IMG/VR virus record: IMGVR_UViG_2740892211_000019 | Length of the DNA: 37,093 nt | Strand: one strand, 5' to 3' | Origin: a virus | Taxonomy: Duplodnaviria > Heunggongvirae > Uroviricota > Caudoviricetes | Part shown: piece by piece, positions 1-37,093 of the stretch | Layout of the letters: every line of letters begins with the position of its first letter | How positions within the stretch are numbered: the first letter of the stretch is position 1 | Program-made: the position numbers and the translations under genes | The notes under the pieces: generated by a model | What the model saw: only the letters and a program-made list of their open reading frames with translations | The model's database searches: none | What the model was told of the DNA's origin: nothing

Positions 1-993
1 CTAATCGATGGACAGTTTATGGACACTTTCAGCCAGCGGATTAAAGTTGATCGCGTCCAGTAAAAAGTCCGGCGAAAAATGAGCGTACGTCATTGTTTGC
101 TGAATCGTTGCGTGCCCCAGGATTCGTTGCAACGTAACAATATTTCCGCCATTCATCATAAAGTGTGTGGCAAATGTATGACGCATGACATGCGTAGCCT
201 GCCCCTTCGGCAAATCCGGTTTCACCTCCTGAAGAATCTCCCGGAACTTCAGATAATCAACCTGATACAATAACCCCGTTCGACGGGTTTTAATCAGAGG
301 CACGACCGAATCCGCCACAGGAACCGAACGGGATTTTCCGTTTTTGGTGTTAAAGAACGTCACCCGGTTGCCAACGATATGCTCTCCACGTAGTTCCGAT
401 GCTTCACTCCATCGGGCACCAGTAGAAAGACACAGAATGGCAACACGACGCGCATCACCCTCCAGTCGCTCAAGAAGCCGTTCAATCTCATCATCAGAAA
501 GAAAGGCCATCTCTGTGTTCTGAACTTTCAGTTTTCGTATACCGCGTACAGGGTTCGCGTTGTGAAAGACCTCAGCTTCAATCAGCACCGTGAACATGGT
601 AGACAGTACGCATAAGTCACGATTAATACTGGACGGCATTAATCCGGCCTGTAATTTCTCTGACCGATATTCAAGCATAAATTTTCGCGTCATCTGACTG
701 GCGCGAGGATCTCCCATTTCACGAACAACCTTCCCTAGCCTAACCCTGTAGCTATCCCCGTAAGCCTGATTACGCCCATCAAGCATCCACCACGCATCAA
801 GCAGCTCTGATAATCGCCGCTGATCAGCTGGCTTAGCCTGCCATGGCTTGTCATGAAAGTTCTGTAACACATACTTCTCAAACTCCTGAGCCTTTGATTT
901 CAGGGCAAAGATTTTTCGAATCCGCTTTCCTTCCGCCCCCTGCGGTCTGACATCGACCTGATAACGTCCGTCTTTGAGTTGCTTAATCGACAT
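1..993 (-). CDS. int: Phage tyrosine integrase (P2-type site-specific recombinase)
   Basis: ORF 1..1008 (minus) translation carries the C-terminal catalytic region of tyrosine recombinases (HVMRHTFATHF ... LGHATIQQTMTYAHFSP). Preferred start is the ATG at 991..993 (MSIKQLKDGRYQ), preceded by GGAGGGG. The stop codon lies at 1..3, so the gene is complete. Adjacent divergent repressor fits P2 synteny. Confidence 0.9.
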   Translation of the reverse strand: MSIKQLKDGRYQVDVRPQGAEGKRIRKIFALKSKAQEFEKYVLQNFHDKPWQAKPADQRRLSELLDAWWMLDGRNQAYGDSYRVRLGKVVREMGDPRASQMTRKFMLEYRSEKLQAGLMPSSINRDLCVLSTMFTVLIEAEVFHNANPVRGIRKLKVQNTEMAFLSDDEIERLLERLEGDARRVAILCLSTGARWSEASELRGEHIVGNRVTFFNTKNGKSRSVPVADSVVPLIKTRRTGLLYQVDYLKFREILQEVKPDLPKGQATHVMRHTFATHFMMNGGNIVTLQRILGHATIQQTMTYAHFSPDFLLDAINFNPLAESVHKLSID

Positions 994-1062
994 GATTAGC
1001 CCCTCCAACGGATAAATTAACTAAACACTCCTTGCGATATGTAATTCGCTCAATGTGTAGAG

Positions 1063-1404
1063 TCAGCCAACATTGCGGCCTGATCGGGGTGATTTTTGGG
1101 TAATACCGATTGAAACCTGATCGCCCTCCGACTGAATAGATCCATCAAGAGAGAGAGCCGGAGCAATCTGCCCGGCGACAGGTAGCGTCTTATCTTTTAT
1201 TAGCCACAGCATGTATTTTTCAAAGCGATCGACTTGCAGAACCGCCTCAACGATTTTTGCTCTAGCGTTCTTTTGCCCCGATTCGTAATTCCTTATGGTT
1301 GCCAAAGACAACCCAGTAATATCCGCAAACTGCTTTTGTGTTAACCCTTCCGCCTTACGTATCTGACGTAACTTTTTTGCGTAGTCTATTGACAAGATAA
1401 CCAT
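1063..1404 (-). CDS. Immunity repressor, XRE-family helix-turn-helix (C/CI analogue)
   Basis: ORF 1063..1458 (minus) contains a classic HTH (LTQKQFADITGLSLATIRNYESGQ). Sits between int and the divergent early operon. Internal ATG at 1402..1404 with an AGAGG upstream is the preferred start; the longer form starting at 1458 is possible. Confidence 0.7.
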   Translation of the reverse strand: MVILSIDYAKKLRQIRKAEGLTQKQFADITGLSLATIRNYESGQKNARAKIVEAVLQVDRFEKYMLWLIKDKTLPVAGQIAPALSLDGSIQSEGDQVSIGITQKSPRSGRNVG

Positions 1405-1426
1405 TTGAGTATTAACCTCTCGCACA

Positions 1427-1448
1427 AAGATAACCTTTTGGTTATCTT
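1427..1448. promoter_or_regulatory. Perfect inverted repeat AAGATAACC-tttt-GGTTATCTT in the divergent int-C / early promoter region; candidate operator
   Basis: Palindrome read directly from the sequence. A further AGATAACC half-site lies about 30 bp upstream, next to a TTGACA -35-like hexamer at 1389..1394. Confidence 0.4.
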
Positions 1449-1508
1449 TACAAGCCAAAACAAACCATCACAAGGCGCGACAAGCGCACCAACGCAAGAG
1501 GATAACAA

Positions 1509-2030
1509 ATGCGGGACTTCATTGCCGATAAAGAGTTATCTGACCACCAACCACTTCAGGAAAGTGACGCACTCAGCGGATCCATTGATGCCGCCAACGA
1601 CGACGAGCACGAAGAAAACAAGAAAAAGCGTTCCTACAAAAAAGGAGCGACTTTGCGGCTGGATGGTCCGATCGCCGGGCTTTGCTCTCTGGAAAAAGGC
1701 GCGGCATATATTGGGCTAACAAAATCTGCACTGCGCGTAGCCATTCATCGCGGTCAAATGCCGGGACACAAGACGCGCACAAACCCGGAAGATGAAAACT
1801 CAGACGGAGTATGGTGGTTTAACGCCAAAGAGTGGGACAAGTTGGCTGATGAGCTACCAGAGCACGAGCCCCCAGAATGGCACAACTGGAAAAGTTACTG
1901 GACGTATGACCGCCAGAAAAGGAAGTTCTCTCCAGCTAATAAAGAAGACTGCCAGACCATTAACGGTAAGCGAGTTTATACAGGCAGAAGCTCAAAACTG
2001 GACCAACTCAGAAACAACAGAGGCAACTAA
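1509..2030 (+). CDS. Cox/Apl-like early protein (putative excisionase / early regulator) with N- and C-terminal extensions
   Basis: First gene of the rightward early operon; RBS AGAGGA before the ATG at 1509. Central segment (AAYIGLTKSALRVAIHRGQMP ... DGVWWFNAKEWDK) resembles the HTH plus tryptophan-rich pattern of P2 Cox as I recall it. Position matches cox. Confidence 0.45.
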   Translation: MRDFIADKELSDHQPLQESDALSGSIDAANDDEHEENKKKRSYKKGATLRLDGPIAGLCSLEKGAAYIGLTKSALRVAIHRGQMPGHKTRTNPEDENSDGVWWFNAKEWDKLADELPEHEPPEWHNWKSYWTYDRQKRKFSPANKEDCQTINGKRVYTGRSSKLDQLRNNRGN

Positions 2031-2034
2031 TCGT

Positions 2035-2457
2035 ATGAAAACAAACACGTCAGATTTCACAATAACTATTTCAAAAAATGACCAAGCATTAATTGATAAC
2101 CTGAAATACCTTGCGGAAAAACATAATAACGGACGAATTGCAATTAATTTACGACACATCACAGGAGTAACAATTGTAACCAGTTACTGGCATCTATATC
2201 TAATCGCTAAATCAGTACTTGAAAACAAAGATTCTGTTGTCAATGGAAGAGATATAGATACTCTTCCTGCACAAATCAAACCGATAGCCTATCAATTGCG
2301 TAATCGTTTTAAAAATGAAGGTGGGATTATATTTGACTTTCCCGCAGCTGTAGCCGTGAGCTTCTCTCGGGAGGATATACTTCACTCATTTCGTTTTGCT
2401 CTATCAGGTGACGAGACATTATGGCAGCTAGAAGATGCCGGGAGCAGCCCGGCATAA
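2035..2457 (+). CDS. Hypothetical protein, AT-rich moron-like gene
   Basis: ATG at 2035 inside ORF 1792..2457 (MKTNTSDFTITISK...). Sequence is visibly more AT-rich than the flanks. No family recognised. Confidence 0.45.
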   Translation: MKTNTSDFTITISKNDQALIDNLKYLAEKHNNGRIAINLRHITGVTIVTSYWHLYLIAKSVLENKDSVVNGRDIDTLPAQIKPIAYQLRNRFKNEGGIIFDFPAAVAVSFSREDILHSFRFALSGDETLWQLEDAGSSPA

Positions 2458-2463
2458 ATCAAA

Positions 2464-2655
2464 TTAAAAATCAACCAGTTGTGTGACAGGTGGGTATTTA
2501 CGCTGAATTTTGTCAGTTACTAACGCCAGTAATATATGAATCTCTGCGTTTAATGCGTCTTTATCACCCGTCGTTTTTACCCTGGGAGGGTTAATGTTAT
2601 CCAGAGCAGCACTAAGTTCACTCAACAAATTAACAACTTTTTTATCTTCTGACAT
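2464..2655 (-). CDS. Hypothetical small protein (63 aa), convergent with upstream gene
   Basis: Minus-strand ORF with ATG at 2653..2655 and AAGAGG upstream on the minus strand; followed by a promoter-like AT-rich gap (2656..2792). Confidence 0.4.
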   Translation of the reverse strand: MSEDKKVVNLLSELSAALDNINPPRVKTTGDKDALNAEIHILLALVTDKIQRKYPPVTQLVDF

Positions 2656-2792
2656 GAAAACCTCTTAACAATTTAATTAAACATAAGCCAGGACCTGAAC
2701 CGGCCAGTCCAAGTCCTAGACACACAAAAAAAATACCACAAATCAATACAAGGTGACACGAGTACACCTTACCGAAGGTACAGAGTTTTAAT

Positions 2793-3143
2793 ATGAAACT
2801 ACAGCGCAATTCTTCACAGCAGCGCTTCCGCAACGGTGCGGAACGCCATGCTAACCGTTTCGCTACCAGTGCATCACGTAGCAACTCTCGCTACAGCCTG
2901 AGCGAAACACACGCAACGCCGGATGGCTACCCAGTAAAACAAATTGGTGAACACACTTGGCTGATTGAAAAAGCAGGAATCGTGGTTCACAGATGCCAGC
3001 GCAACCCATTTACCGGAAACCGCATTTTTGCACTGAGCAACGGCGACAATCAGTTCGGGCAGGATTTCACATTGTACGAAGCACTTCGCACAGTTGATCG
3101 TCTGCTTCGCGGACAAAGTTTTATTAAACAGGCTGATTTATAA
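2793..3143 (+). CDS. Hypothetical early protein
   Basis: ORF track; co-directional tight packing with following early ORFs. Confidence 0.5.
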   Translation: MKLQRNSSQQRFRNGAERHANRFATSASRSNSRYSLSETHATPDGYPVKQIGEHTWLIEKAGIVVHRCQRNPFTGNRIFALSNGDNQFGQDFTLYEALRTVDRLLRGQSFIKQADL

Positions 3144-3153
3144 CAGGTGCTTT

Positions 3154-3432
3154 ATGACCAAAGAGCATGCACAAGGTGTATTTATTCGTTTTATTGATTT
3201 TCGCGGTGAACTGTTATTACGCGCATCAGCTATTGATGGAGTCGTTCCATCCGAAAAAAATGCAGCTACTTACGTTTATCTGAACGGCACGCGCCTGACC
3301 GTAGAACTTCCGTACCAGACTGTACACGAAATCATTAGCGAAGCGGAAAAAGCACGTAAGACTAATGGCGATGAACCCTATATCGAAATTATTTGTATGG
3401 ATTCAGAAGCAGAAATTCAGAAAGCAGATTAA
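3154..3432 (+). CDS. Hypothetical early protein
   Basis: ATG at 3154 (MTKEHAQGVF...) within ORF 3094..3432; tight spacing after the previous gene. Confidence 0.5.
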   Translation: MTKEHAQGVFIRFIDFRGELLLRASAIDGVVPSEKNAATYVYLNGTRLTVELPYQTVHEIISEAEKARKTNGDEPYIEIICMDSEAEIQKAD

Positions 3433-3443
3433 AGGGCGTTGCG

Positions 3444-3686
3444 ATGGGCAAAGAATATAAAACTCTCATTAATAAAGCACTTGAGCGTTTTTATTTTCGC
3501 TTAAGTGCATCAGGCGCTCATGCTGAACGTGCAGCCCGTGACTCATTGACCAGGGCAATCCGGAGTCTGTATGACGTGGCTTTTTACGCTGATGATCTGG
3601 ATGCACTTAACGAACTTTCCGAGCTGATCTGTGCCGCAGAATGCGGGGAACATATTGAACCGTATAAGCTGGGGAATATTGCATGA
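3444..3686 (+). CDS. Hypothetical early protein
   Basis: ATG at 3444 (MGKEYKTLINK...) within ORF 3393..3686. Confidence 0.5.
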   Translation: MGKEYKTLINKALERFYFRLSASGAHAERAARDSLTRAIRSLYDVAFYADDLDALNELSELICAAECGEHIEPYKLGNIA

Positions 3687-3796
3687 GTATATTTATCTCA
3701 TGGCTTGTTCTGATTATTTCGGTGGTCTGCGCCATTGGGATTATGCGAATTATTAATTCAGTGAAAAAGATCGAGCGTTTTTTCTCTGATGAATAA
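3683..3796 (+). CDS. Small hydrophobic peptide (37 aa, single predicted TM helix), translationally coupled
   Basis: ATGA start/stop overlap with the preceding ORF at 3683..3686. Hand translation gives MSIFISWLVLIISVVCAIGIMRIINSVKKIERFFSDE. Below the 60-aa cutoff of the ORF track. Confidence 0.35.
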   Translation: MSIFISWLVLIISVVCAIGIMRIINSVKKIERFFSDE

Positions 3797-3888
3797 CGAT
3801 ACAAATAAAACATCAAATTAAATAAGAAAACGTGAAAACCATCCGTATTAACGGAGGTATTCGCACACGTAAATAATGGAGATATAAA

Positions 3889-4155
3889 ATGAACGCAAAA
3901 GAAGAAGGCATTATCAACACATTAAAAAAAATATCAGAAGCGGAAGATGAAATGGCTAAAGATGCCGTGAAGCGTAGCCAACATATGGCAGCACTTCACG
4001 CACTGACCATCGCAAAAATCACCGCTGACGCAGCCAAAATTATTGAGGAACAGGGCAAAGAAATCGACACTCTTAAAACACAGTCAACAGTTGCAGCCAT
4101 GAATCCGTCCAGCATTGGACGCCGCATTTACATTCTTGGTTCGGCAAATACCTGA
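3889..4155 (+). CDS. Hypothetical early protein
   Basis: ORF track; RBS GGAG about 8 nt upstream of the ATG. Confidence 0.5.
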   Translation: MNAKEEGIINTLKKISEAEDEMAKDAVKRSQHMAALHALTIAKITADAAKIIEEQGKEIDTLKTQSTVAAMNPSSIGRRIYILGSANT

Positions 4156-4288
4156 TAACGCCTTACCACACAAAGGAGTCAGAGCTTCTGACAAATCTCC
4201 GCCTGATAGAACGCTCTCAAGCTGTATTCATTGATGACGCGCAACGTGCCGTATTTAACGCATAGGGTTACTGGACAAAGGGGGCGCA

Positions 4289-4492
4289 ATGGCAATTAAG
4301 CATTTTCCCGTCGTTCGCTTTACCTCCAGAGGGCGCGAATACGAGGTCGACGAACGCCTGATTACCACTATCGACAAACATCGTTCGGAAAAGGATGCAC
4401 ACCACATCTACCTCACTGACGGCACTTACTTCTGCGCCACCAACGTGGCGCGGGTGAATCTTATCCGACAGGTACAGGAGCCACGCAGATGA
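4289..4492 (+). CDS. Hypothetical early protein
   Basis: ORF track; stop overlaps the start of the next ORF (4489). Confidence 0.5.
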   Translation: MAIKHFPVVRFTSRGREYEVDERLITTIDKHRSEKDAHHIYLTDGTYFCATNVARVNLIRQVQEPRR

Positions 4493-4755
4493 CCATTCTG
4501 GACTACATCGCTACTCATCCGGGGTGTAGCGGCGGAGAGATCGCCGCAGCACTGAATACTCCAACCACAGCCATTAATGCTGAGTTACGCCAACTTTGGC
4601 GCGGCGGCTTAGTCATCAGAACAAACCGCAGCACAGGTGGTCGCGCTCGCAAAACTGGAGGCCAGGCTTCTTACCACGTAAACCCGATGCCGTTCGGGTG
4701 TAGCAATCCACTTACTCACATGTTTAACCAGCTACTGAAGGAAGCCAGAGCATGA
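4489..4755 (+). CDS. Hypothetical protein, possible winged-helix DNA-binding protein
   Basis: ORF track; overlapping start/stop with both neighbours indicates translational coupling. Fold assignment is only a guess from sequence character. Confidence 0.45.
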   Translation: MTILDYIATHPGCSGGEIAAALNTPTTAINAELRQLWRGGLVIRTNRSTGGRARKTGGQASYHVNPMPFGCSNPLTHMFNQLLKEARA

Positions 4756-5051
4756 GCACCATCAACCACCAGAAGCTACGCGAACTGGCATTTGCCCTGC
4801 AACGAATGGCAACGCCTCAAAAATTACTGGCATTTCGCGCAATGCTCTCGCCGTCTGCTGTGCTGGCATTGCTGGATGAGCTGGAGCACGCCAGAACCAC
4901 GGCTCCTGCCATTCGCCTGACGCTCCATCATGAAATCGCTGATTTCTGCGCGACATTGGAGGCGCCAGGCGAACCGGAAACGCCGGAAGCAATACAGCAA
5001 GAGCTGCTGCAACGCATTGACAAGGTTTTTGATTTTTTTCTGAACCAGTAA
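4752..5051 (+). CDS. Hypothetical early protein
   Basis: ORF track; last gene of a coupled set, followed by an intrinsic terminator. Confidence 0.5.
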   Translation: MSTINHQKLRELAFALQRMATPQKLLAFRAMLSPSAVLALLDELEHARTTAPAIRLTLHHEIADFCATLEAPGEPETPEAIQQELLQRIDKVFDFFLNQ

Positions 5052-5142
5052 GAAACCAGAGCATGCACACACAAAAAAACCGCTTGCCATGCCGCAATCG
5101 GTCAGGTTACATTTCCGCTGCACCTCATAAAACGGGTGCCGG

Positions 5143-5366
5143 GATTCTCAACCCGATACAGAGCAAAGCGCATAACCGCGCCAGCGGTTTTTTTGTGCGT
5201 ACTGTATTGCCACGTCTTTTTCGCGTCAGAATTATGGCGGGGCGTACGGGGCCGACTTCGGTCGGGCCGGATTCTTTGCTCTCCGGTGTTGAGAACCCTG
5301 TACGTCTCGCCACCCCGAGATTCTCAACTCTGGATGGTGAGTTATTTCTATCACCGAGCAAAGAGG
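5143..5366 (+). promoter_or_regulatory. Structured leader / candidate cis-regulatory RNA with a cUUCGg tetraloop hairpin and mutually exclusive repeat pairings
   Basis: Segment A (5143..5168) GATTCTCAACCCGATACAGAGCAAAG. Segment B (5271..5297) is nearly its reverse complement. Segment C (5317..5333, with GAGCAAAGAGG at 5356..5366 forming the RBS of the downstream ORF) directly repeats A. Hairpin GGCCGAC-TTCG-GTCGGGCC at 5250..5268. Confidence 0.3.
5174..5194 (+). terminator. Rho-independent terminator (AACCGC-gcca-GCGGTT followed by a 7-T run)
   Basis: Hairpin plus T-tract read directly from the sequence, downstream of the 4752..5051 ORF. Confidence 0.6.
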
Positions 5367-5373
5367 CCACACC

Positions 5374-5604
5374 ATGGCAAACCGCAAACAGCACCGCGCT
5401 ATCGCGGAGCGTCGTCACATCCAGACTGAAATCAACCGCAGACTTTCCCGCGCATTCCGCGTCGCTAAAATCATGCACATCAATATGCTGCATGAGCGTA
5501 GCTGCGAACTTTCAAACCTCTACTCATCCGCTGTTTTCAGCTATCTGGCGGATGATCTGCGCGAGCTTCAACAGCTCATCCAGCAGCAAAACAAACTCCA
5601 TTAA
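5374..5604 (+). CDS. Hypothetical small basic protein
   Basis: ORF with AGAGG RBS 8 nt upstream of the ATG at 5374; lies immediately downstream of the structured leader. Confidence 0.4.
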   Translation: MANRKQHRAIAERRHIQTEINRRLSRAFRVAKIMHINMLHERSCELSNLYSSAVFSYLADDLRELQQLIQQQNKLH

Positions 5605-5676
5605 TTCCTGTTCCGGGCCTTTCCTGCACCTTGCGGCGGGAGGCCTTCGCACATCTGTAACAAGAGGATTGCCGCA

Positions 5677-6042
5677 ATGATTCTCGCCAACGACTTTCTT
5701 GAATACCTGCTCAACACAGAGCGTGATCTTGCCGCTCGCGTACGTGATCGTTATGACATGTATCTGAAATCCCTGCCTGTGCCGCAGCTCGCTGACGGAA
5801 AGATTGTTATTGATGGTCGCTACATGATTGACAGCCACGAGGGAAATTACAGGCTTTACCGCATTGAAGGTGGCACCCCGTCCGTTATTGGCATTTACCA
5901 GCGCCCATCCTCTGCAATCGTCGATGTGATTGCCGACAGCATCCGCATCACACATCGCCATGCCGACACAGAAGACACCGTGCTGGAAATTCAGCGGCTG
6001 GCTGCCGTCTGCCGCGACACCCTGAATGGCATGACGAAGTAA
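5677..6042 (+). CDS. Hypothetical protein immediately upstream of replication gene A
   Basis: ORF track; RBS AAGAGGA; ends 6 nt before the gpA start. Confidence 0.55.
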   Translation: MILANDFLEYLLNTERDLAARVRDRYDMYLKSLPVPQLADGKIVIDGRYMIDSHEGNYRLYRIEGGTPSVIGIYQRPSSAIVDVIADSIRITHRHADTEDTVLEIQRLAAVCRDTLNGMTK

Positions 6043-6048
6043 ATCACT

Positions 6049-8871
6049 ATGACGGCAGAGTACATCAGGGACTGGCAACAACCGCGCCACGCAGTGGGAC
6101 GTGAAGGAACGGGGATCCCCGTTCCTGAATCCGCGCTTTCCTCCTGGCTGGATGCCTACCGGGCAGAGAACGAGCGCCGCCAGGAAATGGCTGATGCGGC
6201 GTTCTCCGCCACGCCGCTGGGCAACCTGATTAATAAAAGCCTGGATGCACAGGAAAAACAGGACAAAACCATCACACTGGCAGGAGACGCCAGAAAACAG
6301 GTACGCGGTGCGGTGGATGAAGCCATGGCCTCGCTGCGCCTGCTGCCGTCCTATCTGCGCGATCCGCTTATTCGCCACCTCTCCTTCCTGCGCAAAAAAC
6401 AGGAAGCCGATCGCCGGAAAGGCAAAAAGAGCTGGCAGGCTGAACGCTACGCGCGCGGAACCCTGCGCAAAATATTCGAACGTCTGGACCGCACCGACCA
6501 CCGCTGGCTGACACCGGGTTATCGCTCCCTTGCCGGACGCGAACGCCTGGATGATTTGCTTTACCTGCCGCAGCTCAACAAGCACCAGATACAGACGCTG
6601 GCCACCATGACGGCGGCGATGTTCAGCAGCACCTTCGAAAAACTCTGCGATGGCTTTGGCGCGACTGATGGCGAGCTGACCATGGATGTAACGCTGAAGG
6701 CGTATCAGATGCTGGCCCGCATGGCGTTACACCTGCACGCCATGCCTCCGCATTATGACGCACTGACAACAGACAAAGACCGGAGGAACGAACCGGACAC
6801 GGAGCTGCTGCCGGGCGCAATCCTTCGCCTGACCTGTGCGGAATGGTGGAAACGCAAACTGTGGCTGTTACGTTGCGAGTGGCGGGAAGAACAACTCCGC
6901 GCCGCCTGTCTGGTTTCCAGAAAAACATCGCCCTATCTGAGCCAGGACGCGTTAAGCGAGTTTCGCGCACAGCGCGAGAAAACACGCGATTTCCTGAAAA
7001 GTTTCATGCTGGAAAACGAAGACGGGTTCACGATTGATCTCGAGACGGTGTATTACGCGGGAGTAAGTAACCCGGTTCACCGTAAGGCAGAAATGATGGC
7101 CACCATGAAGGGGCTGGAACTTCTGGCCGAAGCCCGTGGCGACAAAGCGGTGTTTCTGACTGTCACCTGCCCGTCAAAATACCACGCCACAACAGAGAAC
7201 GGTCATCCGAATCCCAAATGGAACGGGGCCACCATGCGCGACTCCAGCGATTACCTGGTTAACACGTTTTTTGCGGCGGTCCGCAAGAAACTGAACCGCG
7301 ACGGCCTGCGCTGGTATGGCATCCGCACGGTGGAGCCTCACCATGACGGCACCGTGCACTGGCATATGATGGTCTTTGCTCATCCGGAAGAAATCGACAC
7401 CATTGTGTCCCACACCCGCGATATTGCCATTCAGGAAGATCGTCACGAGCTGGGTGATGATATTACCCCACGCTTTAAGGCGGAGTACGTCGACGGCTCA
7501 AAAGGCACACCGACCAGCTACATCGCCACCTACATCGGGAAAAACCTGGACAGCCGTGCCGTGGATGGCATCGACCCGAAAACGGGCAAGCCACGCGTTG
7601 ACCACGAAACCGGAAAATCAATGGCCGAGAGCGTGGAACGCGCCATCGGCTGGGCGCGCCTTCACCGGGTCCGCCAGTTCCAGTTCTTTGGTATCCCCTC
7701 CCGTCAGGTGTGGCGTGAACTGCGCCGCCTTGCCAGCCAGATGGCTCGCAACCCGGAAGGACCGCAACGGCTGAAGGATGACGCAATGGACGCGGTTCTT
7801 GCTGCCGCTGATGCCGGATGTTTTGCCACCTACATAGAGAAACAGGGCGGCGTACTTGTTCCACGCAAGGACTACCTGATTCGCACCGCCTACGACCTCG
7901 CCGATGAGCTGAACGATTACGGTGAACAGAGCGTACAGATTTACGGGATCTGGTCACCGCTCATCGGGGAGTCTTCCCGCGTATGCACGCATCCGGACAA
8001 CTGGAAGCTGGTAAGACGCAAACCGGAAGCGGAAGACAGCGCCCGCGAAAATGGTTTTGACCTTCAGGGCGGCCCTGCCGCACCTTGGACTCGTGGCAAT
8101 AACTGTCCCCGTGTACAGGAAACGGACAACAACGGGACAGAACAGCCGGAAGAACGGCCAGCACCGTGGCCGCAGCTTCCTGACGGCGTTGACGTGAACG
8201 AATGGATGCGCTCACTGAAACGGCACGAACGCCGGGCGCTGATGCGTTCGCTGCGTGACAAACAGGCAAAAAACAGCAGTGATGAAATGCAGAGCTGGAC
8301 ACAGAGCCGCAAACAGCAGCGGCCTTTGCCTGATAACCACGAATTACTCGCTAAAGAATGGCGGGAATCTGCCGAATCTCTCGGCCTGCATATCGGTGAA
8401 CAGCAGATGCAGCACCTGTTACGGGGCGGCAGCCTGTACGTTGACGGCAGCATCATTGCACCGCAGGGATTTGAAATTGTACGCAAACCGGATACCCGCC
8501 CGGACAGCCGAATCACGCAGCTCTGGCAGCGCCTGAGCCGTAATCACGGCGTAAGCAGCACGGAGATCCGCCATAACCCGGTCGCCAGCTATCTGGAACA
8601 GCTGGGGGCATCAGACCCCGAAGCCGCCGCACGTCTGGCATCCACACTTCAGCAGGACCAGAACACCATGAACCCCCCCGTTACCGTGCTTTCTGACATG
8701 CTGCGCGCCATCCGCGACGCAGAGCACGCACAGAGAATCAGTGAAACCACTGAACGTGCCCGCCGCAAAGCAGACCTGCTGCGGGGTGGCCTGACCAGTG
8801 GAAACAAAAAACAGACAGAAACGGGATTCACAAATCCCGTAAATGAGCAAAAAACGCGCCGCGATATATGA
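6049..8871 (+). CDS. A: Replication initiation endonuclease (P2 gpA-like rolling-circle initiator), 940 aa
   Basis: ORF track. Contains the HUH-type metal-binding motif (HHDGTVHWHMMVF) and a tyrosine-bearing block (TSYIATYIGKN) typical of P2 A-family initiators; position matches P2 synteny. Longer than my recollection of P2 gpA. Confidence 0.9.
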   Translation: MTAEYIRDWQQPRHAVGREGTGIPVPESALSSWLDAYRAENERRQEMADAAFSATPLGNLINKSLDAQEKQDKTITLAGDARKQVRGAVDEAMASLRLLPSYLRDPLIRHLSFLRKKQEADRRKGKKSWQAERYARGTLRKIFERLDRTDHRWLTPGYRSLAGRERLDDLLYLPQLNKHQIQTLATMTAAMFSSTFEKLCDGFGATDGELTMDVTLKAYQMLARMALHLHAMPPHYDALTTDKDRRNEPDTELLPGAILRLTCAEWWKRKLWLLRCEWREEQLRAACLVSRKTSPYLSQDALSEFRAQREKTRDFLKSFMLENEDGFTIDLETVYYAGVSNPVHRKAEMMATMKGLELLAEARGDKAVFLTVTCPSKYHATTENGHPNPKWNGATMRDSSDYLVNTFFAAVRKKLNRDGLRWYGIRTVEPHHDGTVHWHMMVFAHPEEIDTIVSHTRDIAIQEDRHELGDDITPRFKAEYVDGSKGTPTSYIATYIGKNLDSRAVDGIDPKTGKPRVDHETGKSMAESVERAIGWARLHRVRQFQFFGIPSRQVWRELRRLASQMARNPEGPQRLKDDAMDAVLAAADAGCFATYIEKQGGVLVPRKDYLIRTAYDLADELNDYGEQSVQIYGIWSPLIGESSRVCTHPDNWKLVRRKPEAEDSARENGFDLQGGPAAPWTRGNNCPRVQETDNNGTEQPEERPAPWPQLPDGVDVNEWMRSLKRHERRALMRSLRDKQAKNSSDEMQSWTQSRKQQRPLPDNHELLAKEWRESAESLGLHIGEQQMQHLLRGGSLYVDGSIIAPQGFEIVRKPDTRPDSRITQLWQRLSRNHGVSSTEIRHNPVASYLEQLGASDPEAAARLASTLQQDQNTMNPPVTVLSDMLRAIRDAEHAQRISETTERARRKADLLRGGLTSGNKKQTETGFTNPVNEQKTRRDI

Positions 8872-8918
8872 AGCGCACACAAAACAGGCAAAAACGGGAT
8901 TTCAGAATCCCGTAAACG
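8818..8918. repeat. Two copies of a ~28-bp palindromic unit (AAACGGGATT-N5-AATCCCGTAAA) about 73 bp apart, directly upstream of parM
   Basis: Copy 1 at 8818..8848 lies inside the last codons of gpA; copy 2 at 8891..8918 overlaps a possible -35/-10 for parM. Read directly from the sequence. Confidence 0.5.
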
Positions 8919-8947
8919 ATTAATTAATCAACATAAGGAAAAGCGAC

Positions 8948-9907
8948 ATGAAAATTTGTATCGACGACGGCTCCACCAACATCAAGCTGGCATGGACTGA
9001 GAATGGCGAACGCCGCAACGCCATCAGCCCGAACAGCTTCAAGTCGGAATGGTCTGCGCCGTTCGGTGGCATGCAGCCCGCGAACTACATGCTTGATGGC
9101 GTGCGCTATGGTTTTGATCCGGTCAGCGATCGCTTTGTCCAGACGACCGACACGCAATACCAGTACAGCGATGTGAATGTAATCGCCATTCATCACGCGC
9201 TGGTCAAATCAGGCATCACGCCACAGGAGGTGGATGTGGTTGTCACCCTGCCACTGAGCGAGTATTTCGACACAAACGCACAGCCGGACATGGCCAACAT
9301 CAACCGCAAAAAAGCGAACGTTATGCGCCCGGTGGAGTACCAGAACGGCGAAGCATTCACTATCCGTAACGTGCGGGTTATGCCTGAATCCATTCCGGCT
9401 GGCTTTAAAGCACTGGCTGACATGAGTCCGTTTGAATCCCTGCTGATTGTGGATTTAGGCGGAACCACGCTGGATGTGGCAAAGGTTCAGGGGCAACTGG
9501 CAGGTATCAGCCAGGTGTTTTGCGATCCACACGTAGGCGTCTCCCTGATGGCCGGTGCCGTGCTGTCGGTGATGGCCGCTAACGGTATGCGTACCAGTCA
9601 CCACATCGCCAATACCATTATCGAACATCGCCATGATGAAGCCTGGTTGCGCCAACACATCCACAATGACGCGCATTACGCCAGCCTGATGGCGGTTATT
9701 CGTGAAAAGGAAGAAACACTGAAACAACGCGTGATCCGCGCGCTGGCGGGTTTTTCGGGTTACGGGCGGGTGATGGTTGTCGGTGGCGGGGCGGAGATTG
9801 TGGCACCCGCTATCCGCGAAGCCTGCGGAGTTAATGCGACTTTCATCGCGGACGGGGTGCCACAGTTTGCTCTGGTTAATGGGCTGTACGCAATGGACAA
9901 GGAGTAA
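8948..9907 (+). CDS. parM: ParM/StbA-family actin-like ATPase (type II plasmid partition NTPase)
   Basis: Translation carries the ParM signature blocks as I recall them from plasmid R1 StbA/ParM: CIDDGSTNIKLAW, YSDVNVIAIHHAL, VMPESIPAGF, LLIVDLGGTTLDVAKV, VMVVGGGAE. RBS AAGGAAAAG before the ATG at 8948. Confidence 0.85.
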   Translation: MKICIDDGSTNIKLAWTENGERRNAISPNSFKSEWSAPFGGMQPANYMLDGVRYGFDPVSDRFVQTTDTQYQYSDVNVIAIHHALVKSGITPQEVDVVVTLPLSEYFDTNAQPDMANINRKKANVMRPVEYQNGEAFTIRNVRVMPESIPAGFKALADMSPFESLLIVDLGGTTLDVAKVQGQLAGISQVFCDPHVGVSLMAGAVLSVMAANGMRTSHHIANTIIEHRHDEAWLRQHIHNDAHYASLMAVIREKEETLKQRVIRALAGFSGYGRVMVVGGGAEIVAPAIREACGVNATFIADGVPQFALVNGLYAMDKE

Positions 9908-9911
9908 ACCA

Positions 9912-10226
9912 ATGACGACACCAACCAGACGGATAAGTTTCTATCTGAAGCCAGTCGCCGTCAATAGTGAACGGGAGGCGTGTAATTACCTCGACAGCCT
10001 GCCAGCCTCTGAACGCAGCCGCGCGCAACGCGCGGCCTTTCTGGCCGGGCTGGCACTCATAAAACGCGATCCTGCATTTGCCTATTGGTTGGCCGAATGG
10101 CCGGAAGAAGGAGCTGCGCCAGCCAAGAATAATATTCAGAGTAAATATGCCAGCACACCTGCCACCGGAAGCAATCACAGCACTAGCGAGATAAGAAAGA
10201 ACATTCAGTCATTTTTCCCAGAGTGA
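9912..10226 (+). CDS. parR: ParR/StbB-like centromere-binding protein (ribbon-helix-helix)
   Basis: ATG at 9912 with AAGGAG upstream, 4 nt after the parM stop. N-terminal beta-strand-like RISFYLKPV, then LDSLPASERSRAQRAAFLAGLAL, which closely matches my recollection of the R1 ParR core. Confidence 0.7.
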   Translation: MTTPTRRISFYLKPVAVNSEREACNYLDSLPASERSRAQRAAFLAGLALIKRDPAFAYWLAEWPEEGAAPAKNNIQSKYASTPATGSNHSTSEIRKNIQSFFPE

Positions 10227-10245
10227 AAACAGGAGAGGAGCATCT

Positions 10246-10707
10246 ATGGCAACTATCCCCAAAAAATGGTTACAACGCAAAATTGCAGACCTTGAATCGT
10301 GTCGTGAAGACATCCCGTTTGGCCTTGATGAAAACGATCACAATATGTTAATCGCACTGAAAATCGCACTCACATCGCTGGAAGCAGAGGCAGTTATGTT
10401 CTGTATATCAGGACAAAATGTAGATTCAGAAGAACATGTATCAACCAGCAAAGCGGTTGTTGATGCCTGGGTTGAAGAATGGAATCAGGTTGACGGAAGT
10501 CCTGGCGAACCACTGTACAAAACTATGCCACTCTACTATCACGCTGCCTTGCCAGCGCCGGTAGTGCCGGAAGAAGCAACTCCGGAAAACGTAGAAATGC
10601 TCTCTGGCTATGTTTCCACATACAAATTAACCGATAGCGAGCGCGATATTGCTGCCGAAATATGGAACGCCTGCCGCGCCGCTATGCTTCATGGGAAAGG
10701 AGAGTGA
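10246..10707 (+). CDS. Hypothetical acidic protein (153 aa), third gene of the parMR operon
   Basis: ORF track; RBS AGGAGAGGAG before the ATG at 10246. No family recognised. Confidence 0.6.
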   Translation: MATIPKKWLQRKIADLESCREDIPFGLDENDHNMLIALKIALTSLEAEAVMFCISGQNVDSEEHVSTSKAVVDAWVEEWNQVDGSPGEPLYKTMPLYYHAALPAPVVPEEATPENVEMLSGYVSTYKLTDSERDIAAEIWNACRAAMLHGKGE

Positions 10708-10708
10708 T

Positions 10709-10972
10709 ATGGCAACTTTAACAAAAAAAGAACGGGCATGGTTGAACGAATTACAGGACGTTCTTGATCGCTGCCCATCACCGAAAAAAATTGGTTTTTA
10801 CACCATTGGCGATAAAAGCATTTACCTGTATGACCTGCGCCGCATGGATGAAATCATGGAGGCTCTTGATAATCGTTCGTCAATGGATTGGTGTGTTGCT
10901 GTCCATGATATGAATGCAGGGTTTGATGAAAAGATTTTGTTCCCCTCATCAGTTGAAAGCACAGCAGGATAA
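10709..10972 (+). CDS. Hypothetical protein (87 aa), fourth gene of the parMR operon
   Basis: ATG at 10709 (MATLTKKERAWLNELQ...) one nt after the previous stop, with GGAAAGGAGAG upstream. No family recognised. Confidence 0.55.
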   Translation: MATLTKKERAWLNELQDVLDRCPSPKKIGFYTIGDKSIYLYDLRRMDEIMEALDNRSSMDWCVAVHDMNAGFDEKILFPSSVESTAG

Positions 10973-11006
10973 GGACCCAGCCAATATACACAACCTATAA
11001 AACACT

Positions 11007-11033
11007 AAAGCGCCTCAGGGGCGCTTTTTGTTT
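11007..11033 (+). terminator. Rho-independent terminator (AGCGCC-tcagg-GGCGCT followed by TTTTTGTTT)
   Basis: Hairpin plus T-tract read directly from the sequence, downstream of the four-gene operon. Confidence 0.7.
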
Positions 11034-11060
11034 GCACAAAAGTGCACAAATTTGCACAAT
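11033..11060. repeat. Three TGCACAA(A/T) repeats at exact 10-bp phasing
   Basis: Copies start at 11033, 11043 and 11053, immediately after the terminator and within the region where the cos site is expected. Confidence 0.5.
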
Positions 11061-11483
11061 TTTTTTGAACGACTTTTTACCCTTCCGGCCCGCATGGCGG
11101 CTGGATCCGTCAAGGATCCGTGCGTGCACAAAAAAACGCGCTTTTTCTACGCGCAGGTGACGGGGGAACAGCCCGCGTTTCAGGGGGTAAATAGCATTCC
11201 CTGAACGATGTCGCAGAGATACAACAGAATGGCTGTATTTCTCACGCTGAGCGTGAAAAAGACGTGAGGGCTTTTGATTTGATGGGGTGAAAGGTAAGGC
11301 CGTCAAAATCGCACTGAGACGGCGAGAACATGCAGTCAACGCGGTGGGATTGCGTAAGAGTCTGGCTGTCGATGATGGCAATAAGCAGGAAAGCGTCGTG
11401 AAATTATCTGATTGATACAGGAGCTGGAGAGTCGGGGCATAAATTTTTTATGCCCCGGCGAAGCAGCAGACAAGCGAAGCGCG

Positions 11484-12530
11484 TCAGGATGTGGGCTGGG
11501 TGTCCAGCAGTGCATAAGGGTTAAAGCGGATCACCTCTTCGCCAAGCCAGTCATTGATGTGCTTCATGGCCTCCATGACGGGCATCAGCTCGTTAATTGC
11601 GTAAACCCGCGCGGCCTTCTCCACATCACCAAACGCACTTTTTTCGCCCGGCATCGCCCCCATCAGTTGCGGCGGAACGCGGTGCGCAGCCAGCACATCA
11701 TCACGGGATGCCGCCTTAACATTCATGAACTCATCCTTTGCGGTGATCTGCTGGAACGGCAAAATTTGCACCCCCTCTTTGCCCCCGTTGGGCGCATGGA
11801 TGAGCACGTTTTTAAACGCACCACCACCACGCGCACCCTGTAGCGTTTCTTTCAGGGAGTCCATGCTTTCGCGGTTTACCTGCGCTGCACCGATGTAGAT
11901 GATGCACCCGGCGTGGGATCCATTGTCGTAATACAGTTTTCTGAACATGTCCGCCGAATGAGACAGGCTGGCCGAGAGTAATGCGCCAAGATATTCCGGC
12001 ATGCCGTAAATTTCCTGGTTAATGTCAGGATTCATCAGGTGGCACACTTTGCCAGGGCGAAACTGAAACGCGTCCTTGCCATCCTGCACATACCACCATG
12101 ATTCAAGATCGCTTCCGCGTCGCATGTATTTCGCCAGGGCGTGCCGTAATTTAAGCGGTTCGCCGAGCATATTGCTTCGAAGCTCAAGGAATGCGTTACC
12201 GAACACAAACCAGTCCAGCGCCAGCGCCGAGAAATCCTGCCGGGAAAGCAGCGGGTGCGGAATATAGCAGCCGAGCAATACATTGCGCTTAAAGTAAAGC
12301 GCAGACTGATGCCAGGACGTTTGCCGGGCAGCTCTTGCCAGACCGTACCAGTCCACCGGGGTTTCGTACCACCGCCCGTTATCAGCACAGTACATATTGT
12401 CCAGCAGGTCATGCCCGGTCAGGCGATAAGGACCATCAAATGTGAATGCACTGAGCGATGATTCTTTCCTGAGCGCATCAGCGAGATCAATGCGTGAACT
12501 CATGCGCACTTTTTTATTTTTTCTGCTCAT
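11484..12530 (-). CDS. Q: Portal protein (P2 gpQ-like)
   Basis: ORF track, 348 aa. Size and position match P2 gpQ; overlaps the large terminase gene by 1 nt. Confidence 0.85.
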   Translation of the reverse strand: MSRKNKKVRMSSRIDLADALRKESSLSAFTFDGPYRLTGHDLLDNMYCADNGRWYETPVDWYGLARAARQTSWHQSALYFKRNVLLGCYIPHPLLSRQDFSALALDWFVFGNAFLELRSNMLGEPLKLRHALAKYMRRGSDLESWWYVQDGKDAFQFRPGKVCHLMNPDINQEIYGMPEYLGALLSASLSHSADMFRKLYYDNGSHAGCIIYIGAAQVNRESMDSLKETLQGARGGGAFKNVLIHAPNGGKEGVQILPFQQITAKDEFMNVKAASRDDVLAAHRVPPQLMGAMPGEKSAFGDVEKAARVYAINELMPVMEAMKHINDWLGEEVIRFNPYALLDTQPTS

Positions 12531-14281
12531 CAGAACTCCATAACCGTGAAACGCTCGTTTTCTCCTTCGCCGCCAATCGGTTCGTTAATGACAGCAAGCA
12601 TGGTTGCCCACGCAAGGTCGCCGTGGCTGATCCCCCTCGCTCGGTCCGTTTCGTAAGTGATAAAGCCGCCCGGTGTTTTCACCTTACGCACGGCGTTAAA
12701 GGCCGCGACCAGCTCGCGTTCGGCGCGATCGTATTCCCACCGCCCGGCACGCATTATTTGCAGCATTTTCAGTACCAGCGACCGTTTTGATGACAGCGTG
12801 AAGGTGTACGGAATAGCAGCAGGGAAAAACCGTTTCACTATCTGATAAACAGCCTCCCCGTTCCCGCCCGTCACATCAATGCCGATGTGTTCCACGTTGT
12901 AGCGATACGTGAACTCTTCAATGACTCTGGCCTGTTCTTCAAACTCCAGCCCCTGAACGCGTCGCGTCTCCACCGTTCGAAAACGGCCACCAGGAACAGC
13001 CGGAGGAACCACCACGGACACAGCGCCGCTGTCGCCGTTGCCACTGCTGCCGTTTGCGTCATACCCAATCCATACTGGACGATTCCCCATCGGGCGGGGA
13101 GCAAAAGGTTTCCAGTCTTTCCAGTCGTCGTATCCGTCAACACCGCAGCCAATCAGGATATTCAGGTTAAATGCCGATTCCCCTTCGCGGACAAACTCAC
13201 ACATATAGAGATTGAGGAACTCGTCTTCGGTGTTTTCATCACGAATTTCGTCGATATCGGTGTGTTTCCAGCCGTGATTGACCACATCTTCCAGCGTGAC
13301 AATTTGCCGCCATGTCCGGTCAGGGCAGATAAGCCCGTTATGCAGCGTTTTCCAGTCCACAGAAAAACGCTGGCGTTTATGCGAGGCCTTTTTCTCGTTC
13401 CAGCGGTCGCCGTTCCAGTAGGCGTATGCCTCGTGCGTTTCGGTGGATGGCGTGGAGAAGTAGGTGCGCCGCAATCCGCTGAGGGTTGCCATAGCGCCAG
13501 CCACCTTGCGCAGTTCAGCAAAGCGACTGACCCAGAAAAATTCATCAAAATAAAAATTGCCCGTATAGGACTGTGCCGACGCAGCAGAAGTGCCGAGAAA
13601 ATGCAGCTCTGCGCCGTTGGAGAGGATGATTTTATCGCCCCCTTTCAGCTCCACATCAACTTCAGCCGCGGCCTTCTGAATAATGCTTTTAAACTGGAAC
13701 GCCTGACGACGCGACGCAGACAAAAAAATCTGGTTACGCTGGTAAGGTTGCGCCACATCGTCACGCAGCGCCATCAGCAGTGCTTCCTGTGCAAAATACC
13801 AGGTCGCCCCAATCTGTCGGGATTTCAGGATCATCCTGTTACGTATCCCGGCTTCCCTGCAAAGAGTCAGGGAGTCAAACCAGCCCCGCTGATGCCACTC
13901 CAGCCTGCTGATGATTTTTTCCCGCAGTGCAGCAATCTGTTCCGGCGTGAAATGATTTTTAAGTTTTTTCGCCCGGCCTTTCTTTCCTGTGGCCGTCGCA
14001 TCTGGCTGGCCATCATGCAGTTTTTTAAGCTGCCGGGTCAGCAGGTCTATTTCCTTGAAGTCACCACCTGTTTTATTCTGTTTTTCAGTAAGCTGGATGA
14101 GGCGCGCATCGATGGACTGCGTGACACGCTGCACGGGTGGCGTTTCATCCCACTGGTCGCGTTTTTTCCACGCATAAATCGTGTTCGGGTTTATTCCCAT
14201 CAGACGTGAGATTTCTGCGGGCGGATAACCCTGCCAGTAAAGTTGCCGCGCACGCTGGCGCACAAAAGCGTCCTGAATCAT
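12530..14281 (-). CDS. P: Terminase large (ATPase) subunit (P2 gpP-like)
   Basis: ORF track, 583 aa. Size and synteny match P2 gpP, divergent from the O-N-M-L operon. Confidence 0.85.
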   Translation of the reverse strand: MIQDAFVRQRARQLYWQGYPPAEISRLMGINPNTIYAWKKRDQWDETPPVQRVTQSIDARLIQLTEKQNKTGGDFKEIDLLTRQLKKLHDGQPDATATGKKGRAKKLKNHFTPEQIAALREKIISRLEWHQRGWFDSLTLCREAGIRNRMILKSRQIGATWYFAQEALLMALRDDVAQPYQRNQIFLSASRRQAFQFKSIIQKAAAEVDVELKGGDKIILSNGAELHFLGTSAASAQSYTGNFYFDEFFWVSRFAELRKVAGAMATLSGLRRTYFSTPSTETHEAYAYWNGDRWNEKKASHKRQRFSVDWKTLHNGLICPDRTWRQIVTLEDVVNHGWKHTDIDEIRDENTEDEFLNLYMCEFVREGESAFNLNILIGCGVDGYDDWKDWKPFAPRPMGNRPVWIGYDANGSSGNGDSGAVSVVVPPAVPGGRFRTVETRRVQGLEFEEQARVIEEFTYRYNVEHIGIDVTGGNGEAVYQIVKRFFPAAIPYTFTLSSKRSLVLKMLQIMRAGRWEYDRAERELVAAFNAVRKVKTPGGFITYETDRARGISHGDLAWATMLAVINEPIGGEGENERFTVMEF

Positions 14282-14435
14282 TGCTCCCCCTGAGTAATTA
14301 CAGGAAGATTACCCGCGCGCGAAACCGTTCTCCTTAACCCCCTGTTCTGGCCGTTTTCTTACAACAAAAGCCCTTTGTATCAGCCTGTTACGCTTTGCCA
14401 TCATGACTGAAGAACCAGTCAGAGGGGCAAAAACT

Positions 14436-15272
14436 ATGGCTAATGAAAAAAAGACATCCCGCAAAAAGTTTCGCGTGGCTGTCTCCGGATCAACTGTTGA
14501 TGGCCGCGAAATCAGTCCGGTGCATCTGCGTGAAGCCGCCGAGAACTTCAACCCGGATGTTTACGCCGCCCGCGTGAACGTTGAGCACTATCTCTCGCCA
14601 TGCCCGTCAAGCGAATTTTCCGCAATGGGCGATGTCACCGCGCTGAGTACGGAAGACATTACGGAAGGTCCGCTGGCCGGACGTACTGCGCTGTATGCAG
14701 AAATCGAACCGACCGAGCGCATGAAGCAGCTTGTCGCGGACGGCAAGAAAATCTATTCCAGTATCGAATTGCACCCGCAGTTCTCCGTTAACGGGCGCGC
14801 CTATCTGGTCGGGCTGGCGATGACCGACACCCCGGCAAGCCTGGGCACTGAACGCCTGAAATTCACGGCACAGCAACGTCAGGCGGTGATGACGTTCAAC
14901 AGTGTCCAGGGTGAAGCACCGCTTATCTCCGAAGCCATCGAGTCTGAAATCATCGAAATGGCAGAACAACGCCAGGAAGAAGGCACCCAGTGGTTTAACC
15001 GCGTAATGGGGATTATTGGCCGTGGCCGCAAAGCGGATGACGCCAGTTTCTCCCGTATTCAGGAAGCGGTGGAAGGCGTCGCAACGTCACAGGCCGACAT
15101 TATCGACCGTTTTAATGCGCTGGAAACCCGCCATCAGCAGGACAGCCAGAAAATCACTTTACTGACCACAGAGCTGACAGCACTGAAGGAAAAACTGCGC
15201 ACGCAGGACGGCGATCCGCAGAACCGGTTCACCGCAACGGGCGCAGCCTCCGATCAACTGGCTGACTTCTGA
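14436..15272 (+). CDS. O: Capsid scaffolding protein (P2 gpO-like)
   Basis: ATG at 14436 (MANEKKTSRKKFRVAVSGSTVDGREI...) with GAGGGG upstream. The N-terminus resembles P2 gpO as I recall it. Confidence 0.85.
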   Translation: MANEKKTSRKKFRVAVSGSTVDGREISPVHLREAAENFNPDVYAARVNVEHYLSPCPSSEFSAMGDVTALSTEDITEGPLAGRTALYAEIEPTERMKQLVADGKKIYSSIELHPQFSVNGRAYLVGLAMTDTPASLGTERLKFTAQQRQAVMTFNSVQGEAPLISEAIESEIIEMAEQRQEEGTQWFNRVMGIIGRGRKADDASFSRIQEAVEGVATSQADIIDRFNALETRHQQDSQKITLLTTELTALKEKLRTQDGDPQNRFTATGAASDQLADF

Positions 15273-15295
15273 TAAGACAAAGGAGCAAATTTTTT

Positions 15296-16348
15296 ATGAA
15301 TCTGGTGATGTCAGATATTACCCGCAACAAGCTGGGTTGCTATATGGCGCAGCAGGCGTCGCTTAACAATATCCCGGTTTCCGCACTGGTATCGCGATTT
15401 ACCGTGGAACCCGCGGTGCAGCAACGTTTTGAAAACGCCTCAAAGGAAAGTACCGAATTTACGAAAAGAATTAACGTGATCGGCGTGACCGACCAGAAAG
15501 GCGAAAAAATCCTCCCGGACACCACCGGGCCAATTGCGCGCACGAATAGCAGTTATGACGGCATCAAACGCCGTAACCCGAATAACGTGATCGATATGAA
15601 GTCTCGTCAGTACCAGTGCGAACAGGTGAACTACGATACCTTTATTTCGTACCCACAGCTTGATACCTGGGCGGCCCACAGCGATTTTCAGTCCCGTATC
15701 AGTACACAGATCGCCCGGCAGGTAGCGCTTGATCGCATCATGATTGGCTTTAACGGCACATCCCACGCCTACGAGTCTGATTTTCACACCAACAAGCTGC
15801 TTCAGGACGTAAACGTGGGCTGGCTGGAGCACATCAGAACCGATGCCAGCGAGCGCGTAATGAATGACGTGACGCTGACCTCCCGCAACATGGACAACAC
15901 TGTGGCGCACGCGGGTAAGTATGCGAATGCCGATGCTCTGGTACAGGATGCGCGCTCATCCCTGCTGGATGAATGGCACAAGGAAGCTGACGACCTCGTG
16001 GTGATTATGGGGCGCAACCTGTTTAACTCGCTGCGTCTGCCCGTGCTGAACAGCATCAGCGGCCAGAATCCCAATGCGGAATTACTTGCCGGGCAGCTCA
16101 TCCTGTCATCGCGCACCATTGGCGGGCTGGGCGTGTTCCTTGCGCCGTTCTTCCCGGATGCAACGATGCTTATCACCTCGTTCAACAACCTGTCGATTTA
16201 CTGGCAGAAAGGTTCAATGCGTCGCCTGATGAAAGACGAGCCGGAATACAACCGCATCGCCACCTACCAGTCCATCAATGACGCTTATGTCGTTGAAGAC
16301 TATGGCAAGTGCGCGATGATCACTGGCCTGAAGTTCGCCGACAGCTAA
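15296..16348 (+). CDS. N: Major capsid protein (P2 gpN-like)
   Basis: ORF track, 350 aa; size and synteny. Confidence 0.9.
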   Translation: MNLVMSDITRNKLGCYMAQQASLNNIPVSALVSRFTVEPAVQQRFENASKESTEFTKRINVIGVTDQKGEKILPDTTGPIARTNSSYDGIKRRNPNNVIDMKSRQYQCEQVNYDTFISYPQLDTWAAHSDFQSRISTQIARQVALDRIMIGFNGTSHAYESDFHTNKLLQDVNVGWLEHIRTDASERVMNDVTLTSRNMDNTVAHAGKYANADALVQDARSSLLDEWHKEADDLVVIMGRNLFNSLRLPVLNSISGQNPNAELLAGQLILSSRTIGGLGVFLAPFFPDATMLITSFNNLSIYWQKGSMRRLMKDEPEYNRIATYQSINDAYVVEDYGKCAMITGLKFADS

Positions 16349-16393
16349 TCAACTCACGGCGGGCATCATGCCCGCCTGTAACGGAGAGAAAAA

Positions 16394-17194
16394 ATGATTA
16401 CTCCTGCACAACAACACTGGCAGAACGTGATGGCACAGCGCGCAGGCCGGGCGAATGAAGGTGTGGACCACGCCGCGCGTACCGCGCATGAAGAGGTGCT
16501 GTATCGTCTGCGTCTGGCACAGGCCAGGCTAAAGGGCGTACAGGCCAGAAGCGCGAAAGCCGCCATCAAAAAAGAGTTGTTGCCGGACTTTTCCGGCTGG
16601 ATTGAGGGAACGCTGGAGACTGACGGCGGGCAACAGGACGAAGTAATTGCCACGCTGATGGTGTGGGCGATTGACTGCGGCGATCTTCCGCTGGCGCTGC
16701 GTATTGGTGCATATGTGGTCCGTCACAACCTCATCATGCCGGATAACTTTGGCCGTACTGCTGCCACGGTACTGACCGAAGAAATCTGCAACCCGGTACT
16801 GACGCAGGCCGGGACGGATGCCGACGCGGATTTATCCGCCTTTATCGAACCACTGGACACACTTTGGGAAATTGTCGCCAACCAGGACATGCCGGACGAA
16901 GTGCGCGCCAAATTATGCAAGGCGTGTGCCTTTGCCCGTCGTGGCCTGACCGATGCAGACAACATGGCCTCATCACTGAAGCTGCTGCGCGAAGCGATGC
17001 ACCTGAACCCGAACGCAGGTGTGAAACGCGAGATTGCAACCCTTTCCCGCGCCCTGAAAAAAGCCGATTCCGCAGCCGCACCAGAAGACGCCAGCGCACA
17101 GCAGACGCAGGACGAAAGCAGCAAAAGTAAAAAGACAACGCAGAAGCCTGCAACACGAAAAACCACCGCGACGCAGAAAGCAAAGCGCGGTTAA
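16394..17194 (+). CDS. M: Terminase small / endonuclease subunit (P2 gpM-like)
   Basis: ORF track, 266 aa; synteny after N. Confidence 0.85.
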   Translation: MITPAQQHWQNVMAQRAGRANEGVDHAARTAHEEVLYRLRLAQARLKGVQARSAKAAIKKELLPDFSGWIEGTLETDGGQQDEVIATLMVWAIDCGDLPLALRIGAYVVRHNLIMPDNFGRTAATVLTEEICNPVLTQAGTDADADLSAFIEPLDTLWEIVANQDMPDEVRAKLCKACAFARRGLTDADNMASSLKLLREAMHLNPNAGVKREIATLSRALKKADSAAAPEDASAQQTQDESSKSKKTTQKPATRKTTATQKAKRG

Positions 17195-17286
17195 CGACTG
17201 ACCCCGTCAGCGGGCGGCGTGCGCGGTGTTCCGGTTTGACTCCGTGACCGTTTACACCGCGCACCCACCGCCCGATTTTTTCAGGA

Positions 17287-17790
17287 GTGAACCCCATGAG
17301 TATGGTTGCCAGAACTAACCCCGGCCCCGCAGAGGACGACATCACCGACACCGATGATGGCGATACCCGTATTTCAGCGGGTGCATTCTGGCCGGATATT
17401 GTGCTGCGCGAGCTGCGTCTGGCGGTACGACTGCCGGGCCGCGTGACCACCTCCCGCCTGCTGCATACCGCCACCGGGGCCATAGCACACGTTACCCGCG
17501 AGCTGGAAGCATGGCAGCAGGAACAACAGGCGGCTGGCTATCAGACGCTGGCCGATGTTCCGGCCCCTGTAATTAACGGAGAAAGCGTCAATCTCTGGCA
17601 CTGGCGCAATGCTGTTTATACCGCCACACGCGCCCTGATTCTGGAGCGTTACCGCGATGCGGACACAACGGACAAGGGCGACCGCCGGGCGGACGCACTG
17701 GATATACAGACATCGGATTTGTGGCGCGATGTGAGCTGGGCCATCTCTGACATTCTGGGACGACCGCGAATGTTTGCGGAGCTGTGCTGA
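17287..17790 (+). CDS. L: Head completion / stabilisation protein (P2 gpL-like)
   Basis: ORF track, 167 aa; synteny. Confidence 0.85.
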   Translation: MNPMSMVARTNPGPAEDDITDTDDGDTRISAGAFWPDIVLRELRLAVRLPGRVTTSRLLHTATGAIAHVTRELEAWQQEQQAAGYQTLADVPAPVINGESVNLWHWRNAVYTATRALILERYRDADTTDKGDRRADALDIQTSDLWRDVSWAISDILGRPRMFAELC

Positions 17791-17990
17791 TGAAAGTGAA
17801 GGCACTGGAAGGCGACACCGTGGATTCGCTCTGTTTCCGGTACTACGGCACGACACAGGGCGTCACCGAAAAGGTGCTGGATGCCAACCCCGGACTCTGT
17901 CAGCAGGTATTTCTGGACGCCGGGCAGGAAGTGGAGATGCCGGAGCCGGAGAAGAAGAAACGAGAAATGATTCAGTTGTGGGGGGAGTAG
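17790..17990 (+). CDS. X: Tail protein X (P2 gpX-like)
   Basis: MKVKALEGDTVDSLCFRYYG... fits gpX. ATG at 17790 overlaps the gpL stop (TGATG); the ORF track's 17784 start is a GTG. Confidence 0.8.
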   Translation: MKVKALEGDTVDSLCFRYYGTTQGVTEKVLDANPGLCQQVFLDAGQEVEMPEPEKKKREMIQLWGE

Positions 17991-17992
17991 CA

Positions 17993-18316
17993 GTGAGCAC
18001 CATTCAAACAGGGATCACAGAGCAGGTTATTGCGTGGCTCTTTGACCACCTGCCAACGGTGTATGCAGTAGGCGCGGCGGTCAGCATTTCCGCGCTGATG
18101 AGTCTTTATGACGGACGAACACTGGTTCAGACCGTAACGGGATCGCTGGCGTGCGGCGTTCTTGCCATGGCCGTGGCCGGGTCGCTGCGCTTCTTCGGGA
18201 TCCCTGAGGATGCAGTGACGTTTTTTGGTGCCTCAATCGGTTTTATGGGCGCAGAGAAAGCACGCGACAAGGTTATTGCAATATTTGATCGCAGGGTGAA
18301 GGAGAGGAACGAATGA
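17993..18316 (+). CDS. Putative holin
   Basis: GTG start at 17993 after GGGGAG. Product is small with hydrophobic stretches (AVGAAVSISALMSL, LACGVLAMAVAGSL) and sits at the gpY position before the endolysin. Confidence 0.55.
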   Translation: MSTIQTGITEQVIAWLFDHLPTVYAVGAAVSISALMSLYDGRTLVQTVTGSLACGVLAMAVAGSLRFFGIPEDAVTFFGASIGFMGAEKARDKVIAIFDRRVKERNE

Positions 18317-18705
18317 GCAACACATTTAAATTCAGCAGCCGGAGCGAAAAGAATTTGCAGGGTGTAAATCCTGATCTGGTGAAAGTGACCCGACGGGCGC
18401 TGGAAATCTCGGAAGTGGATTTTGGTATCACCGAAGGATTGCGCAGTCGTTATCGTCAGAAGCAGCTCGTGACCACAGGCAAGAGCCAGACCATGAACAG
18501 TCGCCATCTCACAGGGCATGCCGTGGATGTTGTGGCTTATGTCGGCAACCAGGTGTCATGGGAATGGCCGCTGTACGAAAAAATCGCAGCAGCATTCAGA
18601 CAGGCCAGCCAGGAACTGAATATTCCGGTGGAATGGGGCGGCGACTGGAAGACCCTGAAAGACGGACCGCATTTTCAGTTACCACACGGAGCCTATCCGG
18701 CATGA
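18313..18705 (+). CDS. Endolysin, peptidase M15-type (Zn-dependent D-Ala-D-Ala / L-Ala-D-Glu peptidase family)
   Basis: SRHLTGHAVDV matches the H-x6-D zinc-ligand pattern of M15 peptidases; 130 aa; located between the holin and the spanins. Confidence 0.7.
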   Translation: MSNTFKFSSRSEKNLQGVNPDLVKVTRRALEISEVDFGITEGLRSRYRQKQLVTTGKSQTMNSRHLTGHAVDVVAYVGNQVSWEWPLYEKIAAAFRQASQELNIPVEWGGDWKTLKDGPHFQLPHGAYPA

Positions 18706-19097
18706 AGCTCTGGCCCACGCTTGGCGTCGCTTTCCTTCTGATTACATCCATGCGTCTGTCGTGGTCGCTGGGCCGGGAGAACGCCAGAAACGAAGCGCAG
18801 GCCAGCACCCTGAAAAGTACCGTCGACACACTGAATATCATCAGCGCCGGGGTACAGGATATGCAGCAGGTGCTGGCTCAGCTCCGCGCGGAAAATCAGC
18901 AACGCAATCAGGACGGAGAGGTAAGACGTGAACAGCTACGCAACGATATTGCAAAAGATGAATGCGCCCACGCTTTGCCTGACGCTCGTTTTACTGACAG
19001 GTTGCGCAGGCACGCAGAACGCGCCAGGGCCAGCGCCGTCAGTCCGGCTTATACCGCAGACGCTGACCATGCCGGTAACGCCTCCCCCCTTCCCTGA
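18702..19097 (+). CDS. Rz-like i-spanin (LysB analogue)
   Basis: ATG at 18702 overlaps the endolysin stop. N-terminal TM segment (LWPTLGVAFLLITSM) followed by a charged coiled-coil-like region. Confidence 0.6.
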   Translation: MKLWPTLGVAFLLITSMRLSWSLGRENARNEAQASTLKSTVDTLNIISAGVQDMQQVLAQLRAENQQRNQDGEVRREQLRNDIAKDECAHALPDARFTDRLRRHAERARASAVSPAYTADADHAGNASPLP

Positions 19098-19239
19098 CCC
19101 ACCCACATGGGGAAACCTCGGAATATGGGGCGACCGCCTTCTGGATGCACTGGAAACCTGTAACGCGGATAAACGGGCCATTGCTGAACTGGATAAGAGA
19201 ATAGCCGAACTGACACACCAGACGGGAGTAACACAATGA
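18928..19239 (+). CDS. Rz1-like o-spanin lipoprotein (LysC analogue), in the +1 frame overlapping Rz
   Basis: Signal peptide with lipobox LLTGC and a proline-rich mature region. Start may instead be the internal ATG at 18958. Confidence 0.55.
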   Translation: MNSYATILQKMNAPTLCLTLVLLTGCAGTQNAPGPAPSVRLIPQTLTMPVTPPPFPDPPTWGNLGIWGDRLLDALETCNADKRAIAELDKRIAELTHQTGVTQ

Positions 19240-21113
19240 CCAGTAAGAACTTTGCACTGATTACAGCCATGACACAGGCTGAACTGACTCAAAAGGTGAA
19301 TGAACATCTTGCGAAAGGGTGGCATCTTCAGGGGGAGACGCGGGTTGCCTACGAACCCGGCACCCCGTGGTATCTAATGCAGGCAATGGTGGCCGATGGC
19401 ACTACAGACATCTCACCTGATTCCCCCCAGCACGGCAGCGTGCCGGAGTGGTATTACGTGGTGGTACTTGCTGGTCAATCCAATGCCATGTCATATGGTG
19501 AGGGAATGCCGCTGCCGGATTCTTACGATGCGCCCCACCCACGCATTAAGCAACTGGCCCGTCGCAACACAGTGACTCCCGGTGGTAAAGCATGCGCATT
19601 TAACGACATCATTCCGGCAGACCACTGCCTGCATGATGTTCAGGATATGAGCGCACTGAATCACCCGAATGCAGACCTGAGCAAAGGGCAGTATGGCTGT
19701 GTCGGACAGGGCTTGCATATTGCCAAACGCCTGTTGCCTTACATTCCACAGAATGCCGGGATTTTACTGGTTCCATGCTGTCGTGGTGGTTCGGCATTCA
19801 CCCAGGGCGCGGAGGGGACATTCAGCGAGTCCACAGGAGCCAGTCAGGATTCGGCTCGCTGGGGTGTGGGTAAACCTTTATATCAGGACCTGATTTTGCG
19901 CACGAAGGCCGCATTGCAGAAAAACCCAAAAAACATGCTGCTGGCCGTATGCTGGATGCAGGGCGAATTTGACATGAGCGCCGCTACGTACTCACAGCAA
20001 CCTCCGCTGTTTACGGCCATGCTGAAACAGTTTCGTGCGGACATTACCGAGTTTAACACGCAGTGTCATGGAGGCAGAGCGGCAAGTGTGCCATGGATTT
20101 GTGGTGACACGACGTATTACTGGAAAAACACCTACGGCACGCAGTACGACACCATTTACGGGGCGTACAAAAACAGGGAGAGCGACAACGTTTTCTTTGT
20201 GCCGTTCCTGACCGATGGTAGTGGCAACAATACCTCCACCAACGCACCAACGGAAGATCCGGATGCTGCAAGTGAGGGATATTACGGTTCGGCATCCCGA
20301 ACGAACAAAAACTGGGTATCATCAAATCGCCAGACGCATTTCAGCTCATGGGCGCGTCGTGGCATTATTCCCGATCGTATGGCAACCGCTATTCTGAACG
20401 TAGCCGGTCGCACCTTAGCCTTCATCAGTGGTAAGGCACCGGAAATCAAACCCTCGCCCGGCGGCGACACGCCATCGGGGCCGTCTGAAGATGCATCCGT
20501 ACGCACAATCTCCCTGTTGCCGACAGCCGGAGATGCTGCTGCGCAGGGCTGGAGCATTAAGAATGGCGGAATTCAGTTGTCAGAGGGTGTATTTAAGATC
20601 ACCAAGCAGAGCAATAAAACCTGGTCCCTGACGCGCCCGGTGGATGACGCAGTCTCCCTGCTGACACGGGGTGGCAGACTGAGCTGTAAGTTTCGACTGT
20701 CAGGCGCACTGACCAACAATCAGTTCGGTCTGGGAATTTATCTGTATACCGATGTAGCGTTACCTGACGTCGTGGCGATGACCGGGACTGGTAACCCGTT
20801 CCTGATGTCGTTCTTCACCCAGACCACAGACGGCAAACTGAATCTGATGCATCACAAGAAAGCAGGAAACACAAAGTTGGGCGAGTTCGGGAATTACAGT
20901 AACGACTGGCAGACGCTGGAGCTGGTGTTCACCGCCGGCAGTGCCACGGTTACTCCGAAACTGAATGGAGTGGCTGGCCCGGCATTCCAGGTCATAAAAG
21001 ACAGTCTGACACTGGGGCTGAATGCGCTGACGTTAACTGATATCACTAAAAATGCCGCGTACGGCGTCGATATCGGCAGCCTGGTGCTGGAAATCAATAA
21101 TCCCGCAGCATAA
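19236..21113 (+). CDS. NanS-p-like sialate O-acetylesterase (N-terminal DUF1737-like domain, SGNH/SASA esterase domain, C-terminal domain of unknown function)
   Basis: VVVLAGQSNAMSYGEG is the GQSN nucleophile block of sialate O-acetylesterases. N-terminus (ALITAMTQAELTQKVNEHLAKGWHLQGE) resembles the DUF1737 leader of prophage NanS-p proteins. Inserted between the lysis cassette and gpR. Confidence 0.7.
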   Translation: MTSKNFALITAMTQAELTQKVNEHLAKGWHLQGETRVAYEPGTPWYLMQAMVADGTTDISPDSPQHGSVPEWYYVVVLAGQSNAMSYGEGMPLPDSYDAPHPRIKQLARRNTVTPGGKACAFNDIIPADHCLHDVQDMSALNHPNADLSKGQYGCVGQGLHIAKRLLPYIPQNAGILLVPCCRGGSAFTQGAEGTFSESTGASQDSARWGVGKPLYQDLILRTKAALQKNPKNMLLAVCWMQGEFDMSAATYSQQPPLFTAMLKQFRADITEFNTQCHGGRAASVPWICGDTTYYWKNTYGTQYDTIYGAYKNRESDNVFFVPFLTDGSGNNTSTNAPTEDPDAASEGYYGSASRTNKNWVSSNRQTHFSSWARRGIIPDRMATAILNVAGRTLAFISGKAPEIKPSPGGDTPSGPSEDASVRTISLLPTAGDAAAQGWSIKNGGIQLSEGVFKITKQSNKTWSLTRPVDDAVSLLTRGGRLSCKFRLSGALTNNQFGLGIYLYTDVALPDVVAMTGTGNPFLMSFFTQTTDGKLNLMHHKKAGNTKLGEFGNYSNDWQTLELVFTAGSATVTPKLNGVAGPAFQVIKDSLTLGLNALTLTDITKNAAYGVDIGSLVLEINNPAA

Positions 21114-21136
21114 GGAAGAGCAGGAGAGCAAAACAG

Positions 21137-21604
21137 ATGCTTAAGACAAACAGTCTGCGAGAGTCCATGCTTCATGGGTGTCGGTGGTGCCAGGCTAATC
21201 CCGAGAAATTCACCATTTTCGTGGAGAGCGGCAACATTGAAACGACCGGAGAAGCGCCCTCGTTTGTTTACCGCTATCAGATGGTGATGTTTGTCATGGA
21301 TTACGCCGGAGAGCTGGACGACCTCACGCTGCCGCTGCTGGCGTGGTTATCCGAAAATCAGCCACAGTTGTTGCTCAATCCGGAGCGTAATCAGGACATC
21401 AAATTTTCTGCCGTTATCAATGACGATGACAGCGCCGATCTCCTGTTTACGCTCCCCCTGCGGGAACGCGTTCGCATCACGCGCAACAGTCAGGGCACAC
21501 CGCAGGCAGAACACCTGCCGGAGCCAAAACCCCGTCTGCCTTCTTCCGAAGGCGACTGGTCGCATGTATTCCAGGATGTGACGTGGGGTGAAAGCGATGG
21601 ATAA
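21137..21604 (+). CDS. R: Tail completion protein R (P2 gpR-like)
   Basis: ORF track, 155 aa; RBS AGGAG; synteny. Confidence 0.85.
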   Translation: MLKTNSLRESMLHGCRWCQANPEKFTIFVESGNIETTGEAPSFVYRYQMVMFVMDYAGELDDLTLPLLAWLSENQPQLLLNPERNQDIKFSAVINDDDSADLLFTLPLRERVRITRNSQGTPQAEHLPEPKPRLPSSEGDWSHVFQDVTWGESDG

Positions 21605-22232
21605 GGCATTCACCCGCGTGGATGAAACCTTTGAGGCTATCCGCGACAGCCTGAATCAGCAGGCCATCAATAACATCGCCAGAAAGCTGGCACAGGATTT
21701 ACGTCGCGCCCAGCAGGCACGTATCCGGTCACAAAAAGCGCCGGACGGGACCGAATGGACACCACGCAGACGCCGCGTAACCCGGATACAGGAGCGCATT
21801 CGCTTTATCTGGAATAACGAAGCACGCACGCTGAAAAACTGGCATCACGACACAGGGAAATACGGGCGAACCATTACCGGGTGGGATGAGGATAAAAACA
21901 ATATCCGCACGTTTTACCGGGATGACATCGACCGTTTTCTGGAAATACGCACCCGGCGCATCAACCAGGACAGCACAAAGCGCGTCCCCATGTTCGTAAA
22001 ACTGCGCACCGCCCGCTACCTGAAAGCCCGTGCAGATGCCTCCGGTGTGACGGTGGGTTACAGCGGCGTGGCCGCACGTATTGCACGCGTTCATCAGTTC
22101 GGTGAGCGCGATCAGGTTGCGCCGGGCATTTTCACCGATTACCCGGTACGTGAGCTGTTGGGTATCAGCCAGGCAGATGAGCGCCTGATTTATAACACGG
22201 TGCTGGGCCGGATTGCGGAGGCTGTACGGTGA
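21588..22232 (+). CDS. S: Tail completion / virion morphogenesis protein S (P2 gpS-like)
   Basis: ORF track; start ambiguous (21588 or 21597), overlapping the end of R. Confidence 0.75.
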   Translation: MKAMDKAFTRVDETFEAIRDSLNQQAINNIARKLAQDLRRAQQARIRSQKAPDGTEWTPRRRRVTRIQERIRFIWNNEARTLKNWHHDTGKYGRTITGWDEDKNNIRTFYRDDIDRFLEIRTRRINQDSTKRVPMFVKLRTARYLKARADASGVTVGYSGVAARIARVHQFGERDQVAPGIFTDYPVRELLGISQADERLIYNTVLGRIAEAVR

Positions 22233-22810
22233 GCGCAGAACTCATGCGACTGCTGAGCAACATCATCCGCACCGGGATCATCTCTGAAGTTGATGAGAAG
22301 TCCTGGCGCGTGCGCGTTCGCAGCGGCGAACTGGAAACAGGCTGGTTGCGCTGGAACACCACGCGCGCGGGAGCCTTCAATGTGTGGCTGCCGCCATCAC
22401 CAGGCGAACAGGTGGTAATTGCCTGCATTGGCGGCAACCCGGAAACCGCCATGATAATTGGCAGCCTGTGGAGTGATGCCAGTCCGGCCCCCGGCAAAAG
22501 CCTGAAAGAAATCGTGGTCAGCGCGCCGGATGGCGCGGTGTTCCGCTACGACGCAGACGCTGGCGCACTGAGCGCCAGCGGCATGAAAACAGCCACCCTG
22601 CAGGCATCCGTCAGCGTGACACTGGATACGCCCGTCGTGGAATGCACAAACCTTCTGAGAACGGCGACGCTTGACGTCACAAAAGGGGGAAAGATGAGCG
22701 GCAATATCACGCACAGCGGCGGCAATTTCACCTCAAACGGCATTACCGTGCATACGCATAAGCACGGTGGCGTTAAAGGTGGCAGCGATTCGACAGGAGG
22801 CCCGCAGTGA
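22229..22810 (+). CDS. V: Baseplate spike / assembly protein V (P2 gpV-like)
   Basis: ORF track, 193 aa; synteny. Confidence 0.85.
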   Translation: MSAELMRLLSNIIRTGIISEVDEKSWRVRVRSGELETGWLRWNTTRAGAFNVWLPPSPGEQVVIACIGGNPETAMIIGSLWSDASPAPGKSLKEIVVSAPDGAVFRYDADAGALSASGMKTATLQASVSVTLDTPVVECTNLLRTATLDVTKGGKMSGNITHSGGNFTSNGITVHTHKHGGVKGGSDSTGGPQ

Positions 22811-23157
22811 CAACCCGCTACACAGGAATGAACCCGGACGGGACGGGAAACCTGAACGATATGGAGCACCTGAAACAGTCAGTCAGGGACATCCTGATCA
22901 CCCCGCTGGCAAGCCGGGTTATGCGACGGGAATATGGCAGCCTTGTGCCTGATTTGATTGACGAACCCATGAATAACACCACGCGTCTGCAATGCATGAG
23001 TGCTGCCGTGATTGCGCTGACACGATGGGAACCCCGCATTGCCCTGGACGCCATCGACGTTGTCTGGAAGGCAGGAGGCCGCGCCGGGGTGACGCTGTCG
23101 GGCACTGTCATGCAGACCATGCAGAATGTTGAATTAACCATCACGCTAAGGGAGTAA
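22807..23157 (+). CDS. W: Baseplate protein W (gp25/GPW family)
   Basis: ORF track, 116 aa; synteny. Confidence 0.85.
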   Translation: MTTRYTGMNPDGTGNLNDMEHLKQSVRDILITPLASRVMRREYGSLVPDLIDEPMNNTTRLQCMSAAVIALTRWEPRIALDAIDVVWKAGGRAGVTLSGTVMQTMQNVELTITLRE

Positions 23158-23160
23158 ATC

Positions 23161-24057
23161 ATGCCCGCCGTTGACCTTTCACAGTTACCGGACCCCGCCA
23201 TCATCGCGGAGCCTGACTTTGAGGCAATTCTGGCTGACACAAAGGCCATGATAATTGCGGCTTATCCCGCCGAACAGCGTGAAGCCGTTTCCGCCGCGCT
23301 GGAGCTGGAATCGGAACCCCTTAACGTTATCGCTCAAACCATGTCTTTTCGTGAAATGCTGTTACGCCAGCGGGTTAACGAGGGGGCACGCGCCTGCATG
23401 TTAAGCCACAGCGCCGGGACAGACCTGGACAACCTCGCGGGCAATATGAACACAAAGCGCCTGGTTATCACTCCGGCAACGGATACCACCGACGCGGTGA
23501 TGGAGAGCGACACCTCGCTGAGACTGCGGGCGCAGCGGGCGTATGACGGCCTGAGTGTTGCTGGCCCGTCAGGTGCATACGAGTATTTTGCACGCAGCGC
23601 CAACGGTCTGGTGCGTGATGCGCGGGCCATCAGCCCGTCTCCGGCCTGTGTGACGGTTTCCATTCTGTCCACTGAAGGCGACGGCACAGCAACGGAGGCG
23701 TTGCTTAATACCGTTCGCGCCGTTCTGAATGCAGAGGATACCCGCCCGGTGGCCGACCGCCTGACGGTACAGAGCGCCAGCATCGTGACATGGCGGCTGA
23801 ATGCAAAACTGTACTTTTATCCCGGCCCGGAATCCGAACCTATTCTGGCCGCGGCGGAATCGTCATTCAGGAAGTGGCTGGCTGAACAGGGGCTTATCGG
23901 TCAGGACGTGGCGTTGTCCGCCATTGCTGCCGCACTGCATGTGCACGGTGTGCAACGCGTGGAGATAACCGAACCCACACAGAATATGGCCATCAGCGAC
24001 ATACAGGCGGCGCGCTGTGAGTCATTCACCATCAGCGAAGGTGGGCGCAATGAGTAA
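23161..24057 (+). CDS. J: Baseplate protein J (P2 gpJ-like)
   Basis: ORF track, 298 aa; synteny. Confidence 0.85.
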   Translation: MPAVDLSQLPDPAIIAEPDFEAILADTKAMIIAAYPAEQREAVSAALELESEPLNVIAQTMSFREMLLRQRVNEGARACMLSHSAGTDLDNLAGNMNTKRLVITPATDTTDAVMESDTSLRLRAQRAYDGLSVAGPSGAYEYFARSANGLVRDARAISPSPACVTVSILSTEGDGTATEALLNTVRAVLNAEDTRPVADRLTVQSASIVTWRLNAKLYFYPGPESEPILAAAESSFRKWLAEQGLIGQDVALSAIAAALHVHGVQRVEITEPTQNMAISDIQAARCESFTISEGGRNE

Positions 24058-24658
24058 TTCACTGTTACCACCATCAGCCAGCAATTTCATGCGTTGTGCC
24101 GAAGCCGTCGGAACACGCATTACAGACATTCCGGTAGACCTCAACACGCTGTGGTCGCCGGACACCTGCCCGGTGCATCTGCTGCCTTATCTCGCCTGGG
24201 CGTTTTCCGTTGACCGCTGGGATCGCAACTGGCCGGAAGAGACAAAGCGACAGGTGATTCGTGATGCATGGCTGACACACCGACACAAAGGGACCATCAG
24301 CGCACTGCGAAGAGCCGTGGAGCCTCTCGGCTACCTGATTGAAGTAAAGGAGTGGTGGCAACTCAACGAGGAGCCAGGAACATTTCGCATTGTTGTCGGA
24401 GTACTTGATCAGGGCATCACCGATGAAATGTATCAGGAACTTGAGCGCCTTATTGCGGATGCAAAACCAGTAAGTCGCCATCTGACGGGGCTGGCGATCA
24501 GCCTGAGTGTGAACGGAAAGATTTTCGTTGGTACGGGATGCTATCACGGCGATGCCCTGACGGTTTATCCCTACACCCCGGAGTCTATTATTGTCGAAGG
24601 GGATTATTTCCCTGCTCCGGCCATTCATTTAATTGATAATCTGAGAGTAAACGCATGA
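24050..24658 (+). CDS. I: Baseplate / tail protein I (P2 gpI-like)
   Basis: ATG at 24050 ([11 protein letters not shown]...) after GAAGGTGGG, overlapping the J stop. Confidence 0.8.
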
Positions 24659-26670
24659 CAGCGAAATACTACGCCATTCTGACTAATCAGGGCGCGGAAC
24701 GACTGGCTAACGCGACGATGCTCGGCAGTAAGCTGAATTTGACGCAAATGGCCGTTGGTGATGCAAATGGTGTGTTACCAACACCAAACCCTGCACAAAC
24801 AAAACTGATTAACCAGAAACGCATTGCACCGCTGAATCTTCTGAATGTTGACCCTAACAATCAGAGCCAGATTATTGCGGAGCAAATCATCCCTGAAGAC
24901 GAGGGAGGATTCTGGATCCGTGAGATTGGTCTTTATGATGATAAAGGTGTACTCATTGCGGTGGCAAACTGCCCGGAAACGTACAAACCGCAGTTGCAGG
25001 AAGGCAGTGGACGCACCCAGACTATCCGCATGATTCTGGTTGTCACGAACACCAAAGCCATCACGCTGAAAATCGACCCGTCTGTGGTTCTGGCAACCCG
25101 CAAATATGTGGATGATAAAATCTCAAAGCACGAGCAGTCACGACGTCACCCGGACGCCTCGCTGACCGCAAAAGGCTTTGTTCAACTCAGTAGCGCCACT
25201 AACAGCGATTCTGAAACGCTGGCTGCAACGCCGAAAGCGGTTAAGGCCGCGTATGACCTTGCTAACGCAAAATATACCGCTCAGGACGCCACGACGGCAC
25301 GAAAAGGCATTGTCCAGCTCAGTAGCGCCACCAACAGCGATTCAGAAACGCTGGCGGCAACACCAAAGGCGGTAAAGGCAGCCTATGACCTTGCTAACGG
25401 GAAATATACCGCACAGGACGCCACGACGGCACAAAAAGGAATTGTCCAGCTCAGTAGTGCAACCAACAGCACATCTGAAACGCTTGCTGCAACACCGAAA
25501 GCAGTGAAAGCAGCTAATGACAATGCGAATGGTCGGGTACCTTCTGCCCGTAAGGTGAATGGTAAGGCGCTTTCGGCGGATATAACACTGACGCCGAAAG
25601 ATATTGGTACGCTTAACTCAACAACAATGTCATTCAGCGGTGGTGCTGGTTGGTTCAAATTAGCAACGGTAACCATGCCACAGGCGAGTTCTGTTGTTTC
25701 AATTACGTTGATTGGTGGCGCTGGATTTAACGTCGGTTCACCTCAACAGGCAGGTATATCTGAACTTGTTTTGCGTGCAGGTAATGGTAATCCGAAGGGG
25801 ATTACTGGTGCTTTATGGCAGCGCACATCGACAGGGTTTACAAATTTTGCCTGGGTCAATACATCTGGTGATACTTACGATATTTACGTTGCAATCGGAA
25901 ATTATGCGACTGGTGTAAATATTCAATGGGATTATACCAGTAATGCCAGCGTGACGATTCATACGTCACCAGCATATTCTGCTAATAAGCCGGAAGGGTT
26001 AACGGACGGTACAGTTTATTCACTCTATACGCCATCAGAGCAGTTTTATCCGCCTGGCGCACCAATCCCGTGGCCATCGGATACCGTTCCGTCTGGTTAT
26101 GCCCTGATGCAGGGGCAGACTTTTGACAAATCTGCATACCCAAAACTTGCAGCGGCTTATCCGTCAGGCGTGATCCCTGATATGCGTGGCTGGACGATTA
26201 AGGGCAAACCCGCCAGTGGCCGGGCCGTATTGTCTCAGGAACAGGACGGCATTAAATCGCACACCCACAGCGCCAGCGCATCCAGTACGGATTTGGGTAC
26301 GAAAACCACATCGTCGTTTGATTACGGGACGAAAACAACCTCACTATTTGACTATGGGACCAAAACTACCAGTAACGACGGGAGTCACACGCATTCAATA
26401 CCAACATCAGATGGTGCAAACCAGGGGGGGAAAATTCCACTGACATCTGGGCGTCTGGCAACTCAATATACATCAGCAACAACAGGTTCCTCTGGCTCAC
26501 ATTCTCATACTGTAGGTATTGGTTCTCATCAGCACACTGTCGGTATTGGTGCACACACGCACTCCGTTGCGATTGGCTCACATGGACACACCATCACCGT
26601 TAACGCTGCTGGTAACGCGGAAAACACCGTCAAAAACATCGCATTTAACTATATTGTGAGGCTTGCATAA
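24655..26670 (+). CDS. H: Tail fibre protein H
   Basis: ORF track, 671 aa. Contains three tandem 44-aa repeats and a C-terminal His-rich block (HTHS ... [34 protein letters not shown]) typical of phage fibre tips. Confidence 0.85.
25171..25566 (+). repeat. Three in-frame tandem direct repeats of 132 bp (44 aa) inside tail fibre gene H
   Basis: Nucleotide copies are phased at 25201, 25333 and 25465 (AACAGC... anchor); protein unit [29 protein letters not shown]. Confidence 0.8.
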
Positions 26671-27248
26671 TGGCATTCAGAATGAGTGAACAATCACGGA
26701 CCATAAAAATTTATAATCTACTGACCGGAACCAATGAGTTTATTGGTGAAGGTGATGCATACATTCCACCTCATACAGGTCTGCCAGCAAACAGTACCGA
26801 TATTGCCCCGCCAGATATTCCGGCTGGCTTCGTGGCCGTTTTCAACAGTGATGAGGCATCGTGGCATCTCGTTGAAGACCATCGGGGTAAAACGGTTTAT
26901 GACGTGGCATCAGGGGACTCGTTATTTATTTCTGAACTCGGTCCATTACCGGAAAATGTTACCTGGTTGTCGCCGTATGGAGAGTATCAGAAGTGGAACG
27001 GCACATCCTGGGGGAAAGATGCAGAAGCAGAAAAACTGTTTCGGATAAGGGAGGCGGAAGAAACAAAAAACAGCCTGATGCAGGTAGCCAGTGAGCATAT
27101 TGCACCACTTCAGGATGCTATAGATTTAGATATTGCGACGGAGGAAGAGACATCGTTACTGGCTGCATGGAAGACATATCGAGTATTGTTGCATCGTGTT
27201 GATACAACAGTAGCAGCAGATATTGAGTGGCCAGTCGCCCCACAATAA
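26670..27248 (+). CDS. G: Tail fibre assembly chaperone G
   Basis: ORF track, 192 aa; start overlaps the H stop; synteny. Confidence 0.8.
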
Positions 27249-27256
27249 AAAGAAAA

Positions 27257-27282
27257 AGCCATCGATAGAAATATCGATGGCT
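27257..27282. terminator. Bidirectional intrinsic terminator (AGCCATCGATA-gaaa-TATCGATGGCT)
   Basis: Perfect 11-bp stem. The T-tract is strong on the minus strand (TTTTCTTTTTATT after the stem) and weaker on the plus strand. Separates G from the convergent acetyltransferase gene. Confidence 0.65.
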
Positions 27283-27291
27283 TTATGTACT

Positions 27292-27897
27292 CTATTTATA
27301 CAATACAGCACCGCTCTTTTTAGTTATATATGTGCAGTTCGATGGTATATCTTTATTTATAAAAGACATTGCACCTATTTTTACATTATCCCCAATTTTA
27401 CGGGATAATCCAATGATGCAACAATTAGCTCCGATATCAACGTTGCTACCAATTTTTACTCTTGAACCAGGTATGTCACCATCTATCTGTCCAATGGTCG
27501 TATTCTGTCGTAACACCAGATTTTCACCAGCATCAACAGCAAAATGAACAACAATTCCAGCATGATGGGGAATTGTTAACCCTTTTCCAATATTTGCGCC
27601 CAATCCAATTTCGCAACCAAATTTGTTAATTATTTTACTGTTTAACTTCTTGGCTGCTTTCTTATGTAATTTATTACCATTAATATACATTTCGTTAGCC
27701 AACCGCCACCAGAAAAGGAAATTCCTGTTACGCTGCTTTTTCTCTCTTAAAAGCCTCCAGATATCCATACGTTTCCGCCGAATTACTTCATGTTTCCAGA
27801 AGTTTTTTAAATTAGTAGAGTTCCCAAATAAAACAAAGTGAATTGCCATTAGGTAAGACAGCACGATAATCTCCTTAATTATTATTTCAGACCACAC
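27292..27897 (-). CDS. Hexapeptide-repeat (left-handed beta-helix) acetyltransferase, CysE/WcaB-like
   Basis: C-terminal half is built of hexapeptide repeats (GCEIGLGANIGKGLTI ... VKIGSNVDIGANCCIIG ... IGDNVKIGAMSFI). Visibly AT-rich gene at the P2 Z/fun hotspot position. Start codon uncertain: GTG at 27897, or ATG at 27849 or 27768. Confidence 0.7.
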   Translation of the reverse strand: MWSEIIIKEIIVLSYLMAIHFVLFGNSTNLKNFWKHEVIRRKRMDIWRLLREKKQRNRNFLFWWRLANEMYINGNKLHKKAAKKLNSKIINKFGCEIGLGANIGKGLTIPHHAGIVVHFAVDAGENLVLRQNTTIGQIDGDIPGSRVKIGSNVDIGANCCIIGLSRKIGDNVKIGAMSFINKDIPSNCTYITKKSGAVLYK

Positions 27898-28020
27898 ATG
27901 TTATAAGGTTAAGAGATTATAAAATCCTGTTGTTTATTATTCAAAAACAATTTTCTGAGAAGGACATACAACAGCAAGTCGCCAGTCACCTTCATCAGGA
28001 AATTGGCGACATACGTTAAA

Positions 28021-28515
28021 TCAGAGCAGCCCCTTAACTGAGCTGGCCGCGCTATTAAGGGATGATGTCACCTTATCTTTGAAGCCGGACAACATATCGC
28101 TGAACGATGAGGATTGCAGGCGCTCCCGCAAATCCTCATCACAGCGTTCAAGAGTCAGTGAAAATTCTATCTTTTTCGCCTTACCGTAGCGATCAAACTC
28201 GGAACGGGTCGTATTCGTTTCAGTCAGTACATACATGCCGTAAATCTGCCCGACACCATCAATCAGAGGCCAGGGCCGTCCTGTATATGCCTGCGTGGTC
28301 AGCAATGAAAGCGACACTTCGCCACCTGTAATTTCAGGATAAAGCACGCCGGAAAGCACAATGCGATCATCACCTGCACCGATATACTGCCAGCTTGCTG
28401 AACGGTTAACGCGTTCATTTTTCACATGCCGCCAGCTTTTGTTTTGCTGTAACTGCTGATGCGGCAATGTGCGCAGCTCAAAAACAAACATGCCGTAGAT
28501 CATCATCATGACCAT
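28021..28515 (-). CDS. U: Tail protein U (P2 gpU-like)
   Basis: ORF track, 164 aa; follows the tape-measure gene on the minus strand. Confidence 0.85.
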   Translation of the reverse strand: MVMMMIYGMFVFELRTLPHQQLQQNKSWRHVKNERVNRSASWQYIGAGDDRIVLSGVLYPEITGGEVSLSLLTTQAYTGRPWPLIDGVGQIYGMYVLTETNTTRSEFDRYGKAKKIEFSLTLERCDEDLRERLQSSSFSDMLSGFKDKVTSSLNSAASSVKGLL

Positions 28516-28521
28516 GACTCC

Positions 28522-31362
28522 TCAATCTTTATCGTAAAAACTGCCACGCCCGGCACGGGCGCGCCGTTCCATCTCTGCCCTGACCATTTCACCGACCAGT
28601 TTCGCCAGTTCGCGGGGATTCTGCGTAACAACGTTATGCAGATGAACATGAATTTCACCGCAAAATCCGGAGACAGCAGGCTCCCGGTTACGGGAAGTTG
28701 CAGGAACTGATGCCACTGGCGATCGTATGGCCTCCGCCACCGGGCGGGAGCTGGCCGCAACAACAGGGACCAGCGCCGGAGGCAGCGGAGCCGAGACCAC
28801 GGGTGTGATATTAATTGCGGGGGGCTTACTGACCTGCGCAATCTTCTGCTCCTGCCACTCCCCACGAACAGCAAGTGCGCGGGGCAGGTTCTTAAAGACA
28901 ATATCGCCGGGGCCAATGCGTTTTTTCGTCTCATCAACCAGCTTACCTGTGTTATCAGCAATTTTGCTGAGTCTGCGTAGCGTCCCGGTATTGCTGTCTG
29001 TGAGCGGTTTGTTGTCTTTGGGTTTATCACCTCCGGTGCCATTGCCATTTTCCACAGGCTTCGGCGGATTGATTTTCGCCAGGTCCCCCTGAAGCAAGGC
29101 AACCTTGTCCTGAAGAATGGCCGCACGCTGTGCGTCTTCGATTTTCTTGCGCGCCCTTTCAGCTTCATCCGGAAGGACGCCAAGTTTTTCAAGTATCCAC
29201 GCCAGCGTATCCAGTAGCATTTTTGCAGGTGTCAGAACAAGCTGTAACGCACCGCCAAGAACGTTACCGAATATCTCGCCAGCACTGGTACATTTATCCA
29301 GCGTTTCCTTACTGGACTCCATCGGTGACAGCAGCGATTTAAACCAGTTAAACACCTGGCTGATCCCGCTTCCGATTGCGTCAAAAACAGGGCCAAACCG
29401 TTCAAAGGTTTCGCGCAACGGAGCCAGCCGTTCCATAATCCCACTGAACACCCCTGCATAAAACGCCTTGATGGGTTCCCAGTATTTCCAGATGAGAACC
29501 GCCGCAGCCACAAACGCAGCAGCAATCAATCCGACCGGACTGAACAGCGCCCCGATAGCGCCTCCCAGTAACGAAATGGAACCCGTCACCATTCCCCATA
29601 ATGCAGGCAGAACCCTGACAACATTCAATGATCCGGTCAGGAGGGAAAAACCAAGACGCAGTTTTGCCAGTGGGCCAGCAAGCACACCAATAGCCAGCGA
29701 CAACGAGCCTATGGTTGCAGTCATTGCCAGCAGAGCACCGCCTGCAACCAGTAGCTGGCGCGTCAGTGCCGGATGGGCCTGCGCCAGCGCCGTCACCTTC
29801 GATACCACCCGCGTGAGCCACTGCGTGACAGAACGCAGCGGACCGTCAATCAGATCTGCAATGCGGATGCGCAACCCTTCCCATGCACTGCCGAGTGATT
29901 TCAGATCGCCGTCAAGGTTGTTGGCCATAACCTTTGCTGTGCGTTCAGCCTCACCGCGCGCGCCTTCAAGTTCTTTTCTCAGTTTGGGTAAGGAGCCGTC
30001 ACCTGCCGCATCAACGAGGGCCATAAATGATGTGAAAGCCTCTTCTCCGGCAATGTCCTTAAAGAACGATACCCGGTCAACTTCCCCGTATTTGCGGGTG
30101 GCTTTATAAAGGTCAGCCAGCAGATCTTCCATCGGGCGCATTTTGCCGTTCGCGTCAGAGACGGACACGCCCAGCTCTTTCAGCGCCTCTGCTGCTGCCT
30201 TTGGCGGTGATGCCAGACGAGCCAGGCTGGCACGCATTGCCGTCCCGGCATCACTCCCTCTGATACCCATATTCGCCAGCACGCCAGCCATCGCTGCGGC
30301 CTGCTCCAGCGATATTCCCAGCTTACCCGCCACCGGACCGGCATATTTCATGGTTTCGCCCAGTGCGCGAAGGTCAGTGTTGGTACGGGTAAACGCTGCA
30401 GTGAGTGTGTCACCGACCCGGTCCATCTGGTCAGCAGAAAGGCCGAACTGCGTCAGGATATTTGAGCCAATATCCGCCGTCTCGCCGAGATCCATACCGC
30501 CAGCCGTTGCCATGCTCAACACGCCGGGAAGCGCAGCCTGAATGGCCTGCGGTGTGAAGCCAGCCATTGCAAGAAATGCCTGCCCACTGGCGGCATCGCC
30601 TGCGGTGAACTGCGTTTCAGAGCCAAGTTTTAACGCCTGCTCACGCAGCGCCTTAAACTGCGGGCTGTTCTGGTCGATTCGCGTCAGCGCCTGAACGCGG
30701 GACATCTCTTTCCCGAACCCGATTGCGGGCTGCAAAAAACGCCCGGCAGCATAGCCGCCCGCCGCTGCCGCACCAATTGCCAGTACACCACCTGTTTTCA
30801 GTTTTCCCGCTGTTTCCTGCGCACGCGAATACCGCTCACGCGCCCGCGTTACACGCGCAAGCGCCTGCCGTTCGCGTTCAAGCTGGTTGTTGTACTGTTC
30901 GGTGCGCCTGATGGCCTGTTGAATGGTGTTATCGCTGCCTGTCAGGGAAATGCCGTGGCGTTTCAGCTCTCCGCCAAGCTCCCGCATTTTCTGAATTTCC
31001 CGTGTGCGCGATTCATTCAGGCGTTCAAGCCGGGTGCTTAACTGCTGCATCAGCTTTTGTTGCTTTTCGCTGAGCACTGTACCCGTGCGTTGTAACTGAT
31101 TAAGGGCGTTAAGCTGGCGTCGTGCTTTCACGATACCCGCATCCGCTTTACTGACAGCGTCGCGGGCGCGCTCAAATGAACGCGCCTGACGCTCGAGATT
31201 TTTGATCGCCCCCTGCGTTCGCTGGATGGAGTCACCAAACTGCCCCATCAGGCGGCGGGCGTTTTCGGCAGGCCGGGTCAGCCTGTCAACGGCGCTGAAA
31301 GCGACCCGGATATCAAGAGTCTTCATTGTCTGCATTCCCGCTGCGAAGTGCCGCCCGCTCAC
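28522..31362 (-). CDS. T: Tail tape measure protein (P2 gpT-like)
   Basis: ORF track, 946 aa; coiled-coil-rich N-terminal part and Gly/Ala-rich hydrophobic segments; synteny. Confidence 0.9.
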   Translation of the reverse strand: MSGRHFAAGMQTMKTLDIRVAFSAVDRLTRPAENARRLMGQFGDSIQRTQGAIKNLERQARSFERARDAVSKADAGIVKARRQLNALNQLQRTGTVLSEKQQKLMQQLSTRLERLNESRTREIQKMRELGGELKRHGISLTGSDNTIQQAIRRTEQYNNQLERERQALARVTRARERYSRAQETAGKLKTGGVLAIGAAAAGGYAAGRFLQPAIGFGKEMSRVQALTRIDQNSPQFKALREQALKLGSETQFTAGDAASGQAFLAMAGFTPQAIQAALPGVLSMATAGGMDLGETADIGSNILTQFGLSADQMDRVGDTLTAAFTRTNTDLRALGETMKYAGPVAGKLGISLEQAAAMAGVLANMGIRGSDAGTAMRASLARLASPPKAAAEALKELGVSVSDANGKMRPMEDLLADLYKATRKYGEVDRVSFFKDIAGEEAFTSFMALVDAAGDGSLPKLRKELEGARGEAERTAKVMANNLDGDLKSLGSAWEGLRIRIADLIDGPLRSVTQWLTRVVSKVTALAQAHPALTRQLLVAGGALLAMTATIGSLSLAIGVLAGPLAKLRLGFSLLTGSLNVVRVLPALWGMVTGSISLLGGAIGALFSPVGLIAAAFVAAAVLIWKYWEPIKAFYAGVFSGIMERLAPLRETFERFGPVFDAIGSGISQVFNWFKSLLSPMESSKETLDKCTSAGEIFGNVLGGALQLVLTPAKMLLDTLAWILEKLGVLPDEAERARKKIEDAQRAAILQDKVALLQGDLAKINPPKPVENGNGTGGDKPKDNKPLTDSNTGTLRRLSKIADNTGKLVDETKKRIGPGDIVFKNLPRALAVRGEWQEQKIAQVSKPPAINITPVVSAPLPPALVPVVAASSRPVAEAIRSPVASVPATSRNREPAVSGFCGEIHVHLHNVVTQNPRELAKLVGEMVRAEMERRARAGRGSFYDKD

Positions 31363-31842
31363 GCCAGCTAACCACTTCGCCGGGCGTCATCATGAAGATT
31401 TCGGCGGGCGACCAGTTAAAAATAACGGCAATATCTGCCACAAAGTCTTCTATATGCTCAAAGCACACAACCGTGATCAGGCTTCCGTCGCCTGTTCGTT
31501 CTTCCCGCCAGAGTCCGCACCGCTCAAAAAATTTACGGCAACCACACATAACTGAATAAAGTCACGGGATGCCATTTTTTTGATCGTCACTTCATCCAGT
31601 CGCGGTGATGTCACGCGTGACAGCAGCGTAAACATGGATTCCGCTTTCAGATTCAGCACATCAGACAACGACAAATCTCGCAGAGATCCAGCCTGCTCAA
31701 TAGCTCCGGTGATCTCCACATACGTGATTTTTTCGCCGCCTCGCTCAATTGGTTGGGTAAGTTTTACGCCACGCTCACTGGTTTCTTTCACAGTGTCAGC
31801 AACGACCGTGTTTTCGGTATCGATGTTTTTCGTCTCTTTCAT
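31313..31842 (-). CDS. E': Tail assembly chaperone E+E' (-1 programmed frameshift product)
   Basis: Slippery heptamer T_TTT_TTG on the minus strand (plus coordinates 31525..31531) falls on the AAT-TTT-TTG codons of E. The -1 frame is open from there to 31313 and overlaps the start of T, as in P2. Confidence 0.6.
31477..31842 (-). CDS. E: Tail assembly chaperone E (P2 gpE-like)
   Basis: ORF track, 121 aa; RBS AAGGAG on the minus strand; ends in ...AVNFLSGADSGG.... Confidence 0.8.
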   Translation of the reverse strand: MKETKNIDTENTVVADTVKETSERGVKLTQPIERGGEKITYVEITGAIEQAGSLRDLSLSDVLNLKAESMFTLLSRVTSPRLDEVTIKKMASRDFIQLCVVAVNFLSGADSGGKNEQATEA

Positions 31843-31896
31843 CAGGAAACTCCTTTCAGTCAGAGGCGACGCACTGCGCCGCCTGCATATTACTTA

Positions 31897-32409
31897 TCAG
31901 CCAAGCCCAAGCGCGGAACGGATGCGATCGGGCACAATGTCTTTGCCGTCCTTCCGGTAAATGAAATTCAGCAGGTCAATCTCCCACAACGGGCGATCGT
32001 TAACACTCAGCTTGTAGTAGGTGTTTTTAATGGCGTAAGTGTGTGATGTGGCTTCGCCCTGTTTGGCTTCCCCCATATCAATTTCCGTCACACGTCCGCG
32101 CATTTCGACTTCATACAGGTCGCTTTCTGCATCGGTGTAGTATTCACCCGCAAAACGCAGCAGCGTGCCGTCAATCGTGCCGCCATACTTCAGGAACAGC
32201 TCACGAACTGCGCCCCCCATGACAAAGCTCGCATCAAGCGCGGAGTCGTCCAGACCGAGATCAATACTTACCGCCCCCATCATGCCACCACCACGATAGC
32301 TGTCGGTTTTGCGCGTCAGTTTAGGCAAGGTGACGGACGTCACCTTACCCACTTCGTTTTCACCATCCACAAACAGCGTAAAAAAGCGAAGATGTTTTGG
32401 TACAGCCAT
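31897..32409 (-). CDS. FII: Tail tube protein (P2 gpFII-like)
   Basis: ORF track, 170 aa; synteny after the sheath gene. Confidence 0.9.
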   Translation of the reverse strand: MAVPKHLRFFTLFVDGENEVGKVTSVTLPKLTRKTDSYRGGGMMGAVSIDLGLDDSALDASFVMGGAVRELFLKYGGTIDGTLLRFAGEYYTDAESDLYEVEMRGRVTEIDMGEAKQGEATSHTYAIKNTYYKLSVNDRPLWEIDLLNFIYRKDGKDIVPDRIRSALGLG

Positions 32410-33593
32410 CAGGCACCTCCCAGCACCGCAAATGCGGGACCAAAGAATTCATCAGTAAACGACTGGTAAAGCTCCATGTCTTCCAGCGGAGGAACGGGCG
32501 TATATTTGTAGCGAATACGCACACGCCCCTGACGTAAATCCGTGGTGCTGTTATCCACCACGTCATACCAGCACGACGCCCCAATCAGTTTCCCGGCAGT
32601 AACCAGTGAATCCAGTTTTGCCCTGATGGCACTGATAACATCCTTCACGTTCGCAGGCGTCAGTGGACTGTCGATGGTTTCAAACTGCGCTTCCGCAATT
32701 GAATCAGCCAGCACCTGTGCGGTTCGGGTATACACCTCAAAGATGTAGGCGTTCGTTTCCGGTGTGCGGTTGCCCCAGAAGCGGAACCCGTTGCGACGAA
32801 TAATGGTCGTGATTTCTTTGTTGTTGAGGCTGTTGGCATCACTGTCTTCGGCCTGCAACGACCAGAACACATGCCTGGACATCCCCAGCACATTTTTAAC
32901 CGGAACGTTGGACAGCGATTTGTGCCAGCCCTGCTCATGGTCAATGTACGCACGAAGGCCGCACGCATAGGCAGGCGCGGGGAACGTTTCGTTTTTGCCA
33001 CTTTTCGGGTTGTAGGCGATGAAGTCCGGCCATAAGAGCATCACCTCACGTTCGTTGAATTTCTGGCGGTAGGTAATCGCCTCAGCCATCGTGTTACAGC
33101 CGTGACATGAGGCATACACAAACGCGCGCAGTTTACCCGCAATCACGCACAGGGATTTTGTTACCGCCTCCGTGTCCAGCTCCGGCGCGGCCAGAATACG
33201 CGGACGGTATCCGATGCTTTCATCCTGCTCTGCAACAAGCAGCGCATACATCCCCGTATAGCTGCCGTCAGATTCAGAACCACCGATAACCAGTTGATCC
33301 TGCGTTTTTCCGTCTTCTTCTTTGTGTTCAGCCACGCGAACGACGATCACCTTTGTGCTCACCTGGTCTGCGATGGCCTTAAGCGCACGATAAAGCGTCC
33401 CCGTTGTCCCGCATTTTCCCAGCACGTCATTGACGCGGGTCAGCAGTGTGGGCTTGTTCAGCGGGAACAGCTTCGCGTCCGCATCATCCGCCGTTGCCAC
33501 GATACCGATAACGCTGGAATCAACATCGTTAATCGCTGTTACCAGGTCGGTATTTTCCGTAACACGGGCACCATGAAAACGAGTTTCACTCAT
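32409..33593 (-). CDS. FI: Contractile tail sheath protein (P2 gpFI-like)
   Basis: ORF track, 394 aa; motifs such as TLIRRNGFRFWGNRT and YKYTPVPPLE match the P2 sheath as I recall it. Confidence 0.9.
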   Translation of the reverse strand: MSETRFHGARVTENTDLVTAINDVDSSVIGIVATADDADAKLFPLNKPTLLTRVNDVLGKCGTTGTLYRALKAIADQVSTKVIVVRVAEHKEEDGKTQDQLVIGGSESDGSYTGMYALLVAEQDESIGYRPRILAAPELDTEAVTKSLCVIAGKLRAFVYASCHGCNTMAEAITYRQKFNEREVMLLWPDFIAYNPKSGKNETFPAPAYACGLRAYIDHEQGWHKSLSNVPVKNVLGMSRHVFWSLQAEDSDANSLNNKEITTIIRRNGFRFWGNRTPETNAYIFEVYTRTAQVLADSIAEAQFETIDSPLTPANVKDVISAIRAKLDSLVTAGKLIGASCWYDVVDNSTTDLRQGRVRIRYKYTPVPPLEDMELYQSFTDEFFGPAFAVLGGA

Positions 33594-33750
33594 AGCTTCA
33601 GCCCCTTGTATCCGTTAAATGATTCGGCAACAATCATCACCCACCACGCGCGTAATCTCACCCCTGCGCCGTTCTCCCGCCACGGCGACAACAAAAAGCA
33701 GTAACCCCCTCCGCACGCACATGCGACCATGCCGCACAGGGAGGGAGCAG

Positions 33751-34860
33751 ATGACCGACACCACCATGCAATTGCTCAGTCAGGGCACAGACCCCGTAAA
33801 AATGCCGGATTTTGATATTCTCGCGGAGGGTAAAACGCTGTCAGGCGTGGCAGAGCGCCTGATGAGCCTGTCACTGACCGACAACCGGGGATTTGAGGCG
33901 GACCAGCTCACCATCACGCTGGATGATGCGGATGGTCAGTTGCAGCTACCGCCACGGGGCGCGCGCCTGACGGTTCTCATTGGCTGGAAGGGAGAACCGC
34001 TGACAGAAAAAGGCACTTACATTGTTGATGAAATCGCTCACGAAGGACCGCCGGACAGGCTGACTGTTTCAGCCAGAAGCGCAGATTTTCGGGATGAATT
34101 TAACGTTAAACATGAGGTGTCCTGGCATGATGTGACCGTTGAGCGTGTGGTATCCGCCATCGCTCATCGGTATGGTCTGAAACCGCAAATCAGCGAAATG
34201 CTGATGGATATCGAAATCGACCACGCCGACCAGACCGAAGAAAGCGACATGTCCTTCCTTACGCGCATGGCGGAAATGCTGGGCGCAATCACCACGGTAA
34301 AAAGCGGCAATCTGTTATTCATCATGCCAGGTGGTGGCGTGAACGCACAGGGCCAGCCGTTGCCCTCGTTCGCCATTACACGCAGCAGCGGCGATCGCCA
34401 TCAGTTCCGCATTGCTGACCGCGAGGCGTATACGGGGGTACGCGCCTACTGGCTTGATCTTAATTACGGGAAAAAGAAAAAAGTCAGCGTGAAACGCCGT
34501 AAACCGCCAAAACCCAAAAAGGAGAAAAGCAGCAGCCGTGAAGGTGATTATATGGAAGGCGCGGAAGGCAATGTGTTTGTGTTACGCAAGACTTATCAGA
34601 ACGAGCAGGCAGCAAGACGCGCAGCGGCGGCAAAGTGGCAGCAACTACAACGCGGAGCCGCATCATTCTCCATCACGCTGGCGCGTGGACGTGCAGAACT
34701 CTACCCCGAAATGCATGGCACGGTAACAGGATTTAAAAGCGAGATTGATAATCAGGACTGGATTATTGCAAAAGCCGAGCACACCATTGATAACAGCGGC
34801 TTTACCACGCAGCTTGAGCTTGAGGCAAAAATCCCGGAATGGATAGCGGAAACAGAGTGA
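33751..34860 (+). CDS. D: Tail protein D (late control gene D product)
   Basis: ATG at 33751 with GGGAGGGAG upstream, inside ORF 33619..34860. N-terminus (LLSQGTDPVKMPDF ... SLTDNRGFEADQL) resembles P2 gpD as I recall it. Confidence 0.85.
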   Translation: MTDTTMQLLSQGTDPVKMPDFDILAEGKTLSGVAERLMSLSLTDNRGFEADQLTITLDDADGQLQLPPRGARLTVLIGWKGEPLTEKGTYIVDEIAHEGPPDRLTVSARSADFRDEFNVKHEVSWHDVTVERVVSAIAHRYGLKPQISEMLMDIEIDHADQTEESDMSFLTRMAEMLGAITTVKSGNLLFIMPGGGVNAQGQPLPSFAITRSSGDRHQFRIADREAYTGVRAYWLDLNYGKKKKVSVKRRKPPKPKKEKSSSREGDYMEGAEGNVFVLRKTYQNEQAARRAAAAKWQQLQRGAASFSITLARGRAELYPEMHGTVTGFKSEIDNQDWIIAKAEHTIDNSGFTTQLELEAKIPEWIAETE

Positions 34861-34902
34861 GCAACTTAGAATAGCGACAGCACCACGTTAAGGGAGGTCG
34901 CT

Positions 34903-35163
34903 ATGTTCCGTTGTCCGCTTTGTGGCGCATCTGCCCGTATCCGCACCAGTCGTCCGGAAAATGATTCAAACACCGTGCGGCAAAAGTATTACCAGTGTAA
35001 CAACCTGGAATGCGGCGTATGCTTCTCAACACTGGAAGCTTTCCATAAATTCACATCGAAACACGCCTCCGGCGTTCACTCATCAGAAGGTATCCCGTGG
35101 CATGAGCTGCCAGCTTCACACAGGGGAAACAATCAGATGAGTTTGCCTTTACCTCAGAATTAA
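34903..35163 (+). CDS. ogr: Ogr/Delta-family zinc-finger late-gene transcription activator
   Basis: MFRCPLCG ... YYQCNNLECGVCF shows the Cys4 zinc-finger spacing of Ogr; position after D matches P2. Confidence 0.85.
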   Translation: MFRCPLCGASARIRTSRPENDSNTVRQKYYQCNNLECGVCFSTLEAFHKFTSKHASGVHSSEGIPWHELPASHRGNNQMSLPLPQN

Positions 35164-35354
35164 CAGGCAGAATTGCCGGAGTAACAAAAAAGCGATAGAT
35201 TACGCGCGGGTGCCTTTCGGCTGATGGTCGGAGGGAATACCCGAAGGCCAGATGTGGAAAGGCCCCGAGTCAACTTTAACGTTAACCCGAGGCCCTAACC
35301 ATCTACCCTCAGCAAGTGATAGGTTAGCGCCTCCCCGAAAAAGGAGCAAGCGCT

Positions 35355-35495
35355 ATGTCGCAAAAATCGCTTACGGCCATCACATTCTGCGTGACGGCAA
35401 TCCTCATCATCTGGATGCTGCACGGTTCGCTGTGTGAAATACGGATGAGTTTCTGGGGAGCGGAGTTTGCGGCGTTCTTACAGTGTAAGCAGTAA
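35355..35495 (+). CDS. hok: Hok/Gef-family type I toxin (46 aa)
   Basis: Hand translation MSQKSLTAITFCVTAILIIWMLHGSLCEIRMSFWGAEFAAFLQCKQ: TM helix, then the conserved SLCE(I/L) and AAF(L/M) blocks of Hok proteins. AAGGAG RBS 8 nt upstream. An overlapping upstream frame (35252..35437) may be mok-like. Confidence 0.7.
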   Translation: MSQKSLTAITFCVTAILIIWMLHGSLCEIRMSFWGAEFAAFLQCKQ

Positions 35496-35589
35496 GGAAA
35501 CCGCGACGGGGAAGGCAACTTCCCCGTCAATCGGTTGCCAGGGTAAAGGTCGAAAAGGCACCCTATTTCCAGTTGACGTGAACAACAAG

Positions 35590-35621
35590 CCCGCAGCGTA
35601 AAAACTGCGGGTTTTCTTTTT
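35590..35621 (+). terminator. Rho-independent terminator (CCCGCAG-cgtaaaaa-CTGCGGG followed by TTTTCTTTTT)
   Basis: Read directly from the sequence, downstream of the hok-like ORF. Confidence 0.65.
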
Positions 35622-35654
35622 GGTTCCCTCACTCATGAGGACACCAAAAAACAA

Positions 35655-35684
35655 AGCCCACAGCATAGAAGCTGTGGGCTTTTT
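35655..35684. terminator. Bidirectional intrinsic terminator (AGCCCACAGC-ataga-AGCTGTGGGCT)
   Basis: Stem followed by TTTTT on the plus strand and by TTTGTTTTTTGG on the minus strand. Confidence 0.6.
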
Positions 35685-35800
35685 GCATTCAAAGATGGAC
35701 GTTATATGGACACTTAAAAATAAAATCCATTTATTTTCAAATGATTAAACCTCTACTTAAAGCGCCCGCAGGCGCTTTTTAGATTCAGAAAAATTGGGTA

Positions 35801-37093
<1,293 letters not shown>

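Follow-up and report, generated by a model that had tools for sequence, protein, structure and literature searches.

Temperate phages of the P2 family carry lysogenic-conversion genes known as 'morons', of which old, tin and Z/fun are the P2 examples. The early operons of temperate phages may also harbor convergent antisense elements, as is the case for oop/pRE of lambda and pE of phage 186. A further arrangement, reportedly described by Ranade and Poteete in 1993, is the sieB-esc superinfection exclusion of P22 and lambda, where exclusion comes with an early 'escape' function. P2-like phages are known to have defence hotspots (Rousset et al. 2022, PMC9122126), among which the int-gpA interval has been reported as a minor one, accounting for 8% of P2 systems (PMC13586616). 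We here describe a pair of small genes, ORF140 and ORF63, situated among the early genes of a P88-like prophage of the P2 family (Xuanwuvirus, Peduoviridae); the stretch of DNA analysed, 37,093 nt in its full length, is referred to below as the window. The explanation that we favor overall, and to which we would give about an even chance, is that the pair is an acquired accessory cassette occupying a variable slot, made up of two real genes that form a convergent pair and are expressed reciprocally.

Near-identical prophages adjoin dmsA in many E. coli chromosomes, including those of the ST131 strains EC958 and JJ1887, and the same sequence has also been deposited as the phage records vB_EcoM-569R5 and vB_EcoM-705R2, which are named as virions. 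The 758-bp segment that contains the two ORFs occurs in 272 of 5,426 complete E. coli genomes (about 270 of them at at least 99% identity, many belonging to ST131), always as a single copy. Carriers thus make up about 5% of complete E. coli genomes and are mainly of the pandemic ST131; the cassette is present in addition in Salmonella P2-like prophages. The features of the region are collected in Table 1, where both ORFs lie as the initial annotation had placed them.

Table 1. Position of the two-gene cassette and of the surrounding features in the window
Feature	Position	Strand	Evidence or remark
Integrase	1-1008	-	
XRE-type C repressor	1063-1404	-	
cox-family early gene, 173 aa	1509-2030	+	Borders the slot on the left; opens the early operon
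Segment missing in L004	2028-2714	.	687 bp; prophage otherwise near-identical
AT-rich variable slot with the two-gene cassette	2031-2775	.	Homology breaks and GC content
ORF140, 140 aa, 15.7 kDa, soluble	2035-2457	+	ORF list
ORF63, 63 aa, 7 kDa	2464-2655	-	Convergent to ORF140; homologues and dN/dS
Shine-Dalgarno sequence AAGAGG	2661-2666	-	5 nt upstream of the ORF63 ATG; sequence reading
Stem-loop in the ORF63 leader, 14 bp	2688-2719	-	Fold energy
Extended -10-like motif TGGTATTTT	2730-2738	-	Putative ORF63 promoter
DUF4761 early gene	2793-3143	+	Right border of the slot; Pfam DUF4761, E 8.5e-69
Replication endonuclease	6049-8871		Follows DUF4754 and more early genes downstream of DUF4761

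The gene product on the left border of the slot matches Pfam Phage_Cox (E 1.9e-7) and PHROG 23196 (E 1e-116). At 173 aa it is about twice as long as the Pfam model (87 positions), the match being confined to residues 58-129, and it has an acidic N-terminal extension that lies outside this match. Between C and cox, at 1395-1447, the sequence AGATAACC occurs three times, in two direct copies and one inverted copy that are probably C repressor operators around Pe/Pc. Elsewhere in the window, the gpA-portal hotspot (8948-10226) holds a plasmid-type partition pair composed of ParM/StbA (8948-9907, Pfam E 3e-82) and a Plasmid_stab_B protein, which is unexpected in a chromosomally integrated phage. 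In the EC958 copy of the prophage the same hotspot encodes a 280-aa multi-pass membrane protein, EC958_1039 (L031 12259-13101), that is absent from the window and was scored essential by TraDIS, with 6 insertions in 824 bp and an index of 0.007 (PMC3789825 Tables S1/S3); a role in immunity, or one like that of an antitoxin, within a system not recognised so far is conceivable for it.

Homology to the related locus L015 ends at 2030 and is back at 2776, and the point of resumption is 2776 for Citrobacter phage Shae_phiSM and 2786 for P88. From the break at the cox stop and the return at 2776-2786 we take 2031-2775 to be the variable slot. In phage P88 the slot is empty, DUF4761 following 37 bp after cox, and relatives whose cox is 78-96% identical hold other small genes there; a 68-aa membrane ORF is found in L015, L017 and Shae_phiSM, and a 64-aa ORF in L016. 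As is expected of a moron, the cassette is thus present in some and absent from other close syntenic phages and has a deviant base composition, the GC content of the slot being 0.383 against 0.528 for the whole window. The proposal that a two-gene insertion sits in the early region of a P2-like phage is therefore borne out, and the absence of the cassette from P88 and many relatives shows that the two ORFs are not conserved core early genes. A windowed GC calculation agreed as well with the initial annotation in that the 140-aa ORF is AT-rich relative to its neighbors (0.383, versus 0.50 for cox and 0.49 for DUF4761). GC content is 0.375 for ORF63 and 0.387 for the gap at 2656-2792, and at third codon positions it amounts to 0.29 in ORF140 and 0.31 in ORF63 against 0.54 in cox. 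The gap is indeed AT-rich, as had been claimed, but it does not belong to the cassette in its entirety, since 2776-2792 is the conserved RBS region of the DUF4761 gene and lies outside. No repeats or att-like sites were found flanking the cassette. Only 1.2% of 745-bp windows are as AT-rich as the slot, the remainder of them lying near 27.1-27.5 kb.

There, a second strongly AT-rich patch (26850-27900, GC down to 0.35) overlaps two genes. One, at 26670-27248, is for tail-fibre assembly; the other, a 201-aa ORF on the reverse strand (27292-27897), gave a weak match to hexapeptide transferases. This patch is probably another moron, in the tail-gene hotspot.

One prophage, L004, carries the same int, C and cox as the window and lacks most of the cassette. 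In blastn alignments, window positions 1400-2027 correspond to L004 2374-3001 and positions 2715-3200 to L004 3001-3484, and owing to the loss of 2028-2714 the cox frame of L004 reads through to 185 aa. The possibility that L004 represents the ancestral empty site was considered and rejected, because cox stops at 173-174 aa in all other relatives and because the sequence at 2715-2775, which L004 retains as a remnant, is otherwise found only together with the cassette. For the same reasons L004 has probably arisen by a secondary deletion of 687 bp. Comparison of the window with L014 shows a mosaic, with identities of 99.7-99.8% for int and C, 97.1% for cox, 99.1% for the slot and 94.0% for DUF4761. 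That the cassette is an accessory element of the moron type, acquired horizontally into the slot behind cox, forms part of the favored explanation, and we hold it with middling confidence.

Among 5.8 billion protein clusters, each ORF had only copies that were at least 95% identical to it. No relatives were found among the GTDB species representatives, and in INPHARED no phage of Salmonella carried the pair. An exhaustive HMMER search retrieved P0013 and P0016 as distant homologues of ORF140, and a follow-up profile search gave 19 proteins; wherever one of these has a named source, it is Salmonella enterica or E. coli. Another protein from the exhaustive search, P0015, consists of 1073 aa with repeats and was discarded as a spurious repeat match. 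Without exception the homologues of ORF140 are encoded in prophage early regions, in most cases shortly behind a cox gene, and these prophages differ in integrase, repressor and integration site. In nine distinct contexts (window type, L005/L006/L042, L008, L030, L010/L011, L012/L013, L018, L038/L039 and L041) a convergent ORF63 homologue of 60-62 aa stands beside the ORF140 homologue; the independent contexts sampled, about nine with and two without the pair, form a small sample. The pairs are AT-rich everywhere, with a GC content of 0.39-0.43 versus 0.44-0.51 for the loci that carry them.

The ORF63 homologues are 25-41% identical and share the invariant residues M1, D4, K6, L10, L11, A17, L18, L42, K53, Y54 and P55. 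The ORF140 homologues have conserved N- and C-terminal segments separated by a variable, indel-rich middle. In diverged pairs from both E. coli and Salmonella the junction is kept, with a gap of 0-6 nt or overlapping stops, the overlap being 4 nt in the Salmonella pairs. In pairwise comparisons free of saturation, dN/dS was 0.14-0.21 for ORF63 and 0.23-0.33 for ORF140, whereas the comparison of the window with L014, offering 2 differences per gene, was uninformative. Judged by these substitution rates, both genes are shown to be under purifying selection. The conservation of the convergent pair across contexts, together with dN/dS values of 0.14-0.33, indicates that both ORFs are real protein-coding genes and are inherited as a unit, so that coding potential is present.

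Further small genes were seen around these loci. In the Salmonella loci L005, L010, L012, L007 and L009, about 330 nt upstream of the ORF140 homologues hold one or two hydrophobic ORFs of about 35-40 aa (e.g. MYDLKNLCIDILAIIAIACLSTVLMAATIKFIITYLF), which end just before the ORF140 start and are absent from the E. coli cassette. Other accessory proteins encoded behind cox in the Salmonella prophages form a mosaic family with a shared N-terminus, 'MK(L/F)TI(E/D)(D/N)(V/A)Q(V/L)AIKG...'; the loci concerned are L030 4685-5080, L005 6766-7545, L018 4461-5339, L038 3717-4403 and L040 3226-3963. The 131-aa ORF of L030 weakly matches the N-terminal part of GpO, the capsid scaffold/protease (PHROG 73, E 2e-5). 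Two members of the family, L005 6766-7545 and P0016 (L008 6001-6678), each have a convergent ORF of 103 aa as their partner.

ORF140 and ORF63 are annotated as hypothetical proteins in RefSeq and GenBank, and the orphan status assigned to them initially is upheld by our searches. Neither matched anything in Pfam, NCBIfam, PHROGs or PADLOC, including the PADLOC-DB v2 HMMs of described anti-phage systems, nor in the PDB, whether by sequence or by profile. When every family member was run against Pfam, no family scored above the cut-off; DUF1408 was dismissed as a candidate because its match (E 0.02) was below the cut-off and confined to one member. A literature search by protein accession and locus tag returned nothing functional. 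Both proteins are soluble and mildly acidic, with a pI of 6.4 for ORF140 and 5.6 for ORF63, and an hhalign comparison found the two families to be unrelated. For ORF140, AlphaFold2 reached a pLDDT of 36 with the single sequence and of 61 (pTM 0.54) with a 15-sequence alignment; the predicted pattern is alpha-beta-beta-alpha / alpha-beta-beta-alpha-beta, and no fold match was found for this weak model. The conserved residues form no catalytic-looking constellation in either protein, and from the absence of catalytic motifs one can presume that both probably act by binding rather than by catalysis.

How the two genes may be expressed can be read in part from their surroundings. The ATG of ORF140 lies 4 nt past the cox stop, with AGAGG within the 3′ end of cox, and on account of this spacing the gene is assigned to the early (Pe) operon; it is coupled to cox and lacks a separate promoter. 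ORF63 had been described as an oppositely oriented gene with its own RBS that follows ORF140 head-to-tail. The orientation and the RBS stand, but the two genes are arranged tail-to-tail, with 6 bp between their stops. The gap upstream of ORF63 had in turn been called promoter-like, which is right inasmuch as it contains an extended -10-like motif and a stem-loop, and goes too far in that a consensus sigma-70 scan of 2656-2792 found no promoter. In each of seven ORF63 upstream regions, which include three to four sequence families past alignability, a single copy of the motif in its form TGNTANNNT lies at -75 to -83 relative to the ATG. It is followed by 7-10 nt, the stem-loop and then 32-38 nt including the RBS, and every homologous ORF63 locus examined has a stem-loop in the corresponding position. 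In the window, the segment folds with -20.5 kcal/mol on the minus strand (z -3.46, reached by 0 of 200 shuffles) as opposed to -7.8 kcal/mol on the plus strand (z -0.89); since 4 of the 14 pairs are G-U, the stem-loop forms only in minus-strand RNA. Rfam gave no match over 1000-4000. The motif and the stem-loop suggest to us that ORF63 is served by a promoter of its own, so far a motif read from the DNA, and that its transcript starts with a structured leader which would be a stabiliser or possibly an attenuator. An A/T run at 2726-2733 overlaps the -10-like motif and is polymorphic among near-identical copies (A6 in 11, A8 in 10 and A7 in 1). The paper on the EC958 genome names this run among its homopolymer discrepancies, and it could be a modulator of ORF63 expression or a mere marker of two lineages.

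According to the favored explanation, ORF140 would be made only when Pe fires, that is upon infection or induction, while ORF63 would be transcribed from its putative promoter independently of Pe and for this reason would probably be expressed in the lysogen. Early transcription would run antisense through ORF63 and over its promoter: no terminator was found between the two genes, so that early transcripts would cross ORF63, and it is from this that reciprocal expression, with ORF63 supplied by the prophage and ORF140 early in lytic growth, is deduced. Among the points that count against this explanation is the negative outcome of the sigma-70 scan for the ORF63 promoter. The 5′ hairpin and the U-rich sequence after it could moreover constitute an attenuator that limits ORF63 expression, and the AT-rich DNA of the cassette might be silenced by H-NS.

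As to function, genes with a part in conflicts between phages, or between phage and host, typically show AT-richness, patchiness, fast mosaic divergence and a location such as that between int and gpA, and an exclusion or anti-defence role, as suggested by the initial annotation, is plausible as far as sequence can tell. The ORF63 homologues were never found without an ORF140 homologue in the nine contexts, and ORF140 homologues sometimes stand alone (intact in L007 and L040), which fits a dependence of ORF63 on ORF140 and not that of an ORF140 toxin on ORF63. It is this asymmetry that favors a logic of exclusion and escape, in which prophage-made ORF63 would be a small exclusion or modulator protein and ORF140 its early-lytic partner, counteracting or replacing ORF63 during the phage's own growth. 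A conflict module of this kind is the likeliest role that we can propose; it is speculative, and possible rather than probable. In its most explicit form the proposal would be that of an unrecognised two-protein conflict system, with a lysogen-made 7-kDa blocker of incoming phages or satellites, a 16-kDa off-switch made early in the lytic cycle, and convergent transcription enforcing an either/or between them, and this we consider somewhat unlikely.

A serious rival is that each gene has a function of its own and that their linkage is by descent only, ORF140, in first place after cox, being an early anti-defence or host-takeover gene and ORF63 an unrelated small lysogenic-conversion gene that came to lie beside it. 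The stand-alone copies of ORF140 in L007 and L040, which have remained intact, would be in keeping with such independence. The same holds for the comparison of L010 with L018, a mosaic in which ORF63 is 97% but ORF140 only 51% identical and which speaks against tight co-evolution of the two proteins, and for P0016 and P0019, where the ORF140-like domain is fused to another C-terminal domain and lies beside different reverse genes. However, if linkage were by descent only, one would not readily explain why ORF63 homologues never occur away from an ORF140 homologue, nor why a tight tail-to-tail junction (4-nt overlap or 6-nt gap) survives when protein identity has fallen to 25-40%. We regard independence as unlikely, though worth keeping in mind.

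A toxin-antitoxin or addiction module, with ORF140 as the toxin and ORF63 as the antitoxin or the reverse, had also been put forward and is improbable. With the type II systems of prophages the pair shares its small size, its two genes and its residence on a mobile element, and it is AT-rich, orphan and fast-evolving. Type II genes would be co-transcribed, whereas these two lie on opposite strands and converge. An antitoxin should moreover be indispensable, and transposon insertion data argue otherwise for ORF63: in the TraDIS library of EC958, EC958_1050 received 19 insertions in 173 bp (index 0.11) and was scored as non-essential (is.essential N; PMC3789825 Table S1). By its coordinates, between EC958_1049 (DUF4761) and EC958_1051 (integrase), EC958_1050 is ORF63, and ORF63 is thus shown to be dispensable in the EC958 lysogen; ORF140, cox and C are left unannotated in that data set, so that the result bears on the polarity in which ORF63 is the antitoxin. 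The putative toxin is furthermore found alone in two contexts, and no toxin or antitoxin family of Pfam, NCBIfam or PADLOC was matched. It is the convergent layout, the insertions in ORF63 and the stand-alone ORF140 that together disfavor a classical toxin-antitoxin function.

About as improbable is a role in tuning the choice between lysis and lysogeny, whereby a leftward transcript from the putative promoter of ORF63 would cross ORF140 and cox in antisense on its way to C and int, much as with lambda oop/pRE or pE of 186, and ORF140 and/or ORF63 would be modulators. The cassette does immediately adjoin the C/cox switch, its leftward promoter-like element is situated some 1.25 kb beyond Pe in the downstream direction, and the minus strand showed no terminator between 2686 and 1177, that is before C is reached. 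Against this, the distribution is patchy, P88 and many relatives doing without the cassette; neither protein has a DNA-binding domain; the AGATAACC sequence resembling a C operator is absent from the vicinity of the ORF63 promoter; and ORF63 is selected as a protein and not as RNA alone. Finally, the idea that at least one of the ORFs is a reading frame open by chance in AT-rich junk DNA, to which the lack of family matches and of a confident single-sequence structure might have led, is effectively refuted and scarcely credible, given that the frames stay open in homologues at 25-40% identity under selective constraint and that conserved residues, RBS and synteny are maintained.

The cassette defines two new small protein families without described relatives and displays a compact regulatory layout, in which an early-operon gene faces a gene with a putative promoter of its own and a structured leader. 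Should the pair serve in defence, exclusion or anti-defence, it would be a new type for the hotspots of the P2 family and could alter how susceptible a major clinical clone is to phages; otherwise it would be one more phage accessory cassette. There is no sign of an unusual mechanism in the evidence gathered on it.

When set against the systems described so far, the resemblance to sieB-esc concerns the proposed logic only, namely a prophage-expressed factor that would be opposed by the phage's own early neutraliser, with antisense transcription. Whereas sieB and esc are nested in one gene, ORF140 and ORF63 are two convergent genes, and there is no Pfam or PHROG match that would make either a homologue of SieB or Esc. 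With lambda oop and 186 pE the cassette would share a leftward promoter inside a rightward early operon near the switch genes, an arrangement that makes convergent transcription unavoidable. It differs from them in that the leftward unit is accessory and encodes a conserved protein under purifying selection; antisense RNAs would have no selected protein product, and the dN/dS and conserved residues of ORF63 indicate that it is one. With the morons and hotspots of P2 it has in common that AT-rich foreign genes occupy a slot that varies between otherwise syntenic P2-family phages, and the cassette lies inside the int-gpA interval. However, neither Old, Tin and Fun nor any of the PADLOC models is homologous to it, and it is located directly behind cox in the early operon rather than in the classic gpA-gpQ or tail-gene hotspots. 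With respect to the own promoter and terminator of a moron, ORF63 has the conserved motif and the 5′ stem-loop, with no promoter in the sigma-70 scan and no downstream terminator, and ORF140 appears to be wired into the lytic operon instead of being prophage-expressed. Accessory cassettes of the moron type in variable slots of the P2 family are already known, and it is the two protein families that are new.

Follow-up and report, generated by a model that had tools for sequence, protein, structure and literature searches.

Background

The immunity regions of phages P1 and P7 and of the satellite P4 follow a classical layout, which is a1b1 – c4 – a2b2 in P1/P7 and seqA – CI – seqC in P4 (PMC3632133). 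The C4 RNA of P1 is a processed, trans-acting antisense repressor; it blocks translation of ant around the ribosome binding site (RBS) and underlies the heteroimmunity of P1 and P7 (PMC12197685). IsrK and C4 have been described as structural homologues of P4 seqA and CI RNA (PMC3632133). In Gifsy-1, IsrK pairs in trans with the C4-equivalent region, which leads to translation of the anti-repressor and to induction of the prophage; the experimental model for this system is translation of a small open reading frame (ORF) and not a processed antisense RNA (PMC4825925), and this ORF appears to start at an AUG at the 5' end of C4. A search of the literature on Xuanwuvirus and on seqA/seqC returned no paper on such a module in P88-like phages.

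Organisation of the locus

The window (the whole stretch of viral DNA that was analysed, 37,093 nucleotides, IMG/VR record IMGVR_UViG_2740892211_000019) was searched with the covariance models of Rfam. Two RNAs exceeded the curated thresholds, isrK (5120-5194) and C4 antisense RNA (5230-5317), with 35 nt between the two matches. Positions 5084-5376 very probably constitute a complete IsrK–C4 module, serving RNA-based secondary immunity and anti-repressor control in a P88-like, P2-family prophage of E. coli. Such a module is an already known phage device from a curated and experimentally studied class, shared with a1b1–c4–a2b2 (c4 of P1/P7), seqA–CI–seqC (P4) and IsrK–STnc1160 (Gifsy-1). Because the prophage also encodes a C repressor of the P2 type and a Cox-like protein, the RNA is more likely a second layer of immunity, as in P1, than its sole or primary factor. 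The features of the locus are as follows:

5084..5113, + strand: promoter-like site for the IsrK-like RNA (TTGCCA, 18-nt spacer, TACATT; 9/12 consensus matches)
5120..5196, + strand: IsrK-like sRNA (equivalent to c4-a1b1 and to P4 seqA), Rfam RF01394
5145..5152, + strand: a1, first 'a' copy TTCTCAAC, complementary to the C4 bulge a'; position equivalent to the annotated a1 of P1
5160..5168, + strand: b1, first 'b' copy AGAGCAAAG, complementary to the C4 loop b'
5236..5314, + strand: C4-type antisense RNA, predicted mature length 79 nt, Rfam RF01695; ends by alignment to P1
5273..5282, + strand: b' UCUUUGCUCU, which forms the loop of the second hairpin of C4; complement of b1 and b2
5288..5295, + strand: a' GUUGAGAA, the 8-nt single-stranded joint in C4; complement of a1 and a2
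5321..5328, + strand: a2, second 'a' copy TTCTCAAC, starting 7 nt past the predicted 3' end of C4 (6 nt between); equivalent to a2 of P1
5356..5365, + strand: b2, second 'b' copy GAGCAAAGA plus a G·U pair, overlapping AAGAGG (5361-5366), the Shine-Dalgarno sequence of the next gene (start at 5374)
5374..5604, + strand: ORF76 (76 aa), homologous to epsilon of P4, the helper derepression (anti-repressor) protein, by Pfam, BLASTP, PHROG and PGAP
5677..6042, + strand: ORF121, unknown function, PHROG 3237 match
6049..8871, + strand: P2-type replication endonuclease gpA, from the ORF list and the annotation of near-identical phages

Repeated segments

The first-pass annotation had described three segments, A and B as near-perfect inverted complements and C as a direct repeat of A that includes the RBS, so that B could pair with either; an intrinsic terminator and a UUCG hairpin were placed between A and B. 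The whole was read as an attenuator or RNA switch or, alternatively, as a small structured ncRNA. All of these elements were recovered, at the same coordinates or within a few bases of them, and the region is indeed a regulatory RNA element.

The complementarity of A and B is real but falls into two blocks, one of 8 nt and one of 9 nt, with a spacer between them that measures 7 nt in A and 5 nt in B; positions 5142-5152 pair with 5288-5298 (11 nt, 91% complementary) and 5160-5168 with 5274-5282 (9/9). Segment B pairs with two blocks of C, 5282-5295 with 5321-5334 (14 nt, 86%) and 5273-5281 with 5356-5364 (9/9). That C directly repeats A was confirmed for both blocks, 5139-5152 versus 5315-5328 (93% identical) and 5158-5168 versus 5353-5363 (91%). 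This pattern is far beyond chance: TTCTCAAC occurs four times in the 37-kb window (1.16 expected), three of them within a 190-nt stretch and in the required orientations, and GAGCAAAG six times (1.31 expected; six copies were reached in 0/100 shuffles), again with three in the 190-nt stretch. The remaining occurrences of the a-word and the b-word were considered as additional trans targets of C4 within the window and rejected, each being single and unpaired.

Segment A is the target copy a1/b1 inside the IsrK-like sRNA; segment B, which comprises the b' loop and the a' bulge, is part of the C4 RNA, as is the cUUCGg hairpin; and segment C is the target copy a2/b2. Of the earlier readings, the small structured ncRNA is the correct one; isrK and C4 both score above their gathering scores.

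IsrK-like RNA and its candidate promoter

The RF01394 match (62.8 bits, gathering score 50, E 2.7e-11) covers model positions 1-77 of 77. The RNA begins with two hairpins at its 5' end; a single-stranded stretch comes next, and then an intrinsic terminator with its stem at 5174-5189 and a run of U after it. The fold has a z score of -2.5. The terminator reported between A and B is present, but it forms the 3' end of a separate IsrK-like sRNA.

The start of this RNA is predicted near 5120, and the site at 5084-5113 is, by its sequence, a candidate promoter. A consensus promoter scan found 2 sites against 1.9 in shuffled sequences, which is not above chance overall. Most of the 18 compared loci have a TTGAC-type -35 element and a TAnAnT-type -10 element at the same distance before isrK. 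An A7 tract (5073-5079) is located where the UP element of a promoter would lie.

A long-range pairing of 5067-5087 with 5180-5200 was included in the covariation check; its arms hardly vary, and the few changes in homopolymer length are inconsistent. By way of the 21-nt arm 5067-5087, transcripts of the early operon may pass the IsrK terminator, with those from the IsrK promoter stopping there.

C4 antisense RNA

The RF01695 match (78.5 bits, gathering score 45, E 6.4e-14) spans 5230-5317 and model positions 1-87 of 87. The ends of the mature RNA were set by alignment to the annotated C4 RNA of P1 (L020 744-820), and the flanks AAUUAU|GG (5') and GCCACC (3') are identical to those at the annotated P1 ends. 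RNA folding, which had been proposed as a check, gave the family structure with a long closing stem, two hairpins and a single-stranded joint; the minimum-energy fold (-47.1 kcal/mol) makes up 73% of the ensemble and has a z score of -5.3. The parts are a 16-bp closing stem (5236-5251/5296-5311), the cUUCGg hairpin (5252-5265), a second hairpin (5266-5287) and the 3' tail ACC. The UUCG hairpin had been drawn slightly too long: its stem has 5 bp (5252-5256 with 5261-5265), and the outer G and C belong to neighbouring helices. Across 36 distinct relatives the closing stem is paired in 100% of its cells; one of its pairs shows a compensatory change, and in four others only one side varies. By analogy with P1, C4 would be excised by RNase P and act as a repressor in trans.

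Two further candidates were rejected. A second promoter just upstream of C4 (5207-5235, TTGCCA-17-AATTAT) is doubtful; its predicted start lies inside the C4 closing stem, and the -35 element (TTGCCA/TCGCCA among close relatives) is missing in the lambdoid and P1 loci. Most of the 18 loci share the AATTAT; in P1, which is one of these, it forms the leader to the RNase P site. A tRNA, tmRNA or attachment-site remnant was dismissed, ARAGORN giving no match in the window.

Target sites and covariation

The pairings of C4 with its targets comprise 8 nt (a'/a2) and 9 nt (b'/b2). The end of b2 lies 9 nt before the ATG, as compared with 10 nt before the icd ATG in P1. The earlier proposal that the element controls the genes ahead of gene A is judged to be right.

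Conservation and covariation of the paired segments had also been proposed as a check, and the covariation of both A/B and B/C proved to be very strong, in agreement with the claim that B can pair with either partner. The refuting condition named earlier, a lack of conservation or covariation, is thereby clearly contradicted. Compensatory changes were found at 4/8 pairs of the a1:a' helix, 6/8 of b1:b' (99.3% of cells paired), 4/8 of a':a2 and 6/9 of b':b2 (98.5% of cells paired). For C4 together with a'/a2 and b'/b2, 96.3% of the cells are paired and the covariation score is 0.269 (0.091 in shuffles, 0/500 as high), and slid controls gave 39-45% paired; for a1/a' and b1/b' the corresponding values are 96.7% and 0.324 (0.070 in shuffles, 0/500 as high). 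Among 116 related viral contigs 27 a/b combinations occur, and 114 of the 116 keep all four helices at ≥7 bp. In all 18 compared loci, which come from different phage groups, a complement of a' (7-8 nt) is present in the upstream sRNA and again just after C4, and the complement of b' ends 2-14 nt before a start codon (18/18). Compared with a 96%-identical relative, divergence is concentrated in the three interacting sites (78-82% identity).

Mean C4-target duplex energies were -32 and -37 kcal/mol for cognate pairs and -21.6 and -20.9 kcal/mol for non-cognate pairs. A non-cognate control based on helix length with G·U allowed had little power to discriminate, as many of the a/b types are only 1-3 positions apart; the duplex-energy matrix and the shuffles are the better controls. 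One natural recombinant (L131) has a non-cognate IsrK part and a cognate a2/b2, so a matching a1/b1 is not strictly maintained.

Presumed regulated gene and downstream genes

ORF76 matches Pfam PF25738 'Derepression' (29.5 bits, cut-off 27), P4 epsilon (BLASTP E 1e-8, 29% identity) and PHROG 3688 (E 3.5e-45), and it carries the PGAP name 'derepression protein'. By this homology it is a putative anti-repressor. No similarity to Icd of P1 was found, and an assignment as an Icd homologue was rejected, as was that of ORF121 as a homologue of P4 orf151 (E 0.16). An NCBIfam scan of the five flanking ORFs gave nothing useful.

ORF121 and gpA (5677..8871) are probably co-transcribed with ORF76. The scan of 5235-6500 revealed no promoter-like site on either strand, and no terminator-like site was found on the plus strand after 5271. 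The C/G ratio at 5350-5627 is 1.5-1.67, as compared with 1.08 for the operon, a composition with which termination by Rho would be plausible. The related phage 520873 (L006) possesses gene A and lacks the module, which is therefore not needed for expression of gpA as such.

Proposed mechanism and alternative readings

Transcription would enter at the candidate promoter (5084-5113) and, in addition, from the upstream early operon. The terminator (5174-5196) would stop many of these transcripts, yielding an IsrK-like sRNA of about 75 nt with the target copy a1/b1. Read-through transcripts would contain C4 (about 5236-5314), in which a tRNA-acceptor-like stem surrounds the two hairpins, and a cut by RNase P at 5235/5236, as in P1, would release it. 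Two short antisense stretches would thereby be exposed, b' in the hairpin loop and a' in the 8-nt bulge, and could pair with b2 (5356-5365) and a2 (5321-5328) on the same or on another transcript. This pairing would cover the Shine-Dalgarno sequence, so the epsilon-like anti-repressor gene would not be translated; the untranslated, C-rich message would then probably be cut short by Rho. Such polarity would hold down ORF121 and replication gene A in the lysogen, and likewise on any superinfecting phage whose a/b type is the same. IsrK, with its identical a1/b1 copy, would compete for C4 by titration, and abundant IsrK would relieve the block, upon which the anti-repressor would be made and the prophage repressor, whose gene lies at 1063-1458 on the minus strand, inactivated.

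The most likely mechanism is that C4 blocks translation of the anti-repressor and that IsrK titrates C4; by polarity C4 probably also lowers the expression of gpA. RNase P cleavage and Rho polarity are carried over by analogy from P1 and P4, and the P1 annotation itself gives the role of a1/b1 only as 'putative'. Hfq binding and trans activation may be expected of the RNA as traits of the IsrK class, by analogy to functional data from Gifsy-1 only (PMC4825925).

The best-surviving alternative, which we regard as possible though not probable, is that the locus works mainly in the manner of P4: pairing of C4 with a1/b1 and a2/b2 would cause premature termination of transcription before the anti-repressor and replication genes, and masking of the RBS would not be primary. 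The literature on P4 as summarised in PMC4825925 and PMC3632133 supports this mode of action. It also fits that the CI RNA and the seqA region of P4 match the same Rfam models, that the regulated gene is an epsilon homologue followed by a gene order up to the replication gene that parallels P4, and that the downstream region is rich in C and poor in G. However, b2 overlies the Shine-Dalgarno sequence exactly as in P1, and this overlap, together with the 2-14 nt spacing in all 18 loci, points to translation as the primary target. In P1 and P4, termination follows from blocked translation; termination and RBS masking are thus not mutually exclusive.

It is improbable that the region is purely a leader switch in cis, as the earlier reading had it, in which the choice between B/A and B/C within one transcript decides between termination at 5174-5196 and exposure of the RBS, with no RNA acting in trans. 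Folding of the whole leader does pair B with C in cis and bury the Shine-Dalgarno sequence, and the read-through transcript of Gifsy-1 is inactive, its IsrK part being paired with the C4-equivalent part (PMC4825925). An attenuator, however, needs its terminator downstream of the sensor; here B is preceded by the one plus-strand terminator that has a U run, and it therefore cannot affect that terminator co-transcriptionally. Nor is the element a ligand- or ribosome-sensing attenuator or riboswitch: no riboswitch or leader family reached the Rfam threshold in the window, and isrK and C4 were found instead. Moreover, C4 folds autonomously and very stably, and its ends are conserved and correspond to those of the processed RNA in P1; the RNA of P1, P7 and P4 acts in trans and sets immunity specificity (PMC12197685, PMC3632133), and in Gifsy-1 it is the short IsrK that acts in trans (PMC4825925); and 27 a/b types in otherwise near-identical DNA are what would be expected of a trans-acting determinant of self and non-self.

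That the region is instead protein-coding, with incidental repeats within a 205-codon ORF (5063-5680; PGAP 'ash family protein' in many E. coli genomes), is very hard to sustain: the frame is open in the window and in 91/116 related loci, weakly matches Pfam Phage_ASH, overlaps the start of ORF121 with its stop as ATGA and includes the AUG of the conserved AAUUAUGG motif, which by the numbering in PMC4825925 appears to be the start of Gifsy-1 orf45, but the Phage_ASH score (18.7) is below the cut-off (26), stops occur in frame in 25/116 loci, the frame crosses two RNA genes at Rfam threshold as well as ORF76, which has real homologues, and 33% of codon differences are synonymous in the frame of ORF76 versus 12% in that of ORF205.

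Distribution and diversity

Of the 18 related phage loci scanned, 17 carry the pair of isrK and C4; phage 520873 does not. The module is present in 1296/5426 complete E. coli genomes (about a quarter), where its usual labels are "ash family protein" or "derepression protein". Over the region 5060-5680, E. coli JNEC-KY175 is 100% identical to the window. RefSeq and GenBank records usually give this locus a protein name ("ash family protein", "transcriptional regulator") or call it hypothetical and do not present it as two RNA genes.

At least 8 'a' types and at least 21 'b' types occur in varying combinations against a background of DNA with 90-96% identity. We tentatively suggest, as one possibility among others, that in P88-like (Xuanwuvirus) prophages of the P2 family the IsrK–C4 module is a hypervariable, combinatorial RNA lock-and-key that gates an epsilon-type anti-repressor and the replication gene. 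If so, the a/b variation would determine which relatives, co-resident or superinfecting, come under repression. The homology and gene order in common with seqA–CI–seqC–epsilon of P4 suggest that the satellite's cassette for immunity and helper derepression shares ancestry with, or was exchanged with, that of helper-type phages; an epsilon-type anti-repressor under C4 control in a P2-type phage would link helper and satellite regulatory cassettes. The many a/b types in near-identical prophages form a natural data set on the diversification of an RNA–RNA recognition code.

Comparison with known systems

Both Rfam families occur in tandem in isrK – orf45/STnc1160 – anrP of Gifsy-1 (Salmonella), in the isrK–C4–antirepressor cassettes of lambdoid and Stx phages and in the N15 region, which matches both RNA models and has a small processed RNA of this kind. 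In most such phage loci the gene that immediately follows the tandem RNAs bears an annotation as anti-repressor or regulator, and the upstream sRNA has its own promoter (predicted in the window) and terminator. The anti-repressors of this group are of the Rha, AntB or AnrP type and not epsilon-like, and the phages are lambdoid or N15-like. In Gifsy-1 a 45-codon ORF over the C4-equivalent sequence is coupled to anrP by an AUGA overlap (PMC4825925), whereas the window's frame from AUG 5234, which by the numbering in PMC4825925 is the likely equivalent, has no stop at the start of ORF76.

In P4 (seqA – CI RNA (seqB) – seqC – epsilon … alpha) the CI RNA matches the C4 model with 74.9 bits and the seqA region matches isrK with 60.8 bits. 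The downstream gene is homologous (epsilon, E 1e-8), the operon ends in a replication gene, and the gene order seqA-CI-seqC-epsilon-orf151-orf106-alpha parallels that of the window. A spurious 'cI/Ash' ORF lies over the RNA in both; the corresponding P4 'cI protein' ORF is the locus of the CI RNA. Unlike the window, with its C repressor and Cox-like protein, P4 is a satellite without a protein repressor for these genes, and the RNA is its primary immunity factor. Epsilon lies about 245 nt after CI in P4, whereas here b2 is directly on the RBS of the epsilon-like gene, and ORF121 is not similar to orf151. The a/b sequences also differ from those of P4, so no cross-reaction with P4 itself is expected.

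The immI region of P1/P7 (a1, b1 – c4 – a2, b2 – icd – ant) differs in that the first regulated gene here is epsilon-like without similarity to Icd, and Ant1/2 are absent; in that the upstream a1/b1 element scores here as isrK with a clean intrinsic terminator and in P1 matches the related c4-a1b1 model, not isrK; and in that the window represents an integrating P2-type phage with a replication gene downstream, P1 being a plasmid prophage. On the other hand, C4 belongs to the same Rfam family in both (68.8 bits in P1, 78.5 in the window), and the experimentally annotated immI region of P1 matches the window site by site in the order a1, b1, C4, a2, b2, start codon, with nearly the same spacing of the six sites and an a1-b1 gap of 7 nt in each. 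In both, the bulge holds a' and the loop of hairpin 2 holds b', the flanks AAUUAU|GG and GCCACC are conserved, and the output is an anti-repressor, which in the present locus would be the product of the epsilon-like gene.

Identification and genomic context of the two RNAs

The window was scanned against Rfam at the curated thresholds, and two adjacent full-length matches, isrK and C4 antisense RNA, were found on the plus strand; tRNA and tmRNA genes were searched for in the window, and none was present. As a class the element is known, and standard Rfam scanning detects it. The features, together with the repeat segments A, B and C of the first-pass annotation, are collated below.

Features of the leader and of the genes downstream
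5052-5373: leader stretch, flanked by a 99-aa Ead/Ea22-like ORF (4752-5051) and a 76-aa epsilon-like ORF (ORF76, 5374-5604)
5120-5194, plus strand: isrK (RF01394), 62.8 bits against a gathering score of 50
5143-5168: segment A, within the IsrK-like RNA
5174-5189: terminator stem followed by a U run, forming the 3' end of the IsrK-like RNA
5230-5317, plus strand: C4 antisense RNA (RF01695), 78.5 bits against a gathering score of 45; its first internal hairpin is the UUCG hairpin
5271-5297: segment B, the loop of the second C4 hairpin plus an 8-nt single-stranded joint
5317-5333 and 5356-5366: segment C, directly downstream of C4
5677-6042: ORF121, downstream of ORF76
6049-8871: gpA, P2-type replication endonuclease, 940 aa, downstream of ORF121

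When its sequence was folded, C4 adopted its family structure with the antisense sites a' and b' exposed. These are complementary to two target copies (a1/b1 upstream, a2/b2 downstream), and b2 overlaps the Shine–Dalgarno sequence (SD) of ORF76. The window retains the end sequences of mature P1 C4 (5' AAUUAU|GG, 3' GCCACC), from which a mature RNA of 79 nt (5236-5314) is predicted.

The window is a P88-like (Xuanwuvirus, Peduoviridae) prophage, and 4700-6100 has 93-95% identity to several P88-like phages. The gene order annotated in those phages is integrase, C repressor, Cox, small early genes, MarR-type wHTH protein, Ead-like protein, "derepression protein", hypothetical protein and replication endonuclease; the integrase, repressor and cox-like layout matches at window 1-2030. 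ORF76 scored above the threshold of the Pfam family 'Derepression' and aligned with P4 epsilon, the helper derepression protein (E 1e-8). Two further features of the prophage were recorded: a 319-aa ORF directly 3' of gpA (8948-9907, plus strand), whose counterpart in a near-identical phage is labelled 'plasmid segregation protein ParM', an unusual cargo in an integrating P2-type prophage; and a full-length Rfam match to IS009 (RF02111) in the late region (27013-27211, plus strand; 175.7 bits against a gathering score of 117).

The IsrK–C4 module was found in 1296 of 5426 complete E. coli genomes, where only protein-coding features ("ash family protein" or "derepression protein") are listed at the matches; one phage record (H96) carries "isrK Hfq binding RNA" and "C4 antisense RNA" at the homologous place. 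Because the related Xuanwuvirus phage 520873 is without window 4761-5561 (the Ead-like ORF, IsrK, C4 and most of ORF76), its flanking homologous segments being only about 21 nt apart, the cassette is accessory and behaves as an indel unit of about 800 bp.

Repeats and pairings in the leader

The first-pass annotation had described A and B as near-perfect inverted complements, C as a direct repeat of A, and a UUCG hairpin between A and B; from the sequence alone it had already spotted the a1b1/a'b'/a2b2 logic of the C4 system. All three repeats were located in the window, A and C as direct repeats. The repeat observation was confirmed, since the words TTCTCAAC and GAGCAAAG each occur three times in the needed orientation within about 220 nt, far in excess of the 1.2-1.3 copies or so expected per whole 37-kb window. 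A and B are indeed complementary, but in two blocks with unequal spacers (5142-5152/5288-5298 and 5160-5168/5274-5282), and the UUCG hairpin is present with a stem of 5 bp. B and C pair through 5282-5295/5321-5334 and 5273-5281/5356-5364.

Conservation and covariation

The comparison of the module took in 17 further phage records (P88-like, Stx-converting, mEp460, N15, Salmonella, Yersinia, Klebsiella and P1); each has C4 and an upstream element of the isrK or c4-a1b1 type. In every record one and the same 7-8-mer complementary to a' occurs twice, once within the upstream sRNA and once a few bases 3' of C4 (N15: 7 nt upstream, 8 nt downstream). The complement of b' also has two copies, one within the upstream sRNA and the other 2-14 nt ahead of the start codon. 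The a and b sequences themselves vary from phage to phage. Mean duplex energies for cognate C4-target pairs were -32.2 kcal/mol (downstream site) and -37.2 kcal/mol (IsrK), against -21.6 and -20.9 kcal/mol for non-cognate pairs.

Viral contigs were scanned by exact match to the C4 hairpin-1 sequence, giving 120 loci (116 usable) with 27 b'/a' combinations (21 b types, 8 a types). All four helices are kept at 7 bp or more in 114 of the 116, the clear exception being the IMGVR contig L131, a recombinant with a foreign IsrK part. Its module (10292-10548, minus strand) has a1/b1 of another type (TTTCCAC / CAAACGAAG) and C4, a2 and b2 of the window type, and so offers a ready-made natural test of the need for matching a1/b1.

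Covariation was scored in a gapless alignment of 37 P88-like modules (257 columns). For C4 with a'/a2 and b'/b2, 96.3% of cells were paired (slid controls 39-45%), with a covariation score of 0.269 against 0.091 for shuffled alignments and compensatory changes in six of nine b pairs and four of eight a pairs. For a1/a' and b1/b', the figures were 96.7% (slid controls 35-52%) and 0.324 against 0.070, with compensatory changes in 10 pairs. None of 500 shuffles scored as high in either case.

Compared with a relative 96% identical overall, the window falls to 78-82% identity at three places, 5150-5199, 5250-5299 and 5300-5399, with about 100% between them. Such a pattern is expected of a specificity determinant and parallels P1/P7 heteroimmunity, which is explained by c4 (PMC12197685). 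A further divergence hot spot, with 80-90% identity between flanks of about 100%, lies at 5450-5549 in the latter half of the epsilon-like gene. ORF76 is highly polymorphic (62 distinct sequences in 101 loci of related contigs) and may co-vary with its presumed target repressor. Among the Stx-converting, mEp460, Salmonella, Yersinia and other phages (loci L008-L018), a and b specificities are reshuffled independently: phi346 and P14437 have b in common and differ in a, and the window and N15 have identical a' and different b. Swapping one specificity takes at least two exchanges, given the interleaved order of the sites (a1 b1 … b' a' a2 … b2).

Proposed mechanism and alternatives

By analogy with P1, P4 and Gifsy-1, transcription would start from a promoter at 5084-5113, and its partial termination would yield IsrK. 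The position of this candidate promoter upstream of isrK is conserved in most of the compared loci, with only a 9-of-12 match. From the read-through transcript, C4 would be excised by RNase P, for which the relevant reference is Hartmann et al. 1995, as listed in PMC11143913. C4 would then pair with a2/b2 and block translation of the epsilon-like gene, Rho-dependent polarity would extend the effect to ORF121 and gpA, and IsrK would titrate C4. The stretch 5350-5627 is C-rich and G-poor; scans revealed no promoter-like site in 5235-6500 and no plus-strand terminator-like site after 5271 up to 6500. In the fold of the whole leader, B pairs with C in cis and the SD is buried, so even an unprocessed read-through transcript is probably self-repressed.

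Termination control of the P4 type does not exclude this scheme; the two are compatible. Three points make a purely cis-acting switch, as the first-pass annotation had considered, unlikely: B comes after the terminator, C4 folds stably on its own and has conserved flanks for processing, and such a variety of specificity types suggests recognition in trans.

The arms of a 21-nt inverted repeat (5067-5087/5180-5200, 90% complementary) lie on either side of the candidate IsrK promoter and the IsrK gene. The upstream arm, ACACACAAAAAAACCGCTTGC, precedes the -35 element, and the downstream one consists of the terminator's 3' half and its U tract. In the predicted minimum-energy fold of a transcript from an upstream start (5052-5204), a long-range helix replaces the terminator hairpin, so early-operon transcripts might read through and those from the IsrK promoter terminate. 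Alternatively, the A7 tract of the 5067-5087 arm is merely a promoter UP element. The core of the repeat is conserved in P88-like loci with different upstream genes, with no informative covariation.

The overlapping reading frame

A 205-codon ORF (5063-5680) overlies IsrK, C4 and ORF76. PGAP names it 'ash family protein' in numerous E. coli genomes; in phage P88_4B11 its label is 'transcriptional regulator'. Its assignment as an Ash family protein was rejected: the Pfam score is below threshold, stops interrupt the frame in 25 of 116 loci, synonymous codon differences amount to only 12% (33% in the ORF76 frame), and the ORF crosses both RNA genes as well as a gene that has genuine homologues. 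The annotation is probably an artefact produced by a conserved RNA. The stop of the ORF overlaps the ORF121 start codon (ATGA, 5677-5680). The ORF includes the AUG of the conserved AAUUAUGG at the 5' end of C4, which, by the nucleotide numbering in PMC4825925, would be the start codon of Gifsy-1 'orf45'.

Comparison with known systems

What appears to be undescribed is confined to the context and the population-level picture, on which a literature search returned no paper: the phage is of P2 type, the anti-repressor is epsilon-type, gpA lies downstream, and prophages that are nearly identical carry a great many a/b types. The motifs "c4 antisense RNA" and "c4-a1b1" are both listed by Weinberg et al. 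(PMC2864571). Barquist et al. (PMC3632133) describe IsrK and C4 as structurally homologous to P4 seqA and CI RNA, and refer to an IsrK-C4 immunity system that P4, P1, P7 and N15 use and that is also found in lambdoid prophages. In Gifsy-1, according to PMC4825925, IsrK provided in trans pairs with the C4-equivalent region, turns on translation of the downstream anti-repressor and induces the prophage, the pairings having been verified by compensatory mutations.

In P4, the CI RNA locus matches the C4 model (74.9 bits) and the seqA region matches isrK (60.8 bits), with epsilon, orf151, orf106 and replication gene alpha downstream, the same logic as ORF76, ORF121 and gpA in the window. The P1 record is annotated in the order promoters, a1, b1, C4 RNA, a2, b2, icd and ant; as in the window, a' occupies the joint and b' the hairpin 2 loop. 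The a1-b1 gap is 7 nt in both, a2 starts at +4 relative to the C4 3' end in P1 and at +7 in the window, and b2 ends 10 nt and 9 nt, respectively, before the start codon.

Follow-up and report, generated by a model that had tools for sequence, protein, structure and literature searches.

Organization of the locus

The window, i.e. the whole 37,093-nucleotide stretch of DNA that was analysed, contains an integrated P88-type (P2-like) prophage of E. coli, with the integrase at its left end and the host gene serS at its right end. The first-pass annotation had placed the locus in an integrated prophage, between gpA and the portal gene, in the slot of tin/old in P2; all three statements were confirmed. 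The genes gpA and portal bracket parM, parR, ORF3 and ORF4. The intrinsic terminator predicted behind the last of these genes was also present. The following features were identified.

6049..8871, plus strand: gpA replication endonuclease, 940 aa, rolling-circle initiator and upstream partner of the par module (PF05840, E 2e-131)
8804..8846: candidate parC repeat 1 with the palindrome CGGGATTCACAAATCCCG at 8822-8839, inside the 3' coding end of gpA
8877..8919: candidate parC repeat 2 with the palindrome CGGGATTTCAGAATCCCG at 8895-8912, intergenic, 36 nt upstream of the parM start
8948..9907, plus strand: parM, actin-like segregation ATPase, 319 aa (PF06406, PF21523, phrog_691, match to R1 ParM)
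9912..10226, plus strand: parR, ribbon-helix-helix centromere-binding adaptor, 104 aa (PF10784, phrog_2515 over the full length)
10246..10707, plus strand: ORF3, 153-aa mosaic cargo protein with modules of the shuffled ead/Ea22-like / DUF551 set (phrog_5117, phrog_660)
10709..10972, plus strand: ORF4, 87-aa cargo protein of a family confined to Enterobacterales
11007..11027: bidirectional intrinsic terminator ending the rightward gene run, 9-bp stem including 5 GC pairs, then a run of T
11033..11059: array of three TGCACAA copies with 10-bp spacing, at 11033, 11043 and 11053, with a fourth copy at 11125-11131
11484..12530, minus strand: gpQ portal gene, right boundary of the gpA-Q interval (PF04860)

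The 3' end of gpA overlaps the first parC-like repeat. The locus consists of two unrelated things, a ParMRC-type segregation module and a cargo hotspot that starts downstream of parR.

ParM and ParR

The product of 8948..9907 had been annotated as a ParM with the actin-fold blocks of R1 StbA, and this assignment was upheld. In Pfam, residues 1-157 matched PF06406 (StbA_N; E 2.7e-82) and residues 159-316 matched PF21523 (ParM C-terminal domain; E 1.6e-67), so that the protein has the actin fold and both ParM domains of a type II segregation ATPase. It aligned end to end (residues 2-316) with the R1 ParM structure 1mwk at an E value of 8e-93. The nucleotide-binding and hydrolysis motifs expected of a type II system are intact, the residues DDGSTNIK, MPESIPAG, DLGGTTLD and GGGAE being identical in R1 ParM. 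In ParM these motifs correspond to phosphate 1, the region of the catalytic Glu, phosphate 2 with the equivalent of D170, and the adenosine loop, respectively. The parM gene is under purifying selection: dN/dS over 70 alleles, none of which contained an internal stop, was 0.056 and thus lay between the values of the portal gene (0.011) and gpA (0.14), with dN biased downward by the choice of the 83 related loci through exact ParM peptides.

The parR gene starts 5 nt past the parM stop and encodes the small ribbon-helix-helix adaptor that is found directly downstream of parM in type II systems. Residues 6-66 matched PF10784 (E 3.8e-25), while the match to pB171 ParR (2jd3) was weak (E 4e-3). 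The family assignment of the first-pass annotation was therefore correct, but the core it had read as ERSR..R..AAL.AGLAL actually reads ERSRAQRAAFLAGLAL. Across 44 ParR variants, MTTPTRRISFYLKP at the N terminus and NI[QR]xxFPE at the C terminus were nearly invariant and the linker was hypervariable; the DNA-contacting N-terminal strand showed a single change, I9L. At the sequence level, the tail motif [RK]xN..x.(L/F)FP was common to these 44 variants, four distant phage ParRs and an IncI1 plasmid ParR.

Candidate parC repeats and expression signals

The repeats to the left of parM are two 43-nt copies, which are 81% identical, lie 73 bp apart and each contain an 18-bp palindrome of the form CGGGATT-N4-AATCCCG. 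No other exact match to this form occurs in the 37-kb window. Both palindromes were kept in 49 distinct sequences upstream of parM, with conserved arms and a variable centre. Part of the conservation of repeat 1 may reflect the encoded protein, because this repeat lies in coding DNA. Relatives whose ParM is 62% identical show the same layout of two sites, spaced by about 72-73 bp, and a counterpart of repeat 1 was located at about -130 in those from Plesiomonas and Hafnia. The two palindromes differ from the long iteron arrays present upstream of parM in D6 and pEK204. Both candidate parC palindromes also scored as terminator-like hairpins on the minus strand.

Between gpA and the ORF4 stop neither a plus-strand terminator nor, in a crude promoter scan, a consensus sigma-70 promoter was found, and the one strong terminator of the gene run from gpA to ORF4 is that at 11007-11027. 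The parMR genes are seemingly transcribed with the early replication operon, a timing that we infer, and would for that reason be silent in a lysogen. They could also possess a weak, ParR-regulated promoter of their own.

Backbone status and distribution of the module

In P88-like (Xuanwuvirus) prophages, gpA, the candidate parC sites, parM and parR together make up a fixed block of the backbone. Among 5426 complete E. coli genomes parM was present in 1279 (24%) and the C-terminal part of P88-type gpA in 1355. The order gpA-parM-parR was invariant in 83 related loci, and the gpA-parMR block remained intact when joined to a different packaging module whose portal was only 30% identical. The nearest relatives of the window ParM (54-62% identity) were found in Plesiomonas, Hafnia, Serratia and Enterobacter, and all of them occupied the gpA-portal interval of a P2-like prophage; this deep synteny refers to the genomic context of four outlying lineages. 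In a neighbour-joining tree calculated without support values, the ParMs of these four genera and that of the window formed one clade, which included neither the plasmid ParMs nor that of phage D6. Among true plasmid ParMs the highest identity was about 52%, and PLSDB contained no plasmid ParM between 60 and 95% identity.

Cargo region and TGCACAA array

ORF3 had no Pfam match, including to the ead/Ea22-like family (PF13935). It is composed of three separately exchangeable modules, individual ones of which are common to proteins carrying PF13935 or PF04448, and its N-terminal 50 aa are common to other cargo variants. Because modules are shared although ORF3 has no Pfam match of its own, it is a mosaic relative of ead/Ea22-like proteins and not a demonstrated member. 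ORF4 is also encoded on IncI2 plasmids, where mobC and a relaxase-like gene lie nearby, and by the early regions of lambdoid phages.

The turnover of cargo was high: from the parR stop to the TGCACAA array, 63 loci showed 36 arrangements, with 59 ORF families. Within the 83 related loci, the pair of ORF3 and ORF4 was restricted to the window and one near-identical genome, and the whole four-gene stretch was present in only 65 of the 5426 genomes, compared with the much larger number carrying parM. The four genes had been regarded as one operon, and a comparison of prophages had been suggested to see whether they travel together; they do not, and ORF3 and ORF4 form one cargo set among many that replace each other, unconnected with ParMR. 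The highly variable gene content that Rousset 2022 described for the cos-side hotspot of the gpA-gpQ interval applies here to ORF3 and ORF4 only; parMR is invariant.

The distance of the TGCACAA array from the portal stop was 431-451 nt whatever the length of the cargo (about 60 loci). The array was missing from 8 of 10 loci in which gpA-parMR is joined to a different packaging module, and the linear Xuanwuvirus record P884B11 ends 17 nt to the right of it. The array is a backbone element beside the probable cos site, forming the right border of the cargo hotspot and lying outside the par operon. Repeats do occur on both sides of the four genes, as had been noted earlier, but the fixed distance to the portal stop shows that the right-hand set is not a flank of the operon.

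Earlier descriptions and related systems

The parMR module is already known; RefSeq names both genes, they are routinely annotated, and the module has been described in print. Pfeifer 2021 (PMC7969092) listed P88 among putative phage-plasmids, and Rousset 2022 (PMC9122126) reported a 'putative plasmid partitioning system' in about a quarter of E. coli P2-like prophages; an episomal state was proposed in both studies. This is the same module, and the prevalence found here agrees with that of Rousset. Table S5A of Rousset (PMC9122126) contains many StbA + Plasmid_stab_B arrangements, among them one with WP_000211293 (this ParR), WP_000201248 (ORF3) and WP_000224227 (ORF4) and an intervening transposase gene. 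Both studies saw the genes as part of the hotspot or as a feature of plasmids and only speculated on episomal maintenance, whereas parMR is here assigned to the backbone together with gpA, with the hotspot starting downstream of parR. The first-pass annotation had allowed for a routine, annotated module of P2-like phages with a known function. The module is indeed routine, annotated and published, but the part concerning a known function did not hold.

The module shares the order parC-parM-parR, with the candidate repeats in the place of parC, a full-length ParM alignment and the Pfam family of ParR with R1 ParMRC and with the ParMR systems of IncI and IncF plasmids; the ParR of IncI1 pEK204 also has the C-terminal NIxxxFP tail in common with the window ParR. 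In contrast to R1-type plasmids, the carrier of the module is a P2-like phage that integrates and has a rolling-circle replicon based on gpA, and the ParM of the module belongs to a separate phage-associated clade. While the R1-type centromere comprises about ten short iterons, the candidate site consists of the two palindromes described above. A search of 50,697 phage records gave one further ParM homologue (48% identity), which belongs to the ParMR pair (StbA/StbB) of phage D6. Phage D6 differs in being a 91-kb P1-like plasmid prophage that never integrates and in carrying many TCTCA-type iterons upstream of parM. The D6 annotators themselves wrote 'similar to phage P88 StbA protein'.

A segregation module on an integrated phage had been considered to have no obvious role, but two experimentally tested precedents exist. 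The srpMRC locus of SXT/R391 (Carraro et al. 2015, PMC4489591) lowers the loss of the excised, rolling-circle-replicating ICE. Like the window module it is a type II actin-type locus of a normally integrated element with a rolling-circle-type initiator acting on the excised circle, and its small centromere srpC, with four half-site repeats upstream of the operon, likewise offers few sites. It differs in belonging to an ICE and not a phage, and SrpM and SrpR are distant from R1 ParMR, of which the window proteins are close family; moreover, function has been proven for srpMRC, while the window module is known from its sequence. The second precedent is AlpAC of prophage CGP3 in Corynebacterium glutamicum (Donovan et al. 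2015, PMC4446434), without which the phage does not replicate efficiently. Its genes are switched on early, its adaptor binds to sites in front of the operon that encodes it, and circular phage DNA is linked to filaments. AlpC, however, belongs to another actin-like family, and CGP3 is a large defective prophage of a Gram-positive host.

Proposed function of the module

ParMR probably serves to move phage DNA that is circular and not integrated, while the phage becomes established, excises and replicates; the cargo is separate from it. ParR dimers would bind both CGGGATT-N4-AATCCCG palindromes at the end of gpA, and the conserved C-terminal tail of ParR would capture ParM filaments, whose ATP-driven growth would push circular phage genomes apart. 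The module could be used after infection and before integration, after excision, and when gpA rolling-circle replication releases monomeric circles. The presumed benefit would be that copies are neither lost nor clumped at cell division or at the start of packaging.

A more far-reaching reading, which we regard as possible but somewhat less than an even chance, is that ParMRC is built into the gpA rolling-circle replication module of an old P2-like clade. It would then act as a cytoskeleton coupled to replication, separating or positioning monomeric circles both at establishment and in lytic growth, possibly with a facultative episomal carrier state. If correct, this would be the first replication-coupled cytoskeleton in E. 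coli phages and a Gram-negative counterpart of CGP3 AlpAC.

The idea of Pfeifer 2021 (PMC7969092) and Rousset 2022 (PMC9122126) that P88-like phages are stable phage-plasmids, kept by ParMR as low-copy episomal prophages, appears unlikely to us. It draws on these two published suggestions, on the use of a 48% identical ParMR by D6, a true plasmid prophage, and on the P2-like phage KS14, a proven plasmid prophage; in addition, the circular 34,461-bp 'plasmid' record NZ_CP148288.1 is a complete P88-like phage including the integrase, and this phage was found, 100% identical over 24 kb, in the chromosome of another strain of the same project. However, an excised or induced replicative form can also give one closed circle in one assembly, and such a record does not establish stable maintenance. 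The window prophage is integrated next to serS and is not maintained as an autonomous replicon, as a phage-plasmid would be, and 1441 of 1443 places of parM in complete E. coli genomes were chromosomal, the other 2 being on plasmid records. Six PLSDB records contained a ParM at least 95% identical; five were large replicons of 227 kb to 1.4 Mb and the sixth was the 34-kb circle. The sole other small 'plasmid' match, NZ_CP049283 with a partial parM, was a linear, IS1-ridden prophage fragment. Furthermore, all P88-like phages have retained the integrase, and their gpA rolling-circle replicon lacks plasmid-type copy control, whereas KS14 has RepB and ParA.

It was also proposed that ParMR, alone or with ORF3 and ORF4, works in the lysogen, where it excludes incoming R1-like plasmids through centromere incompatibility or acts in defence or anti-defence. 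The gpA-gpQ slot is a known hotspot of anti-phage systems in P2-like phages, and the occurrence of ORF4 near mobC in IncI2 plasmids and in lambdoid early regions would be in keeping with a role of ORF4 on its own in the entry phase or in anti-defence. Nevertheless, we consider this proposal very improbable. Plasmid exclusion is disfavoured by the approximately 52% identity to the best true plasmid ParM and by the weak match (E 4e-3) of ParR to a plasmid ParR, and a centromere specificity shared with plasmids is unlikely because the repeats in front of parM are unlike the D6 and pEK204 iterons. The defence reading gained no support either, as ParM, ParR, ORF3 and ORF4 had no match in PADLOC-DB v2 at E values up to 1, ParMR and ORF3/4 are unlinked across loci, and the strong conservation of parMR as a backbone gene is the opposite of the turnover of defence cargo.

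That parMR is an inert plasmid par locus, captured by a successful prophage lineage and hitch-hiking with it without a phage function, would fit with P2, 186 and many other P2-like phages managing without parMR and with no parMR phenotype ever having been reported, but it is hardly credible in view of the low dN/dS over the 70 alleles, the absence of disrupted copies among loci with a full-length parM, the synteny still seen in four other genera at ParM identities as low as 54%, the near invariance of the ParR DNA-binding strand and tail beside a freely drifting linker, and the limit that the capsid sets to phage genome size.

Gene order and linkage of parMR to gpA

The prophage was classed as P88-like (Xuanwuvirus, Peduoviridae). 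Its integrated, P2-like character, proposed in the first-pass annotation, was borne out by the genes for integrase, repressor and cox at the left and by gpD and ogr, followed by the host gene serS, at the right. The ORF positions proposed there agreed with the ORF coordinates from gpA through the portal gene, and the intrinsic terminator expected at the end of the gene run was located at 11007-11027.

Features from gpA to the portal gene
6049-8871, gpA, replication endonuclease of 940 aa
8804-8846, left repeat, first copy, 43 nt, with palindrome CGGGATT-N4-AATCCCG
8877-8919, left repeat, second copy, 43 nt, with the same palindrome
8948-9907, parM, 319-aa product
9912-10226, parR, 104-aa product
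10246-10707, ORF3
10709-10972, ORF4
11007-11027, intrinsic terminator
11033-11059, three TGCACAA copies at exact 10-bp spacing, with a fourth at 11125, 72 bp on (array 11033-11131)
11484-12530, minus strand, portal gene

The corresponding interval of P2 itself, between gpA and the portal gene Q, is occupied by orf91, tin, old and cos. In RefSeq, a chromosomal copy that is nearly identical carries the labels 'plasmid segregation protein ParM' and 'plasmid partitioning/stability family protein', with the other two genes given as hypothetical proteins. Elsewhere in the window, a 625-aa gene at 19236-21113 (+), for which the RefSeq twin gives a DUF6645 domain protein, lies between the lysis and tail genes, a position that looks like a second accessory-gene slot.

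Linkage was assessed in 83 loci whose ParM shared at least 97% identity with that of the window. The gene parR followed parM in all 83, and gpA preceded parM in every locus that extended far enough upstream. The view that the four genes form one unit did not hold, as the ORF3-ORF4 pair was limited to the window and its near-identical twin among the 83 loci; ORF4 occurred without ORF3, beside other neighbours, in six. The cargo region, bounded by the parR stop and the TGCACAA array, ranged from 535 to 3725 nt and comprised 36 gene arrangements and 59 ORF families (63 loci). Among 5426 complete E. coli genomes, the P88-type gpA C-terminal region was present in 1355 and parM in 1279, and the whole four-gene stretch in 65. 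The module parMR thus moves with gpA as phage backbone and is not hotspot cargo; the truly variable region, in which defence and anti-defence genes may be sought, begins 3' of parR.

In ten viral and genomic loci (L004, L022, L044, L046, L048, L052, L059, L073, L078 and L084) gpA-parMR was joined to another packaging module, with ParM 98-99% and the portal protein just 30% identical to those of the window. Replication and partition genes thus pass together, as one block, between different P2-like lineages by recombination. An ISVsa5 (IS4-like) transposase lay inside the parM-ORF4 stretch in some E. coli genomes (matches H40-H42, e.g. NZ_CP091712.1). A 226-kb contig of 'Vagococcus sp. WN89Y' (locus L005, NZ_JBQPOM010000071.1) carried an E. 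coli-type P88-like prophage with ParM 97% and portal 100% identical; this Firmicute-labelled assembly is probably contaminated or mislabelled.

Identity and age of ParM and ParR

The assignment of the first two genes to ParM and ParR was upheld by profile searches. The 319-aa product matched both Pfam ParM domains (E 2.7e-82 and 1.6e-67), and the solved structure of R1 ParM aligned with it over the whole length (E 8e-93), with the phosphate-1, catalytic, phosphate-2 and adenosine motifs kept. The 104-aa product matched PF10784 (E 3.8e-25), and the pB171 ParR structure was a weak match. In 44 ParR variants the first 14 residues, presumed to be the DNA-contacting strand, and the last nine, NI[QR]xxFPE, were almost invariant, while the linker between them was hypervariable. 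The tail motif was also found in the ParR of the IncI1 plasmid pEK204 and in distant phage ParRs. DNA similarity from phage to phage broke off within parR.

Among 72,556 plasmid records, six had a ParM match of at least 95% identity, five of them on large replicons (227 kb to 1.4 Mb) and the sixth on the 34-kb circle discussed below; matches of 60-95% identity were absent from these records, and true plasmid ParMs reached at most about 52%. Homologues in 50,697 phage records were confined to P88-like phages and the P1-like phage-plasmid D6 (48%). The nearest relatives in a collection of 5.8 billion proteins came from Plesiomonas and Hafnia (62%), Serratia (59%) and Enterobacter (54%). All four lay within P2-like prophages in the same slot, in the order gpA, zero to two small ORFs, parM, parR, cargo, portal and terminase, and a neighbour-joining tree computed without support values placed them together with the window ParM and separate from D6 and the plasmid ParMs. 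From these identities, the shared slot and the grouping, the association of ParM with P2-like phages is old and not a recent capture.

A candidate centromere upstream of parM

The first-pass annotation had described repeats flanking the operon on both sides. Only the left pair, upstream of parM, is a candidate part of the module; the right-hand TGCACAA array proved to be backbone. Exact copies of CGGGATT-N4-AATCCCG were limited to the two left repeats in the window. A comparison of 49 different upstream sequences showed both palindromes conserved but variable at their centres. In the relatives from Plesiomonas and Hafnia, two GGGAyy...AAnCCC elements occupied unchanged positions with a spacing of about 72-73 nt, while in the Serratia and Enterobacter relatives these were replaced by inverted repeats with GGGAAC. 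The palindromes are candidate ParR sites and, judged by their sequence conservation, a putative two-site centromere common to several genera. Covariation of ParR allele type with palindrome sequence was looked for and none was found, which fits the almost invariant N-terminal strand of ParR. Whereas D6 and pEK204 carry many short iterons upstream of parM, the window has two palindromes; srpC of SXT/R391 is a tested precedent for a centromere of just four half-sites.

The window gpA is about 180 residues longer than the 761-aa A protein of P2 (P2 coordinates 28034-30319), and its extra C-terminal part ends in the first palindrome.

The right border of the hotspot

The distance from the TGCACAA array to the portal stop was 431-451 nt in nearly all loci (about 60), regardless of cargo length. 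The array was missing in 8 of the 10 loci with a swapped packaging module, in which the upstream palindromes were still present. Considered as a second centromere, it was rejected as the obligate parC on account of its absence from these eight and its fixed distance from the portal gene. Similarity to P2 was of no use in locating cos, whether by searching for the cohesive end of P2 or by aligning its cos junction to 10973-11490; an indirect marker was therefore taken from P884B11, a linear Xuanwuvirus record that ends 17 nt to the right of the array (window position about 11078). Rousset et al. (PMC9122126) sited cos in the gpA-Q interval. Taken together, these results most likely tie the array, which forms the right border of the hotspot, to packaging and cos; one possibility is that terminase or a host factor binds it at the cos of P88-like phages.

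An RNA explanation for the region was discarded: Rfam returned only a sub-threshold match to gyrA RNA at 11425-11478 (+) (E 0.03; 22.2 bits, gathering score 45), and the palindrome variants were without compensatory changes. The match coincided with a perfect hairpin, CGGGGCATAAA/TTTATGCCCCG, immediately downstream of the portal gene, which is most likely the Q-P operon terminator rather than a gyrA element.

ORF3 and ORF4

Neither ORF3 nor ORF4 matched PDB sequences, and a Pfam profile search with ORF3 gave no match. ORF3 was a mosaic of three modules, found separately in ead/Ea22-like and DUF551 proteins. The ORF4 family (87 aa) was confined to Enterobacterales, every member being named hypothetical, and an identical protein adjoined Ea22 genes in a lambdoid phage. 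Both ORFs are promiscuous cargo and, like the right-hand repeats, unrelated to parMR; an entry-phase or anti-defence role for them is only a guess.

A protein identical to ORF4 (WP_000224227) was encoded twice, at 4083-4346 and 5337-5600, on the IncI2 plasmid p75-02_2 (locus L089, NZ_CP019690.1). Both copies preceded the same 171-aa hypothetical gene and lay a few kb from mobC, traL and the large LPD7-domain gene, with a relaxase-like gene also close by, a region that is possibly the first to enter the recipient in conjugation.

Proposed role of the module

A crude scan between gpA and the ORF4 stop found neither a plus-strand terminator nor a consensus sigma-70 promoter, which suggests that parMR is transcribed with the early replication operon. 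Rolling-circle replication of P2 yields monomeric circles. The best reading is that ParMRC would act on circular, non-integrated phage DNA before integration, after excision and during gpA-driven replication. Such a module had been thought to have no obvious role on an integrated element, yet two tested precedents make action on circular, non-integrated DNA ordinary for such elements. In SXT/R391, an ICE whose relaxase initiates replication at oriT, srpMRC reduces loss of the excised element (PMC4489591), and AlpAC connects circular CGP3 DNA to actin-like filaments and is required for efficient replication (PMC4446434).

A stable plasmid-prophage state is rather improbable. One record supports it, a circular 'plasmid' of 34,461 bp that amounts to a complete P88-like phage; over 24 kb this phage matches a chromosomal prophage of another strain at 100% identity. 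Against such a state, 1441 of the 1443 parM sites counted in complete E. coli genomes were chromosomal. A 26.8-kb Shigella 'plasmid' considered as a second episome was a linear, IS1-ridden prophage fragment. Exclusion of incoming R1-like plasmids by ParMR is unlikely because ParM and ParR are both distant from their plasmid counterparts. The suggested defence or anti-defence role together with ORF3 and ORF4 found no backing, with zero defence-profile matches for the four proteins and zero gene linkage. An inert passenger would hardly explain the deep synteny or the parM dN/dS of 0.056 and lack of internal stops in 70 distinct alleles (portal 0.011, gpA 0.14), a ratio biased downward in dN by the choice of loci through exact ParM peptides.

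Relation to earlier work

Pfeifer et al. 2021 (PMC7969092) flagged P88 as bearing partition genes, Table S5A of Rousset et al. (PMC9122126) gives the ParR, ORF3 and ORF4 of the window by accession, and the D6 annotation mentions the P88 StbA protein. The ParMR module of P88-like phages is therefore already known, both as observation and as hypothesis. Added here are the linkage of parMR to gpA as backbone, a phage-associated ParM clade (from the tree without support values), the cross-genus two-site centromere candidate and the separation of the right repeats and both ORFs from parMR. In the literature on P88, PhiSM and Xuanwuvirus the par genes are annotated only, without functional work. About a quarter of complete E. 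coli genomes, including O157:H7, O104:H4 and ST131 strains, hold an actin-type segregation module inside an integrated phage. If ParMR moves non-integrated circles, this would explain how P2-like phages escape genome loss before integration or after excision, and integrating phages, ICEs and plasmids would be less sharply set apart. Tests of the module are within easy reach, since both P88 and PhiSM can be cultured and form lysogens in K-12.

Follow-up and report, generated by a model that had tools for sequence, protein, structure and literature searches.

Two dyad boxes upstream of parMR as a probable parC-like site in P88-like prophages of Escherichia coli

P88-like prophages probably carry a partition centromere built from two palindromes. 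Here, we analyzed a window of 37,093 nucleotides (the whole stretch of DNA under study), which is a P88-like (P2-like) prophage of E. coli, and found two boxes at the junction of gpA and parM. Sequence comparison makes it probable that the boxes, together with the A-rich DNA that flanks them, form the cis-acting parC of a type II ParMRC module that P88-like prophages carry as cargo in their gpA-portal hotspot, and the boxes themselves are most likely the DNA that ParR binds. ParMRC is a textbook actin-like DNA segregation machine, and to our knowledge work on its centromeres has been confined to a few plasmids, all of them with direct-repeat arrays. The features of the region are as follows.

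6049..8871, + strand: gpA, replication endonuclease, 940 aa (Pfam Phage_GPA, E=2e-131); TGA stop codon at 8869-8871
8804..8846: unit 1, a direct-repeat copy comprising an A-rich leader, box 1 and AAATGA (repeat search)
8821..8840: box 1, candidate ParR site, ACGGGATT-CACA-AATCCCGT (repeat search, pattern match, and Hafnia and Plesiomonas homologues)
8841..8893: inter-box spacer of 53 bp, containing the gpA stop codon and helically phased A-tracts
8877..8919: unit 2, the second 43-nt direct-repeat copy (repeat search)
8894..8913: box 2, candidate ParR site, ACGGGATT-TCAG-AATCCCGT, with the parM ATG 35 bp downstream
8923..8931, + strand: ATTAATCAA motif, kept in an alignment of the P88-type, Hafnia and Plesiomonas loci
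8935..8940, + strand: Shine-Dalgarno-like AAGGAA before parM, read from the sequence
8948..9907, + strand: parM, actin-like partition ATPase, 319 aa (Pfam StbA_N, E=3e-82; Pfam ParM_N, which is a model of the ParM C-terminal domain, E=2e-67)
9912..10226, + strand: parR (stbB), centromere-binding adaptor, 104 aa (Pfam Plasmid_stab_B, E=9e-25)

A first-pass annotation had described two near-identical units about 73 bp apart, and a repeat search bore this out with 43-nt direct repeats at 8804-8846 and 8877-8919 that are 81% identical and spaced 73 bp from start to start. Each contains a 20-bp box that is an 8+4+8 palindrome, ACGGGATT-N4-AATCCCGT; the exact pattern ACGGGATTNNNNAATCCCGT matched twice, at 8821-8840 and 8894-8913, and the units read AAACGGGATTCACAAATCCCGTAAA at 8819-8843 and AAACGGGATTTCAGAATCCCGTAAA at 8892-8916. 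The palindromic units stand, but the degenerate loop first given for them needs a slight correction, as the third loop base is C or A (CACA, TCAG) and not a fixed A. With up to 3 mismatches allowed, the box pattern matched three times in the whole 37-kb window against 0.11 expected, a count reached in 0 of 100 dinucleotide shuffles. A relaxed pattern gave 8 hits versus about 3 expected, with a shuffle maximum of 8, and further boxes in the window beyond the two are not significant. R1-like additional iterons were also sought here, and just degenerate AAAC-phased matches with 4 of 10 positions mismatched were found. Moreover, A-tracts are phased at 10.4 to 10.5 bp over 8800-8925, a periodicity equaled by 1 to 4 of 2,000 shuffles.

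The two genes downstream of the boxes are, by homology, bona fide members of the ParM and ParR families. ParM matched R1 ParM (PDB 1MWK) over residues 2-316 with E=8e-93, and parM is under purifying selection, its polymorphic columns numbering 8, 3 and 44 at codon positions 1, 2 and 3. parR starts 5 nt past the parM stop, and the sole solved structure that matched its product was pB171 ParR/StbB (PDB 2JD3), a weak similarity over residues 6-61 (E=0.004). Homology predicts a ribbon-helix-helix fold for ParR. The N-terminal beta-strand of the protein reads TRRISFYLKP, its C-terminal tip (NIxxFFPE) is conserved, and the linker is hypervariable. The locus combines an actin-like ParM, a small ParR directly downstream and a repeat-containing site immediately upstream of parM, three features of type II (ParMRC) systems.

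The boxes travel with parMR rather than with gpA, which answers a question raised by the first-pass annotation, namely, whether the palindromes accompany parMR in other genomes. The boxes are missing from gpA homologues that carry different cargo (L002, L003), the homology of which ends at about 8763-8771. Conversely, in locus L001 the cassette homology begins at 8806. The cassette, in the order box 1, box 2, parM and parR, was found behind at least three different gpA lineages, including gpA proteins only 31% and 39% identical, and there homology starts at the left edge of unit 1, which is also the left edge of the mobile parMR cassette. As the gpA TGA lies at 8869-8871, box 1 falls within the last 17 gpA codons and the stop codon falls between the boxes, as first described, and about the last 22 gpA codons (from about 8806) are cassette-side DNA that runs through box 1. 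Related modules occupy the identical hotspot of P2-like prophages in Hafnia, Plesiomonas, Serratia and Enterobacter. Among 120 IMG/VR contigs with an exact box, parM lay no more than 400 nt away in 110; 5 more were gpA-parM junctions cut by the contig end, bringing the total at this junction to 115, and only 5 were unrelated occurrences. The sole constant neighbors of the boxes are parM and parR, and the cargo downstream of parR varies. Two roles tied to gpA were rejected. The duplication of a gpA terminator, offered earlier as a fallback, does not hold, as the coding strand has no T-tract, box 1 is inside the open reading frame and the boxes are not linked to gpA. A gpA nick site or origin was ruled out by inference, as the boxes go with parMR and are present downstream of gpA genes whose products are only 31 to 39% identical.

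The geometry of the boxes is kept across genera. Hafnia (L254) and Plesiomonas (L256) prophages encode ParM proteins 62% identical to that of the P88 type, and both loci have two GGG[AT]-N8-9-[AT]CCC boxes, 73 bp apart in L254 and 72 bp apart in L256. The first G of each box lies at -128 and -55 from the parM ATG in Hafnia, at -131 and -59 in Plesiomonas and at -125 and -52 here, while the sequence of the inter-box spacer is unrelated between genera. GGG and CCC are invariant, and inner arm pairs are broken in Hafnia and Plesiomonas. The comparison covers three lineages; IMG/VR searches for intermediates with the Hafnia and Plesiomonas ParM proteins yielded 0 and 1 new loci, and a ParR protein search returned alleles from Escherichia, Shigella and Salmonella only.

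Of 104 P88-type haplotypes, 101 share the 73-bp spacing, and a GGGA...TCC core is invariant across all 104. The arms are as variable as the flanking DNA (2 to 4% diversity among 65 haplotypes), so conservation among such close relatives is uninformative as a functional signal. Common natural variants also disrupt the dyad symmetry, namely, T7C in box 1 and both A1G and C18T in box 2, and we count these variants, together with arms no more conserved than their flanks, against the centromere reading. The repeat might instead be a functionless scar, a duplication left by insertion of the cassette or by recombination, as one could suppose from the identity of the units over 43 nt, from arm diversity that is not below that of the flanks in close relatives and from rare variants with just one unit (L072). 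A scar does not account for two boxes that persist at 72 to 73 bp where the surrounding sequence of the genera has diverged beyond recognition, nor for the fixed spacing and invariant GGGA/TCC core of the haplotypes, and we give it the lowest probability of the explanations considered here.

Whether the boxes act as RNA was weighed against the same variation. They could be hairpins in a + strand gpA-parM transcript that influence mRNA stability or processing, or translation at the end of gpA or the start of parM, without ParR. Each box folds to an 8-bp stem of about -11 kcal/mol (z of -3.7 to -4.7 versus shuffles), cotranscription of gpA and parM is likely because no + strand terminator lies between them, and the common box 2 variants A1G and C18T would leave G-U wobbles on the + strand. 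The Hafnia and Plesiomonas boxes, however, retain only 3 to 6 of the 8 pairs, and the common T7C variant breaks one pair. No compensatory changes in the stems were found among the 104 haplotypes, the boxes matched no Rfam family at E<=1, and base-pair covariation was not significant (a score reached by 51 of 500 shuffles, in a low-power comparison of 6 boxes only). Moreover, the hairpin model does not predict the kept GGG/CCC and the 72- to 73-bp spacing. That boxes are kept while hairpin potential decays points to a double-stranded protein-binding site rather than an RNA hairpin or terminator, and we consider a hairpin function unlikely.

A terminator on the opposite strand seems more improbable than that. 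Both boxes score as terminator-like on the minus strand, with 8-bp stems followed by TTTTTGCC and TTCTGTCTGT, and they could keep antisense transcription out of gpA and the early operon. The T-tails, however, are a mere complement of the A-rich leaders, and no minus-strand gene or strong promoter was found to read into the boxes, the sole promoter-like hit (10444-10417) being weak. T-run hairpins near 11008-11030 and 11430-11465 look, from their sequence, like the terminators that delimit the flanking transcription units. In addition, the stems decay in Hafnia and Plesiomonas though the boxes persist, and there is no rationale for two minus-strand terminators at a fixed 73-bp spacing.

Whether the boxes regulate parMR is a separate matter. 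Box 2 was said to overlap a plausible -35/-10, but a consensus scan of the + strand across 8500-10900 found no sigma-70-like promoter, although a weak or noncanonical promoter may escape a scan of this type. The ATTAATCAA motif could belong to the 5' leader or represent a weak -10-like element, and it too fails the promoter consensus scan. The lack of a consensus promoter leaves the operator half of the parC model without support, and the sigma-70 promoter that is embedded in R1-type parC for autoregulation was likewise not found by the scan. The boxes possibly also serve as an operator. For the claim that the boxes are a parC-like centromere, the linkage to parMR, the kept number, spacing and distance from parM, and the invariant ParR strand argue in favor, and the scan lends no support to the promoter overlap or to autoregulation.

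The protein that reads the boxes is most likely ParR. ParR alleles are 50 to 99% identical, yet TRRISFYLKP and the C-terminal tip are invariant, and the strand is invariant wherever the boxes occur. In the wider family, strand and site also go together, RRTIAFKL with AAACCC iterons, and RRKI[TQ]FY and RRKV/RKKV with TTCTC/ATCTC iterons. Another protein might bind the boxes instead, whether a regulator of parMR from phage or host or a factor with a role in recombination or DNA architecture. Many dimeric regulators typically have palindromic operators, and the cassette breakpoints adjoin the units. We know of no E. coli regulator site, however, that the box resembles. Because the boxes go with parMR on several phage backbones that otherwise differ, a regulator encoded by the backbone is unlikely. 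The constancy of parM and parR alone as neighbors, with variable cargo past parR, and the invariant ParR strand also argue against another binding protein. In favor of one, characterized ParR proteins all bind direct repeats (PMC9426499); we hold this explanation to be improbable, about as much so as the RNA hairpin.

The layout was first called the one expected for a partition centromere, but the repeats of plasmid relatives are 11-bp direct iterons in two clusters, not palindromes, and, judged by sequence, the dyad layout is noncanonical relative to the tandem direct repeats of plasmid centromeres. One close comparison is with R1/R100 (Dam and Gerdes 1994, as cited in PMC9426499), where parC likewise directly precedes parM, and parM in turn precedes the gene for a ribbon-helix-helix ParR. 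ParM of R1/R100 is about 47% identical to the prophage ParM, and the ParR N-terminal domain about 43%. As in the prophage, two repeat groups flank a central stretch in A-rich, helically phased DNA, and the CATAAGGA ribosome-site context of R1-type loci is similar to that of prophage parM. R1 parC, however, consists of 2 x 5 tandem 11-bp direct iterons, which are A-rich and of the AAACCC type, around a strong promoter. The prophage has two 20-bp palindromes 73 bp apart, no consensus promoter, box 1 inside the upstream open reading frame and no 2 x 5 array of tandem 10- to 11-bp direct iterons flanking a promoter, and it is chromosomally integrated. Full function of R1 requires many iterons. Two dyad boxes would make an exceptionally small centromere, and we count this, together with the direct repeats bound by all published ParR proteins, against the centromere reading.

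Other relatives share parts of the arrangement. The stretch upstream of parM always has repeat arrays in plasmid relatives and in phage D6. The StbAB system of D6, a phage-plasmid maintained as a plasmid, has a ParM 48% identical; it and the TTCTC-iteron ParMR loci of enterobacterial plasmids have repeats upstream of parM, as here, but these are 11-bp direct TCTCA/TTCTC iterons paired with the ParR strands RKKVMIYL and RRKITFYL. The pSK41 units, to which ParR binds as a dimer of dimers, are 20 bp long (summarized in PMC9426499), and this is also the length of the prophage boxes. The pB171 and pSK41 sites, however, are direct tandem repeats in one contiguous array, whereas the prophage has two separated dyad boxes.

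The mechanism that we infer extends to ParR binding, segrosome geometry, the timing of module action and any operator role. Ribbon-helix-helix ParR dimers, or dimers of dimers, would bind each 20-bp box, with the N-terminal beta-strands (TRRISFYLKP) entering the major groove at the inverted GGGA/TCCC half-sites. The boxes would lie on one face of intrinsically curved, A-tract-phased DNA, since 73 bp is about 7 helical turns. ParR complexes on both boxes would then cooperate to form a single segrosome, the C-terminal tips (NIxxFFPE) of which would capture the ends of ParM filaments.

Why an integrated phage would encode such a module is less obvious. The element was chromosomal at 1,531 of 1,533 places in complete E. 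coli genomes, so a plasmid-type partition role is not obviously needed, a point that we count against the centromere reading. Because the element is almost always integrated, the target of the module may be the circular phage genome after excision or just after injection, as SXT srpMRC and CGP3 AlpAC suggest by analogy. srpMRC is a type II module of the SXT/R391 integrative conjugative elements that acts on the excised circle (PMC4489591); like prophage parMR, it resides on a normally integrated element, although its host is a conjugative element and not a phage, and its authors report that SrpR has no recognizable similarity to ParR proteins (PMC4489591). The genes of the AlpAC/alpS system in the Corynebacterium prophage CGP3 are switched on early, and efficient replication of the phage DNA depends on them (PMC4446434), but there the adaptor gene comes first, the proteins are unrelated to the prophage ParMR, and alpS has 24 short TTAAnnG repeats rather than two palindromes. 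We speculate, more tentatively, that this could be the first dyad-box ParR centromere, two ParR tetramer sites 7 turns apart on curved DNA, and that it might serve the phage by segregating or positioning P2-like genomes that have been excised or are entering the cell, or by mediating centromere-based incompatibility against related elements, rather than by plasmid maintenance; we regard this fuller proposal as possible but doubtful. A literature search found no paper specific to a P88-type or P2-like parC, nor any published assay of replicon stabilization or incompatibility by the locus.

The site is widespread. P88-type prophages are present in 1,371 of 5,426 complete E. coli genomes, and so the site is in the chromosomes of about a quarter of sequenced strains. 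Should ParR bind the two dyad boxes, they would provide a minimal, easily mutated centromere with which to ask how few ParR sites cap a ParM filament, would show how the specificity and site geometry of ribbon-helix-helix ParR proteins evolve, and would raise the question of what use a partition system is to an integrating phage. Finally, for annotation, we note that the gpA reading frame of the P88 type ends in cassette DNA, its last 22 or so codons overlapping the candidate cis site.

The window is a P88-like (Xuanwuvirus, P2-like) prophage, and two boxes upstream of its parM gene probably constitute a parC-type centromere, the cis-acting site of a type II ParMRC partition module, albeit one of noncanonical dyad design. 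The first-pass annotation proposed paired, near-identical palindromic units ~73 bp apart, and a repeat finder together with reading of positions 8500-9300 bore this out: a 43-nt direct repeat is present in two copies that are 81% identical and start 73 bp apart. The proposed palindromes held, but the loop consensus needed a small correction, as the loops are CACA and TCAG. The relevant features are as follows.

6049-8871, gpA, P2-type replication endonuclease (940 aa; Phage_GPA, E=2e-131)
8804-8846, unit 1, first copy of the 43-nt repeat
8821-8840, box 1, 8+4+8 palindrome ACGGGATT-CACA-AATCCCGT within unit 1
8877-8919, unit 2, second copy of the repeat
8894-8913, box 2, 8+4+8 palindrome ACGGGATT-TCAG-AATCCCGT within unit 2
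8948-9907, ParM (StbA_N and ParM_N, the Pfam model of the C-terminal domain)
9912-10226, ParR (104 aa; Plasmid_stab_B), whose true start is the ATG at 9912, as a relative is also annotated in RefSeq

Box 1 lies, as claimed, inside the last gpA codons (the final 17), the two boxes bracket the gpA stop (8869-8871), and the parM ATG is 35 bp past the end of box 2. By pattern scan, the 37-kb window has exactly two copies of ACGGGATTNNNNAATCCCGT, and at ≤3 mismatches it gives 3 matches against 0.11 expected, a count reached in 0 of 100 shuffles.

The boxes belong to parMR rather than to gpA. In two E. coli prophages, a closely related gpA is followed by other cargo (a Dam methylase with an AAA ATPase in the first, hypothetical genes in the second); homology to the window breaks off at ~8771 and ~8763, and both lack the boxes. 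Conversely, the prophage L001 has a quite different gpA and an extra ORF, yet it has the unit 1-unit 2-parM-parR cassette, and its homology sets in at the left edge of unit 1 (8806). In the IMG/VR contigs L098 and L118, this cassette stands behind gpA proteins that share just 31% and 39% identity, respectively, with that of the window. Moreover, the exact box pattern matches at least 120 IMG/VR contigs, and among the 120 matches listed, 110 have a ParM N-terminus ≤400 nt downstream, another 5 show this junction truncated by the end of the contig, and the remaining 5 are unrelated and match by chance. Thus, the palindromes accompany parMR in other genomes (115 of the 120 listed), the suggested alternative of a gpA terminator duplication is rejected, and a role as gpA origin or nick site is unlikely. 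The gpA C-terminal tail (8772-8871) varies with the cargo behind it, and that of the P88 type is read-through into cassette DNA, which supplies the last ~22 codons. In the other backbone (L001, 3998-4066), this stretch is a RefSeq "DNA replication protein" pseudogene fragment. In L072 (IMG/VR contig 2874920711_000009), the P88-type gpA is cut short at about residue 762, with unrelated DNA directly against unit 2, and only one box is left upstream of parM.

Conservation is informative at a distance. In an unbiased set of close relatives picked by ParM similarity (79 loci, 65 haplotypes), the arms are about as variable as the flanks (2-4%) and the loops are the most variable positions (up to 16%), so close-range conservation says little. 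Spacing is 73 bp in 101 of 104 haplotypes, and all 104 keep the GGGA...TCC core; T7C in box 1 and A1G plus C18T in box 2 are common, and compensatory double substitutions are absent. ParM relatives at 54-62% identity came up in a protein search, and every one with a contig examined (Hafnia, Plesiomonas, Serratia, Enterobacter) belongs to a P2-like prophage, where it occupies the gpA-portal interval. The Hafnia and Plesiomonas upstream regions align to the window at only the two boxes and the ATTAATCAA motif, and both keep two GGG[AT]-N8-9-[AT]CCC boxes.

Box positions (first G relative to the parM ATG) and spacing
Window (P88 type): box 1 at -125, box 2 at -52, 73 bp
Hafnia (L254): box 1 at -128, box 2 at -55, 73 bp
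Plesiomonas (L256): box 1 at -131, box 2 at -59, 72 bp

Across these six aligned boxes, GGG and CCC are invariant while inner arm pairs are often broken (75% of cells pair overall), and the covariation score was matched by 51 of 500 shuffles. What is conserved therefore appears to be sequence and geometry on duplex DNA, and RNA hairpins are an improbable explanation. In the Serratia/Enterobacter class (ParR strand NRKISFYLKP), Enterobacter-type L258 and L264 have GGGAAC near -117/-118 and inverted GTTCCC near -57/-58, L265 shows the same arrangement by eye, and Serratia L257 has GGGAAC at -120 with the exact inverted copy absent. Thus, at a minimum, one GGGA half-site keeps its place near -120 throughout the prophage clade. 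The feature is real, tightly linked to parMR, and conserved in architecture across genera; that it is a functionless duplication scar is very improbable.

ParR is the candidate reader of the boxes. ParM matches the solved R1 ParM structure (E=8e-93) and is under purifying selection, as polymorphic columns number 8 at first, 3 at second, and 44 at third codon positions; ParR matches the pB171 ParR/StbB structure 2JD3 over residues 6-61 (E=0.004). Escherichia, Shigella, and Salmonella ParR alleles are 50-99% identical and look mosaic, with TRRISFYLKP invariant (TRR[IV]SFYL in Hafnia and Plesiomonas), a hypervariable linker, and, Hafnia and Plesiomonas included, an invariant C-terminal N-I-x-x-x-F-P tip and several invariant helix residues. 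The pattern fits a ParR that binds DNA through an N-terminal ribbon-helix-helix domain and ParM through a C-terminal peptide. In the wider family, beta-strand RRTIAFKL goes with R1-type AAACCC iterons, RRKI[TQ]FY, RRKVLIYL, and RKKVMIYL with TTCTC/ATCTC iterons, and KKIQFNLY with GAAATGT-type repeats, a correlative match suggesting that ParR recognizes the upstream repeats. That the boxes bind some other protein is unlikely, to about the same degree as hairpins. There are two main N-terminal allele types ("TPEARKSGQRV" and "PASERSRAQRA"), the polymorphic ParR adjoins a ParM conserved at 98-99%, and DNA homology to most P88-like phages ends inside parR (breakpoints near 10057-10108).

How ParR might use the boxes can be outlined. 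A-tracts over 8800-8925 are phased at 10.4-10.5 bp (power reached by 1-4 of 2000 mononucleotide shuffles), part of the signal stemming from the direct repeat itself, and the 73-bp spacing is ~7 helical turns. Curvature of this kind, with both boxes on one face, would be expected of DNA wrapped around a ParR scaffold (summarized in PMC9426499). ParR dimers of dimers would bind the inverted GGGA/TCCC half-sites of each box, two complexes on the same face would form one segrosome, and its ParR C-terminal tips would engage ParM filament ends. Plasmid relatives differ: instead of two separated palindromes, they have tandem 11-bp direct iterons grouped in two clusters that surround a clear promoter. 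All characterized ParR proteins are said to bind direct repeats (PMC9426499), and the SXT/R391 srpMRC centromere has 13-bp repeats, direct and inverted (PMC4489591).

Regulation by the boxes is another matter. The second unit had been thought to overlap a plausible parM -35/-10, but a consensus scan found no plus-strand sigma-70 promoter in 8500-10900, and the conserved ATTAATCAA (8923-8931) occupies the place expected of a -10 but is not consensus-like. Thus, the operator/autoregulation part of the idea is unsupported. No plus-strand terminator was found after gpA, so transcription of the early operon may continue into parMR. Read on the minus strand, both boxes get terminator-like scores, but these follow from the A-rich leaders and we found no minus-strand transcription unit needing them; a terminator role is quite improbable and, like each rival, less likely than the centromere. 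Farther on, hairpins GCGCCTCAGGGGCGC followed by TTTTTG (11008-11030, behind the cargo ORFs) and GGGGCATAAATTTTTTATGCCCC with a T-run (11430-11465, by the portal gene end) look terminator-like by eye and presumably flank the cos region.

In nearly every genome the phage is found integrated: of 5426 complete E. coli genomes, 1371 have the gpA-parM junction, which lies at 1531 chromosomal and 2 plasmid places. The system would therefore most plausibly act on a circle that has been excised or injected. SXT/R391 srpMRC (PMC4489591) and CGP3 AlpAC/alpS (PMC4446434) offer analogies. The circular "plasmid" record NZ_CP148288.1 (34,461 bp; cat E. coli isolate), 96% identical over gpA-parM-parR and phage genome sized, may represent a P88-like genome, excised or extrachromosomal, that the assembly captured. 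Positions 8400-10100 are 94-97% identical to phages P88, 520873, P884B11, Citrobacter phiSM, and others. ParM and partition protein are the routine annotations of the two genes; we found no published description of a cis site upstream of P88-type parMR.

The gpA-portal region is a variable cargo/defense-type locus, where related prophages carry, sometimes alongside parMR, HicAB, KAP NTPase, a DUF3800 protein, Dam methylase plus AAA ATPase, or unknown genes (L257 5450-6084, L258 5411-6757, L260 4506-5216, L002 4361-6921, L003 4143-6670). Here, two ORFs of unknown function behind parR (10246-10972; PHROG 5117/660 and PHROG 1714) share 97-99% DNA identity with parts of Stx-converting and other lambdoid phages and of ~60-kb plasmids, where they are labeled "Ea22"-like or hypothetical, which indicates, by sequence identity, mosaic exchange between P2-like and lambdoid phages. 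Finally, P88-type or R1-type enterobacterial parM loci in GTDB representatives labeled Vagococcus, Streptomyces, Clostridiales, Lachnospiraceae, Acinetobacter, and Bacillus (L009, L025, L026, L039, L046, and L052) are probably contamination or mis-binning.

Follow-up and report, generated by a model that had tools for sequence, protein, structure and literature searches.

Two small genes lie directly downstream of a partition operon in a P2-like prophage, and the question raised by this locus is whether they assist partition, defend the lysogen against other phages or serve the phage in some other way. In the window, by which we mean the whole 37,093-nucleotide stretch of DNA analysed, ORF153 (10246-10707, + strand, ATG start) encodes an acidic protein of 153 residues that is a three-module chimera of the mosaic family linked to Ea22, EaA and DUF551, and ORF87 (10709-10972, + strand, ATG at 10709) encodes a small acidic alpha/beta protein of 87 residues assigned to PHROG 1714. 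The original prediction regarded both as orphan genes and proposed them as candidate anti-phage effectors, anti-defence proteins or partition accessories. Our analysis makes it on balance probable that they form a cassette from an early-gene pool, placed in a P2-like slot, independent of parMR and beneficial to the phage during lytic growth.

Gene organization and transcription

Both reading frames are real, acidic and closely spaced, as had been predicted. The stop codon of ORF153 (TGA, 10705-10707) is separated from the ORF87 start codon by the single base at 10708, a 1-nt gap, and each gene has its own Shine-Dalgarno sequence, aacAGGAGAGGAGcatctATG for ORF153 and gggAAAGGAGagtgatATG for ORF87, the latter located within the final K-G-E codons of ORF153. 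The pI is 4.56 for ORF153 (26 D+E versus 12 K+R) and 4.83 for ORF87 (15 D+E versus 11 K+R). A longer, TTG-started frame (10649-10972) also contains ORF87.

The clean terminator predicted after ORF87 was confirmed by both scanning and folding. This intrinsic terminator (11007-11036, + strand) consists of a 9-bp GC-rich stem (11007-11027) followed by TTTTTGTTTG, and its RNA fold of -16.3 kcal/mol (z = -4.0) was matched by none of 200 shuffled sequences. Upstream of 11007, the only terminator-like sites on the + strand are two weak 5-pair stems inside parM; a consensus scan of 8700-11600, a simple method that gives weak evidence either way, detected no + strand promoter-like site; and the intergenic gaps are small, with 4 nt between parM and parR and 19 nt between parR and ORF153. 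Taken together, these three features make the predicted co-transcription of ORF153 and ORF87 with parMR plausible. The Rfam search returned one sub-threshold chance match, at 11425-11478, outside the gene pair.

ORF87 as a member of a conserved phage family

The original prediction assigned neither protein to a recognizable family. This holds for Pfam (at E up to 1) and NCBIfam, for PADLOC and for the PDB, where single-sequence and profile searches yielded no sequence match to either protein, and does not hold for PHROG, where both proteins match. For ORF87, the match to PHROG 1714 (9.6e-51) aligns residues 1-87 with profile positions 1-87 of 87, which identifies it as a full-length member of this family, the orf87 family of phages L and ST64T. 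The phage L copy bears the name orf87, and gp43 of Chivirus FSL SP-030 is annotated as “similar to ST64T Orf-87.” Besides the length of 87 residues and the full-length profile match, ORF87 shares with these proteins the CPSPKKIGFYTIGD and FPSxVESTAG motifs and a link to early operons with ea-type mosaic genes; in ST64T, the family member, which is 58.6% identical to ORF87, lies in the early-left operon between ead and eaA. The difference is one of setting, since ORF87 here belongs to a P2-family prophage, where it follows parMR with no further gene between it and the terminator.

ORF87 is present in 978 of 5,426 complete E. coli genomes (18%), and its homologues span Enterobacterales, Vibrio and Aeromonas. 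They are found in P22-like, lambdoid and P2-like phages, as well as in a Chivirus (FSL SP-030) and an Avunavirus (Av-05), two taxa that we take to be strictly virulent, and in these last two the homologues adjoin nucleotide-metabolism or DNA-polymerase genes. The upstream partner is variable, with unrelated genes occupying that position in PhiR44_2, FSL SP-030, Av-05 and Pectobacterium; in the P2-like prophage of Pectobacterium, the gene lies directly 3' of gpA, with neither parMR nor ORF153.

Conservation within the family is strong. Mean column identity is 67% in an alignment of 37 sequences, and in the close set C22, P23, G29, G34, Y41, D42, F78, P79 and G87 are invariant, while among 50 representatives with 28-60% identity to ORF87 the invariant residues are W11, G34 and G87. 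The C-terminal glycine is the last residue of every aligned homologue, and the exact length and terminus are kept in 202 sequence clusters. Against nine homologous genes, pS is 0.36-0.87, near saturation, and pN is 0.05-0.34, with dN/dS of 0.07-0.26 where measurable, and these substitution patterns indicate strong purifying selection on ORF87 across genera. Relatives thus provide both the conservation and the codon-level coding signal whose absence would have spoken against the genes.

The homology search and structure prediction suggested with the original prediction gave, besides the PHROG assignment, a confidently predicted alpha/beta fold. Compared with Foldseek, the model matched no solved structure in the PDB (best E 1.0) and had one significant match in BFVD, a viral protein of 93 residues (E 2.9e-6, 31% identity). 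Pfam searches with 50 divergent relatives and 10 longer or fused relatives returned chance-level matches or none; the fusions either arise by read-through from an upstream gene of Ea22-like type or lack any known domain.

ORF153 as a three-module mosaic

ORF153 matches PHROG 5117 (6.2e-27 over residues 1-151), together with PHROGs 660 and 60, and has partial matches to ead/Ea22-like and DUF551 proteins. Neither gene, then, is the orphan it was taken for: ORF87 belongs to PHROG 1714, and ORF153 is assembled from modules that it shares with prophage proteins of the ead/Ea22-like, EaA and DUF551 types. Just 15 of the 5,426 E. coli genomes contain the full-length gene. At the DNA level it divides into three pieces (nt 1-140, 128-328 and 306-462) with breakpoints at nt 128-140 and 306-328, each piece being 97-100% identical to other prophage genes, and the pieces occur in 547 genomes. 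Breakpoints of the protein matches cluster at residues 27-42, 109 and 148-153, and the family alignment reveals conserved linkers, IALASLEAEP, APPAPVVPE and CRAAMLxGKGE, between unrelated, interchangeable modules. By these matches, ORF153 is a three-module chimera from an Ea22/EaA/DUF551-linked mosaic gene pool.

The N-module (10246-10385, + strand; residues 1 to about 47) is a predicted helical hairpin that ends in the linker IAL(A/T)SLEAE, with AF2 helices at residues 6-22 and 29-46 (block-mean pLDDT 76-87). Over nt 1-140, the gene is 100% identical to a prophage of the O104:H4 strain 2011C-3493. The module also resembles the N-terminus of ST64T EaA (DUF550), to which its sequence MATIPKKWLQRKIADLESCREDIPFGLDE...ALTSLEAE is about 52% identical at the amino acid level, with pS 0.72 and pN 0.23 against ST64T eaA.

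The middle and C modules (10386-10695, + strand; residues about 48-150), joined by the proline-rich linker LPAPVVPE, have a different history. Up to 10385, the O104:H4 prophage matches the window at 98.4% identity; the two are then unrelated over 10386-10695, and from 10696 onward identity is 97.5%. Local identity falls to 10-57% over 10380-10692 and then returns to 87-100%. Conversely, the segment 10361-10975 is 98.7% identical to the lambdoid phage vB_EcoS-689R5, whose counterparts are annotated as “Ea22 protein” and “hypothetical protein,” and the middle and C modules differ from this lambdoid copy by four synonymous changes and one non-synonymous change. Relative to the O104:H4 prophage, the alignments demonstrate an in-situ swap of these two modules.

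The AF2 model of the complete protein is poor (mean pLDDT 59.6) and does not support the picture of a scaffold bearing exchangeable modules.

Relationship to Ea22, EaA and DUF551 proteins

The sole studied relatives are the Ea22 proteins; beyond the Ea22 and YfdS papers, our literature search returned no functional data on orf87, EaA or DUF551 modules. Ea22 proteins are early-transcribed, tetrameric, acidic and mosaic, and those of lambda and Stx phages alter the lysis-lysogeny outcome in favour of lysogeny and host survival (PMC7093339, PMC10834534). ORF153 might accordingly be an Ea22-type pro-lysogenic regulator, acting on lysis-lysogeny or on induction of the P2-like prophage, with ORF87 as an unrelated passenger. 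The likeness is considerable: ORF153 is acidic, mosaic and of early-region type, its middle and C modules are fused to Ead_Ea22 domains in other prophages and, like its KGE end, are shared with proteins annotated as ead/Ea22-like or “Ea22 protein,” and its C-terminus (...HGKGE) carries the +GE tripeptide recorded for Ea22 proteins (PMC7093339).

Nevertheless, the part that the studied Ea22 proteins have in common is missing from ORF153. The Ead_Ea22 domain (PF13935), with its N-terminal/coiled-coil region, is absent, and ORF153 has no Pfam match at E up to 1; homologues bearing PF13935 match it solely from about residue 34-42 onward; and the PDB search gave no sequence match to the solved C-terminal domain of lambda Ea22. 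In addition, the gene just 3' of the ORF87 homologue in Av-05 is a member of the ORF153 family, and since Av-05 is taken as virulent, it would have no lysogeny decision to influence. The P2-type and lambda-type lysogeny switches are themselves unrelated. We consider a pro-lysogenic role of this kind unlikely.

Neither the DUF551 (PF04448) nor the DUF550 domain was detected in ORF153 by Pfam. In many homologues, the C module is shared up to CRAAML and continues into DUF551, the matches to ORF153 ending at residues 148-150 before the homologues run on, whereas ORF153 ends at KGE where the EaA and DUF551 proteins of P22-like phages and E. coli prophages (such as ST64T gp09/gp08 and those of YfdS type) continue.

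Position in the P2 hotspot and the question of defence

The gene pair sits between the gpA-like replication endonuclease gene (6049-8871) and the portal gene (11484-12530, - strand), in the cos-proximal gpA-gpQ locus, which is a variation hotspot in P2-like phages (Rousset et al. 2022, PMC9122126). The hotspot location given in the original prediction is supported, and the cargo varies among close relatives: from the 3' half of parR to about 11008-11033, it differs among P88, 520873, 569R5, PhiR44_2 and this window. Similarity to P88-like phages restarts at the terminator (11019 for P88, 11008 for 520873 and 11033 for 569R5). The exact proteins, WP_000201248 and WP_000224227, appear in the published hotspot table as “hypothetical,” beside StbA and Plasmid_stab_B (PMC9122126).

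This position invites the reading that the pair is a new prophage-borne system of anti-phage defence or superinfection exclusion, comparable to tin and old, which occupy the same place between the replication and portal genes next to cos. Several unannotated P2/P4 cargo genes proved to be defence systems (PMC9122126, PMC13586616); phage protection was conferred by six of eight tested P4 loci whose genes were all of unknown function, and among unknown P2 proteins the share predicted to be defensive is 15-32% (PMC13586616). Moreover, expression of the cassette in lysogens could be driven by a ParR-regulated promoter 5' of parM, an arrangement that would fit a host-benefit function carried by a prophage.

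The genes themselves point elsewhere. Unlike tin, old, retrons and similar cargo, ORF153 and ORF87 bear no mark of defence: PADLOC-DB 2.0 returned no families for either at E up to 1, and both proteins are small and acidic, without a recognizable enzymatic or sensor domain. Their origin is the early-gene pool of other phages, apparently virulent ones among them, and most copies are located in early operons, in lambdoid and P22-like phages, and not in moron-type positions. The consensus scan detected no promoter of their own, and the two genes are not a fixed pair. The presence of both families in phages taken as virulent, the lack of a constant ORF87 partner and the failure to match any defence model together argue against a defence system, which we reject; the proposed role as an anti-phage effector is quite improbable. 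The genes may have an anti-defence or host-modulating role.

Cassette junctions

The sequence between the two genes is itself conserved. The junction AAAGGAGAGTGAtATG (10696-10711, + strand) combines the K-G-E and stop codons with the Shine-Dalgarno sequence and start of ORF87, and it precedes ORF87 homologues behind unrelated upstream genes at three further loci; it also ends lambda ea22. The +GE end of Ea22 proteins may thus be explained by its being encoded by a conserved inter-cassette junction that bears the ribosome-binding site of the next gene. A comparison of 3' junctions at 12 loci further identified a relic of a downstream junction, GCAGGATAAGGAcccagccaATA (10967-10990, + strand): in other phages, GGATAAGGA..ATG opens the next mosaic gene, and here ATA stands at the ATG position and no gene follows.

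Such boundaries raise the prospect that both genes are near-neutral hitchhikers, carried along by easy recombination and without function in this prophage, as the clear movement of the cassette at boundary strings, the truncated downstream relic and the rarity of the exact ORF153 combination would suggest. There is little chance of this, given the strong purifying selection on ORF87 across genera, with its length and terminus so widely kept, and an ORF153 that is intact and differs from its donor mostly by synonymous changes.

Independence from parMR

The partition genes comprise parM, encoding an actin-like segregation ATPase (8948-9907, + strand; PF06406, 2.7e-82; PF21523, 1.6e-67), and the parR/StbB-type adaptor gene (9912-10226, + strand; PF10784 Plasmid_stab_B, 3.8e-25). 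A repeat search identified two 43-nt direct repeats on the + strand (8804-8846 and 8877-8919), each with the hairpin ACGGGATTnnnnAATCCCGT, that straddle the gpA stop codon just 5' of parM and represent a candidate ParR-binding centromere or operator. About a quarter of P2-like phages carry a partition system at gpA-gpQ (PMC9122126).

Lying directly 3' of parR, probably on the same transcript and translationally coupled, ORF153 and ORF87 could be ParMR accessory factors that regulate the centromere or filament, as the original prediction allowed. The co-occurrence with parMR that accessory factors should display was absent when it was assessed across the 5,426 E. coli genomes: parM is present in 1,279 of them (1,441 of 1,443 copies being chromosomal), the cassette junctions in 62 and 91, and this disparity speaks against a partition role. 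Of the ORF87 copies, more than 90% are located outside the parMR-adjacent locus, and nearly all ORF153 modules are likewise found away from parMR, the genomes concerned being those of lambdoid, P22-like, phage-plasmid and apparently virulent phages. Conversely, P88, 520873 and 569R5 have the same parMR with other cargo, and blastn against these phages places even the 3' part of parR, from about 10058-10108, within the varying segment. The lower GC content of ORF153 (0.47) and ORF87 (0.42) compared with parM (0.555) and gpA (0.58) marks both as foreign to parMR. The gene pair is independent of parMR, and this distribution effectively refutes a partition role, to which we attach very little credence. 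A toxin-antitoxin or similar addiction module stabilizing the prophage, as two small, tightly coupled genes beside a stability system might suggest, is barely conceivable and was rejected, there being no conserved two-gene partnership (the gene upstream of ORF87 varies, and ORF87 stands alone in almost all of the 202 clusters) and no toxin-antitoxin family match in Pfam, NCBIfam or PADLOC, with both proteins acidic.

Proposed origin and function of the cassette

The explanation that we favour, a mobile early-gene cassette, would place its source in a shared accessory pool of early genes of temperate enterobacterial phages, from which the ea, exo-xis and nin-like regions of lambda, Stx and P22-like phages are filled. 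ORF87 is a conserved stand-alone small protein and ORF153 one combination of many in a module-shuffling family, in which a helical module of EaA type at the N-terminus is followed by a middle module and by a C-terminal module that ends in KGE; elsewhere, these modules are joined to Ead/Ea22 or DUF551 domains. The cassette occupies the variable cos-proximal gpA-gpQ slot of a P88-like P2-family prophage, after parMR, and would be renewed by homologous recombination with co-resident lambdoid prophages. Recombination would occur at short conserved boundary strings that double as translation start regions, namely the SLEAE and PAPVVPE linkers and two junctions, AAAGGAGAGTGAtATG and, after ORF87, GGATAAGGA.

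Expression would probably result from read-through of the gpA-parMR transcript into the translationally coupled ORF153 and ORF87. Distribution and context suggest that the most likely function is that of an early, phage-beneficial protein modulating the host or its defences, and the products may serve the phage in lytic development as binders of a host or defence component. For ORF87, contact could be made through its conserved CPSxxxGFYTxGD surface and invariant C-terminal glycine tail, and ORF153 may be an oligomerizing scaffold whose binding modules are exchangeable, in the manner of Ea22. On this view, neither gene would be a prophage defence system or a partition factor.

A bolder extension, to which we assign a rather low probability, is that ORF87 is the first member of a hitherto undescribed protein family by which phages counter defences or take over the host. 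This reading draws on the small acidic alpha/beta fold unlike solved structures, the CPSxxxGFYTxGD loop, the terminal glycine and the occurrence of the family in temperate phages and in phages taken as virulent. Speculatively, a host enzyme that recognizes C-terminal glycines, for example the ubiquitin-like conjugation machinery of bacterial immunity, might be decoyed or plugged by the free C-terminal tail, and the shuffled ORF153-type neighbours might then form a combinatorial set of proteins that bind other targets in the host.

Implications

The gene pair is best viewed as phage accessory cargo of an ordinary kind, and labelling it a new defence system or partition factor would be unwarranted. 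Because ORF87 is common and strongly conserved, lacks a structural match and is carried by both temperate and apparently virulent phages, it is a reasonable candidate for screens of anti-defence or host-takeover functions. The locus also provides a clean, dated example of how short boundary strings permit the exchange of single modules, from a lambdoid to a P2-like phage, inside one host, and it suggests a simple reason why Ea22 proteins end in +GE, a feature for which the literature gives no known significance.

Family assignment

The acidic proteins encoded by ORF153 (153 aa; 10246-10707, + strand) and ORF87 (87 aa; 10709-10972, + strand) are new combinations and members of catalogued, uncharacterized phage accessory families, and they are neither orphans nor a new system. 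The original prediction that both lack a recognizable family holds for Pfam, NCBIfam, PADLOC, and the PDB (which, by the time of the ORF153 search, should contain the structure of the lambda Ea22 C-terminal domain), but not for the PHROG collection, in which ORF87 belongs to PHROG 1714 over its full length (9.6e-51) and ORF153 matches PHROGs 5117, 660, and 60. Homologues and the substitution pattern identify both ORFs as genes, as had been proposed. For ORF87, a word-indexed search retrieved 132 homologues and an exhaustive profile search 202 clusters at 50% identity, almost all of them proteins of 80-90 residues that stand alone. In comparisons with nine homologous genes from other genera and phages, its synonymous sites are near saturation (pS 0.36-0.87), with pN of 0.05-0.34 and dN/dS of 0.07-0.26 where measurable. 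The N-module of ORF153 (aa 1 to ~47) shows pS 0.72 and pN 0.23 relative to ST64T eaA, and four synonymous changes and one non-synonymous change separate the remainder from a lambdoid copy.

Locus organization and expression signals

The window is a complete prophage of the P2 family, P88/Xuanwuvirus type. A gpA-type replication endonuclease gene (940 aa; 6049-8871), parM (8948-9907), and parR (9912-10226) precede the cassette formed by ORF153 and ORF87; the portal (11484-12530) and large terminase (12530-14281) genes lie on the opposite strand. The predicted expression signals were confirmed: a single base separates the ORF153 TGA from the ORF87 ATG, Shine-Dalgarno sequences accompany both starts (with the AAAGGAG of ORF87 lying within the final three codons of ORF153), the pI values are 4.56 and 4.83 for ORF153 and ORF87, and a 9-bp GC-rich hairpin at 11007-11027, followed by a T-run, reaches -16.3 kcal/mol, better than 200 of 200 shuffles. 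A consensus scan of the + strand from gpA to 11007 detected no promoter-like sites and no convincing terminators, and it is reasonable to infer that the cassette is transcribed together with gpA-parMR.

The cassette occupies a variable segment, extending from the 3' half of parR (~10058-10108) to ~11008-11033, that differs among the window and the related P2-like elements P88, 520873, 569R5, and PhiR44_2. As anticipated, it corresponds to a known hotspot, the gpA-gpQ site of Rousset et al., who note a partition system there in about one quarter of P2-like phages and whose hotspot table lists the exact proteins, WP_000201248 and WP_000224227, as “hypothetical” beside StbA and Plasmid_stab_B (PMC9122126). 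Similarity in parR ends at ~10057 for P88 and PhiR44_2 and at ~10108 for 520873 and 569R5, both within the coding region, so the exchangeable segment itself takes in the last third to half of ParR. The cassette genes are AT-richer than their neighbors (GC 0.47 for ORF153 and 0.42 for ORF87, versus 0.555 for parM and 0.58 for gpA).

Several repeats were also observed. Two 43-nt direct repeats (8804-8846 and 8877-8919; 81% identical, 73 nt apart), each containing the hairpin AAACGGGATTnnnnAATCCCGTAAA, span the 3' end of gpA and the sequence immediately upstream of parM, and the pair recurs in PhiR44_2, 569R5, O104:H4, and BEC1-S17-ESBL-09; it could represent a parC-like centromere, a ParR operator, or an element linked to a P2-type origin. 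Just past the terminator, a TGCACAA cluster (11031-11063) forms the 17-nt palindrome AAAAGTGCACAAATTTGCACAATTTT in a region conserved in P88-like phages, beside the portal gene and presumably close to cos, and may be a protein-binding site.

ORF153 as a mosaic of exchangeable modules

The 444 homologues of ORF153 are nearly all partial, with match boundaries clustering at aa 27-42, 109, and 148-153. At the DNA level, E. coli genomes contain it as overlapping thirds (nt 1-140, 128-328, and 306-462), each with 97-100% identity; such pieces are present in 547 genomes and the full-length gene in only 15. In alignment A2, alternative, unrelated sequences occupy each of the three positions, joined by the conserved linkers IALASLEAEP, APPAPVVPE, and CRAAMLxGKGE. 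The N-module shares ~52% identity with the beginning of the DUF550 protein EaA of ST64T. In other prophages the middle and C modules (aa ~48-150) stand behind Ead_Ea22 domains (proteins P0129 and P0181) or ahead of DUF551 domains (P0128 and P0132); a Pfam scan of ORF153 itself detected none of these three domains. Its structure model is poor (mean pLDDT 59.6), with only an N-terminal helical hairpin predicted with reasonable confidence.

In E. coli O104:H4 2011C-3493, the P2-like prophage carries parM, parR, a 143-aa ORF, and ORF87. It shares 98.4% identity with the window as far as 10385, is unrelated across 10386-10695, and is 97.5% identical again from 10696; precisely the middle and C modules of ORF153 have therefore been replaced, the left limit of the swap being the SLEAE linker and the right limit the KGE/ribosome-binding-site junction. 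The lambdoid phage vB_EcoS-689R5 (689R5) matches the incoming block plus ORF87 (10361-10975) at 98.7% identity; in that phage the pair, annotated as “Ea22 protein” and “hypothetical protein,” lies between replication gene O and antiterminator Q.

In Stx2a-converting phages with the middle module, minus-strand ORFs resembling insertion-sequence transposase genes come directly after the mosaic gene and may interrupt the mosaic array; Stx2_716 (locus L018) has ORFs at 2893-3342 and 3383-4540.

Cassette junctions and the +GE terminus

The string AAAGGAGAGTGA(t/g)ATG (10696-10711), comprising a Shine-Dalgarno sequence and the start of the next gene, joins ORF87 or its neighbors to the preceding gene in several loci, being present in the window, 689R5, Erwinia dacicola, and PhiR44_2. 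In PhiR44_2 the preceding gene encodes an unrelated 163-aa protein that still ends in GIRIKGE; an E. coli genome with a similar arrangement carries the annotation “XF1762 family protein.” Lambda ea22 (L021, NC_001416, ~29847) ends in the same string, GGCATTCGCATCAAAGGAGAGTGAGATC, with ATC at the start-codon position and no gene after it. All Ea22 proteins are reported to end in K/R-G-E, a feature whose significance was termed unknown (PMC7093339). These comparisons suggest that the +GE tripeptide is the translated form of a conserved inter-cassette junction that supplies the following gene with its ribosome-binding site.

A second junction, GCAGGATAAGGA...ATG, connects ORF87 to the next mosaic gene, which starts with MTTITKE in most loci; the window retains a relic in which ATA replaces ATG. 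The starts of ORF153 and ORF87 are themselves 82% identical over 22 nt (10245-10266 versus 10708-10729; TATGGCAACTATCCCCAAAAAA and TATGGCAACTTTAACAAAAAAA, encoding MATIPKK and MATLTKK), and MTTITKE is a common start among mosaic-family genes. Such a common 5' string could account for the placement of ORF153-type genes before ORF87 in some phages and after it in others.

The ORF87 family

PHROG 1714 includes orf87 of Salmonella phages L and ST64T, and gp43 of Chivirus FSL SP-030 is annotated as “similar to ST64T Orf-87.” Conserved elements are the loop R-C-P-S-P-K-K-I-G-F-Y-T-I-G-D, the motif Y-D-L-R, and the tail F-P-S-x-V-E-S-T-A-G. Across 50 representatives (28-60% identity to ORF87), W11, G34, and the final residue G87 are invariant, and every homologue in alignment A3 ends in glycine (...S-T-[ACSV]-G). 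The G87 codon varies (GGA, GGT, GGC), which places the constraint at least partly at the protein level; in an otherwise confident structure model, this tail is the part predicted with least confidence.

At ≥90% nucleotide identity, ORF87 is present in 978 of 5,426 complete E. coli genomes; of its 1,196 copies, 90 are plasmid-borne, and a single genome holds as many as four. It also occurs in P22-like (ST64T, L, Emek) and lambdoid phages, in phages of Klebsiella, Serratia, Aeromonas, Vibrio, and Yersinia, and in Chivirus members (~59 kb) and the Vequintavirinae phage Av-05 (121 kb), which we take to be virulent. It immediately follows a gpA-type gene in a P2-like prophage of Pectobacterium, with neither parMR nor an ORF153 relative. 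Copies encoding a 100% identical protein on short contigs binned to Segatella copri and Collinsella metagenome-assembled genomes (L002, L003, L010) are most likely mis-binned E. coli phage contigs.

Functional interpretation

In temperate phages both families belong to gene blocks that are early or linked to replication, and both are also present in phages taken to be virulent. Neither protein matches a PADLOC defence model or has an enzymatic domain in Pfam or NCBIfam. ORF87 is under tight purifying selection, and ORF153-type genes diversify through module exchange. From these genomic patterns, the evidence points to early genes of benefit to the phage during infection; ORF87 would bind a conserved host or defence component, and ORF153 would act as a small scaffold whose binding modules can be exchanged. 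Taken jointly, the family identity, the origin by recombination, and this functional direction form a reading that we consider somewhat probable.

The only studied relatives, the Ea22 proteins, are early-transcribed, acidic, tetrameric, and mosaic, and favor lysogeny and host survival (PMC7093339, PMC10834534); a comparable lysogeny role for ORF153 is conceivable and rather unlikely. We regard a defence function, suggested by the hotspot location, as improbable, since neither protein matches a PADLOC defence model and both families also occur in phages taken as virulent. Neutral hitchhiking of the cassette is given equally little weight. A partition accessory is effectively excluded: parM is found in 1,279 of the 5,426 genomes, and the junctions of parR with the N-module (62 genomes) and of ORF87 with the terminator and backbone (91 genomes) place the cassette in only ~5-7% of parMR-bearing genomes, and <10% of ORF87-bearing genomes carry ORF87 at this site. 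A toxin-antitoxin pair is, if anything, less credible still and likewise effectively excluded.

The observation behind the original prediction is thus borne out, and its interpretation partly so. With 1,441 of 1,443 parM copies chromosomal, P2-like elements with this plasmid-type partition system are almost always integrated, an observation relevant to the proposal that this system allows their persistence as plasmids. The clean module swap, the account of the +GE terminus, and the ORF87 family are the results worth retaining; being common, without a structural match, and ending in an invariant glycine, ORF87 is a fair candidate for counter-defence screens.

Follow-up and report, generated by a model that had tools for sequence, protein, structure and literature searches.

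What do three copies of one heptamer, set at exact 10-bp intervals between a cargo operon and the portal gene of a prophage, do? The window, by which we mean the whole stretch of 37,093 nucleotides analysed here, is a P88-like prophage (Xuanwuvirus, Peduoviridae) of the P2 family. A sequence-only reading had reported the heptamer TGCACAA three times in exact 10-bp steps, and had proposed two candidate roles for it: a site for ParR or another cargo protein, or a terminase recognition element near the packaging site, cos, which it expected between the array and the portal stop codon. Our comparative analysis suggests that the TGCACAA triple is probably the distal part of the cos packaging signal, that is, a terminase recognition array in this P88-like prophage.

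A phased array next to the cargo operon

The three copies were confirmed at 11033, 11043 and 11053. TGCACAA as such is not over-represented, as it occurs 9 times in the whole window against 9.5 expected; what is unusual is the arrangement of the copies, not the frequency of the heptamer. Position 11033 is the only place in the window where an exact 7-mer triple with 10/10 spacing occurs, and such a triple appeared in 1 of 5000 windows simulated with a first-order Markov model. When any spacing of 9-12 bp was allowed, an exact 7-mer triple was seen in 20 of 5000 first-order Markov simulations, and the analytic expectation for an exact 7-mer triple is 1.5e-4. The genes and elements around the array are as follows:

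6049-8871, replication endonuclease
8948-9907, ParM (PF06406)
9777-10226, ORF encoding a ParR/StbB-like protein (PF10784)
10246-10707 and 10709-10972, two small ORFs without a Pfam family match
11007-11027, + strand, terminator hairpin of the Rho-independent type (9-pair stem and T-run), which closes the upstream cargo operon
11033-11185, conserved block
11484-12530, - strand, portal gene, gpQ homologue (PF04860), transcribed towards cos
12530-14281, - strand, terminase large subunit, gpP homologue (PF06056, PF03237, PF17289)
14403-15272 and 15296-16348, scaffold and capsid genes
16394-17194, + strand, terminase small subunit, gpM homologue (PF05944, E = 1.4e-36)

The cargo region (8948-10972) thus occupies the interval between the replication gene and the conserved block, which opens with the array. 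The array begins 61 bp beyond the stop codon (10972) of the last cargo ORF and 6 bp past the terminator-like hairpin, while 425 bp separate it from the portal stop codon (11484). This closeness to the cargo operon and its terminator, together with the fact that phased direct repeats are typical of ParR-type sites, speaks for the first of the two candidate roles, in which ParR or the products of the two small ORFs would bind the repeats as a centromere-like site or an operator. The array shares with type II parC, as in the ParR iterons of plasmid R1, its short, helically phased direct repeats beside parMR, but it has 3+1 copies only and lies past the operon terminator instead of at the parM promoter.

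Type II parC normally sits immediately upstream of parM, and the window carries another repeat in this place. It is a 43-nt direct repeat (8804-8846 and 8877-8919, 81% identical), each copy of which contains the palindrome ACGGGATT(N4)AATCCCGT; copy 2 is located in the 76-bp gap before parM, and copy 1 inside the 3' end of the replication gene. The pair at 8804-8919 is likely to be the parC centromere or the parMR operator, and in this respect it is a better parC candidate than the TGCACAA array.

Equivalence with the cos sites of P2, 186 and P4

The second candidate role agrees with the gene order, as the block occupies the position of a P2-family cos: it lies between the replication gene with its variable hotspot and the portal gene Q, and both Q and P are transcribed towards it. 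We found no cos annotation for P88-like phages, and P2 itself was absent among the blastn matches to the window. The records of P2, 186 and P4 are annotated with experimentally known cohesive ends, 5' overhangs of 19 nt, and the comparison with the P2 and 186 cos regions that the sequence-only reading had put forward revealed a TGCAT triple that is equivalent to the array and equally far from the known nick. Counted from this nick, the right end of P2 has three TGCAT copies (-123, -111 and -101) and one TGCATT (-29). The same TGCAT arrangement is present in 186 and P4, with the P4 copies at -124, -111, -101 and -29 and a proximal copy that reads (T)GCATT.

The window has a counterpart to the proximal copy, a fourth identical TGCACAA on the + strand. 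When the nick was set 31 bp past this repeat 4, repeat 1 came to lie at -123, as in P2, and the following layout was obtained:

11033-11039, + strand, repeat 1 (TGCACAA), the left edge of the conserved block, -123 relative to the predicted nick
11043-11049, + strand, repeat 2 (TGCACAA), at -113 from the predicted nick
11053-11059, + strand, repeat 3 (TGCACAA), at -103 from the predicted nick, with a T-run after it (11060-11066)
11067-11124, + strand, spacer of variable sequence and conserved length
11125-11131, + strand, repeat 4 (TGCACAA, then an A-run), proximal to cos and 31 bp short of the predicted nick
11149-11155, + strand, (G/A)CGCGCA heptamer (GCGCGCA box), directly left of the predicted top-strand nick
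11156-11174, + strand, predicted 19-nt cohesive end, GGTGACGGGGGAACAGCCC, with nick positions by homology

The window therefore shares three features with P2, 186 and P4: the site is flanked by the portal gene and by the variable region that follows the replication gene, its motif copies are arranged as a distal group of three (about -123 to -101) and a single proximal one (about -30), and it has a G+C-rich 19-nt end. P2 and the window also agree in the step of 72 bp that separates the third copy from the fourth. In contrast, the motif is TGCACAA in the window and TGCAT in P2, 186 and P4, the distal copies are spaced by 10+10 bp against 12/13+10, and the proximal copy lies 31 bp from the nick against 29 bp. 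The kind of element is a known one, a cos with repeated recognition elements, whose motif has diverged here.

Placed by the conserved spacing, GGTGACGGGGGAACAGCCC matches the P2 cosL sequence GGCGAGGCGGGGAAAGCAC at 13 of 19 positions and differs from it at 6. A mismatch search of the window with the P2 cohesive end, allowing up to 3 differences, returned nothing, so the predicted end was located solely through the repeat spacing. The expectation that cos lies between the array and the portal stop was in this way borne out by homology, and we infer that the top strand is nicked at 11155/11156 and the bottom strand at 11174/11175. The same GGTGACGGGGGAACAGCCC is found unchanged in the Novemvirus phage phiT5282H and in many Enterobacterales prophages, and relatives also carry the intermediate end forms GGCGAGGCGGGGGAGCAAG and GGCGACGGGGGGACAGCGC.

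None of the GenBank phage records that we retrieved begins at the predicted nick. The linear record of P88_4B11 breaks near window position 11078, within the spacer; we considered its ends as a candidate cos and rejected them, as the break has no end-like sequence and is probably arbitrary. This virion-derived record (LR595891.1, positions 79-100) also reads GGTGACGGGGGGACAGGTTTCAGG where the window and most relatives have GGTGACGGGGGAACAGCCCGCGTTTCAGG (window 11156-11185). The difference amounts to a 5-nt gap inside or beside the predicted cohesive end, which may reflect natural variation or an assembly effect at genome ends. We also observed a minus-strand terminator-like hairpin at 11136-11154 (GCGCGTAGAAAAAGCGCGT, followed by a T-run), between repeat 4 and the predicted nick. 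P2, 186 and P4 have a GC-rich dyad immediately left of the nick as well (CCGCCCCG..AAGCGGGCG).

How much of this region has been regarded as cos in the P2 family? The conserved cos core of P2 and P4 is given as 55 bp (Ziermann & Calendar 1990, as quoted in PMC9594776, PMC3931495 and PMC9122126), and P4 is said to share cos alone with P2 (PMC9122126, PMC9594776). A core of this length would take in the proximal copy and not the distal triple. The literature on P2/P4 cos accessible here, to which the primary deletion study does not belong, describes nothing beyond the 55-bp conserved core. Our comparison indicates that the functional packaging signal of the P2 family, with its conserved 3+1 repeats, spans about 150 bp and is larger than this usually quoted core.

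Conservation of the block and its independence from cargo genes

Because pattern scans select for the repeats themselves, we re-collected loci through the portal protein, independently of the repeats. A cos-like anchor was present in 71 of the 80 portal-ascertained loci, and 32 portal-ascertained representatives that are less than 80% identical upstream of the nick were aligned. In these 32 representatives, the information content per position was as follows:

17 bp left of repeat 1, 0.14 bits
Repeat 1, 1.20 bits
Repeat 2, 1.51 bits
Repeat 3, 1.66 bits, the best conserved of the distal three
Spacer, 0.61 bits
Repeat 4, 1.70 bits
GCGCGCA box, 1.48 bits
19-nt end, 1.63 bits

Thus, the repeats are as constrained as the cohesive end, and conservation ends at repeat 1. 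Nearly all of the relatives collected through the portal protein carry repeat 3; many have a degenerate repeat 1, and some have just two good distal copies. Repeats 3 and 4 lie 72 bp apart in 22 of the 32 representatives and 71 bp apart in 8, and in every one of the 32 the nick follows repeat 4 at 29-32 bp.

Spacing that is conserved more than the spacer sequence could also be expected of an architectural element of cos, in which phased A/T tracts would give an intrinsic bend or a host DNA-bending protein would bind. Each copy is indeed followed by an A/T tract in 10-bp phase (CAAAAG, CAAATT and CAATTTTTTT, with CAAAAAAA at the fourth copy), and the T-run after repeat 3 is moderately conserved (1.01 bits). 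However, the most conserved positions of the repeats are the GCAC cores and not the A/T tracts, and the TGCAT copies of P2, 186 and P4 lack comparable A-tracts. Moreover, the IHF consensus (WATCAANNNNTTR, up to 1 mismatch) had no consistent place in the spacers of the 32 representatives, and a spacer dyad in a fixed register fared no better, with 54.7% of cells paired against 54.4% in shuffles. We consequently regard an architectural role as unlikely, and retain terminase recognition as the probable function. A conserved hairpin or dyad in the spacer was also considered and rejected, as RNAalifold gave no consensus structure and a specified 6-bp helix was no better than shuffled sequence; individual spacers do contain GC-rich dyads, in shifting registers.

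The block is widespread. The 156-bp stretch 11025-11180 is found in 1139 of 5426 complete E. coli genomes (21%). We examined 40 of these E. coli alignments, taken at even steps through the ranked list, and 29 of the 40 have their left end at query base 9, which is position 11033. Other P88-like phages align with the window from a point between 11008 and 11033 onwards, in the direction of the portal gene, and four records begin to align exactly at 11033. The terminator at 11007-11027 lies outside the conserved block, and homology in relatives often begins after it, at 11033. Outside this group, Enterobacter phage phiT5282H (Novemvirus) matches the window across 11027-11177 only, with 74% identity. 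It carries TGCACGA, TGCACAA and TGCACAA in 10-bp steps, a TGCACAA 72 bp further on and GGTGACGGGGGAACAGCCC 31 bp beyond this copy, all with a different spacer (in the coordinates of L006, repeats at 2507, 2517, 2527 and 2599 and cos at 2630). Pattern scans found the layout in many IMG/VR contigs and in prophages of Pantoea, Mixta, Citrobacter, Enterobacter, Erwinia, Symbiopectobacterium, Trabulsiella and Arsenophonus, and a group matching Klebsiella phage 3LV2017 combines TGCACAA repeats with the near-P2 end GGCGAGGCGGGGGAGCAAG.

Three side observations came from these searches. The triple TGCACAA-N3-TGCACAA-N3-TGCACAA occurs many times in Bryobacterales/Bryobacteraceae MAG contigs, sometimes several times per contig; at these triples a fourth copy accompanied by a cos-like sequence is absent at +92, there is no portal gene in the neighbourhood, and the triples look like an unrelated dispersed repeat. 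A contig assigned to Vagococcus sp. WN89Y (NZ_JBQPOM010000071.1) carries a P88-like prophage whose portal protein is 99.5% identical to that of the window, which suggests that the assembly is contaminated or mislabelled. Finally, short CDSs annotated as hypothetical proteins run over the cos region in P88 and related records, at window positions 11028-11204 and 11287-11415 and, in the record L002, at 4107-4250 and 4270-4398. Their span overlaps with the conserved non-coding block, and they are unlikely to be real genes.

If the repeats served the cargo proteins, they should travel with the cargo genes. We analyzed the 73 loci that have the full block and at least 3.5 kb of upstream sequence. 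ParM and ParR are encoded within 3.5 kb upstream in 41 of them and neither is in the other 32, where the block is kept all the same, and the two small ORFs of the window are shared by just 2 of the 73. At these 73 loci, 46 distinct 60-nt left flanks adjoin repeat 1, and other cargo found beside the block includes an FtsH-like gene with a large ORF and a Phd/Doc pair. Consequently, the distribution of the array, in contrast to that of a type II parC, is unlinked to parMR. P2-family phages from other genera have the block too, as does a satellite-like element, the homology with relatives runs from the repeats towards cos and not towards the cargo, and the usual place of a type II parC is taken by the 43-nt repeat with its internal palindrome upstream of parM. 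The repeats thus belong to the phage backbone and not to the cargo. Of the two candidates named at the outset, the comparative evidence favours the cos element, while the ParR or cargo-protein site is largely refuted by its distribution; we rejected it and consider it very improbable.

P2-like phages have been described to carry a hypervariable hotspot directly adjacent to cos (PMC9122126), and this report fits the alignments that start at 11033. The exact coincidence of repeat 1 with the boundary between variable cargo and conserved DNA raises a further alternative, namely that the repeats are a promoter or operator, a boundary element of the hotspot or a recombination junction for cargo exchange, and have no role in packaging. 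By our own reading of the coordinates, the equivalent TGCAT triple of P2 overlaps the upstream part (-35 region) of the old promoter, where it could have a second role. In the window, however, there is no promoter-like site overlapping the repeats, and an Rfam search of the intergenic region gave sub-threshold matches only. The orientation of the cargo varies, as P2 old is directed away from cos and the operon of the window towards it, whereas the orientation of the repeats relative to cos is constant. In addition, a boundary at the edge of a selected cos signal is what packaging selection alone would be expected to produce. This alternative therefore seems quite improbable to us. With the array read as part of cos, it is defined exactly where the hotspot of defence and cargo genes borders on cos.

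Probable terminase recognition, satellites and a possible packaging specificity

How might the terminase use such a signal? The order of its parts is three copies on one face of the helix (-123, -113 and -103), a spacer of fixed length and free sequence, a copy at -31, the GCGCGCA box and the 19-nt end, and the array lies on that side of cos which will form the right end of the genome. In our model, the terminase (gpM and gpP), acting as an oligomer, would recognise the four motif copies. The fixed 71-72 bp spacing would allow the distal triple and the proximal copy to be contacted together, and the nuclease of the terminase would thereby be positioned on the nick sites, which follow the proximal copy at 29-31 bp. 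We propose this joint contact because the 10-bp phasing, the 71-72 bp held across unrelated spacers and the held distance to the nick would all be expected of it. That a terminase, and not a host protein, is the binder would likewise follow from this model. For the subunit that would read the motif, gpM is the conventional candidate, and gpP, whose homologue in the window has an N-terminal HTH (Terminase_5, PF06056), is a candidate as well. The gpM and gpP homologues are 36% and 44% identical to their P2 counterparts, respectively, with no decisive pattern as to which subunit reads the motif.

The cosB site of phage lambda has the layout R3-I1-R2-R1 and is bound by gpNu1 with IHF. The window resembles it in having several copies of a short recognition motif beside the nick, one near and the others past a spacer (3+1 copies within 123 bp of the predicted nick), and by analogy a bridging terminase oligomer might position the nuclease here too. 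The differences are considerable. There is no sequence or protein homology; the small subunit belongs here to another family (PF05944); an IHF-type site was not found in the spacer; and the repeats are direct, in 10-bp phase and on the side of the right genome end. The array resembles lambda cosB in logic and is not a member of that family.

Two combinations of motif and end were seen in the P2 family. TGCAT with a GGCGAGG end is present in P2, 186 and the examined Psu-type P4-like satellites. TGCACAA with a GGTGACG or GGCGAGGCGGGGG end is present in Xuanwuvirus, Novemvirus, Klebsiella and other Enterobacterales P2-like phages. We ascertained 80 P4-like satellites through Psu, with the cos-like sequence taken at least 130 nt downstream of psu. 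Such a sequence was located in 74 of the 80, and in all 74 the end is of the P2/186 type. Among them are 48 distinct sequences, of which we inspected the 39 most frequent; all 39 show the TGCAT 3+1 arrangement, save for single-base changes in one copy, with GGCGAGG or GGCGTGG ends. No TGCACAA-type P4-like satellite was found among the inspected sequences from the 80 Psu loci or among the IMG/VR pattern matches. Since TGCACAA-type prophages are present in more than a fifth of the complete E. coli genomes, this suggests that P4-like satellites may not be packaged by P88-like helpers.

A different kind of element does carry the block. Contig QAKE01000006.1 (12,723 bp) has two copies of it at a distance of 12,207 bp, both of them in a terminal duplication of 507 nt. 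The unit of about 12.2 kb encodes an Ogr/Delta-type zinc finger, a Toprim primase, two integrases, a 240-aa protein without a Pfam match and a P2-family major capsid homologue with 39% identity to the gpN of the window. We found no portal, terminase or scaffold homologue on this contig. When its 4.7-kb cos-proximal part (L248), the part covered by this comparison, was compared with E. coli genomes, the sole match (about 366-543) was the block from repeat 1. Thus, an element without packaging genes keeps exactly this block, which is the strongest available argument that the block is a packaging signal. By its gene content the unit is satellite-like, with a putative dependence on a helper. On the reverse strand, the last 25 nt of the contig show that the assembly stops 16 nt into the predicted end (GGTGACGGGGGGACAG) and continues with AGATGTGTA, which we take to be part of a Nextera-type adapter. 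This stop could correspond to a physical DNA end at cos or be an artefact, and we treat it as a weak hint.

We tentatively propose, as a possibility and not as an expectation, that P2-family cos sites fall into at least two specificity classes defined by the 3+1 motif and the end, and that the class decides which satellites a helper packages, P88-like phages being invisible to P4 and exploited by satellites of about 12 kb. This reading of the motif classes is unproven. If it is true, an undescribed family of satellites of about 12 kb, with an Ogr/Delta activator and its own P2-type capsid gene, exploits P88-like prophages, and TGCAT versus TGCACAA would be a simple, testable determinant of packaging specificity between helpers and satellites. 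Apart from this, the comparison places cos, and predicts the cohesive end, for the P88-like group, a very common group of E. coli prophages. For the design of P2/P4-type cosmids or transducing particles, the flanking DNA to keep is now indicated.

The label of contig QAKE01000006.1, a Bacillota MAG, probably stems from a binning error, and the element on the contig does not look like the Psu/Sid-type relatives of P4. A related integrated copy is present in Apirhabdus apintestini (CP138906).

Follow-up and report, generated by a model that had tools for sequence, protein, structure and literature searches.

The window analyzed here, a 37,093-nucleotide stretch of caudoviral DNA (IMG/VR record IMGVR_UViG_2740892211_000019), carries in a P2-type late operon a gene whose product, judged by its sequence, is a three-domain NanS-p-type sialate O-acetylesterase with intact catalytic motifs. 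Comparison with related phage genes indicates that (i) this gene interrupts the lysC-to-R junction of its prophage and is coupled to lysC, (ii) the protein is, by alignment, a chimera of an N-terminal DUF1737 domain specific for the P2 lineage (hereafter the head) and a body that is shared with the lambdoid nanS-p genes, and (iii) the type of head follows the type of virion module, while the aligned bodies cross phage families. We hold, with moderate confidence, that the product is a modular esterase of a P88-like prophage that is made late, released at lysis, and probably docked on the capsid.

The esterase gene and its place in the late operon

The host element is a P88-like P2-type prophage (Peduoviridae) that adjoins serS, and the EC958 locus is identical to the window (the window coordinate equals the locus coordinate minus 1701). 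The P2-type backbone recognized by the first-pass annotation is borne out by the neighbors gpL, gpX, gpR, gpS, and gpV. Upstream of the esterase gene lie gpL, gpX, the holin, an M15 endolysin, a LysB-like i-spanin, and the Rz1-like LysC; gpR, gpS, and gpV lie downstream. The features of the locus are as follows.

15296..16348, + strand: P2-family major capsid protein gpN, a candidate docking partner of the head (Pfam Phage_cap_P2, E 8e-116)
18702..19097, + strand: LysB-like i-spanin (DUF2570) of the lysis cassette (PHROG 214 'Rz-like spanin'; EC958 RefSeq annotation)
18979..19239, + strand: LysC, Rz1-like o-spanin (Pfam LysC PF23793, E 1.6e-13; EC958 annotation)
19184..21178, + strand: segment divergent from the P88 empty site, in place of 93 bp of P88 (alignment to P88 locus L004)
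19236..21113, + strand: NanS-p-family sialate O-acetylesterase gene, 625 aa (WP_000202148.1, RefSeq name 'DUF6645 domain-containing protein')
21114..21136, + strand: spacer of 23 nt with the gpR ribosome-binding site (GGAG) and no terminator
21137..21604, + strand: gpR tail completion protein, following the esterase gene in one transcription unit (Pfam P2_Phage_GpR, E 1.4e-38)
21597..22232, + strand: gpS virion morphogenesis/tail completion protein (Pfam Phage_tail_S; EC958 annotation)

P88, PhiR44_2, P884B11, and other phages of the P88 type share the flanks of the gene at ~95% identity and do not carry it; therefore, the gene truly interrupts the lysC-to-R junction, as had been claimed from the sequence alone, and this interruption is far beyond chance. 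With P88 taken as the empty site, the suggested comparison of insertion boundaries places the breaks in homology precisely: the alignment stops at 19183 and starts again at ~21179. The intervening segment contains the complete esterase gene, flanked by variant forms of the lysC 3' end and the gpR 5' end. Since both ends differ from those of P88, they point to recombination with another P2-like phage as the source, and the idea of a direct lambdoid-to-P2 insertion is disfavored. Approximately 4 of 20 checked copies in P2 context are truncated, and therefore the gene is dispensable.

The reading frame starts with ATG and is uninterrupted over exactly the interval first proposed. The first-pass description of a DUF1737 N-terminus, a GQSN-type SGNH core, and an extra C-terminal domain was confirmed by the profile search that it had called for, all three Pfam matches being above their gathering cut-offs: DUF1737 (PF08410, aa 4-53, 28.8 bits versus 24), SASA (PF03629, aa 75-271, 44.3 bits versus 24.8), and DUF6645 (PF20350, aa 476-586, 70.2 bits versus 27). 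PHROG 143 matches the protein over its full length, and no NCBIfam model matches it. Among known structures, E. coli NanS (3PT5) matches aa 69-388 (E 1.7e-125) and the C-terminal lectin domain of NanS-p (6YP6) matches the C-terminus (E 1.6e-29). Over the whole protein, identity to the phage 434, Stx1a-phage, and Stx2-86 proteins is ~80%. The domains and motifs are arranged as follows.

19245..19394, + strand: DUF1737 head, P2-lineage-specific, putative capsid-docking module (aa 4-53; Pfam PF08410)
19395..19439, + strand: Ser/Pro-rich linker 1, 'DGTTDISPDSPQHGS' (aa 54-68; alignments)
19440..20399, + strand: NanS-like SASA/SGNH esterase domain (aa 69-388; 3PT5 match)
19476..19484, + strand: Gln81-Ser82-Asn83 codons of Block I GQSN (motif position, invariant in the alignment)
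19959..19967, + strand: Gln242-Gly243-Glu244 codons, SASA Block III (H)QGE (alignment; motif from the SGNH review)
20328..20339, + strand: Arg365-Gln-Thr-His368 codons, last SGNH block with the catalytic His (alignment)
20400..20522, + strand: Pro/Ser/Gly-rich linker 2, '...PEIKPSPGGDTPSGPSEDAS...' (aa 389-429; alignment)
20523..21101, + strand: C-terminal lectin-like jelly-roll domain (DUF6645), type I as in phage 434 (aa 430-622; 6YP6, Pfam)

The catalytic motifs GQSN (G80-Q81-S82-N83), QGE, and R-x-x-H (R365, H368) are invariant across the aligned homologs. According to the SGNH review, Block I provides the catalytic Ser82 and, for the oxyanion hole, Gln81. The last block of NanS-p proteins is described in the literature as RSSH, RASH, or RPTH; in the window it reads R-Q-T-H, and the His has no Block V Asp partner of the classical Asp-x-x-His kind. 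The first-pass annotation had treated a His/Asp pair as indispensable, which is wrong for the NanS family: the same review notes that the Block V Asp is missing from the authentic E. coli NanS as well, and thus its absence is no argument against activity. The chromosomal NanS (YjhS, 3PT5) shares the GQSN, QGE, and His motifs with the window protein, but it is a single-domain protein of the nanCMS operon with neither a DUF1737 head nor a lectin domain, whereas the window gene encodes a three-domain phage protein. Activity on 9-O-acetyl sialate is probable, this substrate being predicted from the family.

Chimeric history of the head and the body

At the DNA level, homology to the lambdoid nanS-p genes extends only from ~19442 (codon ~69) to the stop codon, with 85-86% identity (blastn). 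This level of identity to lambdoid and Stx-phage copies means that exchange between phage families is real, and to this extent the earlier proposal of a cross-family transfer stands; the whole gene, however, has not moved, and its DUF1737 head is specific for the P2 lineage. At the protein level, the head is 22-33% identical to lambdoid heads and 55-95% identical among P2-like carriers, whereas the bodies are 63-88% identical to lambdoid ones.

A search with the head alone revealed no lambdoid phage at E<=1e-3, and when the 72-aa head was used in a word-indexed protein search, all matches were pieces of the protein itself. An exhaustive HMMER search with the head gave 11 matches at E<=1e-3, including stand-alone DUF1737 mini-proteins (P0015-P0017). 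In genome contigs, searched with one genome per species and strict patterns, the P2-type head had no match; matches to the full-length alignment were confined to Escherichia sp., E. albertii, and NanS-like genes without a head in Proteus and a Bacillota MAG. By profile-profile comparison, heads from different phage types are homologous (hhalign 97%, E 1e-10, versus lambdoid heads including the gp84-type head of VT2-Sakai).

Besides the chromosomal NanS, three groups of phage esterases are the closest known systems. The NanS-p proteins of lambda-type virions (phage 434 UMO75335.1, Stx1a phages, JLK-2012) have the same three-domain architecture and catalytic motifs as the window protein and, from residue ~69 on, 85-88% protein and 85-86% DNA identity to it. 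The C-terminal lectin domain is of type I in both (88% identity between window and 434), but the DUF1737 domains are only 31-33% identical (31% for 434), with a loop longer by 4 residues in the comparison of the 434 group and the window. The slots differ too: the usual place of nanS-p in a lambdoid prophage, held also by the 434 group, is between the antiterminator Q or stx and holin S, whereas the window gene sits in a P2-type late operon, with lysC and gpR as its neighbors. The slot is a habitual context of NanS-p and not a biochemical criterion.

The Traversvirus proteins (phi24B gp84, vb_24B_21, 933W Z1466, VT2-Sakai orf42; 6YP6) are homologous to the window protein in all three domains. 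Their esterase core is 67% identical to that of the window and their head belongs to the same Pfam family, whereas identity is 22% in the head and 34% in the C-terminal domain (window versus VT2-Sakai). Three of the four binding-site aromatics of the lectin domain are kept in the window (F497, Y502, and F527), and the equivalent of F611 is L593.

The third group, represented by L033, belongs to a second, divergent P2-like prophage of E. coli found in 14 complete genomes, and its esterase gene occupies the same slot between lysC and gpR. The L033 head is of the P2-type family. Head identity between the two P2 lineages is 55-57% (55% for the window and L033), in step with gpR (58%), gpV (58%), gpS (46%), and gpL (69%). 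The L033 body is of another type, its C-terminal domain being 36% identical to that of the window and 56% to that of VT2-Sakai. A small DUF1378 ORF precedes gpR in L033, and Stx phages carry a DUF1378 gene between nanS-p and S.

In a survey of head types in 189 IMG/VR loci and reference phages, the head matched the virion module, where a module was detectable, in 30/30 lambda-type, 26/26 Traversvirus-type, and 36/38 P2-type loci. Bodies do not keep to these borders: Stx2-86 combines a Traversvirus head with a body of the window/434 type, and in one P2-context copy (L023) a patch of ~1 kb is 86.6% identical to the window and 97.5% identical to copies in lambdoid context, which argues for ongoing exchange of bodies. 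We suggest that the body has been replaced again and again through homologous recombination with the many nanS-p genes that co-resident lambdoid prophages carry, whereas the backbone-specific head would be inherited with the P2-type virion genes, a variable Ser/Pro linker joining the two. This linker is hypervariable among copies (0-25% identity). The body would thereby constitute a portable stretch of homology between unrelated prophages of one chromosome.

Two candidate signs of recombination were discarded. Breakpoints exactly at the head/body boundary of P2-context copies proved wrong, since fine mapping placed the patches inside the body (e.g., ~19660-20640 in L023). Hybrid P2/lambdoid contigs of IMG/VR are probable draft-assembly joins and not true inter-prophage recombinants, their junction being present in 0 of 5,426 complete genomes.

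Expression of the esterase gene

The first-pass annotation had called the gene a moron. This name suits its presence/absence polymorphism between collinear phages (P88, PhiR44_2, P884B11, and others versus the window) and does not suit its other features. The ATG of the esterase gene overlaps the TGA stop of lysC (19237-19239) in an ATGA ('cacaATGAcc'), which couples its translation to that of lysC, whereas the gene of phage 434 has its own ribosome-binding site and flanking terminators. Promoter-like sites (2 versus 2.9 expected in shuffled sequence) and terminator-like sites (5 versus 4.8 expected) are not in excess, and none is placed to serve the gene. The GC content is 0.54-0.56 across 19-21 kb, which is that of the flanks and not the distinct composition of a moron. 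For the Ogr-type late-promoter dyad TGT-N12-ACA, 4 exact matches were found versus 9 by chance, none of them near the operon start or the gene. The essential gpR and gpS lie downstream. Taken together, the overlap, the 23-nt spacer before gpR, the chance level of promoters and terminators, the flank-like GC, and the position of gpR and gpS make this look like a late-operon gene. Co-expression with the late virion genes is indicated by this arrangement, and expression from the repressed prophage is not.

A classical lysogenic-conversion moron would be produced in the lysogen whether or not induction occurs and would allow ST131 strains to grow on mucin-derived Neu5,9Ac2. We regard this explanation as unlikely. 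In its favor, the literature reports that deletion of nanS-p alleles weakens growth of EHEC on Neu5,9Ac2 and that recombinant NanS-p enzymes de-acetylate mucin glycans; moreover, the esterase junction is conserved in 373 of 5,426 complete E. coli genomes, many of them of gut-adapted ExPEC ST131. However, spontaneous induction in a part of the population would account for the benefit in EHEC equally well, and the lambdoid nanS-p genes act as late genes upon induction, being among the most strongly induced late genes (literature). In the window, the chance level of promoters and terminators, the overlap with lysC, and the flank-like GC all speak against an autonomous gene, and gpR and gpS must be read through it. 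In addition, the protein has no signal peptide, and a lysogen could not export it without lysis. The chromosomal NanS is an exported, periplasmic protein.

We therefore prefer the reading of a built-in late gene of the P88-like prophage to that of a self-contained moron. The gene would share the transcript of the P2-type late operon, which extends from the capsid genes across the lysis genes as far as gpR/gpS, with its translation coupled to that of lysC. Because the protein has no signal peptide, it would build up in the cytoplasm late in infection and leave the cell at lysis.

Probable capsid docking and possible roles

Capsid binding by a DUF1737 domain is shown only for phi24B gp84, in a single preprint of 2026 that precedes peer review (10.64898/2026.04.10.717836): by cryo-EM, the domain is a capsid-binding hexamer on hexons, gp84 is a processed, capsid-decorating virion protein, and attachment of the head, via Tyr42, is restricted to the flat hexon at the 3-fold axis of the T=9 capsid. 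The first-pass annotation had set the esterase reading against that of a structural tail component; for this homolog, the opposition holds only in part, as gp84 decorates the capsid through DUF1737. The features used by phi24B are not kept in the window. Tyr42, the anchor in a beta-hairpin loop, corresponds to Thr43, with W45 and Y46 in the same loop. Where phi24B has the SISSP processing motif following Gly54, the window protein keeps the glycine (Gly55) and continues with 'TTDISPDSP'. In the alignment, linker 1 takes the position of the proposed gp84 processing site. The window encodes a contractile-tailed T=7 virion of the P2 type, whereas phi24B is a T=9 podovirus; P2 capsids, being T=7, have no 3-fold flat hexon of the T=9 type. 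A PDB search returned no DUF1737 chain. A single-sequence AlphaFold model of the head is of low confidence (pLDDT 58.5), and only its order of a helix followed by strands agrees with the published description. By homology with gp84, the head probably docks the enzyme on hexons of P2-type capsids, and proteolytic release may follow.

These differences also fit an enzyme that is released at lysis as a public good and does not associate with the virion, its head serving only for folding or oligomerization. The late-operon placement and the lack of a signal peptide are equally expected of such an enzyme. Moreover, gpN is 94% identical to the major capsid protein of the esterase-less P88, with no diagnostic difference, so that no co-adaptation of the capsid is visible. 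The correlation of head and backbone would then be a by-product of linkage: physical linkage and homology-dependent recombination alone could produce it, because the diverged head cannot recombine and the conserved body can, and the recombination tracts lie inside the conserved body, as a purely homology-driven process predicts. On the other hand, the head is under strong purifying selection in P2 carriers (dN/dS 0.063) and yet markedly diverged from lambdoid heads, far beyond the bodies, which is the pattern expected of a domain co-adapted to a lineage-specific partner, and the head type agrees with the packaging/virion module in 56/56 lambdoid loci. We consider the public-good explanation rather doubtful.

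The more general proposal, which we put forward tentatively as possible rather than probable, is that DUF1737 is a docking adaptor specific for the capsid type. NanS-p would then be a modular 'plug-in' decoration with its own co-adapted head in each virion lineage (lambda-type, Traversvirus, and P2-type), the cargo being swapped by recombination at or behind the linker between co-resident prophages, and P2-type T=7 capsids would bear an active mucus-targeting decoration. If so, Peduoviridae capsids carry a previously unrecognized, enzymatically active decoration protein, and a conserved ST131 prophage releases mucin-modifying particles on induction.

With a late-made and probably docked enzyme, the esterase and lectin domains would strip 9-O-acetyl groups from mucin sialoglycans, and this may aid virions in mucus and/or feed usable Neu5Ac to surviving kin lysogens. 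A virion-borne enzyme could also serve infection itself by de-O-acetylating the O-antigen or sialic-acid capsular polysaccharides and so exposing the phage receptor, a possibility raised by reviewers of Stx phages and in keeping with a late-made enzyme on the virion. This is very improbable: the catalytic domain very closely resembles NanS, an enzyme for which free 9-O-acetyl Neu5Ac is the best substrate, a capsid rather than tail position is unusual for receptor-modifying enzymes, and nothing in this analysis links the protein to any bacterial glycan.

NanS-p has so far been treated as a trait of lambdoid and Stx phages of EHEC that feeds the lysogen. The window places the same enzyme family in a P2-type late operon, in a prophage conserved throughout the pandemic ExPEC lineage ST131 and previously discussed in the literature only as a 'tailocin'. 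The mosaic of domains provides independent comparative support for a role of DUF1737 as capsid anchor, as claimed from cryo-EM, and it suggests a general design in which a lineage-specific anchor carries an exchangeable glycan-active cargo. If confirmed, this design would broaden phage-mucus mechanisms to include Peduoviridae and would serve as a natural scaffold for enzyme display on capsids. Under its current RefSeq name, what is probably a sialate O-acetylesterase goes unrecognized in hundreds of clinical genomes.

The esterase gene and its place in the late operon

The NanS-p-like esterase gene at 19236-21113 (+) is an unbroken ORF with an ATG start, and its 625-aa product is matched end to end by PHROG 143. 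All three Pfam domain matches exceed the curated cut-offs, and three catalytic motifs are invariant in an alignment of this protein with five other NanS-p proteins.

Domains and catalytic motifs of the esterase
aa 4-53: DUF1737 (Pfam, 28.8 bits)
aa 75-271: SASA (Pfam, 44.3 bits)
aa 476-586: DUF6645 (Pfam, 70.2 bits)
Ser82, with Gln81 for the inverted oxyanion hole: Block I GQSN, invariant
aa 242-244: Block III QGE, invariant
R365 and H368: last block R-x-x-H, invariant

Residues 69-388 match the E. coli NanS crystal structure 3PT5 (E 1.7e-125), and residues 430-622 match the 'NanS-p' C-terminal domain 6YP6 (E 1.6e-29); no NCBIfam model matches the protein. The phi24B C-terminal domain has four aromatic residues with a proposed role in carbohydrate binding; three are conservatively retained here (F497, Y502, and F527), and Leu593 takes the place of the fourth. 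The first-pass annotation had also named a His/Asp pair as a catalytic requirement; this does not apply here, since the Block V Asp is missing from E. coli NanS itself (SGNH review). From the motifs, whose roles were taken from the same review and the NanS-p diversity paper, we infer that the esterase is enzymatically active. It is a new variant of the known NanS-p family, and as far as the searchable literature shows, no NanS-p esterase has been described in P2-like phages.

The gene is preceded by the P2-type genes for gpL, gpX, holin, M15 endolysin, LysB-like i-spanin, and LysC, and followed by those for gpR, gpS, and gpV. The first-pass annotation was thus right about the ORF, its domains and neighbours, the NanS-p-type family, and the catalytic Ser of GQSN. 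It had called the gene a moron, and presence/absence between similar flanks supports this: P88, PhiR44_2, P884B11, 520873, and others have ~95%-identical flanks and lack the gene. The remaining moron traits (own promoter and terminator, deviant GC content) are absent: (i) the ATG overlaps the lysC stop (ATGA), with GGAG 7 nt upstream, (ii) only 23 nt, bearing the gpR RBS, separate the stop from gpR, (iii) promoter-like and terminator-like sites are no commoner than in shuffled sequence, and none is positioned to serve the gene, and (iv) its GC content, 0.54-0.56, equals that of the flanks. An Ogr-type dyad search gave no information on the late promoter.

In the P2 O-to-S late operon, gpR and gpS serve tail completion and are essential; they lie downstream of the esterase gene, which transcription must therefore cross whenever virions are made. 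This, with the lysC overlap, argues against the proposed autonomous expression from the prophage. The N-terminus is a folded DUF1737 domain, not a signal peptide, and export therefore requires lysis. We consider the esterase most likely a late-operon gene whose protein exits the cell at lysis: P2-type late transcription would yield the esterase together with the virion proteins, and lysis would then let it leave the cell. The nanS-p gene of Stx phages likewise ranks with their most strongly induced late genes.

Origin of the head and the body

Homology to P88 ends at window position 19183, 56 nt before the lysC stop, and resumes at about 21179, 42 nt into gpR; ~1,995 bp in the window stand in place of 93 bp in P88. 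As these boundaries lie inside lysC and gpR, the cassette brought along a lysC 3' end and a gpR 5' end of its own, which indicates homologous exchange with another P2-like phage already carrying the gene. The lysC-to-R junction is interrupted relative to P88, as first annotated, and the boundaries speak against a direct lambdoid insertion.

The protein is a chimera of an N-terminal DUF1737 head and a body made of the SASA esterase and the lectin-like DUF6645 domain. DNA homology to lambdoid nanS-p genes (434, JLK-2012, and Stx1a phages) amounts to 85-86% identity and is confined to 19442-21113, a stretch that runs from codon ~69 through the stop. In INPHARED the gene occurs at 99% identity or more only in three truncated Peduoviridae records, and a search of 50,697 phage genomes with the 72-aa N-terminus alone matched nothing beyond the three P2-type records (E<=1e-3). 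Two more P2-like lineages in IMG/VR carry an esterase in the lysC-gpR slot: locus L030, with a head 95% identical to the window head, and locus L033, from E. coli and present in 14 complete genomes, with a different endolysin type and a head 55% identical. Identities of the two protein ends are incongruent.

Amino acid identity of the head (aa 1-55) and the C-terminal domain
Window and L033: head 55%, C-terminal domain 36%
Window and 434: head 31%, C-terminal domain 88%
Window and VT2-Sakai: head 22%, C-terminal domain 34%
L033 and VT2-Sakai: head 30%, C-terminal domain 56%

Homology between the P2-type and lambdoid heads nevertheless persists (hhalign 97%, E 1e-10, 22% identity). Between the window and L033 lineages, the head (57%; about 55-57%) has diverged as the virion proteins have (gpR 58%, gpV 58%, gpS 46%, gpL 69%), which is consistent with inheritance of the head together with the P2 backbone. 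Strong purifying selection acts on the P2-type head (dN/dS 0.063, from 11 synonymous and 3 non-synonymous differences).

Copies in a P2 context share 99-100% DNA identity in lysC, head, and linker, whereas identity in the body ranges from 86.6% to 100%. A ~1-kb patch of locus L023 (about 19660-20640), 86.6% identical to the window and 97.5% to lambdoid-context copies, is a gene-conversion tract. In L033, the 400-bp gap between the esterase and gpR (7972-8372) contains a small ORF for a 54-aa membrane-like protein (MGFIHQIMLYFSTAVSLLYLISGGYKAV...), annotated in complete genomes as a DUF1378 family protein. A DUF1378 gene sits between nanS-p and holin S in Stx phages (NanS-p diversity paper); the L033 ORF looks like a lambdoid hitch-hiker, pointing to body flow from lambdoid to P2-type phages. 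Cross-family transfer, as first suggested, therefore holds for the body, exchanged with lambdoid copies, but the gene did not move whole, its head being P2-type. The esterase-lectin body most likely acts on 9-O-acetylated sialoglycans and undergoes shuffling with lambdoid prophage copies.

In seven IMG/VR contigs, the esterase gene is flanked by P2 genes at one end and by lambdoid genes at the opposite end (L007/L043, on the same contig, L020, L024, L050, L062, and L102). Upstream gpL-gpX-lysC-P2 head is combined with downstream lambdoid S/R/Rz in four of them; the other three are reciprocal, with a lambdoid head and gpR/gpS/gpV downstream. They could represent rare real inter-prophage recombinants, a reading we do not favour: the hybrid junction was found in 0 of 5,426 complete E. 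coli genomes, and the contigs are therefore treated as joins through the shared body made in draft assembly, which they probably are.

The esterase ORF is truncated in 4 of 20 P2-context copies checked (218 codons in L011, 286 in L021 and L026, 273 in L027), with the head intact. The gene is dispensable and decaying in some lineages.

Head type and the virion

Head type, C-terminal type, and flanking markers served to sort 189 IMG/VR loci, and a virion association was counted only where a packaging/virion module lay within 10 kb of the esterase.

Head types and associated virion modules
434/R12-type: 30 loci with lambda-type Nu1/A/B/E, none with Traversvirus
VT2-type: 26 loci (21 plus 5) with Traversvirus terminase/portal/MCP, none with lambda-type
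63-65%-to-VT2 type: 4 loci with nothing but a distant terminase
P2-type: 36 of 38 loci with P2 genes

C-terminal type I (at least 90% identical to the window or 434) accompanies 434-type, R12-type, and P2-type heads, and type II accompanies two different head types. Thus, head type tracks the virion module while bodies cross phage families. Stx2-86, chosen as a refutation attempt, is a Traversvirus whose body shows ~79% overall identity to the window protein; even so, it has a Traversvirus-type head that hardly differs from the VT2-Sakai head and shares its Tyr42, Gly54, and SISSP. Loci L193-L204 carry a further DUF1737 head type, which has 63-65% identity to the Traversvirus head. The terminase linked to this head has only 23-24% identity to lambda gpA, and the accompanying C-terminal domain is either of VT2 type (99-100% identical) or of another type. 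This points to an additional, fourth virion lineage that has a head of its own.

In phi24B, virion proteomics and cryo-EM identified the NanS-p gp84 as a virion protein, whose residues 2-57 (DUF1737) form a hexamer in the hexon pore at the 3-fold axis of the T=9 capsid, anchored by Tyr42, and which is cleaved in Ser/Pro linkers (preprint 10.64898/2026.04.10.717836). VT2-Sakai orf42 has exactly the phi24B residues (Tyr42, Gly54, SISSP), whereas the homologous loop of the window protein reads 'AYEPGTPWY', in which Thr43 occupies the Tyr42 position close to W45/Y46, and its linker reads 'DISPDSP'. No DUF1737 structure was found in the PDB copy searched; a low-confidence single-sequence AlphaFold model of the head (pLDDT 58.5) has a helix-then-strands order that fits the phi24B description. 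The MCP of P88, which lacks the esterase, is 94% identical to the window MCP.

The head-virion pattern could also result from physical linkage and homology-dependent recombination without functional coupling, because a conserved body recombines and a diverged head cannot. By analogy with phi24B, we reason that the esterase may dock on the P2-type T=7 capsid via its head, given the homology, the lineage-specific divergence under purifying selection, and the co-variation with virion type; such a head would probably tether the esterase to the capsid, at least transiently.

Distribution and other features of the prophage

Many E. coli ST131 chromosomes, EC958, JJ1887, and uk_P46212 among them, match the region 18300-22300 at 100% identity, and 373 of 5,426 complete E. 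coli genomes have at least 80% of it. In EC958, where the prophage adjoins serS, RefSeq names the esterase 'DUF6645 domain-containing protein' (WP_000202148.1). A pangenome paper flagged this conserved ST131 P2-like prophage as a possible 'tailocin' and does not mention the esterase. Hence, the variant has already been sequenced hundreds of times, but is uninformatively annotated.

Other features of the window
2000-4000: second low-GC stretch (0.41-0.43), early region of small hypothetical genes
about 7480-8760 (EC958 locus L003, 9181-10459): ParM-like and plasmid-partitioning/stability genes just after the replication endonuclease gene
about 26500-28500: tail-fibre/tail-fibre-assembly region, GC falling sharply to 0.38-0.43
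33619-34860 (+): gpD, 413 aa
34903-35163: ogr
35355-35495 (+): 46-aa Hok/Gef-family toxin ORF, prophage right end, named by analogy with the EC958 annotation
35801-37093 (-): serS

The ParM-like and partitioning/stability genes are unusual cargo for an integrated P2-type phage. The Hok/Gef ORF adjoins ogr and precedes serS. In EC958, fibre fragments in opposite orientations and a recombinase make up an invertible host-range segment in the tail-fibre region; from this region to serS the window is ~1.3 kb shorter, so the two strains differ there. The pangenome paper discussed a 'frameshifted late control gene' for the ST131 P2-like prophage; gpD is split in the EC958 RefSeq annotation and intact in the window, and the apparent defect is strain- or annotation-specific.
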